Made by a program: the position numbers and the translations under genes
DNA from: an uncultured Candidatus Saccharibacteria bacterium
Lineage (GTDB): Bacteria; Patescibacteriota; Minisyncoccia; Sungbacterales; HO2-52-23
NCBI GenBank assembly: GCA_964358425.1
Contig: CAYHON010000001.1
Span: 21,609 to 72,554, forward strand
DNA: 50,946 bases
Direction: 5' to 3'
The notes under the pieces: generated by a model
Database searches by the model: none
The model's input: only the letters and a program-made list of their open reading frames with translations
Told to the model about the DNA's origin: nothing
Part shown: in pieces, positions 1 to 50,946 of the stretch
Numbering within the stretch: the stretch's first letter is position 1
Layout of the letters: each line of letters begins with the position of its first letter

Positions 1-53
1 ATCACTTTGTCTTCTACGTCTATGAATTGGGGTACTTGAAATTGTTGGGTCAT
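1..53 (-). CDS. 5' end of an ORF running off the window (MTQQFQVPQFIDVEDKV...); PrgI/VirB3-like N-terminus is possible
   Basis: The ATG lies at 53-51, 5 nt after the stop of 59..799. The N-terminal pattern QVPQFI-x-EDK resembles PrgI-family (Gram-positive T4SS VirB3-like) proteins as I remember them. Only 17 codons are visible. Confidence 0.3.
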   Translation of the reverse strand, partial: MTQQFQVPQFIDVEDKV

Positions 54-58
54 ATAAA

Positions 59-799
59 TTATTCCTCAATGGGTTCCCTATAAATATCTCCGCCCGTAGC
101 CGGCAGTTTTTTTTCGGGGGTTGGTGGTGGCGGGGTTGGTTTGGGAGCGATTATTTCAACCCGTCTTAAATCTATGGTCGGGGTTGTGGCTTCGGGCGGC
201 GTAACGGCAGTTTCAATCTTTTTCGGTATTTCAATTACATTGGGAGATCCGGCGGGTACTTTGGGTGCCTCGGGTTTGCTCGGCGCTATTATCGGAGATA
301 AAACAGCCGGTACCGGAACAGCTGTAGCGACTGAAGGCTGACTTTTTATTTCCTCCAGACTTCTTTCAGCCATAGGTTTCAATCCCTTCATAAACTCCGG
401 GATAGCTTTTTTGTCCTCGGTGAGAGCTTGAGGCGAGGGAGCCGGGGCCACAGAAATCTGGCTGTCTTTTATTTCCATCTGATGGGTTGATTGCAGAAGA
501 TCGCGCAGAGGAAAAAGTATTTGGTGGTTGATATCGGCGGCAATAGCCTGACACACCACATCCGATACAGCCAGACGGTCTTTCAAGGACGCGGCAAATT
601 CTTCAGGGTGAGTCAGTCCTAAAATTATTCTGCCGGTTTCCTCCGCCAAAATTCCTATTTGCTCAATACTCAATCCGTTTTTTTTGCCGATATCAAATAT
701 CTTATCTGCCGTGTCGGGGCTTAGTACCGCGTCCTTTAGGGGCGGGGGAAGCTTTTGGAAACGCTCTTCAAGTTGTTGGGGGGTGTATTGTTGGGCCAT
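59..799 (-). CDS. Hypothetical protein with a helical N-domain and a Pro/Ala-rich C-terminal half
   Basis: It is a 246 aa ORF tightly packed (7 nt) after 806..3466. The low-complexity tail is P/T/A-rich. No catalytic motif was recognised. Confidence 0.6.
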   Translation of the reverse strand: MAQQYTPQQLEERFQKLPPPLKDAVLSPDTADKIFDIGKKNGLSIEQIGILAEETGRIILGLTHPEEFAASLKDRLAVSDVVCQAIAADINHQILFPLRDLLQSTHQMEIKDSQISVAPAPSPQALTEDKKAIPEFMKGLKPMAERSLEEIKSQPSVATAVPVPAVLSPIIAPSKPEAPKVPAGSPNVIEIPKKIETAVTPPEATTPTIDLRRVEIIAPKPTPPPPTPEKKLPATGGDIYREPIEE

Positions 800-805
800 A
801 ATATT

Positions 806-3466
806 TTAGGGATTATTGGCGCTCTTAAAGGTTGTCCCGGTCGGAGGACCTCCGGCGGGAGGCTGTCCGCCCGCGGGAATATTTACGGAAGCCGACGGGG
901 GCGCGGGCGGTTTTCCTCCTCCTTGTTGTCCTCCGCGAGTCGGGTCAACATCCGTAAAGGTAGCGTCCTGTGCTTGGGCATTTAAGGGCGAGCTACCCCC
1001 TCCTCCGCCTCTCGTGGACGGCCCACTGGTAAATCCTCCGCCGGGAGCCGTATATCCGGCCTGTCCCGGTTCGGGCGGCTTTGTTCCCTCATCTTTTTTC
1101 TTTAGGGGTGTAGGTTTTTTTTGATTTCCGCGGCTGCCGGCGGCCCTTACTTTATCTGCTAAGAAATCAGGCACGCCTCCGATGCCGTCAAACTCTCTTG
1201 AGGCGCGGCCCGCCATATAGCGCATATAACTGCCGTGGGTAACAGAGTCTTTTTCTTCCAGATTTTTCCAGTTATTCCGAGCCGCTTCCTGTCCCGCCTG
1301 GGTACCGTCGCCTTTCCAAGCTTTCTGGATAGAAGCATTAAGGTCATTACGGGCCTGCACAGGCAGGGTAAACAACGACTTCATCGTCTCCCGCAGTTTG
1401 TCTACGGAGCCGGACATAAAGATAAGATCGTGAACTAAATCGTCGCGCTTGCCGGAATCAACGCTCTTCCAGTCTATATTGGCCACGTCTTCGGGTTTCA
1501 TCTTATCCATAACTATCATGCGCGCGGCCTGCTCTTCCGTAACCGTCCGTCCTCGGTCTTTCAGCTCGGAGGCGACTCTCTCCTGAGCCTTCTCTTTCCC
1601 GCCGGGGACGTTCTGGGCGGTTATCAAGTCGGGTCTTGATTTCAAGATAGTAAGCACAGCTTTTTCTCCAAACTGCTCGGCTATTTTCAACGAGGCTTCA
1701 GTACTAACCCCGGCGTCCTTAAGTTTACCCGATTCTTTCCGTTCATAGATAACCGAGTCAATAGCTGCCAATTTCTGCTTCTCCCAGAAAGGAGTGCGTT
1801 TACGTTCTTGTATGAGAAAATCGGTGGATTTTTTGTTGGTTTCCCCTTTTTCTTTTTCAAAACCGGCTTTCTGTCCCTCCATAAATTCGGCAACGCGGCG
1901 CGTGCCGGGAGCCGCAAGTACCGCCGCCACTCCTCCGAGTACCGGTATTTTGCCGATACCTCCTATGGCCTTTTCTATCCGCGGAGCCTGCTGGCGAGCC
2001 AAAGCACCGGCGGCCATAGTGGCTCCACCCGTGGCCGCGCCTAGCGCGAACGTGCCGATTTTCTGCGCTCCCCCAATGGCGGCATCCGCCATCGCCCCTC
2101 CCGTTTTCTTGGCAAATTTTACTGCCATAATCATGAGACCCAGCGCCATCAGCATCTGCATAATCCGCGATAAATCAAGATAGGCAACGGTGCTTTTAGT
2201 CTGACTGGTGCCCTGATCAAACTGCTGAAGCATTACCAAGCTTAAATAAAACAGGAAATAAAATCCGGGGGCAAAAAACGCCCAGCGGAAAAGCGCGCTC
2301 GTCCACATATTCCAATATCCTTTCAGACTTCCCACGGGTACGACCTGTGTTAAAAGAGCCAGCGGCGCGAAGATAGACAGCACTATCATCGCCAGCATGC
2401 GGATGGTTAAGGTTACGGCCGCGACCAGAAAAGCGACGATAGTGATAAATATAAATATACTGCCGATAGCCAGATTAATGGATGAATTTAAATTTCGAGC
2501 GAAAGAATTTTCAAAATAATTGCCGACCAGAGTGTCAATTATAGCCCCGGTAATGCCTCCAGCCACACAACCAAAAGGACCGACTAGCAGGCCCGCCGCG
2601 CAACCGGCCGCAGCGCCCGTAAGTAAATCGGCTTGGGCGTTCTGGACGCCTAAAGTAGCGAGAACCGAAGTTTTGATGCCAAAGTCATACTGATTTTTTC
2701 TCTGGTCTATCATCGCCACCTGATACCTTTCTTCAGCCTGTTTTTTACCGACAATTTCATTTTTAGTAACTTCATCTATGGAACCTATAACCGTCTGTAC
2801 TTTAAGGGCGTTGGCCATGACTCCGGCCACATCTTGGGGAATCTGGTTGGCAAAAACTTTGGCAAAAGCATTGCTGAAGCCAAAGACGGCGGTCACCGCC
2901 ACTAAACTAAAATTTATGAGCATAGCCACCACTAGCACTCTGACAAAAAGTTTTTTACCCCCAAGCTGTTCCACTCCGAAGATGATAGTGAAGGCAATCC
3001 ATAAAATGATAAGTATAAAAAGAGAGTTGGCAATATCGCGCGAAATAGTCCAGCCCGCCTGCACCACTTTCCAATCCGCCGGGTTCAAGCCGACATTGGC
3101 CTGGAAAGTATAATTCAAGAGGCCGGCGGCATAAACTAAAATAGTGCTCAAGACATATTGAACAAAATAAAGAATTGTGCTGATTCCCCACATAACCGTG
3201 GTGGCGACGGGCCCTCCTCCTACTCCTTCTAACGAGGCCTTTCCTGCGTTGGAGGTGGCGGTTGTATCGGCTCCGGCTCCGGCGGCGGTTGCTCCTGCAG
3301 TTCCCGTTGCACCTCCTGCCGGAGTGACTAAACGGCCCTCCTCACGAAGTTTCTCCCCCATTTGAGCTGAGGATAGCAGAGGAGATAAAGCAATCAACAA
3401 AAATCCAGCGAGGACAAGTAAGGTCGCTACCCGAAGTTTATTTTTTTGTCGCAGGAAATTAATCAC
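806..3466 (-). CDS. Large polytopic membrane protein; candidate VirB6/TrbL-like channel component with a long cytoplasmic tail and a Gly/Pro-rich C-terminus
   Basis: The 886 aa ORF has an N-terminal signal/TM segment (LLVLAGFLLIALSPLL), a G/A/T-rich linker and about 8-10 hydrophobic segments between roughly aa 90 and 470. A K/E-rich region follows, then a GGGGG/PPAGG tail. The VirB6-like call comes from architecture and context only. Confidence 0.45.
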   Translation of the reverse strand: MINFLRQKNKLRVATLLVLAGFLLIALSPLLSSAQMGEKLREEGRLVTPAGGATGTAGATAAGAGADTTATSNAGKASLEGVGGGPVATTVMWGISTILYFVQYVLSTILVYAAGLLNYTFQANVGLNPADWKVVQAGWTISRDIANSLFILIILWIAFTIIFGVEQLGGKKLFVRVLVVAMLINFSLVAVTAVFGFSNAFAKVFANQIPQDVAGVMANALKVQTVIGSIDEVTKNEIVGKKQAEERYQVAMIDQRKNQYDFGIKTSVLATLGVQNAQADLLTGAAAGCAAGLLVGPFGCVAGGITGAIIDTLVGNYFENSFARNLNSSINLAIGSIFIFITIVAFLVAAVTLTIRMLAMIVLSIFAPLALLTQVVPVGSLKGYWNMWTSALFRWAFFAPGFYFLFYLSLVMLQQFDQGTSQTKSTVAYLDLSRIMQMLMALGLMIMAVKFAKKTGGAMADAAIGGAQKIGTFALGAATGGATMAAGALARQQAPRIEKAIGGIGKIPVLGGVAAVLAAPGTRRVAEFMEGQKAGFEKEKGETNKKSTDFLIQERKRTPFWEKQKLAAIDSVIYERKESGKLKDAGVSTEASLKIAEQFGEKAVLTILKSRPDLITAQNVPGGKEKAQERVASELKDRGRTVTEEQAARMIVMDKMKPEDVANIDWKSVDSGKRDDLVHDLIFMSGSVDKLRETMKSLFTLPVQARNDLNASIQKAWKGDGTQAGQEAARNNWKNLEEKDSVTHGSYMRYMAGRASREFDGIGGVPDFLADKVRAAGSRGNQKKPTPLKKKDEGTKPPEPGQAGYTAPGGGFTSGPSTRGGGGGSSPLNAQAQDATFTDVDPTRGGQQGGGKPPAPPSASVNIPAGGQPPAGGPPTGTTFKSANNP

Positions 3467-3471
3467 GTGTT

Positions 3472-5835
3472 CTAAGGACCATAATTAATGTCATTAAGAT
3501 AGTTTAGATCGGGCGCCGGCGGGATAAAAATTCCACCGCCTGAAGCTGGGGGCTGATAAATCGGAGTGGTTTGAGTGGTTGGAGTCGCCGAACCGGTAGA
3601 TCCGGAAGCGGAAGCCGGCTGATCCGGAGTTATATCCAAAGCAATTCCCAAGATATAGGCGATAGTTTCATCCGTTTTCAGGCTGGTATCCAGGGCCGCG
3701 TTGAAATTATCTATATTATTCAGGAGATATTGGCGCAGACTGTTGGGATCTGATTCATCCAAGTTGCCCGTATTTAATTTCTGTTGGAGATCAATGAAAG
3801 TCTGCCGATAGCTTGAGTGAAGGAGGCTGTTCCACCTTTCTATGTCCGTGTATTGATTAACGTTGAGCGTGGGCAGAGAGCGGAAGTTTATGTTGTCCAG
3901 CTGGACTATTTTATTCGCGCTGGTGTTGATATGTTTTTGAAACTCATCCGGTATTTTGCGCAGATTGTTGTCTGTGTTGCCGTAAAGAGTATATTGAGGA
4001 GCGAGCGGGACAGATGACCCGGACAGGACATTGGTAAGCCTGATATCCAAATTGCTTATGCCTAAACCAATCAATGGTTCTTGGATGTTTTCTCCGTTTT
4101 CTAAAATCTGCCAGAGGCGCCCAAGCGCTTCTTTTTTTATCTGGATTAAATCAGCCTTGGTTTTTAAGTGGTCTTTGTAGCTGGCATAGTTTCCGCGGGA
4201 AAGATAAATAGCGGTTGCTATCTGCTCACGGGAAGTGTTGTAGACGTTTTGTGCGACACCCGGATCAAAAACCGTATTTGGTTCAATGTCTACTCCGGAC
4301 GGCGGAGGGGCAATCTCTATCCCCCCGCTGGATATATTCTGGGTGATATTGCCGACGATGGAGGTCAAGATATTTTGTTCCAAATAATCCAAAGCGCCAT
4401 CCGTTTTGGCCAAAAGAGCCAAGATGGGTATATTAATCGGAGGACCTTGGTCGGTGCCTTCAGCCGTGGTGTCTTGGGCGGCTTCCTCATTGCTAGCGGC
4501 GTTGGCCAACCCGTTGCCGGCTTGATTTTCAAGATCAGCTTGTTTATCAAACATACCCCTTCCTTTTCCACTGCTACCCCCAATCAACTTATTGATAGAG
4601 GCCTGTATTACGGAGGAAATAAGGTTATCCATCTCGTTGCCCACGACGGCCACGTCAATACCCGACCCCAAAGATTTATTGAGCAGAAAAGCGGCGGTCT
4701 GGCCCGGGGTTTTGGTTACTCTTTTGGAGGTGCAGGTTACTGGAGGGTCGATCAAGTTGCCATTTTTATCTTTTTCGGCCCCCATCGTTTTTAGTTTATT
4801 GTTAATTGCCTTCTGGATCCGCTGTTCCTGGGCAAAACTAGAGCCTCCAGCCAGCCCGGTATCTTGTATCCCCAGACTTTCCACCACTTGTTTTCTCAAT
4901 CCTCCCACATTTATCGGCTCGCAATTTTTTTCTTCCACCTGAAATCCTAAAAACCCCGCGCCCACCTGATATCCGGTTTGGATGTTTTGGGCGGTGGCCG
5001 TCTCAGCGCTCACTTTGGCGTCCAGCGCTATTAAATAAGCCCCATAGGGATTGTTTTGGGGAGTGAGCGAGTAGCTTACATACGCCGGCCAGCCTCCGCG
5101 GAAATTTCTTTGAAAATCATTGTAAGTATACTTGATGTTGCTGACCACACCCGATGCGGTGCATCCGAGGGCGCGGTTTAGTCCGTAATAAGAATCCCGT
5201 TCCGAGGGCAGCTGCAGGCGCAGTCGGACGAAGTAATTAATATTGCCGCACATATTGATACCCGTAATCTGGTTGATAAACTGTCCGGCCTGCAAATTGA
5301 GCTCCTTGCGCAACTCGTCCCGCAGGTTGCCGACAAAGCCGACGTTGTTGCGTCCGTTGGGATCATACCCTTGAATCCACATGAGAAGACTGTGGTTGAG
5401 CGAGCGGATAAGCATGGTTGAGAGCCGTGTCATAAACGGCTTCATGATGCATTCTTTCATGGAAATTTCATCAAGTTTGCTTACTATAGGCGAATCTTTG
5501 TCCTCTCTGGTGGTTGTTACCTTTTTTCCTCCAAAAAAGCCCTTGAAAAAATTGCTTACTGATTTAATTACCGGTCCAAAAGGAGGAGGTGCGTTTTCAG
5601 CCGCTTTTAAAAGACCAGCTCCAACTTTTTTGAGACCAACCTTTAGATAGTGAGCTCCCAAAGACAATATCTTTCCTCCTATTTTACCCGCGACGCAGGT
5701 ACCGGTGGCTACTGCAAGTATTTTACCCGCATCACCCAAAAGTCCGGCCTTGGTGTCCAGAGGAATGGAAGACAGCATCAGTAAAACACTAACGAGCAGG
5801 AGAGCTGAAACTGATTTTTGTAAGTAGGGAGACAT
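3472..5835 (-). CDS. Large secreted or cell-surface protein of unknown function
   Basis: The ORF-track frame is 3472..5883. I prefer the start at M17 (cat at 5833-5835), which yields a classical signal peptide (MSPYLQKSVSALLLVSVLLMLSS) and removes the overlap with 5843..6841. Confidence 0.6.
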   Translation of the reverse strand: MSPYLQKSVSALLLVSVLLMLSSIPLDTKAGLLGDAGKILAVATGTCVAGKIGGKILSLGAHYLKVGLKKVGAGLLKAAENAPPPFGPVIKSVSNFFKGFFGGKKVTTTREDKDSPIVSKLDEISMKECIMKPFMTRLSTMLIRSLNHSLLMWIQGYDPNGRNNVGFVGNLRDELRKELNLQAGQFINQITGINMCGNINYFVRLRLQLPSERDSYYGLNRALGCTASGVVSNIKYTYNDFQRNFRGGWPAYVSYSLTPQNNPYGAYLIALDAKVSAETATAQNIQTGYQVGAGFLGFQVEEKNCEPINVGGLRKQVVESLGIQDTGLAGGSSFAQEQRIQKAINNKLKTMGAEKDKNGNLIDPPVTCTSKRVTKTPGQTAAFLLNKSLGSGIDVAVVGNEMDNLISSVIQASINKLIGGSSGKGRGMFDKQADLENQAGNGLANAASNEEAAQDTTAEGTDQGPPINIPILALLAKTDGALDYLEQNILTSIVGNITQNISSGGIEIAPPPSGVDIEPNTVFDPGVAQNVYNTSREQIATAIYLSRGNYASYKDHLKTKADLIQIKKEALGRLWQILENGENIQEPLIGLGISNLDIRLTNVLSGSSVPLAPQYTLYGNTDNNLRKIPDEFQKHINTSANKIVQLDNINFRSLPTLNVNQYTDIERWNSLLHSSYRQTFIDLQQKLNTGNLDESDPNSLRQYLLNNIDNFNAALDTSLKTDETIAYILGIALDITPDQPASASGSTGSATPTTQTTPIYQPPASGGGIFIPPAPDLNYLNDINYGP

Positions 5836-5842
5836 AAAAAAT

Positions 5843-6841
5843 TTAGAGCATTTTATTTTCGTAAAGCCAGTTAACCAAATCACCCTCGTTTAGTTTTTGG
5901 GCCTCTACTTTCAAATCTACCCGCAGAGGTATGACAGCCATGGCGGAGGCCGGATCGTTTTCGGCGTTCTCAAACGCCCGCAATTGTTTAGCTGACTCCT
6001 CTGTGAGCCATATTTCTTGGGCATGGAACCAAGCTAAACTTTTAGGGGCGACTAATTCTCGTAAATCCTTAGCCGATTTTTCCGCCGCTTCGCGATACGG
6101 GGTAATTTCTCTTAGGCGCGCGAGGTCGTTGGATTGGATTATTTCCAGAAACAAATCCATATCATCCTCTTCGCCTGTGTTTTGAGAATTTCTAGTGGCT
6201 ATCTCCCCGACTTTTTTCAAATAGTCAAAGATAGCTGTTTTACTTATATCCTCGCTTATTTTTATATCTTTAACTTCTCCGGCAACAAATTGTCCTGCGG
6301 TCTGCGTCGGTGGCTGGATATTTTGTTGGACAAACTCCTCAACTTTTTTAGACACCGCCTCGCTGGCCTTTTTGCGGTCGGCAGATTGTCCTTGAAACAT
6401 CGCGGCTGTACCTCCTTGGCGCAGAAACTCATTGAAAATAAGGTCGGTCAGATTTTTAGTGCTGGAGGGTATGGAGTCGGATTTTCCCACCAGGCTGGCC
6501 GAATCATAGGGACCTTTTACCAAGGGATTCCTCCCGGCTTTTATCTCTTCGCCGTCCTGCGTGCCGTCTCCGTCGGTATCGGGATTTTGCGGATGGGTCC
6601 CGTAAAGCTCTTCTTCCCATGCCTGTAGATTATCGTGATCATCGTCGGTCAATAAAGTATTTTGGGGTGAGGGCACAGCTTGAACCGCTCGGGGAGCCGA
6701 ATCACTTTTTGAAAACCAATTTTTTATAGCCGAAAAATTTAAGAACGCAATCAAAATCACAGCCAATCCAAAACCGGCCCAGAGCATTTGTTTGTTTCCT
6801 GACGCCAGAATATGGCGTGTCGCTTTTTTTATCGCGTCCAC
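5843..6841 (-). CDS. Membrane-anchored protein with a thrombospondin-type-3-like acidic Ca-binding motif
   Basis: It is 332 aa with an N-terminal TM (MLWAGFGLAVILIAFLNF). The motif NPDTDGDGTQDGEE matches the D-x-D-x-D-G-x-x-D pattern. Confidence 0.55.
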   Translation of the reverse strand: MDAIKKATRHILASGNKQMLWAGFGLAVILIAFLNFSAIKNWFSKSDSAPRAVQAVPSPQNTLLTDDDHDNLQAWEEELYGTHPQNPDTDGDGTQDGEEIKAGRNPLVKGPYDSASLVGKSDSIPSSTKNLTDLIFNEFLRQGGTAAMFQGQSADRKKASEAVSKKVEEFVQQNIQPPTQTAGQFVAGEVKDIKISEDISKTAIFDYLKKVGEIATRNSQNTGEEDDMDLFLEIIQSNDLARLREITPYREAAEKSAKDLRELVAPKSLAWFHAQEIWLTEESAKQLRAFENAENDPASAMAVIPLRVDLKVEAQKLNEGDLVNWLYENKML

Positions 6842-6882
6842 ACCCTTATTTTAACACAGATTAAGCAGGTAAAATGCCCAAG

Positions 6883-7680
6883 TTATGCACAGAGTCTGGC
6901 TATTTCCGCCCATTTTTCAGGAGTCAGCCCCTCCGCCCGTATTTTAGGGTCCAGACCGGCCTTCTCCAGGATGTTTTTGGCCAGTGTTTTATCCCCCAGC
7001 CCTTTAGCCAGGTTGTTTAGTAGAAACTTTCTTTTTTGGGAAAACCCTATTTTGGCTATTTTGAAAAAATGGCTTGGCGAGAGATTGTTTATTTGAAAAA
7101 AATTATCCGAAATGCCGGCTATTTTAAGGATAGCGGAGGAAACTTTAGGTTTGGGCCAGAAACACTCCGGCGGGACTTCTTTGATAATCTCCGGCCGTCC
7201 AAAAACTTGGACAGAGAGGGACAGCAGGCTCATTTTTGGAGGGTGAGCGCAAATCCTCATCCCAACTTCTTTCTGGATGGTTATAACTATGGATTCCGGT
7301 CGGGGGCCTTCTTCCAGCAGCTGGCGCAGAAGGCGGGAGGTTAGGTAGTAGGGAATATTGGCTACTACTTTATAGGAAGTATCTTGCCCGCCTAAGTTTT
7401 TTTTCAAAAAATTTAGGCGGGTTAGGATATCGCCTTCAATAATTTCTAAGTTTGGGTTCTTTGCGGCTAGTTTTTGTAGATTTTCTATCAGACTTTTGTC
7501 TTTTTCAACAGCAATGACCTTTTTAACTTTTTTAAGCAATTCCTGGGTCAATACGCCGGTACCCGGACCTATCTCCAAAACCGTATCGGACATATTTAAA
7601 TTAGCCGTGTTTATCAGAGTATCAATAACCCAGCGGCATTTTAAAAAATTTTGTCCGAGAAGTTTGTTGGGGGTTTTCAT
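6883..7680 (-). CDS. rsmA: 16S rRNA (adenine1518/1519-N6)-dimethyltransferase RsmA/KsgA
   Basis: The sequence shows LGQNFL, the SAM motif LEIGPGTGVLT, and NIPYY. I place the start at M15 (cat 7678-7680), because the 14-codon extension in the ORF track lies inside an inverted-repeat element. Confidence 0.9.
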   Translation of the reverse strand: MKTPNKLLGQNFLKCRWVIDTLINTANLNMSDTVLEIGPGTGVLTQELLKKVKKVIAVEKDKSLIENLQKLAAKNPNLEIIEGDILTRLNFLKKNLGGQDTSYKVVANIPYYLTSRLLRQLLEEGPRPESIVITIQKEVGMRICAHPPKMSLLSLSVQVFGRPEIIKEVPPECFWPKPKVSSAILKIAGISDNFFQINNLSPSHFFKIAKIGFSQKRKFLLNNLAKGLGDKTLAKNILEKAGLDPKIRAEGLTPEKWAEIARLCA

Positions 7681-7700
7681 CTTTTTTACGCCAAACGGAG

Positions 7701-7930
7701 GAAATTGTATCCCTTGAAACACTTAAGGTTGCCGCTGGCATGGTCTGTCAAGGCCGATTATCTACCTTTAATTCGGTTATGCCTTGACAGTGGCGGCAAC
7801 CTTGAGCTGAATCCAAAATCCTCGCTGGGTTGAAGCCAATGATTTGGCTTCAACGGGCAATCCTCTTAAGGATTGCCCCGGGGTTTTACGAGGAGGAAAA
7901 CTTTTGGATGGTTTCAAGGGATATAATTTC
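7701..7930. repeat. 230 bp intergenic element bounded by 20 bp inverted repeats and containing three strong hairpins; MITE-like element or structured RNA
   Basis: GAAATTGTATCCCTTGAAAC (7701-7720) matches the reverse complement of 7911-7930 (GAAATTATATCCCTTGAAAC) at 19/20. Internal hairpins are 7725-7803 (11 bp + 9 bp stems), 7829-7854 (9-11 bp) and 7855-7878 (9 bp). Confidence 0.6.
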
Positions 7931-7935
7931 CGTAG

Positions 7936-9867
7936 TTAATATTCTATTATCCCCACCTCCTCATCTTGTATTTCCATTAAATCCTGCGGTATTTCGGCTA
8001 AAAATCGGGAAGGGGGGTTGGCCTGGATTGAGCCAAAAAGGGTTCGGCGCAGGGCAAAGGACAAAAAAACTTTTTCTTTGGCTCGGGTGAGTCCCACATA
8101 GCACAGCCGGCGCTCTTCCTCCAAGCCAGCCGGACTTAGGAGGGATTTGGTATGGGGAAAAATTCCCTCCTCCAGACCGACCATAAAAACAACCGGGAAT
8201 TCCAACCCTTTGGAAGCATGCAGAGTCATAAGTTGTATAAACCCCTTGGAGTCATCCACCCCATCATCCTTATCGGACATCAGGGAAATGTCTTCCAGCA
8301 TCTTTCCTATTCCCTCACTAGGCGGTAGCTCGTCATATTTTTTGGCGAGGCTTACCAATTCCTGGACGTTCAGCCATCTTTCCTCCGAATTGTCGGCGGT
8401 GTCGTTTAGGTATTCCTGATATTTCAATTTTTGGACCAGATGCCGGACAAATAAAGATGGCGACATTATCTTAGATTGGTTGGATAACTCATCCATAAGC
8501 GTTTCAAAATTCTGGATATTTTTTTCTTTGGAGCCGCCGGGGATATTTTCTTCTTGGGATCTAACCCGTGACGCGTAAATTAAAAAGGTTTTTTTGCCTA
8601 TGCCGCGGGGCGGAGTGTTGATTATCCTTTTTAGACTCAAGAGGTCCTGCCGGTTCAGCAGAAACCGCATATAGGCGATCAAATCTTTTATTTCTTTTCT
8701 TTGATAAAATTTAACCCCCCCGATTATTTTGTAAGGCAGGTTGTTTTCCAGAAAAATCTCCTCCAGCGCCCGGGACTGGGCGTTGGTGCGGTAGAGGACC
8801 ACGGCGTCTTTAAGGGAATACCCCTCTCGGGTCAGGCATTTTATCTGGTTTAAAACAAATTCGGCTTCCGCCTTTTCGTTTTCCAGTACGGCCAAAGAAA
8901 TTTTTTCCCCGCCGGCGCGCGCGGTCCAGAGATTTTTACTTTTTTGTAGGGAGTTGCGGGCAATCAAGCCGGTGGCTGCGTCTAAAATGACCTGGGTAGA
9001 GCGGTAATTCTGGTCCAGAACTATAGTTTTAACCCGCGGCCAATCTTTTTCAAAATTAAGGATGTTGCGAAAATCAGCTCCCCGAAAAGCGTAGATGGCC
9101 TGGGCGTCGTCCCCCACCACGGCTATATTGCCGTGTTTTTGAGCCAATTGGTTTACCAGAACGTATTGGGCCTGGTTTACGTCCTGGTATTCGTCTACGT
9201 TGATGTATTGATAAAGGTCCTGGTATTGTTCCAGAATATTTTTATTTTTTTCAAAAAGAAGCAGACAATTAAAAAGCAGGTCGTCAAAGTCCATGGCGTT
9301 GGCCTCCTGCAGCCGTTTTTGATACAGAGTCCAGATTTTATGGACAGTTTTTGGGAAAAGATCCTCCAGGCCAAACTCTTCGGCGTATTTATCAGGGCCT
9401 ACAAGCTCGTTTTTTAAACCGGAGATGGTGTTGTAAATCAGGCCGGGCGGAAATTGTTTAGGATCTATTTCGGATTCTTTCATTACTCCTTTCAGCAGGG
9501 ATAGGGAGTCATCCTCGTCAAAAATAGTGAAATTTTTAGTGAAGCCGATGCGGCCGGCGTGCTCGCGCAGGATTCTGGCCGCCAAAGAATGAAAAGTTCC
9601 AAGAAAAAGCCGCCCGGAGGAAATTTGCGGAGCGTGGCTTGGTAAAACAACCGCCACTCTTTGCCTCATTTCCCCCGCGGCCTTGTTGGTGAAAGTAAGG
9701 GATAGGATATTTTCCGGCGGAACGCCCTTTTGCAATAAATTAACCAGACGATAGGTAAGAGTTTTGGTTTTACCCGAGCCGGGCCCGGCCAAAATCAAAA
9801 TCGCTCCCTCAGATGTTTCCACCGCCTCTTTTTGCCGTGGGTTTAGGTCTTCTAGTAAATCTGACAT
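7936..9867 (-). CDS. pcrA: ATP-dependent DNA helicase, UvrD/PcrA family
   Basis: It carries Walker A AGPGSGKTKT, the VDEYQD box, and C-terminal helicase motifs (TLHASKGLEFPVVF, VGLTRAK). Confidence 0.9.
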   Translation of the reverse strand: MSDLLEDLNPRQKEAVETSEGAILILAGPGSGKTKTLTYRLVNLLQKGVPPENILSLTFTNKAAGEMRQRVAVVLPSHAPQISSGRLFLGTFHSLAARILREHAGRIGFTKNFTIFDEDDSLSLLKGVMKESEIDPKQFPPGLIYNTISGLKNELVGPDKYAEEFGLEDLFPKTVHKIWTLYQKRLQEANAMDFDDLLFNCLLLFEKNKNILEQYQDLYQYINVDEYQDVNQAQYVLVNQLAQKHGNIAVVGDDAQAIYAFRGADFRNILNFEKDWPRVKTIVLDQNYRSTQVILDAATGLIARNSLQKSKNLWTARAGGEKISLAVLENEKAEAEFVLNQIKCLTREGYSLKDAVVLYRTNAQSRALEEIFLENNLPYKIIGGVKFYQRKEIKDLIAYMRFLLNRQDLLSLKRIINTPPRGIGKKTFLIYASRVRSQEENIPGGSKEKNIQNFETLMDELSNQSKIMSPSLFVRHLVQKLKYQEYLNDTADNSEERWLNVQELVSLAKKYDELPPSEGIGKMLEDISLMSDKDDGVDDSKGFIQLMTLHASKGLEFPVVFMVGLEEGIFPHTKSLLSPAGLEEERRLCYVGLTRAKEKVFLSFALRRTLFGSIQANPPSRFLAEIPQDLMEIQDEEVGIIEY

Positions 9868-9945
9868 GGATATACCCTAACACGGAGGCCGTCTATTGCC
9901 CAAATTTGAGACCCAAAGTCATATGGAGGGGTGTGTATAACCCGT

Positions 9946-9974
9946 TTGACTAAAGCCTCTTTTTTGGGTAGTAT
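9946..9974 (+). promoter_or_regulatory. Sigma70-like promoter TTGACT-17-TAGTAT feeding a roughly 280 nt leader of the LysM/M23 gene
   Basis: The -35 hexamer lies at 9946-9951 and the -10 at 9969-9974, with a 17 nt spacer. Confidence 0.45.
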
Positions 9975-10046
9975 GGGGGTTAGGCGATTATCGCTTTTTT
10001 TGTTGGGGGATATCCAACAAAAGACCTGCTTAAAAGCTTAATTTCA

Positions 10047-10086
10047 CCCCCACACTTAACGGATTTAAATCCGTTAAGTGTGGGGG
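10047..10086. repeat. Perfect 40 nt palindrome (20 bp arms)
   Basis: CCCCCACACTTAACGGATTT/AAATCCGTTAAGTGTGGGGG pairs at every position. It is followed by TTTA and lies inside the leader of 10261..11295. Confidence 0.9.
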
Positions 10087-10260
10087 TTTACTGATAGGTA
10101 AGCCAATTTACTTGATCGTTCAGAACGATAGAGTGTCAGACAGGAGATCGATTTTATTATTACCATAAGCAAAATAAGGCAGCTTCTTCTCCTAAAGAAA
10201 AACTGTCGTAAAAATAGCATACCTAAGACCTTTTTAATCAAAAGGATTTTTGGTTTAGTC

Positions 10261-11295
10261 TTGCTGATGGTTTTAGCGGGATTTCTGTTGCCCCGGGCAT
10301 CGGCGCGCGCCGGAGTTTTAGCCGATATTTGGCGTATTTTATCCGGTGGCGAGGACTCCTATAGGGAGACCTCGGTGGCGGCAATTTCCACTCCGCTTAT
10401 GGGGAGCCAAAGCAGTCAAAACATGCCCGTTTACGGGATAGGGGGGTCTTCGGATGATCCGGGGCTTCCTTTGGCGTCTTCTCAAGACAGCGCTCTGGTG
10501 GCCCAGCGCAATCCGGCCGGAACTCTGCCAACCGAGACGTCCGATCAAATCGTAATCTACACTGTAGCCGAGGGAGATACCCCAAGCTCTATCGCTGCAA
10601 AATTTGGGATAAGTCTAAACACCCTGCTTTGGACCAACAATATTAAAAATGCCCGAGCCATCAAGATCGGAGACGAATTGGTTGTTCTGCCGGTATCGGG
10701 AGTCCAGTATGAAATTAAGAAGGGCGATACGATAGAATCTATCGCCAGAAAATTCAAGCCCAAAAACATGAGCGCTGAAGATTTTTCTGATTTCCTGAAT
10801 GAAATCAGCAATTACAACAGTCTGGCCATAAATAAGACTTTGCGGGCCGGTAATATTTTAATCATACCCGACGGAGAAATGAGTACGGCTCCTACCCCAT
10901 CCGCCAAACCGGCCAAGGGATCGCGTCCAAGCAGCGGATTGCCGGAATACATAGGATATTACCGCCGGCCGATTGACGGAGGACGCAAGACGCAGGGCAT
11001 ACACGGCAACAACGGAGTTGATCTGGCCAATTCTTGCGGCACGCCAATGCGCGCCTCCGCCTCCGGCCGGGTGATTGTCGCCAAAAGCTCCGGCTGGAAT
11101 ACGGGCTACGGAAAATATATAGTTATCACTCATCCCAACAACACTCAAACTCTGTATGGGCATATGCAGGCCGTCTATGTGACGGCCGGCCGAGTGGTAG
11201 AGCAGGGCGAGATAATCGGAGAGTTGGGAACCACCGGCCGCTCCACGGGATGTCACATCCACTTTGAAATCCGCGGGGCTAAAAACTCCTTTTAG
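10261..11295 (+). CDS. Peptidoglycan hydrolase with two LysM domains and a C-terminal M23 metallopeptidase
   Basis: Two LysM repeats are present (YTVAEGDTPSSIAAKFGI..., YEIKKGDTIESIARKF...). The M23 motifs are HGNNGVDL and GCHIHFE. The start is uncertain (TTG 10261 or ATG 10267). The frame is open back to 10132 and encodes TM-like residues, but it has no canonical start there. Confidence 0.85.
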   Translation: MLMVLAGFLLPRASARAGVLADIWRILSGGEDSYRETSVAAISTPLMGSQSSQNMPVYGIGGSSDDPGLPLASSQDSALVAQRNPAGTLPTETSDQIVIYTVAEGDTPSSIAAKFGISLNTLLWTNNIKNARAIKIGDELVVLPVSGVQYEIKKGDTIESIARKFKPKNMSAEDFSDFLNEISNYNSLAINKTLRAGNILIIPDGEMSTAPTPSAKPAKGSRPSSGLPEYIGYYRRPIDGGRKTQGIHGNNGVDLANSCGTPMRASASGRVIVAKSSGWNTGYGKYIVITHPNNTQTLYGHMQAVYVTAGRVVEQGEIIGELGTTGRSTGCHIHFEIRGAKNSF

Positions 11296-11339
11296 GGGTC
11301 TCGCTCGATCGCTAAGCGATTTAGAGCAAGAATCCCGTT

Positions 11340-12872
11340 CTAAAAGTTGCTTCCCTGCTCTTGTTGCGGACGGAATTGGAGGGCCTCTAAAATATCGCGG
11401 CTGGCGATTTGGTCCTGTTCGTGCAGGTCGGCGATGGTTCGGGCCAGCTTCAGGACTTTGTGGTAGGAACGGGCCGATAAATTATATTTTTGATACGCCG
11501 ATCGCAGGACCGACTTGGTGTAGTCATCCAGACGGATGAATTCTTTTATTTCCTTGAGACCCATCTCGGCGTTGGTGCCGATGGGCAGGCCGCTGAAACG
11601 TTTTCGTTGCCGTGACCGGGCCTTCTCCACCCTTTTCCTTATCTCGGACGAAGGAGGACTTTCTTGAGATTCCATATTTTGAAAATCCTGCGAGGGCACA
11701 TTGAGATGGATGTCTATCCGGTCCAGCAGAGGGCCGGATATTTTTTTGCTGTAACGGCTGGCGACAGATGGGGGGCAGACGCATTCTTTGAGAGGATTGC
11801 CGTAGTTCCCGCAGGGGCAGGGATTCATGGCGGCTATCAGCATAAATTGGGCGGGAAAAGTTTCCACGCCCATGGCCCGCGCGATGGTGACGCTCCGCTC
11901 CTCCAGCGGCTGGCGCAGAGCTTCCAATACACGGCGGTCAAATTCGGGAAATTCATCCAAAAACAAAACTCCGCGATGGGCCAAGGTTATCTCGCCGGGA
12001 CGGGGATAATTCCCCCCGCCCACTATGGCCACATGGGAGGAGGTATGGTGGGGACTGCGAAAGGGTCTGACGGAGACGAAAGATTGTTTCTCGTTGAGCA
12101 ATCCGGCCACGCTATAAATTTTGGTTACCTCCAGCGCTTCGGCAAAAGTCAGCTTGGGCAAAATGGAGGGCAAGGCGCGGGCTAAGATTGTCTTGCCGGC
12201 TCCCGGAGGTCCGTACATCAAAATATTGTGTCCTCCGGCGGCGGCAATTTCCAAAGACCGCTTGGCTTTTTCCTGGCCTTTTATATCGCTGAAATCAAGC
12301 GAGCCCGCTACCACTTCTAAATTTACTTCGGTCTTAGGTAGCGGGGAGAGCGTCTTCACGCCGGATAAATATTCTATCATCTCGGACAGGCTTTCCACTT
12401 CAATAATTTCAATATTCTCCAGGACCGCCGCCTCTATGCCACTTCCCTTGGGCAGAATTATTTGTCTAAACCCGCATATTTCGGCCGCGAGCGCAATGGG
12501 CAGAACTCCGGAAATTTTACGCAAAGTTCCGTCCAGACCCAATTCCCCCAGAAACATTTTTTCTCTCGGATCAAAACTTATTTGGTTGGAGGCCAGGAGA
12601 TAACCAAGCGCCACCGGCAAATCAAAAGCCGGCCCTTCTTTGCGGATATTGGCCGGCGCTAAATTCACGATAACCCTCTGGCTTTTTTTGTGCGGAGCGA
12701 GCGCTCCGGTATTTCTGATGGCCGCGGATATTCTTTCGCGCGATTCCTGCACTTCTTTGTCGGCGAGCCCCACGATGGTAAAGATATGAAGCCCCGGAGA
12801 TACGTCCACTTCCACGGAGATGGGTTGGGCCTGAAGTCCGGTCACCTGTCCGGAATATATAGTGACAGCCAT
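11340..12872 (-). CDS. comM: Mg-chelatase-like AAA+ protein ComM/YifB
   Basis: It has the Lon-like N-domain, Walker A MYGPPGAGKT, LFLDEFPEF, and the C-terminal ChlI-type domain. Confidence 0.9.
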   Translation of the reverse strand: MAVTIYSGQVTGLQAQPISVEVDVSPGLHIFTIVGLADKEVQESRERISAAIRNTGALAPHKKSQRVIVNLAPANIRKEGPAFDLPVALGYLLASNQISFDPREKMFLGELGLDGTLRKISGVLPIALAAEICGFRQIILPKGSGIEAAVLENIEIIEVESLSEMIEYLSGVKTLSPLPKTEVNLEVVAGSLDFSDIKGQEKAKRSLEIAAAGGHNILMYGPPGAGKTILARALPSILPKLTFAEALEVTKIYSVAGLLNEKQSFVSVRPFRSPHHTSSHVAIVGGGNYPRPGEITLAHRGVLFLDEFPEFDRRVLEALRQPLEERSVTIARAMGVETFPAQFMLIAAMNPCPCGNYGNPLKECVCPPSVASRYSKKISGPLLDRIDIHLNVPSQDFQNMESQESPPSSEIRKRVEKARSRQRKRFSGLPIGTNAEMGLKEIKEFIRLDDYTKSVLRSAYQKYNLSARSYHKVLKLARTIADLHEQDQIASRDILEALQFRPQQEQGSNF

Positions 12873-12965
12873 AAGTTAGTGACATGTAACATGCGACAGG
12901 TGACAAGAAAATTTTTTTAAAAGCATTTCCATGTCACATGTTACTTGTCACTTGTTACTGAAATT

Positions 12966-13340
12966 TTAGATGTGTTCGGCATGGCATTCGGCGGCGGGAT
13001 TGGCCCGCAGGCGGTCTATCCCCAGAGGCTTGTGACATTTTTTGCATATGCCGAATTGTTTAGTGTCTATTCTTTCCAGAGCATGATTTACTTCCAGCAG
13101 TCTTGATTCCAGGCTGTCTTCCGCGGCCAGCCGCATTTCATATTCTTCTACTTCGTCAGCCTCTTCTTCTTTTTGCGCATGAGAAATATTTTCCGATCTT
13201 TCAAAAGTCGGAAACTGGACTTTCCATTCGCCCTTGATGTCTTTATCCGGGCGGGCTATGGATGTAAGCTCGGAGACAAGCTGGGTTTTTTCCCCTTCCA
13301 GCAATTCCCGCAATTCGTTTAAAGTCTTTTCGTCTAACAT
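12966..13340 (-). CDS. DksA/TraR-family C4 zinc-finger protein
   Basis: The C-terminus CKKCHKPLGIDRLRANPAAECHAEH follows an acidic coiled-coil. Confidence 0.75.
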   Translation of the reverse strand: MLDEKTLNELRELLEGEKTQLVSELTSIARPDKDIKGEWKVQFPTFERSENISHAQKEEEADEVEEYEMRLAAEDSLESRLLEVNHALERIDTKQFGICKKCHKPLGIDRLRANPAAECHAEHI

Positions 13341-13381
13341 ATAGGAATTCTATATCTACCCGAGAAAAAAAGCCAGTATGG

Positions 13382-14311
13382 TTATCTGGCTTCAAAAAGC
13401 CGGTTGATGACGCTCTCCGTGGCGGCCTTGCTCATGGTAAAAACCAAAATATTTTTGGCCGGAAATATTAAATATCCTATATCCAGATCCAAGTCGTGAC
13501 TGTGTTTATGCAGCCGCCAGTCTATGTTTCTATAAGTCCGATCTTCAAAGAGATCCAGCATTTCCCCGGGTATCTCTCCGAAGAAAAAAGCTTCAAAATC
13601 GGACATCAGGGCCGGCTCCCAATTGAGCATGGTGAGCAGGGCCCGGTCGGGATCCAGAGCTTTTACGGCAAACCCAAAACGGCTTCCCTCTTCGCCGTAG
13701 TAGACGAAAACCATAAGATTTTTGTCTACAAAATTCAAAAATCTTTCCGGAGGATGGATATTGTAGAAATTAAAAAGGTCGGCGATGGTGGCAAATCTCT
13801 CGGTCTCGCCATCCTGCAGTTTTATAATCAGTCTTTTAATGCTGCCGTAGCGCTCCTGCTCCTTCATGGTGTCCCGTATCAAGCGGAAAAGCTGGAGCCG
13901 ATCCTGGGCTTTGACCGTGATAGTCCGTGAAGTCTCGGTAATGAAAAAGGGAGGAGGAGTCACCAGTTTGGAGGGTCTAATTATAGACCCTCCCCCCTGC
14001 TGGGAAGTCCGCCAGACATAGAAACCGCCTCCGCCCAGCAATAAAAGAGCCACAACGGTAGCTACGATGGAGTTTTTTTTCTTTTTAGATAGACTGCTGA
14101 AAAACCTCTGGCCGCCGTCTGCCGGTCCGATCATCTGCGAAAGGCTCGGACGGGAGGTTTTGAACAATTCCTCCGTGTCGGACTTCATGGTTCTCAACAG
14201 AGGCCTCTTTCTAGGTGGCTCCGGTGTTATAACCGGGGCGGATGACGAAGAAGGTTGTCCAGCCGGAGCCGGCCCGGGCACGGGGTTTGGTTTTAACTGA
14301 TCTCCCTCCAT
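13382..14311 (-). CDS. Hypothetical single-pass membrane protein
   Basis: It is 309 aa with a Pro-rich disordered N-terminus and a TM segment IVATVVALLLLGGGGFYVW. No motifs were recognised. Confidence 0.55.
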   Translation of the reverse strand: MEGDQLKPNPVPGPAPAGQPSSSSAPVITPEPPRKRPLLRTMKSDTEELFKTSRPSLSQMIGPADGGQRFFSSLSKKKKNSIVATVVALLLLGGGGFYVWRTSQQGGGSIIRPSKLVTPPPFFITETSRTITVKAQDRLQLFRLIRDTMKEQERYGSIKRLIIKLQDGETERFATIADLFNFYNIHPPERFLNFVDKNLMVFVYYGEEGSRFGFAVKALDPDRALLTMLNWEPALMSDFEAFFFGEIPGEMLDLFEDRTYRNIDWRLHKHSHDLDLDIGYLIFPAKNILVFTMSKAATESVINRLFEAR

Positions 14312-14339
14312 GATCTTGTTTTTGTTTAAAAACTAGACG

Positions 14340-16520
14340 TTACCTAAAGTTTCGGTGGGGACGGCTTGGTCGGTCGGGTCCTCGGTGACGCTCTTCTCCC
14401 AGACCTTTCTGTATTTCCTCCGGAGTATATTTACCGGGAACGTCTTTCAGAGAAAGGTTTACCCTTCCCTGCTCGTCTATATTTTTTACCATCACCTGAA
14501 CCGTCTCTCCAAGCTTAAGAATATCAGTTACTTTATCAACTCGCCATGGGGCCAGCTCCGAAATGTGGACAAGGCCGTCTTGGCGCGGACCTATTTCCAC
14601 CATTGCTCCGAAATCCAAGATTCTGGAGACCTTTCCTTCCAGCAGTTCGCCCGGTGTTATTTCCTTGGTGATTTGTTTGACCATGGCAAGGGCCTTGGCC
14701 ATACCTTCCGCCTTTTCGGAGGTAATAAACACCGTGCCGTCGTCTTCAATATCAATTTGCGCTCCGGTAGCAGCGATAATCTCATTTATAACTTTACCTC
14801 CCGGTCCAATCAATGATCCAATCTTCTCCGGATTTATTTTAATTATGCTTATTCTGGGTGCCCAAGGGCTTAGCTCCGATCGCGGTTCGGCGATAATAGT
14901 CTGCATGTAATCAAGAATCTTCAGGCGGGTATTGAGAGCTTGGGTCAGGGTGGCGCGCATCATTTCCGGAGTTATGCCCTCTATCTTCACGTCCATCTGG
15001 ACGGCGGTGATTCCATCTCGGGTTCCGGCAACTTTGAAGTCCATGTCTCCGTGATGATCTTCCGGTCCTTGGATGTCGGTCAAGACTTTGTAATCTCCTT
15101 TCTCGTTGAGCATCAATCCCATGGCGGCTCCGGCCGCAAGTTTAGAAATTGGTACGCCGGCATCCATCAAGGCAAGAGATGCTCCGCAGACGGAGGCCAT
15201 AGAGGAGGACCCGTTGGATGACAATATTTCCGATACGATGCGGATGGTATAGGGAAAAGCGTCACGATTTGGCAGTAAGGGCAAAATAGCTTTTCCGGCC
15301 AACGCCCCGTGTCCTATCTCTCTTCGCCCCGGTCCGCGCATAGGCTTGGTCTCCCCGACGGAGAAAGGCGGAAAATTATAGTGCAGTAAAAATCTTTTCT
15401 TGGTGCGGATTTCCATCCCTTCAATTATTTGCTCATCGCCGGGTGCGCCTAAAGTCAGGGTAGCAAGCGCGTGGGTCTGTCCGCGCATAAAAATGCCGGA
15501 CCCGTGGACACGGGGCAGTACACCGACGGCGGCTTTAAGTTCCCTTAATTCATCCGGCTTACGTCCATCAGGCCGCTCCCCTTTTTCTAGGATGTGGCGG
15601 TGGACGATGTCATTTATTTCTTCATCAAACAAAATTTCACAGGATCCTTTCTGAAAAAGATCGGGATAAGTTTCCACGGCACGCGCAAAAAATTCTTTCT
15701 TCACCAAATCCACCGACTCGTACATTTCCTGCTTGTTTTTTTGATAGACGGCTTTTTCGATTCTTTCCGAAAAAGTTTTAAGGAGTTTTTGAAGCTCCAG
15801 AGGGACCTCAAGCAATTTAACTTCGGTCTTTGGTTTGCCGTTCTCGGCGATTATTTTTTTCTGGAAATCAACCAGCTGTTTTATGTGACCATGTCCCCAC
15901 TCAACCGCCTCGGCAAAATCATTTTCAGCCAGCTCCTTGGCTCCGGCTTCCAGCATGTTTATGCGGTCCGCGGTGCCGGAAACCACCACATCCAGCTGGG
16001 CTTCTAATCTTTCGGCGGTAGTAGGATTTAGCAGTTTTTCTCCATCCTTATTACGCCCGATGCGCACTCCGGCCACCGGGCCACTCCAGGGTATGTCGGA
16101 GAGTCCCAGGGCGAGCGATGCTCCGAGCAGTCCGGGGATGTCCGGATCGTTTTGCTCGTCTATAGAGAGGACGGTTATGATAACCTGCACCTCGTTTCTC
16201 ATTTTGGAGTTGAAGCGCGGGCGGATGGACCGGTCAATAAAACGCCCGGCCAAAACAGCCTCCTCCGAAGGACGAGTTTCTCTTTTGATGAAGCGGGAAC
16301 CTAGGATTTTGCCGGTGGCGTAGAATTTTTCTTCGTATTCCACGGACAAGGGAAAGTAATCCATCCCCTCTTTGGGGTTCTTGCCCATCACGGCGGTGGC
16401 GAGCACGATAGTATCGCCCAGGCGAACCAAAACCGAGCCGGAGGCCTGCTCCGCCCAATTGTTCAGCTCAACTTGGATTTCTTTATCTCCAAGGGAGCAG
16501 GAATATTTTTTAGTATCCAC
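14340..16520 (-). CDS. pnp: Polyribonucleotide nucleotidyltransferase (PNPase)
   Basis: It has two RNase PH domains plus KH ([11 protein letters not shown]) and S1 ([15 protein letters not shown]) domains. The start codon is GTG. Confidence 0.95.
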
Positions 16521-16555
16521 TAAAACTGGAGTTTGGAATCGCCAAGAGGAGTCTC

Positions 16556-16615
16556 AAATCATTCATTTTTAGATACGACGTATTTTAAGGGGTCGCTTCC
16601 AAAAATGAATGATTT
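16556..16615 (-). promoter_or_regulatory. Strong stem-loop in the pnp 5' leader (15 bp perfect stem, 30 nt loop)
   Basis: AAATCATTCATTTTT (16556-16570) pairs perfectly with AAAAATGAATGATTT (16601-16615). Its position is analogous to the RNase III-processed rpsO-pnp leader hairpin of E. coli. Confidence 0.5.
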
Positions 16616-16658
16616 TTCTTTTTTTAAGATTCCTACTTAAGCTTTTTCCAAAAACTTT

Positions 16659-17171
16659 TTACCTTACTTTTAAAAGAAATTTTTTGGGGTCAGAACCTAA
16701 ATCCGTAAAATCATCAGCCGCCTCCTTCAGTTTGGACGAGGTGGATCGGGCAAAGGATAATACTTCCACCTGGATACCCTTGGCCTTTAGATATTCCACC
16801 AGGGGTATGAAGTCTCCATCACCGCTGACGATGACCACCGTATCTATCATGGTCTCGGACAGCCGTACGGCATCAATGGTCAGCCCTACGTCCCAGTCGG
16901 CCTTTTTCATGCCACCGGGAAAAATCTGCAAATCCTTTATTCGGGTTTCAATACCGATTTTACCAAGGGCTTCTAGAAATAGTTTTTCCTCGCCGGTTTC
17001 CGTGCGGATGACATAACCAATAGCCCGGACAAGCTCCCGTCCGGCAACAGACGATTTTAAAACTTCTTTGAAATTGACCCGGGCGGTATAGAGATTACGG
17101 GCCGAATGATACATATTCTGCACATCTATCAGGACTGCTACCCGCTGGGCCTTGTGTTTGATAACCGACAC
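16659..17171 (-). CDS. NYN-domain (LabA/DUF88-like) protein, a putative RNase
   Basis: VAVLIDVQNMYHS...VIVSGDGDFIPLVEYLKAKG is typical of LabA-like NYN domains. Confidence 0.75.
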   Translation of the reverse strand: MSVIKHKAQRVAVLIDVQNMYHSARNLYTARVNFKEVLKSSVAGRELVRAIGYVIRTETGEEKLFLEALGKIGIETRIKDLQIFPGGMKKADWDVGLTIDAVRLSETMIDTVVIVSGDGDFIPLVEYLKAKGIQVEVLSFARSTSSKLKEAADDFTDLGSDPKKFLLKVR

Positions 17172-17173
17172 GT

Positions 17174-17443
17174 TTATTTTTTGAGACCTAACTTTTTAAT
17201 CAGGCTGTTATATTTTCTCAGATTGTTCTCTTTGAGATAATCCAAAAATTTTTTTCTTTGCCCCACCATCCCCAAAAGTCCGCGACGGGAATGATTATCT
17301 TTTTTATGGGTTTTAAGGTGTTCGGTCAGCTGAGTGATTTTTTCAGTCAAAACAGCCACCTGCACCTCGGTGGAACCCGTATCCGTGTCGTGAATACGGT
17401 GTTTTTCTATTATTTTAGCCTTTTCTTTGGTATTTAAAGCCAT
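17174..17443 (-). CDS. rpsO: 30S ribosomal protein S15
   Basis: It is 89 aa and contains TGSTEVQVA, HLKTHKKDNHSRRGLL and GQRKKFLDYL. Confidence 0.95.
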   Translation of the reverse strand: MALNTKEKAKIIEKHRIHDTDTGSTEVQVAVLTEKITQLTEHLKTHKKDNHSRRGLLGMVGQRKKFLDYLKENNLRKYNSLIKKLGLKK

Positions 17444-17546
17444 AATCCAATCTTAACACAATCTATCCTTTTTGACAACTATTAAGCTATTATAAAAAAA
17501 TACGGCGTTTCTTTGGGAAATCACCGCTTGTTGCTAAAATCGCGTA

Positions 17547-17987
17547 TTATTTACTCTCTTTGACCGTAAAAACAGAATCAGCCGGCAGGTAGGAGATAAT
17601 CGCATTTTCCCAATATGAGCTGACGAGCGCGGAAGAAATTCTTTTGAATCTGTCAGGGTGTTTATCGCGCCAGGCCTGCAAGGCTTTGTAGATATCCTCC
17701 GAACGATTACCTTGGTTGTAAACAAACACCAGCCCTTTTCCGTCGTCAAAATAAAGTTCCCGCTGTCGTATATTCTCCTTCTTAATTTCCGATTGGAAAT
17801 AAGGTACAACGTATTTAAACACAAGAAAGGCCGAGACAACCAAGACCATGGTAACAATAACACCCGTACGCAACCTTCTTAAATAGCGCGCTTCATCCGC
17901 GGTTACCATAGCAAAGCTCCTTTGTAAAAAATGTCTACTGTTTATAAGTTTTATAAGATCGGCCAAGAACTGCTTACAGCTTAACAC
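17547..17987 (-). CDS. Hypothetical single-pass membrane protein
   Basis: The TM segment is GVIVTMVLVVSAFLVF. The true start may be the internal M27 (17909). Confidence 0.5.
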   Translation of the reverse strand: MLSCKQFLADLIKLINSRHFLQRSFAMVTADEARYLRRLRTGVIVTMVLVVSAFLVFKYVVPYFQSEIKKENIRQRELYFDDGKGLVFVYNQGNRSEDIYKALQAWRDKHPDRFKRISSALVSSYWENAIISYLPADSVFTVKESK

Positions 17988-18014
17988 TCTTGATTGCTTT
18001 AGTCAAAGAAAGTA

Positions 18015-18064
18015 TCCACCCACCAGGGATTGAACCTGGGTCTGCGGATTAAGAGTCCGTAGCT
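18015..18064 (-). pseudogene. tRNA 3' portion (anticodon arm with a CTT loop, T-arm, acceptor 3' strand) with no adjacent 5' half
   Basis: The minus strand reads AGCT-A-CGGA-CTCTTAA-TCCG-C-AGAC-CCAGG-TTCAATC-CCTGG-TGGGTGG-A. Confidence 0.6.
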
Positions 18065-18114
18065 GTTTTGCTTCTCGCAAAACCCCCGGGATTGCTTTTA
18101 TTATATCTCCATTC

Positions 18115-18183
18115 TCCGCCCATCAGGAGTTGAACCTGCAACCTATTAAACTGCGACGTTTACCCCGTATCAAATTTAGCCGG
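18115..18183 (-). pseudogene. tRNA 3' fragment (T-arm plus acceptor 3' strand TGGGCGG-A) preceded by one arm of an inverted repeat
   Basis: The minus strand reads ...GCAGG-TTCAACT-CCTG-A-TGGGCGG-A. No convincing anticodon arm is present. Confidence 0.55.
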
Positions 18184-18256
18184 TCCGTCCCCCGAGAGTC
18201 GAACTCGGAACCGTCGCCTTAAGAGGGCGCTGCTCTGCCAGTTGAGCTAGGGACGG
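18184..18256 (-). tRNA. tRNA-Lys (anticodon CTT), 73 nt, with no encoded CCA
   Basis: It folds by hand into a cloverleaf: CCGTCCC/GGGACGG acceptor, GCTC/GAGC D-stem, loop CTCTTAA, T-arm CCGAG-TTCGACT-CTCGG, discriminator A. Confidence 0.85.
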
Positions 18257-18270
18257 ATAAATTTTGATGA

Positions 18271-18293
18271 GGGGCCAATTGAGCTATGGGCGG
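18271..18293 (-). pseudogene. tRNA 5' fragment (acceptor CCGCCCA, TA, D-stem GCTC, D-loop AATTGG...)
   Basis: It is perfectly complementary to the acceptor 3' strand at 18116-18122. It also pairs with the strand at 18016-18022, using one G-U at position 3:70. Confidence 0.55.
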
Positions 18294-18345
18294 AGATTGG
18301 ATGGGATTTTAGTAGCAATCCCGCGAAACGATAATTAATCGTTTC

Positions 18346-18365
18346 GCCCACTAAGCTATGGGGGC
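18346..18365 (-). pseudogene. Second tRNA 5'-like fragment (GCCCCCA-TA-GCTT-AGTGGGC)
   Basis: It resembles a tRNA 5' end and abuts the toxin stop codon. No good acceptor partner was found in the window. Confidence 0.4.
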
Positions 18366-18634
18366 TATCTGTATATATCTTTTCTGTTGCCTATGTAAAG
18401 AAAATGTATCTTTTGCACTGTTAGGAAACGGAATTTGATTCGGTAATCTTTGTCTATCCAAAAACTCCACACTTCTTCGTGATGCGGCTCAAGTTTTTTG
18501 GTGTGCAATGAAGAATAAAATGGATTCTGACGAAAAAATTTGGTCTTCAGATCAGCTTTCTGGCGGACGGCTTTGGGTAATTTTTGATAGAGTCTGATAA
18601 AAGTTTCAGTAACAGAAATTTCTATCATATTCAT
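18365..18634 (-). CDS. RelE/ParE-superfamily toxin (type II TA)
   Basis: It is an 89 aa basic protein with the KLP..VR...... pattern and the ...W.F.I..DYRI.F.. core typical of the RelE/ParE fold. It lies 7 nt downstream of a small partner ORF. Confidence 0.65.
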   Translation of the reverse strand: MNMIEISVTETFIRLYQKLPKAVRQKADLKTKFFRQNPFYSSLHTKKLEPHHEEVWSFWIDKDYRIKFRFLTVQKIHFLYIGNRKDIYR

Positions 18635-18641
18635 ATGAAAA

Positions 18642-18842
18642 CTAATTTTTTGCGTCTAACTCACGAAGAAATTCTATTTTTCGCGTCTTTCCGCTCTTGG
18701 ACTCTTTTAATGATTTTTTTATGTCCCTAATAAATCCGGCTTGATAAAATCCAAAGACATCAGCAAGCCGCTCCCACTGATCAAGGTTAATTTCTACTTT
18801 AATGGTCTTGGAGTTGGGTTTTTGTATAGTTAAAACAGGCAT
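18642..18842 (-). CDS. Putative antitoxin partner
   Basis: It is a 66 aa ORF immediately upstream of the toxin, and the local region is AT-rich. Confidence 0.5.
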   Translation of the reverse strand: MPVLTIQKPNSKTIKVEINLDQWERLADVFGFYQAGFIRDIKKSLKESKSGKTRKIEFLRELDAKN

Positions 18843-18886
18843 ATCTTTACACTACTACCCCGCTGGACATAAATCAAGGTCTTTTT

Positions 18887-18959
18887 CGTCCCCGGCAGGA
18901 TTTGAACCCACAACCTCTTGGTTCGAAGCCAAGCGCTCTATCCGTTGAGCTACGGGGAC
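18887..18959 (-). tRNA. tRNA-Arg (anticodon TCG), 73 nt, with no encoded CCA
   Basis: The acceptor is GTCCCCG/CGGGGAC, the D-arm GCTC-AACGGATA-GAGC, the anticodon arm CTTGG-CTTCGAA-CCAAG, and the T-loop TTCAAAT. Confidence 0.85.
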
Positions 18960-19020
18960 ATATTTTTAAGAAATTAACATAAAAATTGAAAAAAATCAAT
19001 TTTTGGGCTAATATTCGAAT

Positions 19021-20574
19021 ATGTCCAAAGGATTAAAAATTCCTCCAGAAGTACAGGATGTAATGCAAAAACTCCGGCAGGCGGGCTTTGAATCTTACGC
19101 GGTCGGCGGATGCGTGCGGGATCTACTGCTGGGAATTGGACCCAGAGATTGGGATGTAACGACCTCGGCTAAGCCCGAGGAGATTTTGGGTCTGTTTGAG
19201 GATAGTTTTTATGAAAATAAATTTCTGACGGTGACCGTCAAAACCGGCTCTGAAGATCCGGTCTTGTCCGAGATAGAAATTACGACCTACCGCGCCGAAG
19301 GAAAATACACAGACAAGCGCCATCCGGATGATGTCCGATTTGCTAAAACTCTTGCCGAGGATTTGTCGCGTCGCGATTTTACGGTAAACGCCATGGCGAT
19401 GGATTTGGCGGGAAAGATAGCGGATATTTTCGGCGGCCGTGAGGATTTGGAGAAAAAAATAATCCGCGCGGTTGGCGAGCCGGCAGGCAGATTTGAAGAA
19501 GACGCCTTGCGCATGATTAAGGCCGTGCGGATGGTGGCCCAGCTCGGGTTTACTATGGAGGAAAAAACTGCGGAGGCCATCAAAAAACTTTCCGGCAATG
19601 TGGAGTTTGTATCCTCTGAAAGAATTCGGGATGAATTGGTTAAGATATTGCTGGCCCCCCGCGCCAAGGAAGCCGTAGAGCTTTTGCATAATCTGGGACT
19701 ATTGAAACACATAATGCCGGAGCTGGAAGAAGGATTGGGCATAGACCAGCGTGGCCCGCATAAATATCAGGTCTGGGAGCATAGTCTGCTCGCGTTGGAC
19801 TATGCAGTCCGGCAAAATTGGTCCTTGCAAATCCGGCTGTCGGCTCTCCTACATGATGTCGGTAAACCGAGGACGCGGGAGCGCCGGAATAACATCTGGA
19901 CCTTCTACGGACACGATGTGGTGGGAGCCAAGATGACTTTGGTGATTTTAGCGCGCCTGTGTTTTCCGGCCCGTGAGGCGGAAACTATTGCCCGGCTGGT
20001 CCGCTGGCATCTGTTTAGTTATCATCTGCGCCGCGATGACCAATTTATGGCCGATATGTGGGCGATGGGAGAAGATCCCCGCGAGAAAGACATTGAAGAT
20101 GCCGAAGAAGAAATGCAGGAGACGACCGACTCGGCCATCCGCCGGCTGATTCAGCGGGTCGGGGCGGATACTATTGAGGATTTGGTGAAGGTCCGCATCT
20201 GTGATAGAATCGCGACGGGTGTTCCGAAAGCCGTCCCCTATCGCCTGCGTCACTTCCAATTCCGGGTGGAGAAAATTATCCGCGAGGGTGAGGCTACGAA
20301 TGTCAAAATGTTGAAAGTCCGCGGGGAGGATATTTTACAGATTCTAAAAATATCGCCCGGGCCGAAAGTCGGATATATTTTGGATGCTCTGCTTGAAGAA
20401 GTGCTGGATGATCCGGCCAGAAACAACCGCGAATATCTGCTGGAGCAGATGACCAAATTGGGAAAACTTTCGGACGAAGAATTGCAGAAACTTCGCGAGC
20501 AGTCTCGGGAAAAGGTAGAAGGACTGGAACGCGCGCGTGAGGGGGAAATAAAAAAGAAGTACCACGTTAAATAG
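19021..20574 (+). CDS. cca: CCA-adding tRNA nucleotidyltransferase with an HD domain
   Basis: It contains GGCVRDLLLG, DWDVTT, RRDFTVNAM and the HD motif LLHDVGKP. Confidence 0.9.
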   Translation: MSKGLKIPPEVQDVMQKLRQAGFESYAVGGCVRDLLLGIGPRDWDVTTSAKPEEILGLFEDSFYENKFLTVTVKTGSEDPVLSEIEITTYRAEGKYTDKRHPDDVRFAKTLAEDLSRRDFTVNAMAMDLAGKIADIFGGREDLEKKIIRAVGEPAGRFEEDALRMIKAVRMVAQLGFTMEEKTAEAIKKLSGNVEFVSSERIRDELVKILLAPRAKEAVELLHNLGLLKHIMPELEEGLGIDQRGPHKYQVWEHSLLALDYAVRQNWSLQIRLSALLHDVGKPRTRERRNNIWTFYGHDVVGAKMTLVILARLCFPAREAETIARLVRWHLFSYHLRRDDQFMADMWAMGEDPREKDIEDAEEEMQETTDSAIRRLIQRVGADTIEDLVKVRICDRIATGVPKAVPYRLRHFQFRVEKIIREGEATNVKMLKVRGEDILQILKISPGPKVGYILDALLEEVLDDPARNNREYLLEQMTKLGKLSDEELQKLREQSREKVEGLERAREGEIKKKYHVK

Positions 20575-20578
20575 TTTT

Positions 20579-20649
20579 CGGGCCATAGTATAGTGGTAAT
20601 ACGCAGGGTTCGGGACTCTGAGTCTTGGGTTCGATTCCCAATGGCCCGA
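20579..20649 (+). tRNA. tRNA-Pro (anticodon CGG), 71 nt
   Basis: The acceptor is CGGGCCA/TGGCCCG, the anticodon loop TTCGGGA, and the T-arm TTGGG-TTCGATT-CCCAA. It starts 5 nt after the cca stop. Confidence 0.85.
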
Positions 20650-20666
20650 ATGAATAAGTAGGTAAA

Positions 20667-20737
20667 GGGCCCATAGTTAAGTGGTATAACGGGTCATTCG
20701 CATTGACCAGGCGCGAGTTCGATTCTCGCTGGGTCCA
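20667..20737 (+). tRNA. tRNA-Ala (anticodon CGC), 71 nt
   Basis: The acceptor GGGCCCA/TGGGTCC carries the G3-U70 Ala identity pair. The anticodon loop is TTCGCAT. Confidence 0.85.
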
Positions 20738-20780
20738 AAAATGGTTACCTTAAAGACACGTTTAAGTACATAATACGGAA

Positions 20781-20999
20781 GTGATAAAAGAAGGACTCAC
20801 TTTTGACGATGTTCTGCTTCTGCCCAAAAAATCCCGGGTGTATTCGCGCCAAGATGTATCGCTTTATACCAGATTTTCCAAAAATCTGGAGTTATCTGTA
20901 CCTATTGTATCGGCCAATATGGATACGGTCACCGGTGCCCGCATGGCGCGCTTTATGGCGGAGGCCGGAGACATCAAGGAGGGAATGGCGAGGAATTAA
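20781..20999 (+). pseudogene. guaB: N-terminal remnant (about 63 aa) of IMP dehydrogenase GuaB
   Basis: LTFDDVLLLP...VPIVSANMDTVTGARMA..MAEAG matches the GuaB N-terminus. The sequence then diverges and stops, whereas a full GuaB is about 480-490 aa. Confidence 0.75.
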
Positions 21000-21041
21000 A
21001 TGTTACAATTAAAACGCTATAGCGTTCTAATTGTAACATTT
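20998..21041. repeat. 44 nt palindromic element, copy 1 (also a likely bidirectional terminator)
   Basis: AAATGTTACAATTAAAACGCTA/TAGCGTTCTAATTGTAACATTT has one mismatch. It lies between convergent genes. It is nearly identical in its core to 37784-37825. Confidence 0.85.
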
Positions 21042-21097
21042 GTAGTTTATAGAAAGAAATCAAAAATCCCGCGTGATTCGCGGGGTTTTTGTATTGA

Positions 21098-24000
21098 TTA
21101 TTTATTTTGATAATTTTCCAATCCTCTTTTCATTTTGGCCATGTCTCCTATTACCACTTCTCCGTTTCTAGTGGTATAAGTTACACCCAAGAATCTCATA
21201 GCCCGATCAAAAGATTTGTCTACATAAACATCTTCAATCCAGCCGCTTTTAGATTTTTTCATACGGTCATAGAAACTGTATATTGATTGAACTTCTTTTC
21301 CGAAATCTTCATCGCTAAAATCTTTCTTCTCTCTAAGAATTTTCTCCAAAGAAGTTTTTCTAACCCCTTCATTTACATGGAAGTCTTTGTGCTGTTCTAT
21401 AAACCTATCTCCAGATAACATCTTGTTTATAGTTCTCCGGGGATTGGTTATTAACCAAGCACGATTAAGATAAGTTAGACGGCCGGCGTCGTACCCGCGA
21501 GCTTCCTTAATCATCCAACCCATCTCCAAGTCTTCTCCTAAATTTGATTTTTCATTGTAGCCCCCTATGGCCGCATAAATGCCTGAACGAAAAGCGGAGT
21601 TACATCCGGATAGTTCGGGAGAGTTCAGATAATTATATCTAAAAGCAATAGTGAAATAATGCCATAGTCGTTGAGTGGCGTGGAATAAGGGGTATTGCTT
21701 GAAACTTTCTGGCGGGAAATCCCATTGGCCGGCCAGGGCATCTAGCCGACGATTCTTTTTGAAAGTATCGGCTATGTCGTTAGCATAATTCTCACTTATA
21801 TCTTCCATGTCGGCATCGTTGCTTACTATAGCTATAGATTTATTTATACCAGCCTGCTGTTTTCGCAGGAGCACCGCATCCGCCAAATTTTTTCTAACTT
21901 CCCCTATGAATGGTTTGTGATCATACTCTTTATATAGATGGGTTAGCTGCAGGTCTGGGTATTCTTTCTTTATTTTTTCCATAACCCCGGCGCTATTATC
22001 TCTGTCTTTATCCCGCGGATGGTTTTCCAGCACCACTATCTCAAACCCGTCTCTATTTTTAAGTTTGGCATAATTTCGCAGAGTTTTTTCGAGATTGCTA
22101 CCTTCTTGATAAGAAGGTATGGCTATTACTGTTTCTACCGAATTATTCATTGGTTTAGTGCCTTGAAGTAACTCAGTAAGTTCTTTTAAGTAAGATTGAT
22201 TTTGCTTGTCCAAGTATTCTTTGACCATAGCCGAATCATCTCCGGAAAGATCTATATTTTTATTTTCCAGAATTTTTGGCGACATTCTCTCTCTATAACT
22301 TTCTCGCGCCAGCATACCCTCATATCCATAATAAGTAGCGGTGCGCTCGGCCAATTTTTTAGATTCAGCTGGTTCAAGCGGTTTTCTGCCAACTAAGGGT
22401 ATGATAAACGGCGGGTCCATGCGCCAATCGGCAGGCAGATCCCAACGGGTAGAGGTGAATTGTTCCGTAACTTTTTCTACTCCATTGGTTATAGTCTCGG
22501 GCGAGGTGTCCAATCCTTCGCCGACGGCTGTGGCAAAAATTTGTACTCGCTCTGCCGCTCCTTTAGCCCCGGTTACCTCCGCTACCTCCGAAAACTTGGC
22601 CATAAACTTGGGTGTGCCGTTGCCCCCGATGAATATTTTACCCAGTTCGGTATTAGGGTTTATAATCGCGTGTCCGGTGGAGTCGATGTTTACTTCAAAC
22701 ACTTGATTTTGAGTGCCACGGGACATGGATAGTAAAATCTTCAATTTTCCTTCGGCCATTAAAGCCCGCACATCGGGTGATAATCCGGCGTGTTTGGATC
22801 CGTCGGGAGTCATATGGTCGACAGAGAAACGGTAAGTTCCATCTTGCTGGAAATCACCCATAAGTTTCAGCTCGTTGCCGTCGGGAGTTGGAGTATCGTT
22901 TTCCAGCCACGGTCCGCGGGATATTCTGTGGGAATTATCGAGGATATAATCTTTATGTTCTTCCAAGAGGCGGTTGCCCGTGCGGCTCTCCACCATTTTT
23001 TCCGTAACTACCGAGGTGGTTTGCGGATCACGGATCAAGATACCCTGCTCCGCCAAAGCTTTTTTAGAAGCATCGGTCAGACCGCCGTCTTCATTAAAAT
23101 CTATTCCGGAGTTTAAAACCTTGCCGCCGCGCAACAGCTCAAACTTGTCTGTGAATTTGTTAAATCGCAAATCAATCCCCTCGGGAAAAAAGATTTTATG
23201 GTTAGGGTCTAAAATAACTTCTCGCAGGTTTCCTCCGGCGACGTGCGGATAATCCTGCGACCACCAGCGACGCAGGGCTTCCAAGGGTGTGTAATGCGCT
23301 TCGCCCCCCGCCGGCACTTCTCCCTTTCGTCCTTGTACCCAGCCTTCCACCAGACCCTCTTGGTGGGTGAAGAAAGCCGCTCCTTCTTGCGCCACCGCTC
23401 CTACGGCCAATCCTATCCCCACCCCCCACATCGCTTTTTTCCAAGCCCTGTTGTTCCTCATCTTGCTGAACAAACGGTCTTTGTTTTCAATTCCCTTGTC
23501 TCCTTCCAGCAGGTTTTTTATCCGAGTATCTTTAAGCGATTGCAAAAAATCTTCCAGAGATTGTCCGGCAGGAATATTCAGTCCCTTACCCAAAAGTTTT
23601 TCATCGGTGTATTCTGACGCATCCATCGCGTCCAATATTTCTCCCGCGCGGATAAAGTCCCATTTGGCGTACTCATGAGTACCCTGTTCGGTGAAAGCGC
23701 CATGATGTTTTTCTATGTCTTCAATCACAAAACCTTTTTCCATCCGCCGCCCCATAATCCAGTAGGCCAGCTTGTCCTGTTTGGCCTCGCGGTCTTTCAA
23801 ATCCTGCATTTCTTGAGATTCCAGATATTTTTTGATATCCGGCGCACCAATCACGCCCTCCAGTTTGTAATCAAATTCCGGACCATGTTTAACTATTTTG
23901 GCTTCTTTATTTAGAATTTTTCGGATATCCACTTTGGCCTGCGCCCGCAGCAAATCCAGCCGCAGTTGCTCTTGCGCCACGCGGGTGGTGTCCGAATAAC

Positions 24001-25330
24001 TGATGAGGTCAATTCTGTGCCGGTCGGAAAGCGAGATTCTGGATTCTATCTCAGACAGATGAGCCATCACTGTTTCCAGTTCTTTTTGGGTGAGGTCGCG
24101 CAGCTCGCGCGCACCGCCCTCCTTTTTTATATATAAACTATTTTCCAAGGCATCAGCCAAATCATTGGCCTCTCGGGTCTCATAGCGGTACTCCTCCATT
24201 TCTTTGCGGCGGGGAGATTTTTCGGTGTCAAAAGTTATGCCTTTGGCCATTTCGCGGAAGTGCAGCCGTCTTTCTTCCTCCACTCTTTTTTTCTCGCGCA
24301 GTCCGGCAATGCCTCCGCCCAGAAGCGCCGAGCCGCCGAAAGTAAACCAGGCGGCTATTTTACTGCGTCCCAGACGCTCGGGGACTTGCAGAAGGGCCGT
24401 ATAGGCGATAGCGATAGTTGTCTCATTTATGAGTCCCCAGCTTTTACCGTGAATTTTATCTATAATCCGGTCTACGGTATTAAATTGCGCCTCGGTGCGG
24501 ACCCCGCTTTTGGCTTTGCCGACAGTGACGTTAAAATCCAAATCAATTTCTTCTATTTTTTGCCCATGCTCTACCGCCTGTCTAACTTCCTTGGCCACCT
24601 CAAACAGGTTGTCCGCATATTGGTAGCCCTGCTCGGCTACCTCCACGTGGCCTTTGCGAAAATCGGCTTCAATTTGTTTCTTTTGTTCTTTGTATGATTT
24701 TTTATCCAGTTTGCCGTCTTTATAGTCTTGTTCCAGAGTTTTGAGTCGGACGTCGGCGTGTCCGGTGTCCACTCCTTTTAGTCTGGCCAAGATTCGTTTT
24801 CGTTCTTCTTTAAAATTTGCCTCGTCTATCTCACCCATAGCATAGCTGCGGACCAGGTCTTGGACCTGTTTTTTGATCTCGGCTTCTACTATTTCGGGTT
24901 TTTTCTCGCCCAGCTCCGTGTGGACCAATTCTTCGTATTCGCCTGAAAATCTCTCTACCAAAGCGCCCATGGTTTGCTCATGGGCTTTGCGGTCGGCCGT
25001 CTCGGAGGCAAAAATATTGTCCTTTTCGGAGATCTCTTTTTTAACTTTTTTTATTTCCTTCTGGCGGCGGTATTCGTAAGCCAAGTTCTGATGCCAAATC
25101 TTCCGGAAAAATCCGGTAAAACCTTTCATTTTTTCGGCGGTCTCCGTCAGCCGTCCTTCGGCGACGTCGCGGGCCTGCTCCGAAGCAATGCTTCCCGCTT
25201 CCACAAAAACTATTTTTTTCCTGGCCGATTTTTCTGCCGGTCTCTCCGAACTTTTTTCTGGTTTCTCTGCTCCTGCCTCGCCGGCAGGCAGGCCTCCCTC
25301 CGGAGCGATAGTAGGATTTTCTGAAATCAT
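21098..25330 (-). CDS. Giant (1410 aa) multidomain protein with an N-terminal coiled-coil region, TM segments and a C-terminal family-2 glycosyltransferase domain
   Basis: The C-terminal region VIAIPSYQEG...EIVVLENH...IVSNDADMEDI has a GT2 (GT-A, DxD-type) signature. Hydrophobic segments lie near aa 300-340 and 635-660. Long K/E-rich helices are present. Confidence 0.7.
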   Translation of the reverse strand: MISENPTIAPEGGLPAGEAGAEKPEKSSERPAEKSARKKIVFVEAGSIASEQARDVAEGRLTETAEKMKGFTGFFRKIWHQNLAYEYRRQKEIKKVKKEISEKDNIFASETADRKAHEQTMGALVERFSGEYEELVHTELGEKKPEIVEAEIKKQVQDLVRSYAMGEIDEANFKEERKRILARLKGVDTGHADVRLKTLEQDYKDGKLDKKSYKEQKKQIEADFRKGHVEVAEQGYQYADNLFEVAKEVRQAVEHGQKIEEIDLDFNVTVGKAKSGVRTEAQFNTVDRIIDKIHGKSWGLINETTIAIAYTALLQVPERLGRSKIAAWFTFGGSALLGGGIAGLREKKRVEEERRLHFREMAKGITFDTEKSPRRKEMEEYRYETREANDLADALENSLYIKKEGGARELRDLTQKELETVMAHLSEIESRISLSDRHRIDLISYSDTTRVAQEQLRLDLLRAQAKVDIRKILNKEAKIVKHGPEFDYKLEGVIGAPDIKKYLESQEMQDLKDREAKQDKLAYWIMGRRMEKGFVIEDIEKHHGAFTEQGTHEYAKWDFIRAGEILDAMDASEYTDEKLLGKGLNIPAGQSLEDFLQSLKDTRIKNLLEGDKGIENKDRLFSKMRNNRAWKKAMWGVGIGLAVGAVAQEGAAFFTHQEGLVEGWVQGRKGEVPAGGEAHYTPLEALRRWWSQDYPHVAGGNLREVILDPNHKIFFPEGIDLRFNKFTDKFELLRGGKVLNSGIDFNEDGGLTDASKKALAEQGILIRDPQTTSVVTEKMVESRTGNRLLEEHKDYILDNSHRISRGPWLENDTPTPDGNELKLMGDFQQDGTYRFSVDHMTPDGSKHAGLSPDVRALMAEGKLKILLSMSRGTQNQVFEVNIDSTGHAIINPNTELGKIFIGGNGTPKFMAKFSEVAEVTGAKGAAERVQIFATAVGEGLDTSPETITNGVEKVTEQFTSTRWDLPADWRMDPPFIIPLVGRKPLEPAESKKLAERTATYYGYEGMLARESYRERMSPKILENKNIDLSGDDSAMVKEYLDKQNQSYLKELTELLQGTKPMNNSVETVIAIPSYQEGSNLEKTLRNYAKLKNRDGFEIVVLENHPRDKDRDNSAGVMEKIKKEYPDLQLTHLYKEYDHKPFIGEVRKNLADAVLLRKQQAGINKSIAIVSNDADMEDISENYANDIADTFKKNRRLDALAGQWDFPPESFKQYPLFHATQRLWHYFTIAFRYNYLNSPELSGCNSAFRSGIYAAIGGYNEKSNLGEDLEMGWMIKEARGYDAGRLTYLNRAWLITNPRRTINKMLSGDRFIEQHKDFHVNEGVRKTSLEKILREKKDFSDEDFGKEVQSIYSFYDRMKKSKSGWIEDVYVDKSFDRAMRFLGVTYTTRNGEVVIGDMAKMKRGLENYQNK

Positions 25331-25333
25331 GGT

Positions 25334-25651
25334 TTAAGGGGTTAGATAAGTCTGTCCAAAAGAAAGCAATGCGGCCGCCACTGCTTCATCCAGGTTTGGT
25401 ATATGTTCCTGGCAAAAAGTTCTTAGCTGGACTTCGCTCCCCTCATCCAGCAGTTTTTCAAAATCGTTCAGCATCGTAGGCGGAAGCTTTTCCACGATGG
25501 TGGCGTTTACCCGGTCCTCCGCCCTGGCGTATAGGTCACTTTTGACTTGGGCGAGCACCTCGCCGTCGAGGTTGGTCAGACCCTTTTCTTCAACCAGTCG
25601 GTCTATGAACTGGTCCAGCCCTATAGCGGCTGATTTCTTGGTTCTTGGCAT
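25334..25651 (-). CDS. Small conserved hypothetical protein, co-transcribed with the giant GT2 gene
   Basis: It is 105 aa and its stop lies 3 nt before the start of the giant gene. An extended -10 (TGATATAAT, 25701-25709 on the minus strand) lies upstream. Confidence 0.55.
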   Translation of the reverse strand: MPRTKKSAAIGLDQFIDRLVEEKGLTNLDGEVLAQVKSDLYARAEDRVNATIVEKLPPTMLNDFEKLLDEGSEVQLRTFCQEHIPNLDEAVAAALLSFGQTYLTP

Positions 25652-25838
25652 AGAAATTGGTTATAATGTAATTAAAGAAACTTTTCCCCCTAATTCTTTA
25701 ATTATATCAAAAAATAGGCGGGATTACAACAAGATGAATCCCGTTAGAAATGTATGTTGATACTTAATACCAAACAAAAAACTGAGTCTATGGCGAGAGT
25801 TTAATACATATAAATTATAGTCCTAAATTTCTAACGGG

Positions 25839-26312
25839 ATGAAAAGGCTTATCGTCTATACAATTTTAATAACCGGGGGGCTATCTTTTGGCTGGAAGTA
25901 TCTGCCGCAGGATGCGCGCGACAAAACCACCGCTTTTGTGGGCAATGTTTTACGCGGGCAGAGCCAGGTATCCGATGTGGTGACCCAAGAAGAAGCCTTG
26001 CCGTCTGATCCCGAAGAAAAAAGAGCTGTTTTAATAGACCGTCTGAAAAATAATTTAGGAGAGTTAAAAAATACGATTACTACCCCGGCTGTAAAAAAAT
26101 CTTCCGCCTTGTCCGATAAGCAAAATCAAGATGAAATGCCTCAAGTAAGGGACAACGCCGAAACTCTGTTTCTATTGACGCAGTCCGACCAATTGCTTAA
26201 ACGACTGGAAGAGGCCAATACCGACGTCACTTTTGGTCGGGAAATTATAAATAGAACCCTAGAGGTTATTTTGCCGGAAAAGAAACAACCGACCATAGAG
26301 TGTCCTAAATAA
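25839..26312 (+). CDS. Hypothetical membrane-anchored protein
   Basis: It is 157 aa with an N-terminal TM (LIVYTILITGGLSFGW). Confidence 0.5.
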   Translation: MKRLIVYTILITGGLSFGWKYLPQDARDKTTAFVGNVLRGQSQVSDVVTQEEALPSDPEEKRAVLIDRLKNNLGELKNTITTPAVKKSSALSDKQNQDEMPQVRDNAETLFLLTQSDQLLKRLEEANTDVTFGREIINRTLEVILPEKKQPTIECPK

Positions 26313-26343
26313 AATCTATTGAAGCTTAACTTCAATAGATTTT
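26311..26343 (+). terminator. Rho-independent terminator (14 bp stem)
   Basis: AAAATCTATTGAAG-CTTAA-CTTCAATAGATTTT overlaps the stop codon (26310-26312) of 25839..26312. Confidence 0.75.
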
Positions 26344-26355
26344 CTCCAACTTATA

Positions 26356-26382
26356 ATAAATGAGCCGATTTGGCTCATTTAT
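26356..26382 (-). terminator. Terminator hairpin downstream of hsp20
   Basis: ATAAATGAGCC-GATTT-GGCTCATTTAT forms an 11 bp stem. Confidence 0.65.
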
Positions 26383-26395
26383 ATACTTCACTAAT

Positions 26396-26902
26396 TTAGT
26401 TCACCTTCACTTTCAGCTTCTGGACTCCTCCTCTCTTTTTCTTGGGCAGGCGGATGGTTAGCAGGCCGTGTTTGAGGGAAGCTTCCGCCGCTTCATCGTC
26501 TATCTCCTCCGGCAGGATGACCGAGCGGGAAAAACTGCCCCAGAAAAGCTCTTTGTAGTAGTAATTGTCTTCTTTTACCTCATCCACGCATTCCCTTTTG
26601 CCACGGATGGTCACGGTATCGCTCGAAATGGATACGTCTAAATCTTCCGGCTTGACCCCCGCCACCGTAGATTGGATAACAATCTCGTGTCCTTTATCAT
26701 ATATATCAACCGTAAGCTCTCCGTCTTCGTCCAAAGATGTCTCCTCGACATCGTCGTCGGCGCGTCCCTCCATGTCCACTTTTACGTGGGTTGGTTTGGC
26801 GGCTGGCCGTCGGGGAGCTTTTATGGCGCTGGACGCCAAAACCACCTGCTCTTTTTCCGGACCCTCTTCACTTCCGGTAAGTTTTTCAAAAAAATTGGAC
26901 AT
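26396..26902 (-). CDS. Hsp20/alpha-crystallin small heat-shock protein
   Basis: The alpha-crystallin core is VDIYDKGHEIVIQSTVAGVKPEDLDVSI...G.F.R...LP..ID...A.A....GLLTIRLPK. Confidence 0.9.
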   Translation of the reverse strand: MSNFFEKLTGSEEGPEKEQVVLASSAIKAPRRPAAKPTHVKVDMEGRADDDVEETSLDEDGELTVDIYDKGHEIVIQSTVAGVKPEDLDVSISSDTVTIRGKRECVDEVKEDNYYYKELFWGSFSRSVILPEEIDDEAAEASLKHGLLTIRLPKKKRGGVQKLKVKVN

Positions 26903-27070
26903 TTTTATTACAAAATTTATTTTCTACCTGTTATTATCCTAAAATTTATGTATCGGCGCAATCCCCTAACTATCAACCCCGTTAGAAATCTGGCCAGAAA
27001 AGCCCCTTAAGAATAATCTACCATAGATACAAGGCTCCATAAAACCATTTTACAATATCTAGAAGAATTT

Positions 27071-27814
27071 CTAAACAGGGTCAACAGGGCCGACTACTTC
27101 GCGGGTCTTTTTGAGCCGTTCAAAATCTATCAGTACCATCACCGCCATGGTGGAGAGAAGCAGTATCAGATAAAAAGTCCCTTGCGGTATTATACCACGG
27201 ATTAAAATAAGATAGTTAAAAATAGTATGCAGAATGGAGGCAATGATTATGCCCAGCGCCACGAAATGATGCCGGCGGGGATGAAAAAAGGCGCGCGCGA
27301 GAAAAAATCCCACCAAGCCGGAGGATAAAGCGTGCAGGAGGTTGGCTCCCAGGAAGCGGTTGGTGGCAATCTCCATGCCGAGCAGGGCGTTGCTGCGGAA
27401 TATCGGAAAAAGAAAAAGGATATTTTCCAGTGCCGCAAAACCCATGGCCGCGGTCATCATATAAATCATGCCGTCAATCGGCTCGTCAAAATCCTTTTTT
27501 TTGAGTACCAGAAATTTTACCGGCAGATATTTCACGTATTCTTCTATCAGGGCTATAACTCCAAAAAGTACCAGGGGACTTAAGTTGGCATCAAGGCCTC
27601 CCCGGCAGGAGCCGGTGGCGAGCGCCACCCAAGCACACTCTCCCACCAGCGCCAGGATGGCCGAAGCCATGCCACCGACAAAAACCAGGATGAGGAGTTT
27701 TTTAGGCTCGGGGTGGCCGTCTTCGCGCAAATAAAACATCAGCCACAAAATAGGGGGCAGGAGCGCAAACAGGACATAGCTTAAATTGGTACTGACGACG
27801 ACAGCGGCTTCCAT
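27071..27814 (-). CDS. PrsW-family intramembrane protease
   Basis: It has multiple TM segments with the EEYVKY and H..S/H..FN motifs typical of PrsW. Confidence 0.7.
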   Translation of the reverse strand: MEAAVVVSTNLSYVLFALLPPILWLMFYLREDGHPEPKKLLILVFVGGMASAILALVGECAWVALATGSCRGGLDANLSPLVLFGVIALIEEYVKYLPVKFLVLKKKDFDEPIDGMIYMMTAAMGFAALENILFLFPIFRSNALLGMEIATNRFLGANLLHALSSGLVGFFLARAFFHPRRHHFVALGIIIASILHTIFNYLILIRGIIPQGTFYLILLLSTMAVMVLIDFERLKKTREVVGPVDPV

Positions 27815-30025
27815 TTATTTTTTAGGCCATTCTTCTACCAGCAGAAGTTTTTTATTCTCTACAGGAAGTTTATCCCAAATTTCCTCCGTTATGAAGGGGA
27901 CAAAAGGATGCAATAATTTTAAAACATCTTTTAGGACGTGGGCCAGGATGGCTCGGGTTGAATCGGCCAGAGCAGGATCTTTAAGCTGGGATTTGCTTTC
28001 TTCCAAATAAATATCGGCCAGATCGTGCCAGGTAAATTGGTAAATCAATTGCGCCGCTTCATGCAAAGAGAAATTATCCAGATATTCGGTCATCTGTGTT
28101 TTAACGTTTGCCAGTTTTTCCAAAATTGATTTATCGGCTTCGGTTTTTGGCTCGGGTACAGCCGCAAAATCTTTTTTATCTGTAGAGGCCAAAATGAAAC
28201 GGGTGATATTCCAGAGTTTGTTGCAGAAATATTTCATACCCCGTATTTTATCCTCGGATAAAGGTATGTCGTTGCCGGCGGCGGTGGAGAAGATAAGGGC
28301 GAAACGCAAGGCATCAGCCCCGTAGGTATCTATGACGCCCAGAGGATCTACGACATTACCCTTGGATTTGGACATTTTCTGGCGGTCTTTATCCCGTACC
28401 AGACCGTGCAGGAGGACTTTTTCAAAAGGAGGTTTCCCCGTGCGGTAGTAGGAAAACATAATCATCCTTGCCACCCAGAAAAACAAAATGTCCCAGGCGG
28501 TCTCCATCACCTGCGTCGGATAAAAATTTTCAAAAGTTTTTGTGCCATGCTTGACGTCGTTGGCCTGTATCGCCGCGTACGGCCATTGGCCCGATGAAAA
28601 CCAGGTATCAAAAGTGTCGGGGTCTTGTTTTAAATCGGCTGACCCGCACTTGGGACAGGCGGATATTTTATCTTCGGTGTCGGTTATGACTTCTCCGCAG
28701 GTGCAATATTTTACGGGGATAGGTATCCCCCACCAGATTTGGCGGGAGATGGGCCAGTCGCGGATGTTTTCCATCCAGTGCCTGAAGATTTTTTCAAACT
28801 TTTCGGTGACAATTTTTACCTCGCCCGAATCAATGGCTTTCAGCGCCATATCGCGCAAAGACGGCCGGCCGTCAGCGAGTGGTTTGGTCATAGCCACAAA
28901 CCACTGGGGTATTATCTGCGGCTCAATGACTGTATTGCATTTGTAGCAGATTTTGACGCTGTGTTTATAACCCTCATCGGTTTTTTCCAAAAACCCCTTG
29001 GATTTTAATTTCTCAACTATTTTGGCGCGGGCCTCGGCAATTTTTATACCCGCAAATTCCCCGGCTATTGGCCGTAATCTCCCGAATTTATCTATAATCT
29101 GCTCTTTATCCAGCTTATGGCGCTCGGCAATTTCAAAATCCGTAGCATCGTGCCAGGGAGTAATCGTCATCACCCCTGTGCCAAACTCCATATCTATCGC
29201 CTCGTCTTTTATAACCGTGGCCGTGATGGGGCCGTTAATCCATTCCAGACTTATTTTCTGTCCATCTTTATATTCTCGATACCGTTTGTCGGCAGGATGC
29301 ATAACCACGTATTTGTCGCCGAATTTTGTTTCGGGCCGGGCGGTGGCAATGGTGAAAGGCCCATATTTAAGATAGTACAAGGGTTCAGTCCGCTCTTCAT
29401 ATTTAGTTTCCAGGTCCGACAAGGCGGTCTGGTGTTTAGAGCACCAGTTGCCAATCCTGTCGCCGCGGTAAAGCAGGCCGTCGTCATGCATTTGTTCAAA
29501 AGTTTTGTAAACAATTTTTATGATTTCGGGATCCAGGGTAAAAATATTGCGACTCCAATCGCAGGATGCCCCCAATCTTTTTATGGCTTCTTCAGAAATG
29601 TGTTTATTTTCCTGAACATAATCCCAGATTTCTTTATAAAATTCCTCGCGCTCCATCTTGAAACGAGAGCGACCTTCTTTCTCTAACTTTTTCTCAAAAA
29701 CTACTTGAGTTTCAAATCCAGCGTGGTCGCTGCCGGGCAGCCACAAAGTTTTTTTGCCCAGCATGCGGTGGTATCTAATCAAAATATCCTGGATGGTGTA
29801 GCCCAAAGCATGTCCTACGTGCGACGGCGCGTTGGCGTTGGGCGGAGGCATGATAATGGTGTAGGTTTTGAGATCCTTCGCTTTGCTCAGGACTCGCTTC
29901 GCTCGGCTTTGGGCAGATTGTTTTGGTAAACAATCAGGATTAAAAAAACCGGATTTTTCCCAGAGAGTATAAATCTTATGCTCCGTTTCTTTTGGGTTAT
30001 AGGGTCCTTTTATTTCTTCAGGCAT
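27815..30025 (-). CDS. valS: Valyl-tRNA synthetase (short form, no C-terminal coiled-coil)
   Basis: It contains PPPNANAPSHVGHA (HIGH region), WLPGSDHAGFETQ and KMSKSKGN. A roughly 17 aa low-complexity insert sits near the N-terminus. Confidence 0.9.
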   Translation of the reverse strand: MPEEIKGPYNPKETEHKIYTLWEKSGFFNPDCLPKQSAQSRAKRVLSKAKDLKTYTIIMPPPNANAPSHVGHALGYTIQDILIRYHRMLGKKTLWLPGSDHAGFETQVVFEKKLEKEGRSRFKMEREEFYKEIWDYVQENKHISEEAIKRLGASCDWSRNIFTLDPEIIKIVYKTFEQMHDDGLLYRGDRIGNWCSKHQTALSDLETKYEERTEPLYYLKYGPFTIATARPETKFGDKYVVMHPADKRYREYKDGQKISLEWINGPITATVIKDEAIDMEFGTGVMTITPWHDATDFEIAERHKLDKEQIIDKFGRLRPIAGEFAGIKIAEARAKIVEKLKSKGFLEKTDEGYKHSVKICYKCNTVIEPQIIPQWFVAMTKPLADGRPSLRDMALKAIDSGEVKIVTEKFEKIFRHWMENIRDWPISRQIWWGIPIPVKYCTCGEVITDTEDKISACPKCGSADLKQDPDTFDTWFSSGQWPYAAIQANDVKHGTKTFENFYPTQVMETAWDILFFWVARMIMFSYYRTGKPPFEKVLLHGLVRDKDRQKMSKSKGNVVDPLGVIDTYGADALRFALIFSTAAGNDIPLSEDKIRGMKYFCNKLWNITRFILASTDKKDFAAVPEPKTEADKSILEKLANVKTQMTEYLDNFSLHEAAQLIYQFTWHDLADIYLEESKSQLKDPALADSTRAILAHVLKDVLKLLHPFVPFITEEIWDKLPVENKKLLLVEEWPKK

Positions 30026-30162
30026 GGCCTTATTATAGCATTTTCAAATACTTTTCCCCAGTCTCAAATTAGTAGCTGCTTCTAACCCCCCAGATTTTTA
30101 AGGGGTTTTAAGATTTTTATTTCCTGAATAAGATTCATAAAGTACACTCTGATTGACACAAG

Positions 30163-30192
30163 ATATAACCCCAGTATATACTGGGGTTATAT
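30163..30192. promoter_or_regulatory. Perfect 30 bp palindromic operator overlapping the -10 and the start codon of the antitoxin gene
   Basis: The palindrome is ATATAACCCCAGTAT/ATACTGGGGTTATAT. TTGACA (30153-30158), a 16 nt spacer and TATATA (30175-30180) lie just upstream and within it. Confidence 0.7.
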
Positions 30193-30466
30193 GGAAAAAA
30201 CGCTAATAAATATCAAAACCGACAAAAAATTAAAAAAAGAAGCTCAAAAAGTAGCTCAAGAACTGGGCCTGCCTTTAGGTACTATAATCAATGCGTATCT
30301 GCGGGAGCTGATCCGTGAAAAAAGGGTCGTATTTTCTTCACCGTCGATGCCGAACGAAAAAACCCAAAAAATGCTTAAGAAAATTGAGGCTGATCTGCGG
30401 TCAGGAAAAAATGTTAAAGGTCCCTTCTCTTATGAAATGGCAATTAATTATCTTCATTCTCTATGA
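30191..30466 (+). CDS. RelB/DinJ-family antitoxin
   Basis: The N-terminus has a ribbon-helix-helix-like pattern (INIKTDKKLKKEAQKVAQELGLPLGTIINAYL). It overlaps the toxin ORF by 4 nt (ATGA). Confidence 0.75.
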   Translation: MEKTLINIKTDKKLKKEAQKVAQELGLPLGTIINAYLRELIREKRVVFSSPSMPNEKTQKMLKKIEADLRSGKNVKGPFSYEMAINYLHSL

Positions 30467-30723
30467 GGGTATCTTTCCACAGGAATTTCAGCCGGGATTA
30501 CCAGCGATTATCGTCTAAAGTCAGAAAGCAATTTGAGAAACGTTTAAGACTATTTTTAGAAGACCCTTTTCATGTTTTGCTAAATAATCACGCTTTGCAT
30601 GGAGAATGGAAAGAGTATCGCAGTATCAATGTAACCGGCAATTTAAGGGCAATTTATAAACACTGTAGCGATGATGTGGTTGAGTTTGTAATAATTGATA
30701 CTCACGGCAATCTGTATTCTTGA
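30463..30723 (+). CDS. RelE/YafQ-family mRNA interferase toxin
   Basis: It is 86 aa and contains ...LNNHALHGEWKEYRSINVTGNLRAIY....V.F..IDTH..LY. Confidence 0.75.
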   Translation: MRVSFHRNFSRDYQRLSSKVRKQFEKRLRLFLEDPFHVLLNNHALHGEWKEYRSINVTGNLRAIYKHCSDDVVEFVIIDTHGNLYS

Positions 30724-30727
30724 TTTG

Positions 30728-31909
30728 CTAATTACCCAATCTCAAATTAGCATCTGCCTCTAACTTTTCCAGATTTTTGACAGGTTTAAGTATCTTAACT
30801 TCCGCCCAAGCGGCCAGCGCAATCATTAAAGCGTTATCTCCGGTCAGAGAAGTTGGTGACAAGAGACAAGTAACTTTTGGAAATTCTTTTTTTATGGACT
30901 CCGAAAAATCGTGACGGAGTTTTTTATTGGCCGCCACTCCCCCGCCCAGGATGATGGTCTTGGGTTTGTATTCTTTGGCCGCGGCTAGAGTTTTTTTGAT
31001 TAATACTTCTACCACCGCGTCTTGGAATTCCCGGGCGATAGCCGGTTTTAATTTATTTATATTTTTCTTGGCAGCTTTCAAATCGCGAAGCAAATAAAGT
31101 ACGGCGGTTTTTAGACCGGAAAAGGAGAAATTATAATCTTTGGAATTTAGCATTGGTCTCGGTAGTTTAATTCCTTGTCGTTTGCCTGCCTGTCCGGTAG
31201 GCAGGTCGCTTGTCACTTGTCGCTTGTCGGCCAAGGACGATATTTCCGGTCCCCCAGGATAAGCAAGGCCGAGAAGTCTCGCGACTTTATCAAAACATTC
31301 CCCCGCCGCGTCATCCAGCGTCTCTCCGATTATTTGGTAGTGTCCCAGTTTTTTGGAGTAGACGAGTTGAGTGTGTCCGCCGGAGACTATTAAGGATAAA
31401 AAAGGAAAAATGATGGATGTCATCCTGAGGGCAGTGCCCGAAGGATCTCTATGAGATTCTTCGCTCTCCGACCTCGTCTCGACTCGATCGAGGACGGGTC
31501 GCTCAGAATGACTGATGGGTTGTGAAAAAGCGGAGTAAATGTGTCCTTTAAGATGATTTACGGCGACCAGCGGTTTTTTAAATTTTTGCGCCAAACTTAC
31601 GGCAAAATTTACTCCCGTCCAAAGACAAGGAGCAAGACCGGGCCCATACGTTACAGCTATCAAATCTATACCTTCCGAAAATTTAGCATGAAAGAACGAT
31701 CGTTGGCTCATGCTAAGTTGTTTCCAGAGAATCGGTAAATTTTTAAGATGCTCCCTTTTGGCCAGATTGGGAAATACCCCGCCATAAGGACGGTGTATTT
31801 CTATCTGCGAAGACACTAAATTAGCGAGAACCCTTACCTTGTCTTTACTGGCTTCAATTAGAGCTAAACCAGTTTCGTCGCAACTTGTCTCAATAGCTAA
31901 AATACGCAT
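30728..31909 (-). CDS. tsaD: tRNA N6-adenosine threonylcarbamoyltransferase TsaD, carrying two in-frame repeat-derived inserts
   Basis: It contains ILAIETSCDET, VNHLKGH, VSGGHTQL, DFSFSGLKTA and GGGVAAN. At 393 aa it is longer than the usual size of about 340 aa. Confidence 0.9.
   Translation of the reverse strand: MRILAIETSCDETGLALIEASKDKVRVLANLVSSQIEIHRPYGGVFPNLAKREHLKNLPILWKQLSMSQRSFFHAKFSEGIDLIAVTYGPGLAPCLWTGVNFAVSLAQKFKKPLVAVNHLKGHIYSAFSQPISHSERPVLDRVETRSESEESHRDPSGTALRMTSIIFPFLSLIVSGGHTQLVYSKKLGHYQIIGETLDDAAGECFDKVARLLGLAYPGGPEISSLADKRQVTSDLPTGQAGKRQGIKLPRPMLNSKDYNFSFSGLKTAVLYLLRDLKAAKKNINKLKPAIAREFQDAVVEVLIKKTLAAAKEYKPKTIILGGGVAANKKLRHDFSESIKKEFPKVTCLLSPTSLTGDNALMIALAAWAEVKILKPVKNLEKLEADANLRLGN
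31419..31512. repeat. 94 nt structured repeat element inserted in-frame in tsaD
   Basis: Terminal inverted repeats GTCATCCTGAG / CTCAGAATGAC enclose two internal hairpins: GAAGGATCTC-TAT-GAGATTCTTC, and CGACCTCG...CGAGG..GGTCG. Confidence 0.7.
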
Positions 31910-31931
31910 AATCAGTTTATCCTACTTAATT

Positions 31932-31963
31932 AAAAAAAATTCGGCAACCACCAGGTTGCCGAA
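31932..31963 (-). terminator. Rho-independent terminator after the 267 aa kinase-like gene
   Basis: TTCGGCAACC-ACCA-GGTTGCCGAA forms a 10 bp stem followed by a T-run on the minus strand. Confidence 0.75.
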
Positions 31964-31990
31964 ATAATTTTTCTAAAGGCTCAATCTTTT

Positions 31991-32794
31991 TTATGGACAG
32001 CAAGCGCTGTCAAGAATCTTCTTGACGTGTCCATGCACGTCATTCCAGACACTTTGTGGACTAAGCAGAAGCGGTCTTATTATGACCACCCGGAAAGGCT
32101 CGAAAGAACCCAGGTATAGGGAATCAATAATTTCCTCGTAAGCCCCGCATATCTTTTTGACAAAGTTGAACCTTTCAGACAATTTTTGACGTCCAGTCAA
32201 TTTCAGGGCGGCGCGCGCAAGACACACTTCAGGTTCCATTATAGAGACGAACATCAGGTCCGGAAAAATCAACTTATCTCCGATAATCTCTTTCTGTATT
32301 TTCCACAGATCTCTCCAGCGCAACGAGCCGGAAGCCGCGCCGAGGGCAAGGATGTGGAAAACAAACTGGTCGCAAATTACCACAGTTCCAGATTGCCGGC
32401 GTTGGGCGATGGAGTCCAGATGGAACAAGTGGTCAAATATAAGGCAATACTGCAAAAGCATGGCCAGATTGTCGTTGTTTCCTCTAAGAAGTTCATTTGC
32501 AAATTTTTCAAAAATCTTAAAATAATCCAACTGGACTGGTTCTAACCCGTCCTTGAGCCCAAGAAGAAAAGAAGACCCCAGAAACATACGAATTGCTAAA
32601 TCTGTTTCTCCTCTGTCACCGGATAAAATCGCTCGCGCTATATTTCCGAAGACGCTACACTCCGTAGGCTCGGTATCAACATCAACTTTGATTACAGCTT
32701 CATGCAAATGATGTTTTAACATCTCTGCTTGTGTGGTTTTCCCCGATCCAGGCGGCCCTTCAAAAGCAATTAGTTTTCCCGGAAGTTTCTCCAC
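31991..32794 (-). CDS. Divergent P-loop nucleotide/nucleoside kinase, thymidylate-kinase-like
   Basis: The N-terminus LIAFEGPPGSGKTTQAEML resembles the Tmk P-loop. The rest of the protein is divergent and longer (267 aa). Confidence 0.4.
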   Translation of the reverse strand: MEKLPGKLIAFEGPPGSGKTTQAEMLKHHLHEAVIKVDVDTEPTECSVFGNIARAILSGDRGETDLAIRMFLGSSFLLGLKDGLEPVQLDYFKIFEKFANELLRGNNDNLAMLLQYCLIFDHLFHLDSIAQRRQSGTVVICDQFVFHILALGAASGSLRWRDLWKIQKEIIGDKLIFPDLMFVSIMEPEVCLARAALKLTGRQKLSERFNFVKKICGAYEEIIDSLYLGSFEPFRVVIIRPLLLSPQSVWNDVHGHVKKILDSACCP

Positions 32795-32860
32795 GGTGTC
32801 TCCTTTCTAAAAACTAATGTAAAACAGCTTTTGTCTATATTACGCCTCGTCTAAAAACAG

Positions 32861-33349
32861 TCAAACCCTTTCCAAAACTACAAAATCGCAGGCGTAAGGA
32901 TTATCTTTGTCGGCCGGAAAATGTTCTTTTTTAATCTCTCCCCATTCCTGCAAATTAAAATCCGGAAAATAAACATCCCCCTCAAAAGCGTGGTCTATGA
33001 AAGTCAGATACATTCTTTGGGCCAGAGGCAGGAATTCTTTAAAAACCCTCTCTCCCCCGATAACCAGCGCCTCCTCGTGTCCGGCGGCCTTCTCCCGCGC
33101 CTCTTCTTTGGAATAAACCACGACGACCCCATCCGGCGCCATAAAACTTTTATTTTGAGTCAAGACGATATTCAGGCGGTTGGGCAGTGGATGGCCGATG
33201 GACTCATAAGTTTTGCGGCCCATAATTACCGCTTTCCCTTCGGTCAGTTTTTTAAAGCGCTTTAAATCCCCCGGCAGGTGCCAGGGCAGACCGTTGTTTT
33301 TGCCTATGACCCGATTGCGGTCTAAGGCGGCGATAAGTGAAATTATCAT
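32861..33349 (-). CDS. folA: Dihydrofolate reductase
   Basis: It contains IAALDRNRVIGKNNGLPWHLPGDLKRFKKLT...VIMGRKTYESIG. Confidence 0.9.
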   Translation of the reverse strand: MIISLIAALDRNRVIGKNNGLPWHLPGDLKRFKKLTEGKAVIMGRKTYESIGHPLPNRLNIVLTQNKSFMAPDGVVVVYSKEEAREKAAGHEEALVIGGERVFKEFLPLAQRMYLTFIDHAFEGDVYFPDFNLQEWGEIKKEHFPADKDNPYACDFVVLERV

Positions 33350-33381
33350 AATATTAAAATTCCACCCTAAAACAGGGTGGA

Positions 33382-34227
33382 TTAAACCGCCATCGGCGCT
33401 TTGATGGCGGGATGATACTGGTAATTTTCCAGACGGATGTCATCCATCAAAAATGAATCTATATCCTTTACCTCCGGATTTAGCCAGAGAGTGGGCAAGG
33501 AATAATGCTCGCGAGTAAGCTGTTCTCGGACTTGGTCAAAATGATTGTGATAAATATGAGCATCGGCCAAGATCAAGATTAGTTCCCCGGGTTTTAATCC
33601 TGCGACTTGAGCAAGCATGCGGGTCAGCAGGGCGTAAGAGGCGATATTGAAAGGAACTCCCAGAAACATATCGCAGGATCGTTGGTACATGCAGAGAGAT
33701 AACATATTATTGGCCACAAAACACTGGAAAAACATATGGCACGGAGGCAGGGCCATCTGGTCCAGTTCTCCCGGGTTCCAGGCGGTCACGATAAGCCGGC
33801 GGTCATTCGGGTCTTTTTTAAGACGCGCTATTAAATCAGCCAGCTGGTCGTGGGGTTTTAAAACAAGATTTTCGCCGTCCAGTATGGGTTTCTGCCATTT
33901 GCGCCATTGCACGCCGTAAACTCTCCCCACATCTCCTTCAAAAGTTGCCTTAGGCTTCCAATAGGGGGCATCGGCATTTTCGTCCCAGATGTGGCAACCC
34001 AAAGCTCGCAGGTCTTTTACGTCCCGACTTCCTTTTATAAACCATAGGAGCTCCGCTTTAACTTGATTAAAAGCAAGACGTTTTGTTGTTACTGCCGGGA
34101 ATAAACCTTGAGTCAAATCAAAACGCAGAGGTTTGACGAAAAGAGCCCGGGAATCAATACCAGTACGATTGGGTCGGTCAACTCCTTTTTCTAAAATTTC
34201 TTTTAGGGTATCCAGGTATTGCCTCAT
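33382..34227 (-). CDS. thyA: Thymidylate synthase ThyA
   Basis: It contains RTG, LPPCH, YQRSCD, GVPFNIASYALL (Asn retained, so dUMP-specific) and DAHIYHNH, with a C-terminal PMAV. Confidence 0.95.
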   Translation of the reverse strand: MRQYLDTLKEILEKGVDRPNRTGIDSRALFVKPLRFDLTQGLFPAVTTKRLAFNQVKAELLWFIKGSRDVKDLRALGCHIWDENADAPYWKPKATFEGDVGRVYGVQWRKWQKPILDGENLVLKPHDQLADLIARLKKDPNDRRLIVTAWNPGELDQMALPPCHMFFQCFVANNMLSLCMYQRSCDMFLGVPFNIASYALLTRMLAQVAGLKPGELILILADAHIYHNHFDQVREQLTREHYSLPTLWLNPEVKDIDSFLMDDIRLENYQYHPAIKAPMAV

Positions 34228-34350
34228 GAAATTGTCCTTTCTAAATATAAATATAACCGCCCCAAGTTTAATCAGTTATGAGATGTAAAATGTCTGCCTG
34301 CCAACATAACAAATTTATGACTGTGTGTCGAACTTTACAACTCTCATTTC

Positions 34351-34947
34351 TTATTGTCCCATTCTAAGTTTTGTTACGGTTTTCCAGACAATTTTTTCTA
34401 TTACCTCAGCCGGCTGGTTGGCGGATATTTCCTGCCAGCCGTATTCTTGGGCCAGCTGCCGATGGATACGGCGGACTTTTTTGGTCAAGTCGTTATCGGC
34501 TTCATGCCGGTGGTTTTTTTCGCTGGCGGATAAAAAACGTTCTCCGTCGAGCAGAAACACGTGGTCTTCCTTGAGCAATCCTTCGTTGAGCCGGACCAAA
34601 AAATCTTTACGGACTCCGGCTCCCGCCCCCCAGGCGATACTGGTGCCCCGATAATCTTCGGCTACGACGGTTATTCCTTGGTTTAATTTTTCCTCCAGCT
34701 CGGGCTGATATTGGTATCGGTTGGCGGCGGCGATTATTTGAAACTCTCTCGGAGTGAGATTGTGCGGATTACCTCCCCGCAGGTATTCATTAAAAATTAT
34801 TCCCGTCGGATGCAGATCATAAATCGGATATTTAAGGTATTCCGCTTTTTTCCCGGCGTCTTTTAAACGTTTAACTAAAGATTTGGCCTGAGTTGTCTTG
34901 CCCACATTGTTGATGCCGTAAAAAACGATAAATTTTCCTCTGGGCAT
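34351..34947 (-). CDS. tmk: Thymidylate kinase
   Basis: It has the P-loop FYGINNVGKTTQ and the motif EDYRGTSIAWG, analogous to DRY..S..AYQ. Confidence 0.7.
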   Translation of the reverse strand: MPRGKFIVFYGINNVGKTTQAKSLVKRLKDAGKKAEYLKYPIYDLHPTGIIFNEYLRGGNPHNLTPREFQIIAAANRYQYQPELEEKLNQGITVVAEDYRGTSIAWGAGAGVRKDFLVRLNEGLLKEDHVFLLDGERFLSASEKNHRHEADNDLTKKVRRIHRQLAQEYGWQEISANQPAEVIEKIVWKTVTKLRMGQ

Positions 34948-34950
34948 AAT

Positions 34951-36078
34951 TTATGAGACCTTAAAATGTTTTGAGAGCCGCGGTGTGGCCGAGTCAAAAG
35001 TATAATTGGAGCCAGACAAAGCATCATAAGGAATTTTGGGAAGTTCAGACATTTTTTCAAATTTAATTTTAGCCGCCGGCTGGCTGTCCCGTAGGACCAA
35101 ATCTTCAAAGGGGCGGATCTCCAAAACCAACTGCCGTCCCCTGCCCTCTCCCTTCTTCCCCCAGCCGTAGCCAGGGTCAATAAAACCGGCATAGTGGGTC
35201 CGGAATTCTCCCGAGCGCGCATCCATCGGTACCATCTCACATGCCAGATGCGGCGGTACCAGCACCCTTTCTTTGGCGTGGAGTATATAAAACCCGCCTC
35301 GTTGCATATTTATTTTACCGCCGACGACCTTCAGGGGGCGGAAAAAATCCAAGGGCGCGTAATGATTGATTTTAGAGAAGTCCAAAATTTTTCTGTCGCC
35401 CAGGCATTCCCAGCCTGCCTGCGCACGCAGGCCGGCTGTGTCTAATCCTTGTTCCAGATCAATAGTTAAAATAAAAGAATTATCCCGATCTTTAATTTTT
35501 ATTTCCACGCTTTTCAGAGAATGTTCGCCCGTCTTATCCCACAGCAGCAAATCTTTTTTTAAAGAATCTTCCAGTTGTTTTTCATCCAACGTCGTGTCCT
35601 TGTTGAAAAACCTTATCTGCGACAGGGTCTCTCCGACAAATATTTTTATAGGAAAAGATTTTGGGGTGATAGCGATCCATACCTGTCCCCGGAATTTAGC
35701 CGGCAGAATATCATAGCGGGAAATACCGTCAGCCAGGATTCTTACCTGCACATCGTTGCGTCCGGTGCTGGATTTGGGATTGCAATGGGCGTAGGTACGG
35801 TAATCAAAACAAAACCTTTCTTTTATACGCGCAAGATAAGTAACATCGCGCTCCAATGGCCGGACGAAATCATGTTTTATAGCTCCCAAATCTTTCAGAG
35901 TGTCTCGTACTATTTCTCCCGGCCGGGGTAAAAAAATACCCTCCACCCGGTAAATTTCCGGCGAGAGGGTCAAGTCTAAAGAACCCGGCTTTACGTTGAC
36001 TAAGCCGGCGCCAGCAATAACGCCTCTTTGCATCATTCTTTTTATTTCCTGCGACGGCAGGGCTCCAAGTTTGACCAT
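34951..36078 (-). CDS. Long-form 2'-deoxycytidine 5'-triphosphate deaminase (DCD family)
   Basis: At 375 aa it contains NPKSSTGRNDV and AGFIDPGYGW, which are dCTP-deaminase/dUTPase-fold motifs. The size fits the roughly 360 aa DCD family. Confidence 0.6.
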   Translation of the reverse strand: MVKLGALPSQEIKRMMQRGVIAGAGLVNVKPGSLDLTLSPEIYRVEGIFLPRPGEIVRDTLKDLGAIKHDFVRPLERDVTYLARIKERFCFDYRTYAHCNPKSSTGRNDVQVRILADGISRYDILPAKFRGQVWIAITPKSFPIKIFVGETLSQIRFFNKDTTLDEKQLEDSLKKDLLLWDKTGEHSLKSVEIKIKDRDNSFILTIDLEQGLDTAGLRAQAGWECLGDRKILDFSKINHYAPLDFFRPLKVVGGKINMQRGGFYILHAKERVLVPPHLACEMVPMDARSGEFRTHYAGFIDPGYGWGKKGEGRGRQLVLEIRPFEDLVLRDSQPAAKIKFEKMSELPKIPYDALSGSNYTFDSATPRLSKHFKVS

Positions 36079-36128
36079 AATGTTTGTATCCGTATGGGGA
36101 TTATAGCAGAAAGCAGGCCTCGGGTGTC

Positions 36129-36160
36129 AAAAAAACTCCGTTTGAGACGGAGTTTTTTTG
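36129..36160. terminator. Bidirectional rho-independent terminator
   Basis: The sequence is AAAAAACTCCGT-TTGAG-ACGGAGTTTTTT. Confidence 0.8.
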
Positions 36161-36218
36161 TGCAGAGATTATTTTACTTCTATGCCCTAAATCGCGCTGT
36201 AAGCGCGATCGGGCGAAA

Positions 36219-36644
36219 TTACTTCATAATTTCTATGCCCATACTGCGGGCGGTGCCTTCAATTATCTTTTTGGCGGCGTCCAGGTTTTCGGCGTTTAAG
36301 TCTTCTAGCTTCCTTTCAGCAATCTTGCGGATATCATCTTTGGAGACCTTGCCTACTTTTTTGCGGTTGGGCTCGCCCGAACCTTTTTCAATCCCGGCGG
36401 CTTTGCGCAGGAGATCGGAGGCCGGCGGGGTTTTTAGTTTAAAGTCAAAAGACCGGTCCTCATATATGGTGATTTCTACCGGCACTATTTCACCGACCAT
36501 CTTTCCCGTGGCGTCGTTATATTTTTTAACAAAATCGCCAATATTAATACCGTGCGGACCTAAAGCAGTTCCCACCGGAGGCGCGGGTGTGGCTTTGCCG
36601 GCCGGCACCTGTAGCTTTACGATTGTTTTGATTGGTTTTCCCAT
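36219..36644 (-). CDS. rplK: 50S ribosomal protein L11
   Basis: It contains [35 protein letters not shown] place the start at ATG 36644; the TTG at 36665 in the ORF track adds 7 non-conserved residues. Confidence 0.95.
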
Positions 36645-36774
36645 GGATATAAGTTCAAATATCAAAGCTCAAATGTCAAATCAAGTTCAAAGCCCAAAAC
36701 CCAAAAGAATTTATTTTGTCATTTGGATTTAGGGTTTGATTTGTCATTTGGATTTTGTCATTTGGGTTTAGCAA

Positions 36775-37320
36775 TTATAATTTCTTAATTTGTAGCGAAT
36801 CCAGCTCTACCGGCGTATCGCGCCCGAAGACATTGACCAAGACTTTTATTTTTCCTCTTTCCTGATCCACCTCGGATACTTTGCCGTCAAAGTCTTTGAA
36901 CGGACCGTCTATTATTTTTACCGGGTCGCCGACGTTTATTTCTATCTTAAATTTGGGTTCCTCCTGTCCCATCCGTTTCAGCAGGGTTTCCATTTCTTCC
37001 GTGGACAAAGGCGCGGGCGTGGTGCCTGCTCCGACAAAGCCGGTTACGCGCGGGGTATTGCGCACCACGTACCAGGAGTCATCGGTCACCACCATTTCCA
37101 CTAAAACATAGCCCGGATATATTTTTTCCTCCACTATCCGGCGCTTGCCGTTTTTTATTTTTATTTTTTTCTCAATCGGCACGACCACGCTGAAAATTTT
37201 ATCCTCCATCCCCATGGATTCTATGCGCTGTTTCAGGTTGCGCGCCACGGCGTCTTCGTAGCCGGAGTAGGTGTGGACGGCGTACCAGTTTCTCCCAAAT
37301 TCACTAGTCTGCTTAGGCAT
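36775..37320 (-). CDS. nusG: Transcription termination/antitermination factor NusG
   Basis: It has an NGN domain (WYAVHTYSGYEDAV) and a KOW domain (GDPVKIIDGPFKDFDGKV). Confidence 0.95.
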   Translation of the reverse strand: MPKQTSEFGRNWYAVHTYSGYEDAVARNLKQRIESMGMEDKIFSVVVPIEKKIKIKNGKRRIVEEKIYPGYVLVEMVVTDDSWYVVRNTPRVTGFVGAGTTPAPLSTEEMETLLKRMGQEEPKFKIEINVGDPVKIIDGPFKDFDGKVSEVDQERGKIKVLVNVFGRDTPVELDSLQIKKL

Positions 37321-37457
37321 CCCTGTGCTACAACTTCGATAAGTGTCTTTTCCGTTCTCGAAATTGCAGTAAAGTTAATTTAATATATTAGCTTCGTTAT
37401 TTTTTTTGAACCTTTATTATGCCTAGCGGCAATCGAAGTTGTCGCACGGGGCATGGT

Positions 37458-37640
37458 TTATAAAACAAAGTTATTCAAAATATATTGGAAAACATAATCA
37501 AGTCCACCTAGAAAAAGAGCTAGAGCGGCGCTGATAATGATGACGCTGGAAGTATACCGGATGGTTTCCTGGCGGGTGGGCCAGGTAACCTTTTTCATCT
37601 CTATCCGGGATTCCTTTATAAACTCTATGATTTTGGACAT
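37458..37640 (-). CDS. secE: Preprotein translocase subunit SecE
   Basis: It is 60 aa, with KVTWPTRQET followed by a single TM segment, and lies in the canonical position upstream of nusG. Confidence 0.9.
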   Translation of the reverse strand: MSKIIEFIKESRIEMKKVTWPTRQETIRYTSSVIIISAALALFLGGLDYVFQYILNNFVL

Positions 37641-37783
37641 TTGTATTATAGTAGCAAATTTGAGCTTTTTTAAAAGGCCCGCAGGCCTTTCTTTAGATGT
37701 TTGTAAGTATATACCAAGACGTTATCCGGTGTCAAATATCCGTTTTTAACCCCACTCCTTATCTTTCCCATCTTCTCTGGTGT

Positions 37784-37825
37784 AATGTTACAGATAAAAC
37801 GCTATAGCGTTTTATCTGTAACATT
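37784..37825. repeat. 42 nt perfect palindromic element, copy 2
   Basis: AATGTTACAGATAAAACGCTA/TAGCGTTTTATCTGTAACATT shares the ATGTTACA..TAAAACGCTATAGCGTT.TA..TGTAACAT core with 20998-21041. Confidence 0.9.
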
Positions 37826-37843
37826 TACTTAAGTGTCTTCAGC

Positions 37844-38059
37844 TTATTGTCCGGCTTTCTCTTCAGCGTCGGCCTGGGCTTCCAGGCTCGAGAGCTCATC
37901 CGCGGCCTTATCAAATTCGGCCAAATCGGCAGAGGTCTCTTTTTCTACCTCGTCGGCCGTCTGGGCCAAAATCGTTTCAATTTCATCATGCTCGTCTTGC
38001 ACGTGCTTTTTTAAATCCTGCAAGGCTTGCAAATCGTCTTGAACTTGTTGGGTGGTCAT
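37844..38059 (-). CDS. Small acidic coiled-coil protein, hypothetical
   Basis: It is 71 aa and D/E-rich, and sits 19 nt downstream of 38079..38819. Confidence 0.45.
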   Translation of the reverse strand: MTTQQVQDDLQALQDLKKHVQDEHDEIETILAQTADEVEKETSADLAEFDKAADELSSLEAQADAEEKAGQ

Positions 38060-38078
38060 TAGAGTGATTGGTTAATAA

Positions 38079-38819
38079 TTAGGCTTGCAAGGCGGCCATT
38101 CTCTTTTCAATCATCTGAATTATATCTCTTCGCTTTTGTTGCTCTTCCATCAATTGGTCCATTTTTCTTTCTTGAGTAGCCAAAGCTTTGGCCGCGCTGC
38201 GCATTTCTGCCTGGAGTGCGACATCTTTGATTCTTGAGATTATAGCATCACGGGCACTTGCTCCCCTCTCTCTGACATTTTGGATTTTTTCTGCGCCGCT
38301 GGCGACCAATCGATCTTTGGTTTCCATTGCTCTCCGGTAGGCACTAACGCCTCTCTCGGCAACACCTTCCGCCAGAGCTACAGTTTCCTTTTTCACAAAT
38401 TTATAAGCCGTAACTCCTCCTTCAGCTACTTCTCCGGCTCTGGCTCCTGCCCATCTTCCGGTGGCCTTGCCCGCCTCTTGTACAGATTCAGCGGCCTCTC
38501 CCGCTTTCTTGGATACAAAACCTCCAAGTTGTTCTGCTTTTTCATCCAACAAATCCCCCTTCTCTTGTATAAAAGAGGAGGCTCGTTCGCTCGCTCTTTC
38601 GGCAGCCTGCCCCGCTTTTATAACCGCCACATCAGGAGCCAGCAGAACCGCTCCCGCTTTAGCGGCCTCTAATCCTAACTTTTTCCCGAATCTCATCATA
38701 CTGCTGAACTTATTCTTGGCTCCTTCCCAGCGTCTGCCCAGCCATTCCCCAATTTTGGCGGCTCTCTCCATACCCACTTCTTGAGCACTGGGTTCCTGGC
38801 CCATTGTTTCAAAATTCAT
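38079..38819 (-). CDS. Ala-rich helical hypothetical protein
   Basis: It is 246 aa with repetitive amphipathic A/E/K/G helices. No motif was recognised. Confidence 0.5.
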   Translation of the reverse strand: MNFETMGQEPSAQEVGMERAAKIGEWLGRRWEGAKNKFSSMMRFGKKLGLEAAKAGAVLLAPDVAVIKAGQAAERASERASSFIQEKGDLLDEKAEQLGGFVSKKAGEAAESVQEAGKATGRWAGARAGEVAEGGVTAYKFVKKETVALAEGVAERGVSAYRRAMETKDRLVASGAEKIQNVRERGASARDAIISRIKDVALQAEMRSAAKALATQERKMDQLMEEQQKRRDIIQMIEKRMAALQA

Positions 38820-38919
38820 ATTTGTTGAAATTATTATTTTTTATTTAAAGCACTACGGCGACCTTTTTCTCTCACCTCAAGATTAAGGAAACTACCTCAA
38901 CGTGTCAAACTAAATCAAG

Positions 38920-42642
<3,723 letters not shown>

Positions 42643-42810
42643 TCATGGGCACTAATTTAAGCTGTTCTTTTTATGTCCATTTATGGATGTATTTTAACAG
42701 GTTCTGGGTATAAACTCAACTGTTAATATCATGCAATTGCCATGGTTGTGTCCTGCCAATCTAGTATGATATGCTTATAAAAAGTTCTTTTATAGAGCAA
42801 GGAGGAGAAT

Positions 42811-43728
42811 ATGTTTCTTAAAGGACCCATTTCTACCTTAATACCCGGCATTTTAAATATTGCCACCGGTAAGCCGTTTGCTTTTGGGATAAACATTTCC
42901 GATAGATGTCCGATAAATTGTGACTGCTATTGGAGAATGGCATCAAGAGTAAACGAAATGGAAGATGAAGAATTGGTAAGGTTTGTTTGGAATAAAAAAC
43001 ATACTAACCATGTTGTTTGTTTTTTGATTGGCGGCGAGCCTTATGTGCGTCCGGGGCTTTTGAAAAAAGTTGCCGGTATTATACCTGTAAACATACTTGT
43101 CACTTCGGGCACTACTCCTCTTTTAAGTTTGCCCCGTACCATTCATTTTATATCGGTAGACGGCAGAGACGCAGAAACTCATGACAGGGTTAGAAAAAGT
43201 AGTGGTCTTTTCCAGAGAATAGTCAAAAATTTATCTAAAGCTCGCCAGCAAAAATTCCCCGCTTATATTCATACAGTTTTAAATGCTGTTAACTATGACC
43301 AAGCTGAAGGCATTCTTGAATATTGGAGTAGGGGGGGGTTGGCCGATGGATTGATATTTAGCACTATAACCCCGAACTCCCACAACCCAACGGCTTTGGA
43401 TTTAAGCGATTCACAAAGAGAAGGAGTCGTAGAAAATTTGCTTGACCTCAAGAAACATTATCCTAGTTTCTTGTGCAATACTCGGCGAATGATTGAACTA
43501 TTCCATCCGAAAGAGACCAAGAAATTCAATCCTGGACGATGCGCCAACGCAAAATATTTTCCCGCTTTTGACGCTGCTGGTAAAAAGATTCCTAAATGTA
43601 TATTTGGGCCGGATGCGGACTGTACTCGTTGTGGTTGTATCGTAACAACTTATGCTGAATCTTTAATGACCCCAAACGGATTCTTGTCTGCGCTTGGTTT
43701 AGGAAACAAATTTTCTTCCGTCAGTTAA
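42811..43728 (+). CDS. Radical-SAM-like enzyme with an atypical Cys spacing and a C-terminal Cys cluster
   Basis: The N-terminal cluster is CPINCDC (C-x3-C-x1-C). GGEPYVRPGL is present. The C-terminus is CIFGPDADCTRCGC. The gene looks more AT-rich than its neighbours by eye. Confidence 0.55.
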   Translation: MFLKGPISTLIPGILNIATGKPFAFGINISDRCPINCDCYWRMASRVNEMEDEELVRFVWNKKHTNHVVCFLIGGEPYVRPGLLKKVAGIIPVNILVTSGTTPLLSLPRTIHFISVDGRDAETHDRVRKSSGLFQRIVKNLSKARQQKFPAYIHTVLNAVNYDQAEGILEYWSRGGLADGLIFSTITPNSHNPTALDLSDSQREGVVENLLDLKKHYPSFLCNTRRMIELFHPKETKKFNPGRCANAKYFPAFDAAGKKIPKCIFGPDADCTRCGCIVTTYAESLMTPNGFLSALGLGNKFSSVS

Positions 43729-43730
43729 CA

Positions 43731-43756
43731 AAAAGAGCCCTCAGCAAGGCTCTTTT
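43731..43756. terminator. Bidirectional terminator between convergent genes
   Basis: The sequence is AAAAGAGCC-CTCAGCAA-GGCTCTTTT. Confidence 0.7.
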
Positions 43757-43760
43757 ATTT

Positions 43761-44897
43761 TTACCGTATCTCAGCCCCAAATCTTTTGGCTGTCTCAATG
43801 ATGATTTTTTCCTGGATAGGCTCAATTTCACGCGTCTCCAGGGTGCGCTCATTGCTGCGATATACGATTCTATAAGTATAGCTCATCTTGTCCGGACCGA
43901 ATTTTTCGGCGTTATCATAGTTATCCAGAAGTTTAACTTCTTCCACCAAACTGCCGCCCAAATCGCGGATGAGGTCAAAATAATCATTGGGCACAAATTC
44001 TTTTTTTACCACAAAAGAAATATCGCGGGTGATTGCAGGGAACCGCGAGACTTCTTTAAATTTGTTGCCCAGGCGCAGCTGCTTTTTTATGCGCTCGTCC
44101 CCAGACCAAAGCAATCTTATATCCGGCAAATCCATGCTGGCGATAGCCAGTCTTTCCAAACCGAAACCAAAAGCCCAGCCGTTGTAGCCCACGAGGCCAA
44201 AATTTTTAAGCACCTCTTTTTTGGGCAGGCCTCCTCCCAGGATTTCAACCCATTCTCCATTTACCATTACCTCAACTTCAAGCGAGGGATCGGTGTAAGG
44301 GAATATGTCTGGGTTAAAGCGGTATTCTACATCGGGTCCGAATACGCTTTTTACAATTTCTGAAAGCACATTTTTAAGGTCATCAAGTACTAAGACACCT
44401 TTGCTGTCCGGGGTAATATACCATCCCCCCATTTGATGGAAGATATTCATATGTCTGCGGTCAATCTCATCTTTTCGGTAGACCTTGCCGTAGCAGAGGG
44501 TTCCGAGCGACTCATTTTTTTCAATGCGTTCTTTTACCTCCGGCAAATTTAGATAATAGTACCAGAAGACGGTGTCGTGGGTGCGGAGTATATTTTCATC
44601 ATCCACATAATATGTATCCGATTTGGAGCGGGCGGGATGATCCGCCGGGAAATTAAAAAGATCAAAACTTACGTGTGCCGGTACAATCTCGGGGATGTTG
44701 ATATCGTCAAAGTCTTTGAAAATAGAGAGAGATTTAACTCTGTTAACCATCTCAAAAAGCGGACTTTCTGGTATGCGCGAAAGATCCGGCATGGCCAAAA
44801 AACGCTTCATCCTTAAGCTCTCTGGGTCGTCTTTTGACTCCAAATCACTTCGCAACTTATCCGCCGTGGGCGACTGAATTGTGATAACTTCTCGCAT
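43761..44897 (-). CDS. Single-chain phenylalanyl-tRNA synthetase of the mitochondrial (FARS2) type: class II catalytic core fused to an FDX-ACB anticodon-binding domain
   Basis: PADHPARSKSDTYY, YRKDEIDRRHMNIFHQ, FPYTDPSLEVEV..NGEWVEILGGG, GWAFGFGLERLAI..DLPDIRLLW and C-terminal FPAITRDISFVV...YRIVYRS.ERTL all parallel human FARS2 segments as I recall them. Confidence 0.8.
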   Translation of the reverse strand: MREVITIQSPTADKLRSDLESKDDPESLRMKRFLAMPDLSRIPESPLFEMVNRVKSLSIFKDFDDINIPEIVPAHVSFDLFNFPADHPARSKSDTYYVDDENILRTHDTVFWYYYLNLPEVKERIEKNESLGTLCYGKVYRKDEIDRRHMNIFHQMGGWYITPDSKGVLVLDDLKNVLSEIVKSVFGPDVEYRFNPDIFPYTDPSLEVEVMVNGEWVEILGGGLPKKEVLKNFGLVGYNGWAFGFGLERLAIASMDLPDIRLLWSGDERIKKQLRLGNKFKEVSRFPAITRDISFVVKKEFVPNDYFDLIRDLGGSLVEEVKLLDNYDNAEKFGPDKMSYTYRIVYRSNERTLETREIEPIQEKIIIETAKRFGAEIR

Positions 44898-44935
44898 AAA
44901 ATTTTTTATATAACTTGTAGGAAAATTTCATAATC

Positions 44936-45247
44936 TCAATTTTCCAATTTGCCTCCCCGGTTTAATATTAGTATCTGCACTATGTCGGCAAAGATGGCCT
45001 GAAACGCCAGACGACTCTTTTTTACCGAATCCTCAACATGCTCCGTTTCTTTTATAATGTTATTTCGGTAATCAGCCACGTCTTGCCAAGTAATAGTTCC
45101 ATTTTTAGCTTTCTGCCAGGCAGTGAAATCTTTTTCGGTCAGATCACTCATCTTTATCTCCGGGGTGTGAGGATTTTCTGGATGATCTTTTAACCATTCT
45201 GCTATTTCTTTTCGAGGGGATTCTGAAAACGTTGGTTGTTCGATCAT
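44936..45247 (-). CDS. Hypothetical protein
   Basis: It is a 103 aa ORF with no recognisable motifs. Confidence 0.45.
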   Translation of the reverse strand: MIEQPTFSESPRKEIAEWLKDHPENPHTPEIKMSDLTEKDFTAWQKAKNGTITWQDVADYRNNIIKETEHVEDSVKKSRLAFQAIFADIVQILILNRGGKLEN

Positions 45248-45353
45248 GTTTAAGACTTAATTAATCTTCATATCTTGCGGTACAGTTTTTATATCTTAGC
45301 AAAAAAAACCTGACAGATAAAGGATAAAATTTTAAAAATTTATCTGACAGTTA

Positions 45354-46847
45354 TTACCTCAAAGATTGATAAATACTCGCACCCTCCTGGATAATCGGAT
45401 TTTTGGCTTCCTCCTTTTTATTTACATTGCCGTAGACGAAACTGCTTTCCAGATATTTTATGATAGCCCGAACATCCTGGATGCGGTTGCGCGAGCCCAG
45501 CACGGTAATTACTATCGGCCGCCAGCCGTATTCGTACAGCCGGACGCCATATATGCCGGCTATGGTCTGCAGGGCATTGCTGGTCCAGCCCGCCTTGCCT
45601 CCGAGAAATCTTTTGTCGTCGCGCGGCCAGTTGACGTTGAGCCAGTAGTACTTGTGTTTTTTATCCAGCGAGACCAGGGAATAATCTTTCTGGGCGGTTA
45701 GTTTGAGCAGGTCCGGGTGTTTGCCGTTGACATAGCGCAGAAGCTTGAAAAGGTCTCCGGCGCTGGAAATATTTTCTTGCGAAAGTCCCGAGGAATCCTG
45801 GTAGTGGGTCTGCTCCATGCCGAGCTCTTTGGCTTTGCCGTTCATTTTTTCTAAAAATTTGGGATCGTGCAGACGGAAAGCGGTCGCCACGTCATTGGCC
45901 GAAGGCAGGATCATGGCGTAAAGCAAATCCAGAACTTTAAACGACTCGCCGGAGGTTATGCCGGAAAGGGTGCCTCCAGCGCTTATCGCCTCCCTATCGA
46001 TAGTCAGCACGTCGTCCAGTTTAAGGCTCTCCATAGCTACGGTGGCGGTCATGAGCTTGGAGACTGATGCTATCGGAAACGAGTCGTTTTTATTTTTTTC
46101 AAAAAGTATCTGGCCGGTTTCCAGATCTTCCGCTAAAACTCCGGCGGCCGATACTTCCGGTACCTGATGCGGTAGATTGCTGCGGCGGAAGAAAGCAAAA
46201 TCGGTAGTGCTGTTGTCCAGAGTGTCGTTGTATACGAGGACGGTCATCCCCTCCTCCGCTTTGGAGAAAAGGTCTTTGGCATCATCGGAGGCTAGGCGCA
46301 CGCCGCCGGCATCGGTCTCATAAAACGGCCGGTCGTTGGCCAAAGTCGGCCAGCCGTGGATAAGATAATTGCCGAAAAGATAAATGCTCCAGGGCAGTTT
46401 GATGCGGTCATCGGTCTTGGACCAATGGCTTTCGGATTTGGACTGGACTTTGTAAAAACCGGAGGGAATATCAAAAAAGCCGTTTTCCTTACCCCGGGCC
46501 AATATCGCGAAATTATTGGTAACCCCGCCCTGCCGGTAGAGAGACAAAGTCATTTTTTCCAGATCTATGAAAATGAAATCTCTTTTTTCCCAGGCCATAG
46601 CCTGCTTTTTTTGCAAAACTTCTTTTTTATCCAAAAGGACAGGCTTGTCTTTGGGCAACTCCGCGTAGACCGGATTATTTTCGTCGGTTTGATAGATGGA
46701 AAAATAGTTGGCAGGCCCGGCCGGCTCGCGCACCCGGAGCATATAAAACTGCCGCATGGCAAAGTAGCCGGAGAAAAAAACAAAATTGGCCGCGACAAAA
46801 AATTTCAGGCCGTACCAAATATGTGTTTTGTTGAAACGGAGATTCAC
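45354..46847 (-). CDS. Membrane-anchored fusion of a YkuD-like (L,D-transpeptidase fold) domain and an S11 D-Ala-D-Ala carboxypeptidase
   Basis: The YkuD-like stretch is YLIHGWP...DAGGVRLASDD. The S11 motifs are SVSK (SxxK), SAND (SxN) and KAGWT (KTG-like). Confidence 0.7.
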   Translation of the reverse strand: MNLRFNKTHIWYGLKFFVAANFVFFSGYFAMRQFYMLRVREPAGPANYFSIYQTDENNPVYAELPKDKPVLLDKKEVLQKKQAMAWEKRDFIFIDLEKMTLSLYRQGGVTNNFAILARGKENGFFDIPSGFYKVQSKSESHWSKTDDRIKLPWSIYLFGNYLIHGWPTLANDRPFYETDAGGVRLASDDAKDLFSKAEEGMTVLVYNDTLDNSTTDFAFFRRSNLPHQVPEVSAAGVLAEDLETGQILFEKNKNDSFPIASVSKLMTATVAMESLKLDDVLTIDREAISAGGTLSGITSGESFKVLDLLYAMILPSANDVATAFRLHDPKFLEKMNGKAKELGMEQTHYQDSSGLSQENISSAGDLFKLLRYVNGKHPDLLKLTAQKDYSLVSLDKKHKYYWLNVNWPRDDKRFLGGKAGWTSNALQTIAGIYGVRLYEYGWRPIVITVLGSRNRIQDVRAIIKYLESSFVYGNVNKKEEAKNPIIQEGASIYQSLR

Positions 46848-46901
46848 CCTTTTATTATACCGAATCTAGCAAAAAACGGCACGAGGCCGTTTTTTATAAG
46901 G

Positions 46902-46975
46902 CGGAGTCGGCGGGTCTCGAACCCGTAACCTCCCGCGTGACAGGCGGGTGCTCTAACCAATTGAGCTACGACTCC
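46902..46975 (-). tRNA. tRNA-Asp (anticodon GTC)
   Basis: The acceptor is GGAGTCG/CGACTCC, the anticodon arm CCCGC-CTGTCAC-GCGGG, and the T-loop TTCGAGA. Confidence 0.85.
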
Positions 46976-46980
46976 ATTTT

Positions 46981-47121
46981 CTATTTTTTCTTTTTCAGAT
47001 GCTTGAAAAACTCTATTTGCTGCAACCTATGCTTGGCCTCTTTCAAAGTTTTATACGACCCAAACGACCTTCCGGTCGTCTCCGATAAAACCACGTATTT
47101 GCCTTTGATTTTCTTAATCAT
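46981..47121 (-). CDS. Candidate 46 aa basic small protein (MIKKIKGKYVVLSETTGRSFGSYKTLKEAKHRLQQIEFFKHLKKKK)
   Basis: It is an intact ATG-to-TAG ORF between two tRNA genes, below the ORF-track cutoff. The sequence looks protein-like, but there is no clear SD. Confidence 0.35.
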   Translation of the reverse strand: MIKKIKGKYVVLSETTGRSFGSYKTLKEAKHRLQQIEFFKHLKKKK

Positions 47122-47130
47122 TTTTTTAGC

Positions 47131-47202
47131 TGCCTCTGGATGGAGTCGAACCATCTTCTGAACTTTATGAGTGTTCCGTTCTAGCCGTTGAACTACAGAG
47201 GC
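47131..47202 (-). tRNA. tRNA with anticodon CAT (elongator Met or Ile2; not initiator-like)
   Basis: The acceptor is GCCTCTG/CAGAGGC, the loop CTCATAA, and the T-arm GATGG-TTCGACT-CCATC. It has no C1-A72 mismatch and no GGG/CCC anticodon stem. Confidence 0.8.
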
Positions 47203-47298
47203 ATACCTCGACTTCTTTTATATAAAGTAACTTATTTTTAAGATTTTGGCAACCAACCTAATATTTACTTTTATCCTTATTTTGTATATAATCTCCAT

Positions 47299-47627
47299 GC
47301 GGGGTAGAGGAGAAGTACCTCGCAAGGCTCATAGTAGAACTGTGACCCATAATGGCAACATTATGCGGAAAAACTTTCTAAATTGCTGGAAAACCCTTAG
47401 AGCCGGATTAGCCACAGCGTAATCGGAAACTTTAAGCGCGAAGGCTAAAAATAATCCGGATTGGGCAATCAGCAGCGAAGCCTTGGCCAAAGGCCAGGTA
47501 ACGTTCAGAGACTATAATGGAAGGTTCCTGCTTTATCCAAAGTTGGAATATGGTATAGTCCATTCCTCCTATAAATAGGGGGTGTAAAAGAACCTTGAGG
47601 CGCCGGTGCAATTCCGGCCCCCGCAAC
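47299..47627 (+). ncRNA. Unassigned structured RNA of about 330 nt
   Basis: A TATAAT box (47287-47292) lies upstream. The 5' GCGGGG pairs with the 3' CCCCGC. Many hairpins are present, including CAUAAUG-GCAA-CAUUAUG, CCUUGGCC-AAA-GGCCAGG and GCCGG-UGCAAUU-CCGGC. An intrinsic terminator follows at 47634-47664. No plausible CDS is present. Confidence 0.6.
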
Positions 47628-47633
47628 ACTTAC

Positions 47634-47664
47634 AAAAAACCTGCGATTAGCTCGCGGGTTTTTT
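47634..47664. terminator. Rho-independent terminator (bidirectional A-run/T-run)
   Basis: The sequence is AAAAAA-CCTGCGA-TTAGC-TCGCGGG-TTTTTT. Confidence 0.8.
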
Positions 47665-47716
47665 GTTTGGTAAAAATCTTTCGACAAGCTCAAGATAAAA
47701 TCAGTAAGAGAGGTTT

Positions 47717-48262
47717 TTAAAGACTGGGCAGGCAAGATTGATCTATTTCCAGTTTAAATTTTTGTCCGGGTTGGTAGAAATTTAAAAATTCTTCCTGTCT
47801 TAAATTAAACAGGGGGTCTATAATCATATATTTCCCCGGCGGTATGGGAGAATATTTTTGTCCGTAGTTGTCTAAAACGGTTTTTTCGTATGGCCCCAAG
47901 CGGACGGTGAGATCTTGCTTACTCCCGTTTTTTATTTTAAGGAGACAGCCGAATTTAGAACCGGCTTGAAGTTTTAATTTGGCCGGTTCAAATCCGTGGT
48001 CGGTATAATCTACCTCCAGCCCGTCAAAATTTTCTTCCGGCTCGGCTGAAATGTTAATCATGTTGTTGTCGGATGCCGAATTTGATTTTTCAGCGGAAGG
48101 GGACGCGCGGCCGGAACCGCGTTCGGCGGATTTTAATAATTCCAGAAGATAAGGTCCGCCGTAAACTACCACGGCGGAAATTAAAATAAGCAGAATTAAA
48201 AAGATAAACCAATTGTTTCGAAAAAAAATTATCCCCAAAATATAAGTTTTAGGCCGTCTCAA
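47717..48262 (-). CDS. Hypothetical membrane-anchored protein
   Basis: It is 181 aa with an N-terminal TM segment and a beta-rich C-terminal domain. It overlaps the upstream gene by 14 nt. Confidence 0.5.
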   Translation of the reverse strand: MRRPKTYILGIIFFRNNWFIFLILLILISAVVVYGGPYLLELLKSAERGSGRASPSAEKSNSASDNNMINISAEPEENFDGLEVDYTDHGFEPAKLKLQAGSKFGCLLKIKNGSKQDLTVRLGPYEKTVLDNYGQKYSPIPPGKYMIIDPLFNLRQEEFLNFYQPGQKFKLEIDQSCLPSL

Positions 48263-48914
48263 GGGGTTTTTTCTCCATCAACCCCAGCTCTTTTAGAGCT
48301 TGCTCATAAGTTTTTATAGCGTATTCTATCGTTTCGCGGGTATTTTGCAGGCCGGGGTCGTGGGCAATGGAGTTACGGAGGCGGTGAGCCGACCAAATCC
48401 GGTCCAGCGACGGCATCTGATGGGGGTCAACTATTTTCAGGCGGTCGGCCATAGATTCCCCCTGATAACCGAAACGAATTAAAACCTCATCCAGTAAAGA
48501 ATCGGCGTGCAGGACCGCCATGTTCCAATCCGAAGGATTGGTTGAGACCATCAGTTCCTGAATCCTCAGCCAATTGTTTTTTACTTCTTCCTTGGGGGAG
48601 ACGATATGGGTTGCGGCTGTTTCCAGCGCGAGGGTTTCGTGTTTCATCCGCGCATATATTTGTAAAAGCCTTATCAGGAAAATAATACCGGCCAGATTTA
48701 TAAGGGAGAAAACGATGGACATTATGAAGTTTATCCTCGGCCAATTGATGGAATAAATAAAATCCAGCGCCCGGTTATAAAAATCCAGGATGGGAGATAG
48801 GTATTTGCCGAAAACGGCTAAAAAACCCACGGTTATGAGTGCGGCAATAATTATTTCGGCGGTGATAGTGCTTAGCTCTTTTGAGCTCGGACCTTCTGGT
48901 TTTTGTGGAGGCAT
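48249..48914 (-). CDS. Two-TM protein with a C-terminal helical domain carrying an R-x4-H (HEPN/DUF4145-like) motif
   Basis: The TM segments are IIIAALITVGFLAVF and IMSIVFSLINLAGIIFLI. The C-terminus has WSAHRLRNSIAHDP. Confidence 0.45.
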   Translation of the reverse strand: MPPQKPEGPSSKELSTITAEIIIAALITVGFLAVFGKYLSPILDFYNRALDFIYSINWPRINFIMSIVFSLINLAGIIFLIRLLQIYARMKHETLALETAATHIVSPKEEVKNNWLRIQELMVSTNPSDWNMAVLHADSLLDEVLIRFGYQGESMADRLKIVDPHQMPSLDRIWSAHRLRNSIAHDPGLQNTRETIEYAIKTYEQALKELGLMEKKPLETA

Positions 48915-48921
48915 TGTTTAA

Positions 48922-50373
48922 TTATACAACTAAGAGGTTTTCTACTAAAGACGCGAAAGACAATAGCTTGCCGTCGTCGAACCGCCGTCCGATGAATTGT
49001 ATGCCTATCGGCAATTTTTGTCCGTCCTCCTCCACCAGTCCTCCCGGCAGGGAAATGGCGGGCAGGCCGGCCAAATTGACGGATACGGTATAAATATCTT
49101 CCAGATACATCTGGAGAGGATCGGCTGTTTTTTCTCCGAAACGCCAGGCCGGATTTGGCGCCGTCGGCCCGGCAATAAAATCTACTTCCTCCAAAACTCT
49201 GGCAAAATCTTGCTTGATAAGTTTTCTCACCTTTTGGGCCTTTAGATAATAGGCATCATAATAGCCGGCCGAAAGGATATATGTTCCCAAAATTATCCGT
49301 CGCTTTACTTCAGCTCCGAAGCCAAACGCGCGGGATAAATTATAGACCTCCAACAAATCGCGGGCTTGGTCAGAATGATGGCCATAGCGGATGCCGTCAA
49401 AACGCGCTAAATTGGCCGACACTTCCGCGGGCACTATTATATAGTATGCAGGCAGAGCGTATTTGGTGTGAGGAAGATCAACCTCTTTTAATGTTGCTCC
49501 CGCCTTCTCTAACCGGTCTAGAGCCGAGCGGATTGTTTTTTCTACTTTGGCGTCCAGTCCCCGCGCAAAGTATTGGCGGGGAACTCCTATTTTTATATTA
49601 GCCAAAGAAAAATCTTCGTCTGTGGGGATTTCTGTTTTTGATTTGGCGCCGGTGGAATCAAAATCGTCTCCGCCGGAGATGGCCGAAAACAGTATGCTGG
49701 CATCACGGGCGGTTTTGGTTAAGGGGCCGATTTGATCTAAAGACGAGGCCATAGCTATCAAACCATGGCGCGACACTGCTCCATAGGTCGGCTTGAAACC
49801 AACCACTCCGCAAAGGGCGGCCGGCTGGCGGATTGATCCGCCGGTATCCGAACCCAGCGCGCCTAAACAAAAGTTTGCTGCCACGGCCGCGGCTGAGCCG
49901 CCGGAGGATCCGCCGGGTACGCGAGACGGATCACGGGGATTTCGAGTCTGACCAAAAGCGGAATTTTCAGTTGATGACCCCATGGCGAATTCATCCAAGT
50001 TGGTTTTGCCCAGCAGAATTGCTCCCTGGTTTTTAAGTTTGGTTACGACTGTGGCATCGTAGGGCGCTACAAAATTTTCCAATATTTTTGATCCGGCCGT
50101 GCATTTTCTTCCTTCTATCAAGATATTATCTTTTACGGCCAGAGGTATGCCTAAAAGTGCCGGAAGATTTTTTTTATGATCCGCCAAAAGTTCATCGGCT
50201 TTTTGGGCCTGTTTCAAAGCATCTTCCGTAAAAACCTCAAGATAAGAATGTATTTTCTCATCCCCCTTTTTTATTTCCTCCAAGCAATCTGTGACAAGTT
50301 CTACGGAGGAAAAATCTTTTCTCCTTAAACCTTGCTGGGCCTCTACTATAGTAAGTTTGTTTAGATCAGTCAT
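48922..50373 (-). CDS. gatA: Glutamyl/aspartyl-tRNA amidotransferase subunit A
   Basis: It has the amidase signature GGSSGGSAAAVA and GSDTGGSIRQPA. Confidence 0.95.
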   Translation of the reverse strand: MTDLNKLTIVEAQQGLRRKDFSSVELVTDCLEEIKKGDEKIHSYLEVFTEDALKQAQKADELLADHKKNLPALLGIPLAVKDNILIEGRKCTAGSKILENFVAPYDATVVTKLKNQGAILLGKTNLDEFAMGSSTENSAFGQTRNPRDPSRVPGGSSGGSAAAVAANFCLGALGSDTGGSIRQPAALCGVVGFKPTYGAVSRHGLIAMASSLDQIGPLTKTARDASILFSAISGGDDFDSTGAKSKTEIPTDEDFSLANIKIGVPRQYFARGLDAKVEKTIRSALDRLEKAGATLKEVDLPHTKYALPAYYIIVPAEVSANLARFDGIRYGHHSDQARDLLEVYNLSRAFGFGAEVKRRIILGTYILSAGYYDAYYLKAQKVRKLIKQDFARVLEEVDFIAGPTAPNPAWRFGEKTADPLQMYLEDIYTVSVNLAGLPAISLPGGLVEEDGQKLPIGIQFIGRRFDDGKLLSFASLVENLLVV

Positions 50374-50665
50374 TGAATACTTTTTTTACTTTTATCCATC
50401 TTTGCTCGCGGTCGGGCGCCGCTTCAATCATTTTAGCTTGGTTTTTTTCCAGGTCTTTAGAAACTTGCCTATCCTCTCTATATATATTCTTAAAATCCGT
50501 TCCGCCTGTTAGGGGTTCTACTTTGGAGGTGTCCACCTCGTTTAATTTCTCCACGAATTCCAAAATAGCCGAAAGGTCTTTTTCGTATTTTTCTTTTTCA
50601 TCTTCGCTTAATTCTATGCGAGCTAGTCTGGCGATATGTTCAACTTCTTTTTTGGAAAGCATCAA
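50366..50665 (-). CDS. gatC: Glutamyl/aspartyl-tRNA amidotransferase subunit C
   Basis: It is 99 aa with VEHIARLARIELSEDE...L..IL.FVE.L.EVDT, and overlaps gatA by 8 nt. Confidence 0.9.
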   Translation of the reverse strand: MMLSKKEVEHIARLARIELSEDEKEKYEKDLSAILEFVEKLNEVDTSKVEPLTGGTDFKNIYREDRQVSKDLEKNQAKMIEAAPDREQRWIKVKKVFND

Positions 50666-50892
50666 ATTTATGATAGCAATTTTGCTGTCCGGTTGAAACT
50701 TGACAAATCTACTATTAAGAGTGTATTATAATTCTATAAATAAGGGTTTTTTGACATAACATTACTTACGAGTGGTCATAGCGAAAAATGGCTTAAAAGT
50801 AGGCCATTCCTCGCTATGACCACACAGGCCATGGTTCCTCCTCGGATTAGAGGAAAACGAAACGGGCAAATTAGCCCAAGGAGATACAATCA

Positions 50893-50946
50893 TGAGCACA
50901 GAATTCGCATCCGCCAGCCTCACCGCCGGCCAACTCAACGCCATCG
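50893..50946 (+). CDS. 5' end of an ORF running off the window (MSTEFASASLTAGQLNAI...)
   Basis: A strong SD (AAGGAG) lies 8 nt upstream of the ATG. The local sequence looks more GC-rich than the rest of the window by eye. Confidence 0.4.

What the first reader, a model, noticed from the sequence alone, without database searches (positions are those of the whole stretch)
18015..18365. Concentric arrangement of tRNA halves around an intact tRNA-Lys, bracketed by nested inverted repeats
Read on the minus strand, the order is:
- 5' half A (GCCCCCA-TA-GCTT-AGTGGGC);
- a 10 bp-stem hairpin and a 6 bp hairpin;
- 5' half B (CCGCCCA-TA-GCTC-AATTGG);
- the intact tRNA-Lys(CTT);
- 3' part B (T-arm + TGGGCGG-A);
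- 3' part A (full anticodon arm with a CTT loop, T-arm, TGGGTGG-A).

**Acceptor pairing.** Half B is exactly complementary to the acceptor strand of 3' part B. It also pairs with 3' part A using one G-U.

**Nested inverted repeats.** The intact tRNA is flanked by a roughly 16 bp inverted repeat (plus strand 18163-18178 vs 18258-74). The whole inner block is flanked by a perfect 10 bp inverted repeat (CGGGATTGCT 18087-18096 / AGCAATCCCG 18314-18323).

**Possible reconstituted tRNA.** Joining 5' half B to 3' part A gives an almost complete second tRNA-Lys(CUU) cloverleaf, interrupted in the D-loop by about 200 nt.

**Interpretations.** Halves followed or preceded by mutually complementary sequences resemble the logic of archaeal split or intron-containing tRNA genes, but here they lie in cis and nested, in a bacterium. 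Alternatively, these are scars of repeated insertion of tRNA-carrying DNA into tRNA genes. The adjacent AT-rich TA cassette supports a history of mobile-DNA activity at this locus.
Basis: seen in the sequence. Interest (0 to 1): 0.75.

Follow-up and report, generated by a model that had tools for sequence, protein, structure and literature searches.

The report
Nested tRNA-Lys gene replacement scars
One working lysine tRNA gene sits inside the broken remains of two older lysine tRNA genes, most likely because hairpin-shaped DNA insertions carrying their own tRNA copy landed twice in the resident gene; the same pattern recurs in related ultra-small (CPR) bacteria and may mark an undescribed kind of selfish DNA.

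Summary
On the minus strand, one intact tRNA-Lys(CTT) (18256-18184) is surrounded concentrically by 5' and 3' remnants of two other tRNA-Lys(CTT) alleles and by nested inverted repeats. The 471-nt region is identical in four independent assemblies, so it is not a misassembly.

The split-tRNA or intron reading is not supported. The outer genes are decayed, the junctions show no bulge-helix-bulge motif, and an intact gene of the same anticodon sits in the middle.

Each remnant pair matches an intact tRNA-Lys of another Parcubacteria genome, giving three different alleles. Relatives carry fresher versions of the same nest. There the insert is a double-hairpin palindromic element with an intact tRNA at the tip of one arm. 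Cutting it out in silico restores a callable outer tRNA of the same anticodon.

One such element belongs to a multi-copy repeat family. Inside protein genes its copies are stop-free and a multiple of 3 nt long, like Rickettsia palindromic elements. I saw about 20 nests covering eight amino-acid identities, all co-oriented.

How the elements move and acquire the tRNA is unknown. My seven full-text searches found no description.

The parts
18348..18365 (-). 5' remnant (positions 1 to about 18) of tRNA-Lys(CTT) allele A, the oldest layer. Its first base overlaps the stop codon of the upstream ParE-like ORF.
   Evidence: Sequence read. Best match among 122 tRNA-Lys genes is the intact L005 gene at the syntenic locus (local alignment score 15 of a possible 18).
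18323..18347 (-). Hairpin H1 inside the A insert: GCGAAACGAT / TAATT / ATCGTTTCGC, a 10-bp perfect stem.
   Evidence: I7; formed in the fold.
18314..18323 (-). 5' arm (CGGGATTGCT) of the 10-bp perfect inverted repeat that encloses the whole B unit.
   Evidence: I5; paired in the MFE structure.
18294..18301 (-). Leader TCCAATCT. It extends the acceptor helix of B by pairing with trailer 18115-18108.
   Evidence: (I2): 16 nt, 94% complementary.
18275..18293 (-). 5' remnant (positions 1-19) of tRNA-Lys(CTT) allele B, the middle layer, broken in the D loop.
   Evidence: 19/19 identical to the intact Tagabacteria tRNA-Lys at L219:3363-3435. This 5' sequence type is a common Parcubacteria Lys allele.
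18257..18274 (-). 5' arm (CCCCTCATCAAAATTTAT) of the hairpin that carries the intact tRNA.
   Evidence: I1, I6. Read by eye from the sequences, it resembles the L209 arm CCCCGCACTAAAATTTT, with a compensatory swap.
18184..18256 (-). Intact tRNA-Lys(CTT), allele C. It is the only functional-looking gene of the locus.
   Evidence: ARAGORN. Rfam RF00005 57.9 bits, full length. Alignment score 71 of a possible 73 (one mismatch each) against the inner tRNAs of L081 and L086.
18163..18183 (-). 3' arm of the hairpin around C: a CCGGC bulge followed by TAAATTTGATACGGGG.
   Evidence: I1, I6. 18/20 identical to L209.
18144..18162 (-). Linker with a small TAAAC/GTTTA hairpin. This is where the less decayed relative L209 has a second full hairpin.
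   Evidence: Sequences.
18115..18143 (-). 3' remnant of allele B: variable-region end, T arm, acceptor strand TGGGCGG and discriminator A.
   Evidence: 28/29 identical to the same L219 tRNA that matches B5'. Direct repeat D3.
18108..18114 (-). Trailer GAATGGA, which pairs with the B leader.
   Evidence: I2.
18087..18096 (-). 3' arm (AGCAATCCCG) of the 10-bp perfect inverted repeat enclosing the B unit.
   Evidence: I5.
18066..18082 (-). Hairpin H3 (TTTTGC GAGAA GCAAAA) at the 3' end of the A insert.
   Evidence: Formed in the fold.
18015..18065 (-). 3' remnant of allele A: D-stem 3' strand, anticodon arm with CTT, T arm, acceptor strand TGGGTGG and discriminator A.
   Evidence: Partial Rfam tRNA hit, 21.8 bits. 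Best match is the intact L005 tRNA-Lys, alignment score 42 of 51. A5'+A3' is called tRNA-Lys(ctt) by ARAGORN.

Best explanation
The locus is a three-layer nest left by two successive insertional replacements of the tRNA-Lys(CUU) gene.

**Shown**
- Only the central gene (allele C, 18256-18184) is intact.
- Around it lie the two ends of allele B, a common Parcubacteria Lys allele that has now lost roughly positions 20-44.
- Around B lie the two ends of allele A, the type that is intact at the same locus in a relative.
- B and C are each bracketed by inverted repeats that prolong their acceptor stems.

**Inferred order of events**
1. Allele A was the resident gene.
2. A hairpin-forming insert carrying tRNA B at the tip of an arm landed in A's D loop. 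This killed A and replaced its function.
3. A second hairpin insert carrying tRNA C landed in B's D loop.
4. The dead outer copies then decayed through substitutions and internal deletions.

**Inferred expression**
The inner gene is co-oriented with the dead genes, so it is probably transcribed from the resident upstream signals and released by the ordinary pre-tRNA 5' and 3' end-processing nucleases (RNase P and a 3' nuclease). The flanking helix may isolate its folding from the complementary outer halves, or may serve as a processing stem.

**The vehicle**
The inserts belong to the same kind of DNA as the double-hairpin palindromic repeats of CPR genomes. In relatives these are multi-copy, insert without target duplication, and are tolerated in-frame inside protein genes, much like Rickettsia palindromic elements. 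An insertion into an essential single-copy tRNA gene can survive only if it brings a working copy of that tRNA in the right orientation. That condition would explain why inner and outer genes always share identity and direction.

**Unknown**
The enzyme or process that moves these elements, and how a tRNA comes to sit in the hairpin tip.
For: **The window itself**
- One intact tRNA, and no intron-type call.
- Nested helices are present and fold far better than shuffles, z = -5.1.
- Three distinct alleles. A5'/A3' best match the intact tRNA-Lys of L005 at the syntenic locus. B5' (19/19) and B3' (28/29) best match one and the same intact Tagabacteria tRNA-Lys. C scores 71 of 73 (one mismatch) against the inner tRNAs of L081 and L086.
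- The B-type 5' sequence starts 52 intact Lys(CTT) and 32 intact Lys(TTT) genes among 122 hits.
- The region is identical in four independent assemblies.

**Relatives**
- Synteny Ala/Pro - CCA-adding enzyme - Arg - Lys - S15 - PNPase is conserved, and several relatives have a plain tRNA-Lys here.
- L002, L081, L086 and L089 carry the same inner tRNA nested in an outer tRNA-Lys.
- Removing the insert in silico restores an ARAGORN-callable outer tRNA of the same anticodon in L089 Lys, L002 Lys, L140 Val and L176 Met at default settings, and in L089 Arg at 90%.
- The window's inner hairpin resembles that of L209, which carries tRNA-Lys(TTT) inside another Lys gene and still has the second hairpin. 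This is read by eye; only the 3' arm has a tool-measured match (18/20).

**The repeat family**
- The L002/L089 insert belongs to a repeat family of the form TCCCGA..GCATCGAGGATCCTCGA..TCGGGA, with 25 canonical copies in CPR contigs and up to three in one 8-kb stretch.
- Its copies inside ORFs are stop-free and 48 or 66 nt long (four copies, by my ORF-span test); two further copies of 42 and 54 nt lie in stop-free stretches too short for that test. Copies outside ORFs are 48-86 nt and include multiples of 3.

**The pattern across tRNAs**
- Of 403 tRNAs, about 15 have a leader/trailer complementarity score of 10 or more (local alignment, so not always contiguous with the acceptor stem), against a bulk at 4-6.
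- Apart from L233 and L306, which show no flanking remnants (L306 lies at a contig end), the high scorers sit inside remnants of a tRNA of the same amino acid, same orientation: Lys, Arg, Pro, Val, Ala, Met, Ile, Cys. I read this by eye from the sequences.
- No copy of the repeat family lying in an ORF or intergenic DNA carries a tRNA.
Against: - The window's own spacer and hairpin sequences have no second copy in the window or in about 2.9 Mb of related loci, apart from an 18/20 match to L209.
- The window lacks the canonical repeat core. Calling its inserts members of a mobile family therefore rests on architecture and one homologue, not on copy number.
- A5' (GCCCCCA) pairs poorly with A3' (TGGGTGG), while B5' pairs with it perfectly. 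The assignment of A3' to layer A rests on position and on similarity to L005.
- No tRNA-bearing element was seen outside a cognate tRNA gene, so no free donor copy is known. That fits in-situ acquisition or spread by recombination at least as well as transposition.
- No transposase, integrase or other candidate enzyme is linked to the elements. They are absent from the viral collection.
- Compensatory changes in the flanking helices (window vs L209; L002 vs L089) could mean an RNA-level function that I cannot test.
- Some outer genes (L089, L176) are still perfect cloverleaves. That could be recency, but also retained function.
Confidence: 0.72

Rival explanations
1. RNA-level split or intron-containing tRNA. 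The nested helices bring the halves together, the inner tRNA is cut out, and the outer halves are ligated or act as a two-piece tRNA to give additional functional tRNA-Lys molecules.
For: - Halves are followed or preceded by complementary sequences.
- B5'+A3' and A5'+A3' give ARAGORN-callable cloverleaves.
- In young nests of relatives the outer tRNA is perfect once the insert is removed.
- The helices show compensatory changes between loci.
Against: - B has no anticodon arm, and A has two acceptor mismatches plus a 3-bp D stem.
- The predicted fold shows no bulge-helix-bulge motif.
- No intron or ribozyme family matches.
- Every nest contains a complete tRNA for the same amino acid, which would be pointless if the outer gene still worked.
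- Older nests decay.
- Copies of the same repeat family inside protein genes are stop-free and a multiple of 3 nt long, as expected if they are translated rather than spliced.
Confidence: 0.04
2. Classical att-site scars. Integrase-bearing islands or prophages integrated repeatedly into the tRNA-Lys gene and were later deleted, leaving tRNA fragments.
For: - 3' fragments of tRNA genes downstream of an intact gene are the textbook signature of such integration (established knowledge; tRNA gene fragments in prokaryotes are discussed in PMC9897764, which I found but did not read).
- The Arg-Lys spacer is a variable hotspot carrying TA modules and other cargo.
Against: - 5' fragments are present as well, in mirror order.
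- The 3' fragments are not copies of the intact gene's 3' end. They belong to other alleles.
- Each unit is bracketed by inverted rather than direct repeats.
- No integrase gene was noted among the ORFs of 14-23 kb; only five of them were scanned against Pfam.
- In relatives the complete insert is only about 100-250 nt and its removal restores the outer gene exactly.
Confidence: 0.07
3. Local duplication and decay. Tandem or partial duplications of the resident tRNA gene arose by slippage or long target duplications, followed by hairpin insertions and deletions, with no imported tRNA.
For: - Some relatives do show this pattern. L240 and L288 have an upstream pseudo-copy that shares the gene's own upstream flank.
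- L051 has a tandem repeat of a 5'-half-plus-spacer unit.
- The T-loop inserts in relatives duplicate the gene's own 3' end.
Against: - In the window the three layers are different alleles, each closest to a different foreign intact gene.
- B3' differs from C's 3' end at about 10 of 29 positions.
- Inner and outer tRNAs also differ strongly in L089 and L176.
Confidence: 0.1
4. Assembly artefact: a chimeric join of reads from several tRNA-Lys genes or strains.
For: tRNA genes are repeated and conserved, which can confuse assemblers of low-coverage metagenomes.
Against: - The 471-nt sequence is identical in contigs from three ENA assemblies, and over 424 nt in a Logan contig.
- The same architecture is present in MAGs from unrelated projects.
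Confidence: 0.01

Closest known systems
tRNA-gene-targeting integrative elements (temperate phages, ICEs, genomic islands using tyrosine integrases)
   Same: They insert inside a tRNA gene and keep the cell alive by supplying a replacement for the displaced part. The orphaned tRNA fragment is left behind, and repeated events stack up fragments.
   Different: - Those elements replace only the 3' part at an att crossover, leave direct repeats, are kilobases long and encode an integrase.
- Here a whole tRNA is supplied inside an insert of about 100-300 nt bounded by inverted repeats, and both 5' and 3' orphans remain.
- Break points lie in the D loop, D stem or anticodon arm.
- No integrase is present.
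   Same: Short, multi-copy, hairpin-forming selfish DNA of unknown mobility mechanism. In the relatives studied here it inserts without evident target duplication. Copies inside protein genes are stop-free and a multiple of 3 nt long. It also hits RNA genes.
   Different: - None of those families is known, to my knowledge, to carry a functional tRNA in a hairpin arm or to replace the gene it disrupts.
- The window's own hairpins are single-copy and diverged, so membership is shown only for relatives.
Archaeal intron-containing, split and permuted tRNA genes (BHB motif, EndA endonuclease, RtcB ligase)
   Same: tRNA halves lie next to complementary sequences, and the interruptions occur at non-canonical positions such as the D loop.
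   Different: - This is a bacterium.
- There is no BHB motif.
- The outer genes are decayed.
- An intact gene makes splicing unnecessary.
Dada DNA transposons of eukaryotes (PMC8869645)
   Same: They insert specifically inside tRNA and other small RNA genes.
   Different: Dada encodes a transposase, makes 6-7 bp target duplications, and relies on the targets being multicopy rather than bringing a replacement.

Membership tests
Archaeal-type intron-containing or split tRNA | Bulge-helix-bulge motif (3-nt bulge, 4-bp helix, 3-nt bulge) at both exon-intron junctions | tested here: not met
   The MFE and centroid structures show continuous leader/trailer helices. The sequences at junctions 18348|18347, 18066|18065 and 18275|18274 are not mutually complementary in a BHB arrangement. 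This was checked by inspection only, not with a dedicated BHB scan.
Archaeal-type intron-containing or split tRNA | Joined exons give a canonical, complete cloverleaf | tested here: inconclusive
   A5'+A3' and B5'+A3' are called tRNA-Lys(ctt) by ARAGORN at a 95% threshold, with a 3-bp D stem. A has two acceptor mismatches. B5'+B3' lacks the anticodon arm entirely.
Archaeal-type intron-containing or split tRNA | Splicing endonuclease and RNA ligase encoded in the genome | not testable with these tools
   Only a 51-kb window is available, so the full gene content is unknown.
Group I intron in a tRNA gene | Match to the group I catalytic core within the interrupted tRNA | tested here: not met
   No Rfam hit in 17900-18500 even at E<=10. 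The same search does find a true group I intron elsewhere in the window.
Integrase-mediated tRNA att-site scars | The downstream fragment is a direct repeat of the 3' end of the intact gene (attL/attR core) | tested here: not met
   B3' and A3' belong to other alleles than C. By eye from the sequences, B3' differs from C's 3' end at about 10 of 29 positions.
Integrase-mediated tRNA att-site scars | Integrase or recombinase gene, or island cargo, between the repeats | tested here: not met
   The spaces between fragments are 20-70 nt. The neighbouring ORFs I scanned are a ParE-like toxin (below Pfam's cut-off), a partner ORF and a downstream ORF with no Pfam hit, the CCA-adding enzyme and an NYN-domain protein; S15 and PNPase are annotated in the matching contigs.
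RPE-like / double-hairpin palindromic repeat | Multi-copy family with a conserved core | tested here: inconclusive
   Met for the insert of relatives L002 and L089: 25 canonical copies in CPR contigs. Not met for the window: it has no canonical core and no second copy of its spacers. One homologous hairpin exists in L209.
RPE-like / double-hairpin palindromic repeat | Copies inside protein genes are in frame, stop-free and a multiple of 3 nt long | tested here: met
   In relatives only. L123 and L162 (66 nt, translated as ..PDAKxIEDPRF..NRD) and L204 and L196 (48 nt) pass my ORF-span test. L156 (54 nt) and L152 (42 nt) are also multiples of 3 but did not pass it. Copies outside ORFs are 48-86 nt and include multiples of 3.
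RPE-like / double-hairpin palindromic repeat | Precise insertion: removing the element restores the target, with no target duplication | tested here: met
   In relatives, outer tRNAs are restored for L089, L002, L140 and L176 (default ARAGORN) and for L089 Arg (90%). In the window the outer genes are too decayed for an exact test; A5'+A3' is callable.

The most novel reading that the evidence does not exclude
CPR/Patescibacteria harbour an undescribed class of selfish DNA: small double-hairpin elements that carry a complete tRNA gene at the tip of one arm. They establish themselves inside the host's cognate, single-copy tRNA gene and become indispensable by replacing the gene they destroy, in an addiction-like way. 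They can be superseded by the next such element, which produces Russian-doll loci like this one and drives turnover of tRNA alleles between lineages. The perfect association seen here (a tRNA only in copies that interrupt a tRNA gene, always co-oriented and always for the same amino acid) would then reflect either cognate-gene homing through the conserved tRNA halves or in-situ capture of a tRNA at the hairpin loop.
Probability: 0.4. Interest if true: 0.8.

Novelty: new variant of a known kind. Interest (0 to 1): 0.6.

Why it matters
If the reading holds, essential tRNA genes in streamlined CPR genomes are repeatedly overwritten by tiny hairpin cassettes that bring their own tRNA.

- **A new selfish strategy.** It would join two known ones: target restoration by integrative elements, and palindromic in-frame insertions of the RPE type. 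The scale is about 100-250 nt with no encoded enzyme.
- **An explanation for allele diversity.** It would account for the very different tRNA-Lys alleles found at one syntenic locus in close relatives.
- **A source of annotation noise.** It would also explain tRNA fragments and pseudo-tRNAs that confuse annotation of these genomes.
- **A tractable question.** It asks how palindromic elements move and capture cargo, which has stayed unresolved for RPEs and, as far as I recall, for mitochondrial hairpin elements.

For this window alone the practical message is simple: one functional tRNA-Lys(CUU) gene and four tRNA fragments that should not be annotated as genes.

Tried and rejected
- **ARAGORN with intron options.** Only the central gene was found. 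At an 80% threshold a spurious 'tRNA-Arg(acg)' appears over 3' part A.
- **Rfam at E<=10 on the region.** Nothing but tRNA and tRNA-antisense look-alikes.
- **Rfam on the related inserts.** No family for the T-loop inserts of L008 and L021, nor for the repeat-flanked element in L073.
- **Canonical repeat core in the window.** GAGGATCCTC and the TCCCGAT..ATCGGGA ends are absent.
- **Other copies of the window's spacer sequences.** None, except an 18/20 match to L209.
- **Metagenome scan for the window's exact junction.** 0 hits. The second scan, for the inner tRNA, gave 2 hits, one of which (L209) was useful.
- **Viral contigs scanned for the repeat core.** Only 2 chance hits.
- **Exact-protein look-up of the downstream ORF.** My start choice was not on record. 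S15 and the toxin worked.
- **Retro-copy of a mature tRNA as the source of the inner gene.** No encoded CCA follows the inner tRNAs. Some have C or CC after position 73, as ordinary genes of these genomes do, so there is no support.
- **Two flanking palindromic elements forming a composite.** The expected extra outer arms are not present (L176).
- **Fold-back priming from the acceptor stem as the origin of the flanking helix.** In L089 and L002 the arm is part of a pre-existing repeat, not a copy of the leader.
- **Seven full-text literature searches**. I recognised no description of nested tRNA genes or of this repeat family in CPR bacteria.
Full report
**1. What is in the window**

All features below lie on the minus strand.

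ARAGORN finds one tRNA in the finding's interval, tRNA-Lys(CTT) at 18182-18256. Rfam scores it 57.9 bits over the full model at 18184-18256.

| Piece | Sequence / description | Coordinates |
|---|---|---|
| 5' half A | GCCCCCATAGCTTAGTGG | 18365-18348 |
| Hairpin | 10-bp stem | 18347-18323 |
| 5' half B | CCGCCCATAGCTCAATTGG | 18293-18275 |
| Intact gene | tRNA-Lys(CTT) | 18256-18184 |
| 3' part B | T arm + TGGGCGG + A | 18143-18115 |
| 3' part A | D-stem 3' strand, CTT anticodon arm, T arm, TGGGTGG + A | 18065-18015 |

3' part A gives a sub-threshold Rfam tRNA hit of 21.8 bits, E=0.053.

The repeat finder gives:
- the perfect 10-bp inverted repeat, 18314-18323 / 18087-18096;
- an imperfect repeat around the intact tRNA;

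As RNA, the 361 nt fold into exactly these nested helices at -140.3 kcal/mol, with z = -5.1 and 0 of 100 shuffles as stable.

ARAGORN in intron modes finds no further gene. Artificially joined A5'+A3' and B5'+A3' are both called tRNA-Lys(ctt). The first has G1.G72 and C3.T70 mismatches; the second has a clean acceptor stem with one G.U.

**2. It is not an artefact**

The S15 protein and the toxin ORF of the window are encoded on contigs from several Hainich groundwater samples. Minus-strand 18420-17950 is 100% identical over 471 nt in contigs from ERZ1292638, ERZ1292640 and ERZ1292635. It is also identical over the 424 nt available in a Logan contig of ERR3858133.

**3. Organism and locus**

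The PNPase of the window is at most 73% identical to those of Parcubacteria (CPR) MAGs, Sungbacteria-like. The gene order Ala/Pro, CCA-adding enzyme, tRNA-Arg(TCG), tRNA-Lys(CTT), S15, NYN protein, PNPase is conserved.

In some relatives Arg and Lys are 6-34 nt apart. In others the spacer holds unrelated cargo of 0.4-1.2 kb. In the window it holds a two-gene cassette whose second ORF is ParE-like only below Pfam's cut-off.

**4. The fragments are three different alleles**

I compared each fragment with 122 tRNA-Lys genes from related loci.
- **A5' and A3'** both match best the intact tRNA-Lys(CTT) at the syntenic position in L005 (alignment score 15 of a possible 18 for A5', and 42 of 51 for A3').
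- **B5' (19/19) and B3' (28/29)** both match best one and the same intact gene, in a Tagabacteria MAG (L219). There it is an ordinary gene directly after a tRNA-Arg, with no flanking helix.
- **C** scores 71 of a possible 73 (one mismatch) against the inner tRNAs of L081 and L086.

The B-type 5' sequence is a common allele. Of 122 pattern hits, 52 start intact Lys(CTT) genes and 32 start intact Lys(TTT) genes.

So A and B are remnants of once ordinary genes. B has lost roughly positions 20-44. A carries two acceptor-breaking substitutions. B5' pairs with A3' simply because the two alleles have similar acceptor stems.

**5. Relatives show younger versions of the nest**

L002, L081, L086 and L089 carry the same inner tRNA inside an outer tRNA-Lys (alignment).

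In L089 the outer gene is complete. A 143-nt insert sits between G24 and C25, and its removal gives a tRNA that ARAGORN calls at default settings. The same holds for:
- L002 Lys, after also removing a 30-nt pair of mini-hairpins from the anticodon loop;
- L140 Val;
- L176 Met, which has two inserts;
- L089 Arg, at a 90% threshold.

A metagenome contig from the same aquifer (L209) has a tRNA-Lys(TTT) inside another Lys gene. By my reading of the sequences, its hairpin resembles the window's:
- window: CCCCTCATCAAAATTTAT .. AAATTTGATACGGGG TAAACGTCGC
- L209: CCCCGCACTAAAATTTT .. AAATTTAGTACGGGG TAAATGCCGC

There is a compensatory ATC/GAT to ACT/AGT swap between them. L209 also has a second hairpin with the same stem base, which the window has lost.

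**6. The vehicle**

The L002/L089 insert has the form TCCCGA(T/C)G - arm X - C(A/G)TCGAGGATCCTCGA - arm Y - TCGGGA. It is two adjacent hairpins with the same stem base, or alternatively a four-way junction.

A scan for its 17-nt core returned many chance hits in GC-rich genomes. It also returned 25 canonical copies in CPR contigs, up to three in one 8-kb stretch.

Most copies have short hairpin arms and lie between genes. Copies inside ORFs are stop-free and in frame: L123 (an apparently RpoC-like gene, by eye) and L162 have 66 nt translated as ..PDAKxIEDPRF..NRD, and L204 and L196 have 48 nt. L156 (54 nt) and L152 (42 nt) are also multiples of 3 but lie in stop-free stretches too short for my ORF-span test. 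Copies outside ORFs are 48-86 nt long and include multiples of 3. That is the behaviour of Rickettsia palindromic elements, translated rather than spliced.

Copies that interrupt a tRNA gene (L002, L089, L140, L144, L176) always contain an intact tRNA of the same anticodon, at the tip of one arm or in an adjoining arm. No copy outside a tRNA gene carries one.

The window has no canonical copy of this family, and its spacers are single-copy. Its hairpins are therefore a different or decayed relative.

**7. Generality**

Among 403 tRNAs in about 2.9 Mb of fetched loci, leader/trailer complementarity (a local alignment score) clusters at 4-6. About 15 tRNAs score 10 or more.

On inspection, apart from L233 and L306, which show no flanking remnants, the high scorers lie inside remnants of a tRNA for the same amino acid, in the same orientation: Lys, Arg, Pro, Val, Ala, Met, Ile and Cys. 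In most of the cases I read, N-1 pairs with N73, so the helix continues the acceptor stem. I counted about 20 nests; this count is by eye, not from a tool.

One outermost remnant in L005 reads Pro(TGG) around a Pro(CGG) gene. Break points fall in the D loop, the D stem, the anticodon stem or the anticodon loop.

Inner and outer genes are usually clearly different alleles (L089, L176, the window). The inner gene is therefore imported rather than a local copy. A few tRNAs (L233, L236, L237) have a short flanking helix (score 8-10.5) but no visible remnants.

**8. Interpretation**

The best-supported account is sequential insertional replacement.
1. Resident allele A was hit in its D loop by a hairpin insert bearing B.
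2. B was hit in its D loop by a hairpin insert bearing C.
3. The dead copies then decayed.

Insertion into an essential single-copy tRNA gene is tolerable only if the insert supplies the same tRNA in the sense orientation, where it can use the resident transcription signals. That selection filter explains the invariable identity and co-orientation.

What remains unexplained is how a tRNA comes to lie at the centre of a palindromic arm, and how the cassette reaches the cognate gene. I can think of three routes:
- transposition plus selection;
- spread by recombination through the conserved outer halves (the D arm of L089's outer gene looks chimeric, GCTT..GAGC);
- in-situ capture at a hairpin loop.

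The absence of free tRNA-bearing copies argues against simple transposition. No enzyme candidate emerged, and the family is absent from viral contigs.

**9. Rivals**

- **Split or intron tRNA.** Disfavoured by the decay of the outer genes, the lack of a BHB motif, the lack of any intron family hit and the redundant intact gene.
- **Integrase att scars.** These would explain the 3' fragments only. They predict direct repeats identical to the live gene, which are not seen.
- **Local duplication.** It occurs in some relatives (L240, L288, L051), but it does not fit three foreign-like alleles.
- **Misassembly.** Excluded.

**10. Novelty**

Seven full-text searches returned nothing on nested tRNA genes or this repeat family in CPR bacteria. 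The nearest concepts are tRNA-restoring integrative elements, RPE-type palindromic elements, and Dada transposons (PMC8869645). I class it as a new variant of known kinds. For this window alone it is a set of pseudogene scars. As a recurring pattern it is worth a dedicated study.

Noticed in passing
window 47298-47627 (+): A tRNA-Met(CAT) gene interrupted in the anticodon loop by a 258-nt group I intron. Rfam Intron_gpI scores 83.3 bits at 47323-47582. ARAGORN calls the gene only in intron mode. It lies next to an intron-less tRNA-Met(CAT) on the other strand (47129-47203).
   Followed up: partly
L002:4846-4990, L008:3448-3600, L021:1214-1365, L023 (downstream of 2926, minus strand), L074:707-860, L090 (after 5817), L240: A second recurrent pattern in relatives. 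A complete tRNA (Arg, Lys, Ser) is followed by a 100-190-nt insert and then by a duplicate of the gene's own T-loop-to-3'-end (17-22 nt; in L240 the downstream flank is duplicated too). The inserts contain a stretch complementary to the host tRNA's T loop and T stem that changes with the host. They also share motifs (ccggagc, ggggtcgcg, gttgtgacc). No Rfam family matches. Unexplained.
   Followed up: partly
L123:608-673, L162:1525-1590, L204:2975-3022, L196:6367-6414: Copies of the TCCCGA..GAGGATCCTC..TCGGGA double-hairpin repeat lie inside long ORFs, for example an apparently RpoC-like gene (judged by eye). They are in frame and stop-free, and add 16-22 residues (..PDAKxIEDPRF..NRD). This looks like a CPR counterpart of Rickettsia palindromic elements.
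   Followed up: partly
L002 (anticodon loop of the outer tRNA-Lys), L081, L140, L240, L288: Very small 15-16-nt hairpins of the form TCC-stem-loop-stem-GGA are inserted singly or in pairs into dead tRNA copies. Examples are TCCGCCnnnGGCGGA, TCAGCCnnnGGCTGA and TCCGTCAGCTGACGGA.
   Followed up: no
L084 (CAZVYH010000009.1), around 2450-2560: A masked run of about 115 N lies exactly inside the anticodon loop of a tRNA-Ile(TAT) gene. Some insertion there has been hidden in the collection. L266 has a nested tRNA-Ile(TAT) at the same place.
   Followed up: no
window 20998-21041 and 37784-37825: Two copies of a 42-44-nt near-perfect palindrome with shared arms (AATGTTACAnnTAAAACGCTA / TAGCGTTnTAnnTGTAACATT). 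Possibly a REP-like repeat or a shared operator or terminator.
   Followed up: no
window 10046-10087: A perfect 42-nt palindrome: ACCCCCACACTTAACGGATTTAAATCCGTTAAGTGTGGGGGT.
   Followed up: no
window 18365-18842 (-): A two-ORF cassette lies between tRNA-Arg and the nest. The 89-aa ORF is ParE-like only below Pfam's cut-off (18.7 vs 24.4 bits), and the 66-aa partner has no hit. Its stop codon overlaps the first base of 5' half A. L005 has what looks, from its sequence alone, like a different RelE/RelB-type pair (not scanned against Pfam) at the same spot.
   Followed up: partly
window 20781-20999 (+): A 72-aa ORF that, by my reading (no search was run), resembles the N-terminus of IMP dehydrogenase (..LTFDDVLLLP..SANMDTV..) and then stops. 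It is probably a truncated gene remnant, ending at one of the palindromes above.
   Followed up: no
L030:2347-2497, L066:7230-7374, L073:3290-3452, L089:1065-1197: Elements of about 130-160 nt bounded by 14-20-bp inverted repeats (CCCCGCnCTAATTTTGC .. GCAAAATTAGnGCGGGG). In L066 and L073 they lie upstream of pnp. They are GC-rich and look structured inside. Rfam finds no family in the one locus searched (L073).
   Followed up: partly
L001:2290-2338: Just upstream of the plain tRNA-Lys(CTT) of the closest relative lies GGACTCTTAAGCAAG. It looks like a leftover anticodon-arm fragment of another Lys allele, which hints at an older replacement there too.
   Followed up: no

What the first reader, a model, noticed from the sequence alone, without database searches (positions are those of the whole stretch)
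43761..44897. Mitochondrial-type (FARS2-like) single-chain PheRS, with no pheT adjacent
Bacterial PheRS is an (alpha-beta)2 enzyme encoded by adjacent pheS-pheT genes. This 378 aa protein instead fuses the class II catalytic core directly to an FDX-ACB anticodon-binding domain. It matches human mitochondrial PheRS segment by segment: PADHP.R, YR.D.ID..H...FHQ, FP.T.PS.E.E....GEW.E.LG.G, GWAFG.GLERLAM....IPDIRLFW.EDERF, and FP.I..DISFW....YRI.YR..ERTL. The downstream neighbour is a convergent gene, so there is no beta subunit here. If this is the only PheRS, the organism uses the minimal monomeric architecture otherwise regarded as an organellar speciality. That is relevant to both genome reduction and the origin of FARS2.
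Basis: partly seen in the sequence, partly recalled or inferred. Interest (0 to 1): 0.65.

Follow-up and report, generated by a model that had tools for sequence, protein, structure and literature searches.

The report
Single-chain PheRS of groundwater Patescibacteria
This bacterial gene encodes a one-piece phenylalanine-tRNA ligase built like the human mitochondrial enzyme; thousands of ultra-small "candidate phyla radiation" bacteria carry it, apparently in place of the usual two-subunit enzyme with its proofreading domain.

Summary
Window 43761..44897 (-) is a 378-aa ORF made of a class II PheRS catalytic core (residues 44-273) fused to an FDX-ACB anticodon-binding domain (284-378). Its best solved relative is human mitochondrial PheRS (E 1e-58). 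A confident AlphaFold model superposes on that enzyme over its full length (TM 0.79).

The window is ordinary Patescibacteria housekeeping DNA from groundwater, not eukaryotic contamination. The gene belongs to a very large, strongly conserved family: more than 7,000 clusters, ~376 aa, 61-88% identical. It is found in many Parcubacteria/Paceibacteria lineages, usually beside gyrB, rpsB-tsf or nusG, and NCBI calls it "hypothetical protein".

It falls below the curated cutoffs of pheS_mito, pheS and the paralog family SrmL. In trees it forms its own bacterial clade inside a well-supported superfamily of single-chain enzymes. That superfamily also includes mitochondrial, virus-encoded and SrmL proteins.

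Canonical pheS-pheT was found only in Moranbacteria, which do not appear among the monomer carriers. This complementary pattern supports replacement, but I could not scan any whole genome.

The family carries a perfectly coupled active-site swap: the motif-2 Glu/Asp becomes Gly, and the Thr of "HTS" becomes Asp.

Verdict: a real housekeeping single-chain PheRS without an editing domain, and a new bacterial variant of a known architecture.

The parts
43761..44897 (-). Complete gene for the single-chain PheRS-like ligase (378 aa plus stop codon)
   Evidence: ORF listing. Pfam domains. Exact copies on Hainich groundwater metagenome contigs. More than 7,000 homolog clusters with the same two domains.
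44079..44768 (-). Class II PheRS catalytic core, residues 44-273 (Pfam tRNA-synt_2d)
   Evidence: E 3e-52. Coordinates checked by translation. The fold matches PheS cores and the human mtPheRS core.
44424..44489 (-). Class II motif 2, GKVYRKDEIDRRHMNIFHQMGG (residues 137-158). It contains Gly157, where all other PheRS types sampled have Glu or Asp.
   Evidence: Column frequencies: G in 117 of 118 family members, E/D in every outgroup. Coupling with position 108.
44571..44579 (-). His107-Asp108-Thr109, the counterpart of the 'HTS' amino-acid-binding strand of other PheRS. Asp108 replaces Thr/Met.
   Evidence: D in 117 of 118 family members; T, M, L or I in all outgroups. It co-varies perfectly with Gly157.
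44283..44303 (-). FPYTDPS (residues 199-205), the wall of the phenylalanine ring pocket. It contains T202, which aligns with E. coli T251.
   Evidence: F199, P200, Y201 and T202 are present in 118 of 118 members. Other PheRS types have FPF, and SrmL has HPYT.
44145..44180 (-). Class II motif 3, GWAFGFGLERLA (residues 240-251). It contains A242, which aligns with E. coli A294.
   Evidence: W241, A242, G244, G246 and R249 are invariant in the family and shared with mitochondrial and canonical PheRS.
43764..44048 (-). FDX-ACB (ferredoxin-fold anticodon-binding) domain, residues 284-378. It is the homolog of domain B8 of the PheT beta subunit.
   Evidence: Pfam E 5e-23. Matches the pheT_bact profile at positions 691-798. 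Signature residues are shared with Moranbacteria and E. coli PheT B8 and with mitochondrial and viral forms.
43731..43756 (.). Hairpin (9-bp stem, 8-nt loop) flanked by an A-run and a T-run, lying between the convergent stop codons. It is a likely bidirectional intrinsic terminator that ends the PheRS transcript.
   Evidence: Terminator-like scan. This is a consensus match only; function is inferred.

Best explanation
The gene encodes the organism's housekeeping phenylalanyl-tRNA synthetase in a single-chain form.

The class II core binds Phe and ATP, makes Phe-AMP and transfers Phe to tRNA-Phe. The fused C-terminal FDX-ACB domain reads the GAA anticodon, a job that domain B8 of the beta subunit does in the classical (alpha-beta)2 enzyme.

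By analogy with human mitochondrial PheRS, the enzyme would rest in a closed state and swing the anticodon-binding domain open when tRNA binds. It has no B3/B4 editing domain, so it cannot proofread mischarged tRNA-Phe by itself.

In this lineage, most Parcubacteria/Paceibacteria-type Patescibacteria, it has probably displaced pheS-pheT.

Shown: the domain architecture, the fold, conservation of motifs 2 and 3 and of the ring pocket, the housekeeping genomic context, the family's size and conservation, and the absence of editing modules from the protein.

Inferred: monomeric state, Phe/tRNA-Phe specificity, the closed-to-open mechanism, and absence of pheS-pheT from the genome.
For: - Architecture and sequence.
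- Fold: the AF2 model has pLDDT 93.6 and pTM 0.88. It matches human mtPheRS in the closed form at TM 0.79-0.80 and rmsd ~3 A over ~387 columns. It matches canonical PheS chains only over the core, at TM ~0.53.
- Active site: motif 2, motif 3 and the ring-pocket residues F199, T202, A242 and G244 are invariant. In the family, 114 of 378 columns are at least 98% invariant.
- Family size: more than 7,000 clusters, ~376 aa, 61-88% identical across many candidate phyla.
- Context: gyrB is nearby in 49 of 82 loci, along with rpsB, tsf and nusG. The radical-SAM neighbour and the 103-aa ORF are not conserved partners.
- No second PheS-like or PheT-like gene in the window or in 82 loci anchored on the monomer.
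- Complementary distribution: a canonical adjacent pheS-pheT pair was found in a Moranbacteria MAG. All named proteins among the 120 closest PheT are from Moranbacteria. None of the named monomer carriers is.
- Phylogeny: all single-chain forms separate from 11 canonical PheS in 100% of bootstraps, and the CPR family is monophyletic in 100%.
- The D108/G157 swap co-varies perfectly, as expected of a compensated and selected active site.
Against: - No complete genome could be scanned, so pheS-pheT elsewhere in this organism is not excluded. Anchored sampling had no power: 1.25 Mb around PNPase contained neither PheT nor the monomer.
- The acidic residue of 'FHQxEG' is Gly here. That residue is conserved in every other PheRS type sampled and, from my memory of the T. 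thermophilus structures, contacts the amino group of Phe.
- The protein scores below the curated cutoffs of all three PheRS-related NCBIfam models, and PGAP leaves it as 'hypothetical protein'.
- The related family SrmL has the same architecture and shows that such proteins can be accessory paralogs. It occurs in 4-5 Mb Actinomycetota genomes, on plasmids, and in some Patescibacteria MAGs.
- No tRNA-Phe gene was available to check identity elements.
Confidence: 0.8

Rival explanations
1. The gene is an accessory paralog with a function other than charging tRNA-Phe, as presumed for SrmL. The organism's real PheRS would be a canonical pheS-pheT pair elsewhere in the genome.
For: The best NCBIfam hit is nominally SrmL, at 230.7 bits. 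SrmL shares the core+FDX-ACB architecture and joins the bacterial clade in 54% of bootstraps. SrmL occurs in large Actinomycetota genomes and on plasmids. Gly157 replaces a conserved acidic residue. The rest of the genome could not be inspected.
Against: The score is below the SrmL cutoff of 300, whereas true SrmL proteins score 402-420. Identity to SrmL is only 28-35%. SrmL has changed pocket residues (HPYT, GLALG), while this family keeps the PheRS-type FPYT and GWAFG. The family shows very strong conservation, one copy per locus and a housekeeping context. Canonical PheT turned up only in Moranbacteria.
Confidence: 0.1
2. The gene is a true PheRS but a second, auxiliary one that coexists with the canonical enzyme. 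It might, for example, be insensitive to an inhibitor or lack editing for use under particular conditions.
For: Duplicate aaRS genes with such roles are known in bacteria (general knowledge). Viruses also carry single-chain PheRS genes as add-ons. Whole-genome absence of pheST is untested.
Against: Genomes of about 0.6-0.9 Mb, to judge from contigs of 621-841 kb and a 721-kb complete chromosome, rarely keep redundant aaRS genes; this is an inference. The family spans many candidate phyla with high conservation. The distribution is complementary to that of Moranbacteria PheT.
Confidence: 0.08
3. The contig is eukaryotic or organellar contamination, or the gene was recently transferred from a eukaryote.
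For: The best solved-structure match is human FARS2.
Against: Neighbouring genes are bacterial: KsgA, PcrA, PNPase, GatA, a YkuD/PBP fusion, GyrB and bacterial tRNAs. The same gene in similar contexts occurs in hundreds of Patescibacteria MAGs, including a complete chromosome. The family forms a bacterial clade distinct from the eukaryotic sequences, with 90-100% bootstrap support.
Confidence: 0.01

Closest known systems
Mitochondrial PheRS (human FARS2, PDB 3CMQ/3TUP; yeast MSF1; TIGR00469 pheS_mito; 'PheRS-M' in AARS Online, PMC11580382)
   Same: A single chain made of a class II Phe core plus a C-terminal FDX-ACB domain, with no B1-B7 and no editing domain. About 33% identity. Full-length fold match at TM 0.79. 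The motif 2, motif 3 and ring-pocket residues are the same. The catalytic cores share one origin relative to canonical PheS, with 100% bootstrap support.
   Different: This protein is bacterial rather than organellar. It is shorter (378 against ~415-450 aa) and lacks the insertion that splits the HMMER match into two stretches. It scores below the family cutoff, 228.7 against 258.35. It forms a separate clade. It has Asp108/Gly157/Tyr201 where mitochondrial enzymes have Thr/Glu/Phe.
SrmL, 'PheS-related mystery ligase' (NCBIfam NF051887)
   Same: The same two-domain architecture and similar length. It is the top-scoring NCBIfam model and branches near the bacterial single-chain clade.
   Different: This protein scores 230.7 against a cutoff of 300 and against 402-420 for true members. 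Identity is 28-35%. SrmL has HPYT and GLALGxGL(D/E)R and keeps the motif-2 Asp. This family has FPYT, GWAFGFGLER and Gly. SrmL sits mainly in large Actinomycetota genomes and on plasmids, with no conserved neighbours.
Canonical bacterial (alpha-beta)2 PheRS, pheS-pheT (TIGR00468/TIGR00472; E. coli 3PCO, T. thermophilus 1PYS; Moranbacteria locus L209)
   Same: A homologous catalytic core, about 30-35% identical to PheS. The FDX-ACB domain is homologous to PheT domain B8.
   Different: This is one gene instead of two. It has no N-terminal coiled coil of PheS, none of the beta-subunit domains B1-B7 and so no B3/B4 editing site. It scores 158.7 on pheS against a cutoff of 237.45.
Virus-encoded single-chain PheRS (~340-370 aa) on jumbo-phage-like and giant-virus-like contigs
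   Same: The same architecture, at 33-40% identity.
   Different: These score above the pheS_mito cutoff (260-308 bits) and cluster with eukaryotic organellar sequences rather than with the CPR family. They keep the Thr/Met plus Glu/Asp state. They sit in viral gene contexts.

Membership tests
Single-chain (mitochondrial-type) PheRS, TIGR00469 / PheRS-M | Class II PheRS catalytic core with motifs 2 and 3 | tested here: met
   Pfam tRNA-synt_2d, E 3e-52. Motifs 2 and 3 are invariant in the family.
Single-chain (mitochondrial-type) PheRS, TIGR00469 / PheRS-M | FDX-ACB anticodon-binding domain fused to the C-terminus of the same chain, with no other beta-subunit domains | tested here: met
   Pfam FDX-ACB at residues 284-378. 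E. coli PheT matches only through its residues ~696-794.
Single-chain (mitochondrial-type) PheRS, TIGR00469 / PheRS-M | Whole-protein score at or above the curated cutoff of TIGR00469 (258.35 bits) | tested here: not met
   228.7 bits. The 58%-identical sister cluster P0121 passes with 264.3.
Single-chain (mitochondrial-type) PheRS, TIGR00469 / PheRS-M | Full-length three-dimensional likeness to solved mitochondrial PheRS | tested here: met
   AF2 pLDDT 93.6. Foldseek against 3cmq/5mgh/8p8x gives E ~1e-36, TM 0.79-0.80 and rmsd ~3 A.
Single-chain (mitochondrial-type) PheRS, TIGR00469 / PheRS-M | Branches within the clade of mitochondrial/organellar sequences | tested here: not met
   Bootstrapped NJ on the core: the CPR family plus other bacterial forms make a separate clade (90%). 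All single-chain forms together are monophyletic (100%). This is a distance method only.
Single-chain (mitochondrial-type) PheRS, TIGR00469 / PheRS-M | Active as a monomer and charges tRNA-Phe with phenylalanine | not testable with these tools
   Requires purified protein, size-exclusion chromatography and an aminoacylation assay.
SrmL (NF051887) | Whole-protein score at or above the curated cutoff (300 bits) | tested here: not met
   230.7 bits. True members P0261, P0263 and P0270 score 402-420.
SrmL (NF051887) | Family-specific pocket residues HPYT and GLALGxGL(D/E)R, as seen in three true members | tested here: not met
   The window protein has FPYT and GWAFGFGLER.
Canonical bacterial PheS alpha subunit (TIGR00468) | Score at or above the cutoff (237.45 bits), and a partner pheT gene | tested here: not met
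   158.7 bits. No pheT in the window or next to the gene in 82 related loci.
Sole PheRS of the organism (displacement of pheS-pheT) | No pheS or pheT anywhere in the same genome | tested here: inconclusive
   None in the 50.9-kb window or in ~1.2 Mb of monomer-anchored loci. Lineage-level complementarity with Moranbacteria PheT. Anchored sampling has no power, and no whole genome was readable.

The most novel reading that the evidence does not exclude
The core+FDX-ACB fusion arose once, outside mitochondria. It spread among bacteria and viruses and displaced the (alpha-beta)2 enzyme across most Parcubacteria. On this reading FARS2 is an acquired member of the superfamily rather than an organellar invention, and its nearest sampled non-eukaryotic relatives are virus-encoded enzymes, recalling the phage ancestry of the mitochondrial RNA polymerase and Twinkle helicase. 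Within the CPR branch, the carboxylate that holds the amino group of Phe has moved from motif 2 (Glu/Asp to Gly157) to the 'HTS' strand (Thr to Asp108). That would be a rebuilt substrate site that might tune specificity in an enzyme without proofreading.
Probability: 0.25. Interest if true: 0.8.

Novelty: new variant of a known kind. Interest (0 to 1): 0.6.

Why it matters
PheRS is the textbook heterotetrameric aaRS, and its single-chain form is treated as a mitochondrial speciality.

If most Parcubacteria rely on a single-chain PheRS without editing, four things follow:
1. A large share of bacterial diversity translates Phe codons without the B3/B4 proofreading site, which bears on translational fidelity and on tolerance of tyrosine and meta-tyrosine in ultra-small symbionts.
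2. Genome-completeness and phylogenomic marker sets that expect pheS and pheT will systematically miss these lineages, and NCBI's pipeline currently names the gene 'hypothetical protein'.
3. The origin of FARS2 becomes testable with bacterial and viral outgroups.
4. The coupled Asp108/Gly157 swap is a natural experiment in rebuilding an aaRS amino-acid site.

Tried and rejected
- ORFs 5843..6841 (332 aa) and 3472..5883 (803 aa) looked like an adjacent pheS-pheT pair by size and order. They have no NCBIfam or Pfam match and no tblastn match to E. coli PheS or PheT. Rejected.
- I tried to test genome-wide absence of pheST by sampling relatives around an unrelated anchor, PNPase (80 loci, 1.25 Mb). 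There were zero PheT and PheS hits but also zero monomer hits, so the approach has no power, and I abandoned it.
- I looked for infC-rpmI-rplT in the loci to inspect the classical pheST position. None was present.
- I searched the plasmid collection for a small CPR replicon that could be read end to end. None was found.
- Literature searches found no paper describing this. The queries covered SrmL; monomeric PheRS with Patescibacteria, CPR or Parcubacteria; PheRS-M; FARS2 with Parcubacteria; pheT with Patescibacteria; and the TIGR model numbers (papers read).
- I tested a functional link to the convergent radical-SAM gene and to the upstream 103-aa ORF. Both are singletons among 82 loci. Rejected.
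- I looked for a tRNA-Phe gene to check identity elements. None occurs among 239 tRNAs in the sampled loci. ARAGORN's 'tRNA-Phe(aaa)' calls for the intron-split tRNA at 47.3 kb came from wrong junctions; with the correct junction it is tRNA(CAU).
- I looked for conserved neighbours of SrmL that might hint at its function. There are none.
- I looked for a T-box or other leader RNA upstream of the gene. There is none.
Full report
**1. What is in the sequence**

Window 43761..44897 (minus strand) is an ATG-initiated ORF of 378 aa. Pfam finds the class II phenylalanyl core tRNA-synt_2d at residues 44-273 (E 3e-52). It finds the ferredoxin-fold anticodon-binding domain FDX-ACB at 284-378 (E 5e-23).

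Against all PDB sequences, the best matches are six variants of human mitochondrial PheRS (E ~1e-58). Bacterial PheS chains match only the core (E ~1e-33). PheT chains match only their last ~100 residues.

The downstream gene, 42811..43728 (+), is convergent and encodes a radical-SAM/SPASM-like protein. A hairpin at 43731-43756 with A- and T-rich flanks lies between the two stop codons. Upstream on the same strand are three features, none of them pheT:
- a 103-aa ORF with no family match;
- a YkuD+Peptidase_S11 fusion;
- tRNA-Asp and tRNA-Met.

No T-box or other leader RNA precedes the gene.

**2. The contig is bacterial**

The window encodes the following:
- KsgA, a PcrA-type helicase, an M23/LysM peptidase and a ComM-like ATPase;
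- PNPase, the CCA-adding enzyme, a class I aaRS, TsaD and thymidylate synthase;
- dCTP deaminase, an intein-containing GyrB, GatA and six bacterial tRNAs.

GC content is 41-52%. The identical protein is encoded on contigs from 'Hain_H43' groundwater metagenomes. Contamination by eukaryotic or organellar DNA is excluded.

**3. The gene belongs to a very large, conserved family**

A search of 5.8 billion proteins returned more than 7,000 clusters with E below 1e-10. The best 120 are all ~376 aa with the same two domains and are 66-88% identical to the query. Where named, they come from Vogel-, Lipton- and Colwellbacteria, Paceibacterota and 'Patescibacteria group' MAGs. NCBI names them 'hypothetical protein'.

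In the one-genome-per-species collection, 308 stretches encode a relative. The best 80 are 61-86% identical. They include Kaiser-, Yanofsky-, Zambryski-, Nomura-, Jorgensen-, Sung-, Taylor- and Doudnabacteria. One is a complete 721-kb chromosome (CP174359.1), and several are contigs of 0.44-0.62 Mb. Another member is on an 841-kb contig.

Across 82 loci there is one copy per locus. The recurrent neighbours are gyrB (49 loci), rpsB, tsf and nusG. The radical-SAM gene and the 103-aa ORF of the window are singletons. This is the signature of a housekeeping gene, not of a biosynthetic-cluster ligase.

**4. Fold**

An AlphaFold2 model built with 48 family sequences has mean pLDDT 93.6 and pTM 0.88. 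Foldseek against the PDB ranks human mitochondrial PheRS first: 5mgh, 3cmq and 8p8x, with E ~1e-36, TM 0.79-0.80, rmsd ~3 A over ~387 columns and 32-33% identity.

The tRNA-bound 'active open state' entry 3tup aligns with a whole-chain TM of only 0.59. The model is therefore in the closed arrangement. Canonical PheS chains align only through the core (TM ~0.53).

**5. Which family is it?**

NCBIfam gives three near-misses:

| Model | Score (bits) | Cutoff (bits) |
|---|---|---|
| SrmL, 'PheS-related mystery ligase' | 230.7 | 300 |
| pheS_mito | 228.7 | 258.35 |
| pheS | 158.7 | 237.45 |

An exhaustive search of 1.84 billion cluster representatives found 213 proteins with E of 1e-30 or better. 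I classified a sample of them:
- **True SrmL** (402-420 bits): P0261, P0263, P0270.
- **Eukaryotic mitochondrial enzymes**: a choanoflagellate, several fungi, a chrysophyte and Vitrella.
- **A group of ~340-370-aa proteins** that pass the pheS_mito cutoff.
- **Bacterial forms**: P0121 (58% identical, passes pheS_mito with 264 bits), P0124 from an Oligoflexia MAG, and P0126 and P0129. P0129 lies next to an F-ATPase operon.

I ran a bootstrapped neighbour-joining analysis of the catalytic core (202 columns, 200 replicates, 11 canonical PheS sequences as outgroup). Support values were as follows:

| Grouping | Bootstrap support |
|---|---|
| All single-chain proteins versus canonical PheS | 100% |
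| CPR family | 100% |
| CPR family with P0121 | 100% |
| Those plus P0124/P0126/P0129 | 90% |
| Those plus SrmL | 54% |

Eukaryotic and virus-like sequences fall together in the remaining part of the tree. The split separating that virus-like plus eukaryote group from everything else has 42.5% support.

The protein is thus a member of the same fused superfamily as FARS2. It is not nested in the mitochondrial clade, and it is not SrmL. SrmL is only 28-35% identical. SrmL also has altered pocket residues, HPYT and GLALGxGL(D/E)R, where this family keeps FPYT and GWAFGFGLER.

SrmL itself occurs mostly in Arthrobacter, Paenarthrobacter, Streptomyces, Pseudonocardia and similar genomes of 4-5 Mb. 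It also occurs in about 14 low-GC Patescibacteria MAGs. SrmL-like hypothetical proteins are found on plasmids of Glutamicibacter and Azotobacter. It has no conserved neighbours.

**6. Active site**

In an alignment of 118 family members with the outgroups, 114 of 378 columns are at least 98% invariant. Motif 2 (GKVYRKDEIDRRHMNIFHQMGG) and motif 3 (GWAFGFGLERLA) are conserved.

The ring-pocket positions F199, T202, A242 and G244 are invariant. T202 aligns with E. coli T251 and A242 with E. coli A294. From memory, these two E. coli residues are the known determinants of Phe-ring specificity.

Three positions depart from every other PheRS type sampled:
- **Position 157** is Gly, where the others have the Glu/Asp of 'FHQxEG'.
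- **Position 108** is Asp, where the others have Thr, Met, Leu or Ile in the 'H-T-S' strand.
- **Position 201** is Tyr instead of Phe. Three of the four other bacterial forms (P0121, P0126, P0129) also have Tyr here; P0124 has Phe.

The first two changes are perfectly coupled. Among 118 database members, 117 are Asp/Gly and one (P0118) is Thr/Asp. Among 81 locus-encoded proteins, 80 are Asp/Gly and one is Thr/Asp. No Asp/Asp or Thr/Gly intermediate was seen, and all outgroups have a non-acidic residue at 108 and an acidic one at 157.

From memory of the T. thermophilus complexes, the motif-2 Glu (alpha-Glu220) and the Ser of 'HTS' contact the alpha-amino group of Phe. The simplest reading is that the carboxylate has been relocated and the loss compensated. 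I could not measure the geometry, because no model coordinates are returned.

The FDX-ACB domain keeps the signature shared with PheT B8 domains of Moranbacteria and E. coli and with the mitochondrial and viral forms. This includes FP..RDIS, L.D.Y, RTL...E and the terminal Arg. It also has a short family-specific insertion around 'EKFG'.

**7. Is it the only PheRS?**

This is the part I could not settle.

tblastn with E. coli PheT and PheS against the window plus 82 monomer-anchored loci (~1.2 Mb) found no second PheS-like gene. It found no PheT B3/4, B5 or B6/7 module. None of the 150 representatives carries an editing module either.

Sampling 80 more Paceibacteria loci around PNPase (1.25 Mb) gave no PheT, but also no monomer. 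Anchored sampling therefore just resamples syntenic regions and proves nothing.

I obtained a usable seed by searching with a small OB-fold protein that resembles PheT domain B2 (see section 9). That search recovered locus L209 from a 'Moraniibacteriota' MAG. L209 has a textbook adjacent pair following secD-secF-tyrS: pheS (346 aa, 39% identical to E. coli) and pheT (795 aa, 34% identical, all domains).

Searching the protein database with that PheT gave 120 full-length five-domain PheT proteins, down to 50% identity. Every named one is annotated 'phenylalanine--tRNA ligase subunit beta'. All are from Moranbacteria/Moraniibacteriota, apart from one 'Minisyncoccota', one 'Patescibacteria group' and one 'bacterium'.

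None of the named monomer carriers is Moranbacteria. So within Parcubacteria the two enzyme types show a complementary lineage distribution. That is what displacement predicts, but it is not a per-genome proof.

**8. Mechanism proposed**

Shown: one polypeptide carries a complete class II Phe-type active site and an anticodon-binding domain in the arrangement of human mitochondrial PheRS. It lacks the B3/B4 editing domain, the B2 OB fold and the PheS coiled coil.

Inferred by homology: it activates Phe to Phe-AMP. It recognises the GAA anticodon through the FDX-ACB domain. It passes from the closed state (as modelled, like 3CMQ) to an open state (like 3TUP) on tRNA binding, and it transfers Phe to A76. 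Mischarged products would not be edited in cis.

The gene probably ends its transcript at the hairpin at 43731-43756. It may be co-transcribed with the two upstream genes, since there is no convincing minus-strand promoter directly upstream. The terminator assignment rests on a consensus match and co-transcription is an inference.

**9. Side findings that bear on the story**

In a subclade that includes Doudnabacteria, a ~135-aa gene lies immediately upstream of the monomer on the same strand. It is 33-41% identical to E. coli PheT residues ~41-150, the B2/tRNA_bind OB fold. It appears in loci L023, L024, L031, L036, L038 and L169-L173. It may serve as a trans-acting tRNA-binding helper. The window has no such gene.

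Three of the ~350-aa single-chain proteins that I traced to contigs lie in virus-like contexts:
- P0151 is on a 160-kb contig, and P0277/P0138 on a 341-kb contig. Both contigs have dense small ORFs and carry PcrJ-unrelated markers listed: PcfJ on both, PhageMetallopep and an SNF2 helicase on the 341-kb contig, and Thy1 and a dCMP deaminase on the 160-kb contig.
- P0142 sits among GIY-YIG, TnpB-like, Kelch, PTH2 and NAD-ligase genes.

A deposited 635-kb 'uncultured phage' genome (LR745206.1) also has a related gene. The single-chain architecture thus recurs in compact or mobile genomes: mitochondria, viruses and CPR bacteria.

**10. Novelty and verdict**

The architecture is known from mitochondria. 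I found no paper in the searchable corpus that describes a bacterial lineage using it. Curated models do not capture the family, and NCBI annotation leaves it unnamed.

I rate it a new bacterial variant of a known kind. It has a distinctive compensated active-site change and real relevance to genome reduction, translational fidelity and the origin of FARS2.

Confidence that it is the organism's working PheRS is about 0.8. The remaining doubt comes from the unscanned remainder of the genome and from the existence of the SrmL paralog family.

Noticed in passing
window 47298-47627 (+): A tRNA gene with a CAU anticodon (Met/Ile2 type) is interrupted in the anticodon loop by a 258-nt group I intron at 47333-47590. 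The Rfam Intron_gpI score is 83.3 bits against a threshold of 50. The exons are 47298-47332 and 47591-47627. ARAGORN misses the gene unless the exons are joined.
   Followed up: yes
window 38920-42615 (-): The GyrB gene encodes 1231 aa because it carries an intein (Pfam Intein_splicing recorded for the identical gene). Related loci hold GyrB with other intein insertions, for example L068 with 1135 aa. gyrB is the most frequent neighbour of the PheRS gene (49 of 82 loci).
   Followed up: partly
L023, L024, L031, L036, L038, L169-L173 (for example L031 9577-9987): A standalone ~135-aa OB-fold gene lies directly upstream of the single-chain PheRS gene in a subclade that includes Doudnabacteria. 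It is 33-41% identical to domain B2 (tRNA_bind) of E. coli PheT. It may be a trans-acting tRNA-binding partner. The window has no such gene.
   Followed up: partly
L086 (160-kb contig), L087/L088 (341-kb contig), L330; phage record LR745206.1: Single-chain PheRS genes of ~345-357 aa lie in jumbo-phage-like or giant-virus-like contexts. They pass the pheS_mito cutoff and cluster with eukaryotic organellar enzymes rather than with the CPR family.
   Followed up: partly
L250-L329; plasmids NZ_CP142605.1 and NZ_CP066311.1: The named paralog family SrmL (NF051887) occurs mainly in Actinomycetota such as Arthrobacter, Paenarthrobacter, Streptomyces and Pseudonocardia, and in ~14 low-GC Patescibacteria MAGs. 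SrmL-like hypothetical proteins are on plasmids of Glutamicibacter and Azotobacter. SrmL has no conserved gene neighbourhood, and its ring-pocket residues are altered (HPYT, GLALG).
   Followed up: partly
L209 4838-8271 (+): A Moranbacteria (Moraniibacteriota) MAG has a classical adjacent pheS-pheT pair with all beta-subunit domains, following secD-secF-tyrS. Not all Parcubacteria use the single-chain enzyme.
   Followed up: yes
window 42811-43728 (+): The convergent neighbour is a 305-aa radical-SAM protein with weak SPASM-family matches. Its cysteine motif reads C-P-I-N-C-D-C (CX3CXC) rather than the usual CX3CX2C. It has no counterpart near the PheRS gene in 82 related loci.
   Followed up: partly
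window 45354-46847 (-): One 497-aa protein combines an L,D-transpeptidase (YkuD) domain with a D-Ala-D-Ala carboxypeptidase (Peptidase_S11) domain. This is an unusual fusion of two cell-wall enzymes.
   Followed up: no
window 806-6841 (-) and 21098-25330 (-): Three consecutive large ORFs (886, 803 and 332 aa) have no Pfam or NCBIfam match at all. A 1410-aa ORF has only marginal GvpG and GT2 hits. Such large orphan proteins are typical of CPR genomes.
   Followed up: no
window 31991-36078 (-): A nucleotide-metabolism cluster holds two thymidylate-kinase-like genes (267 and 198 aa) flanking thymidylate synthase, followed by a 375-aa two-domain dCTP deaminase.
   Followed up: no
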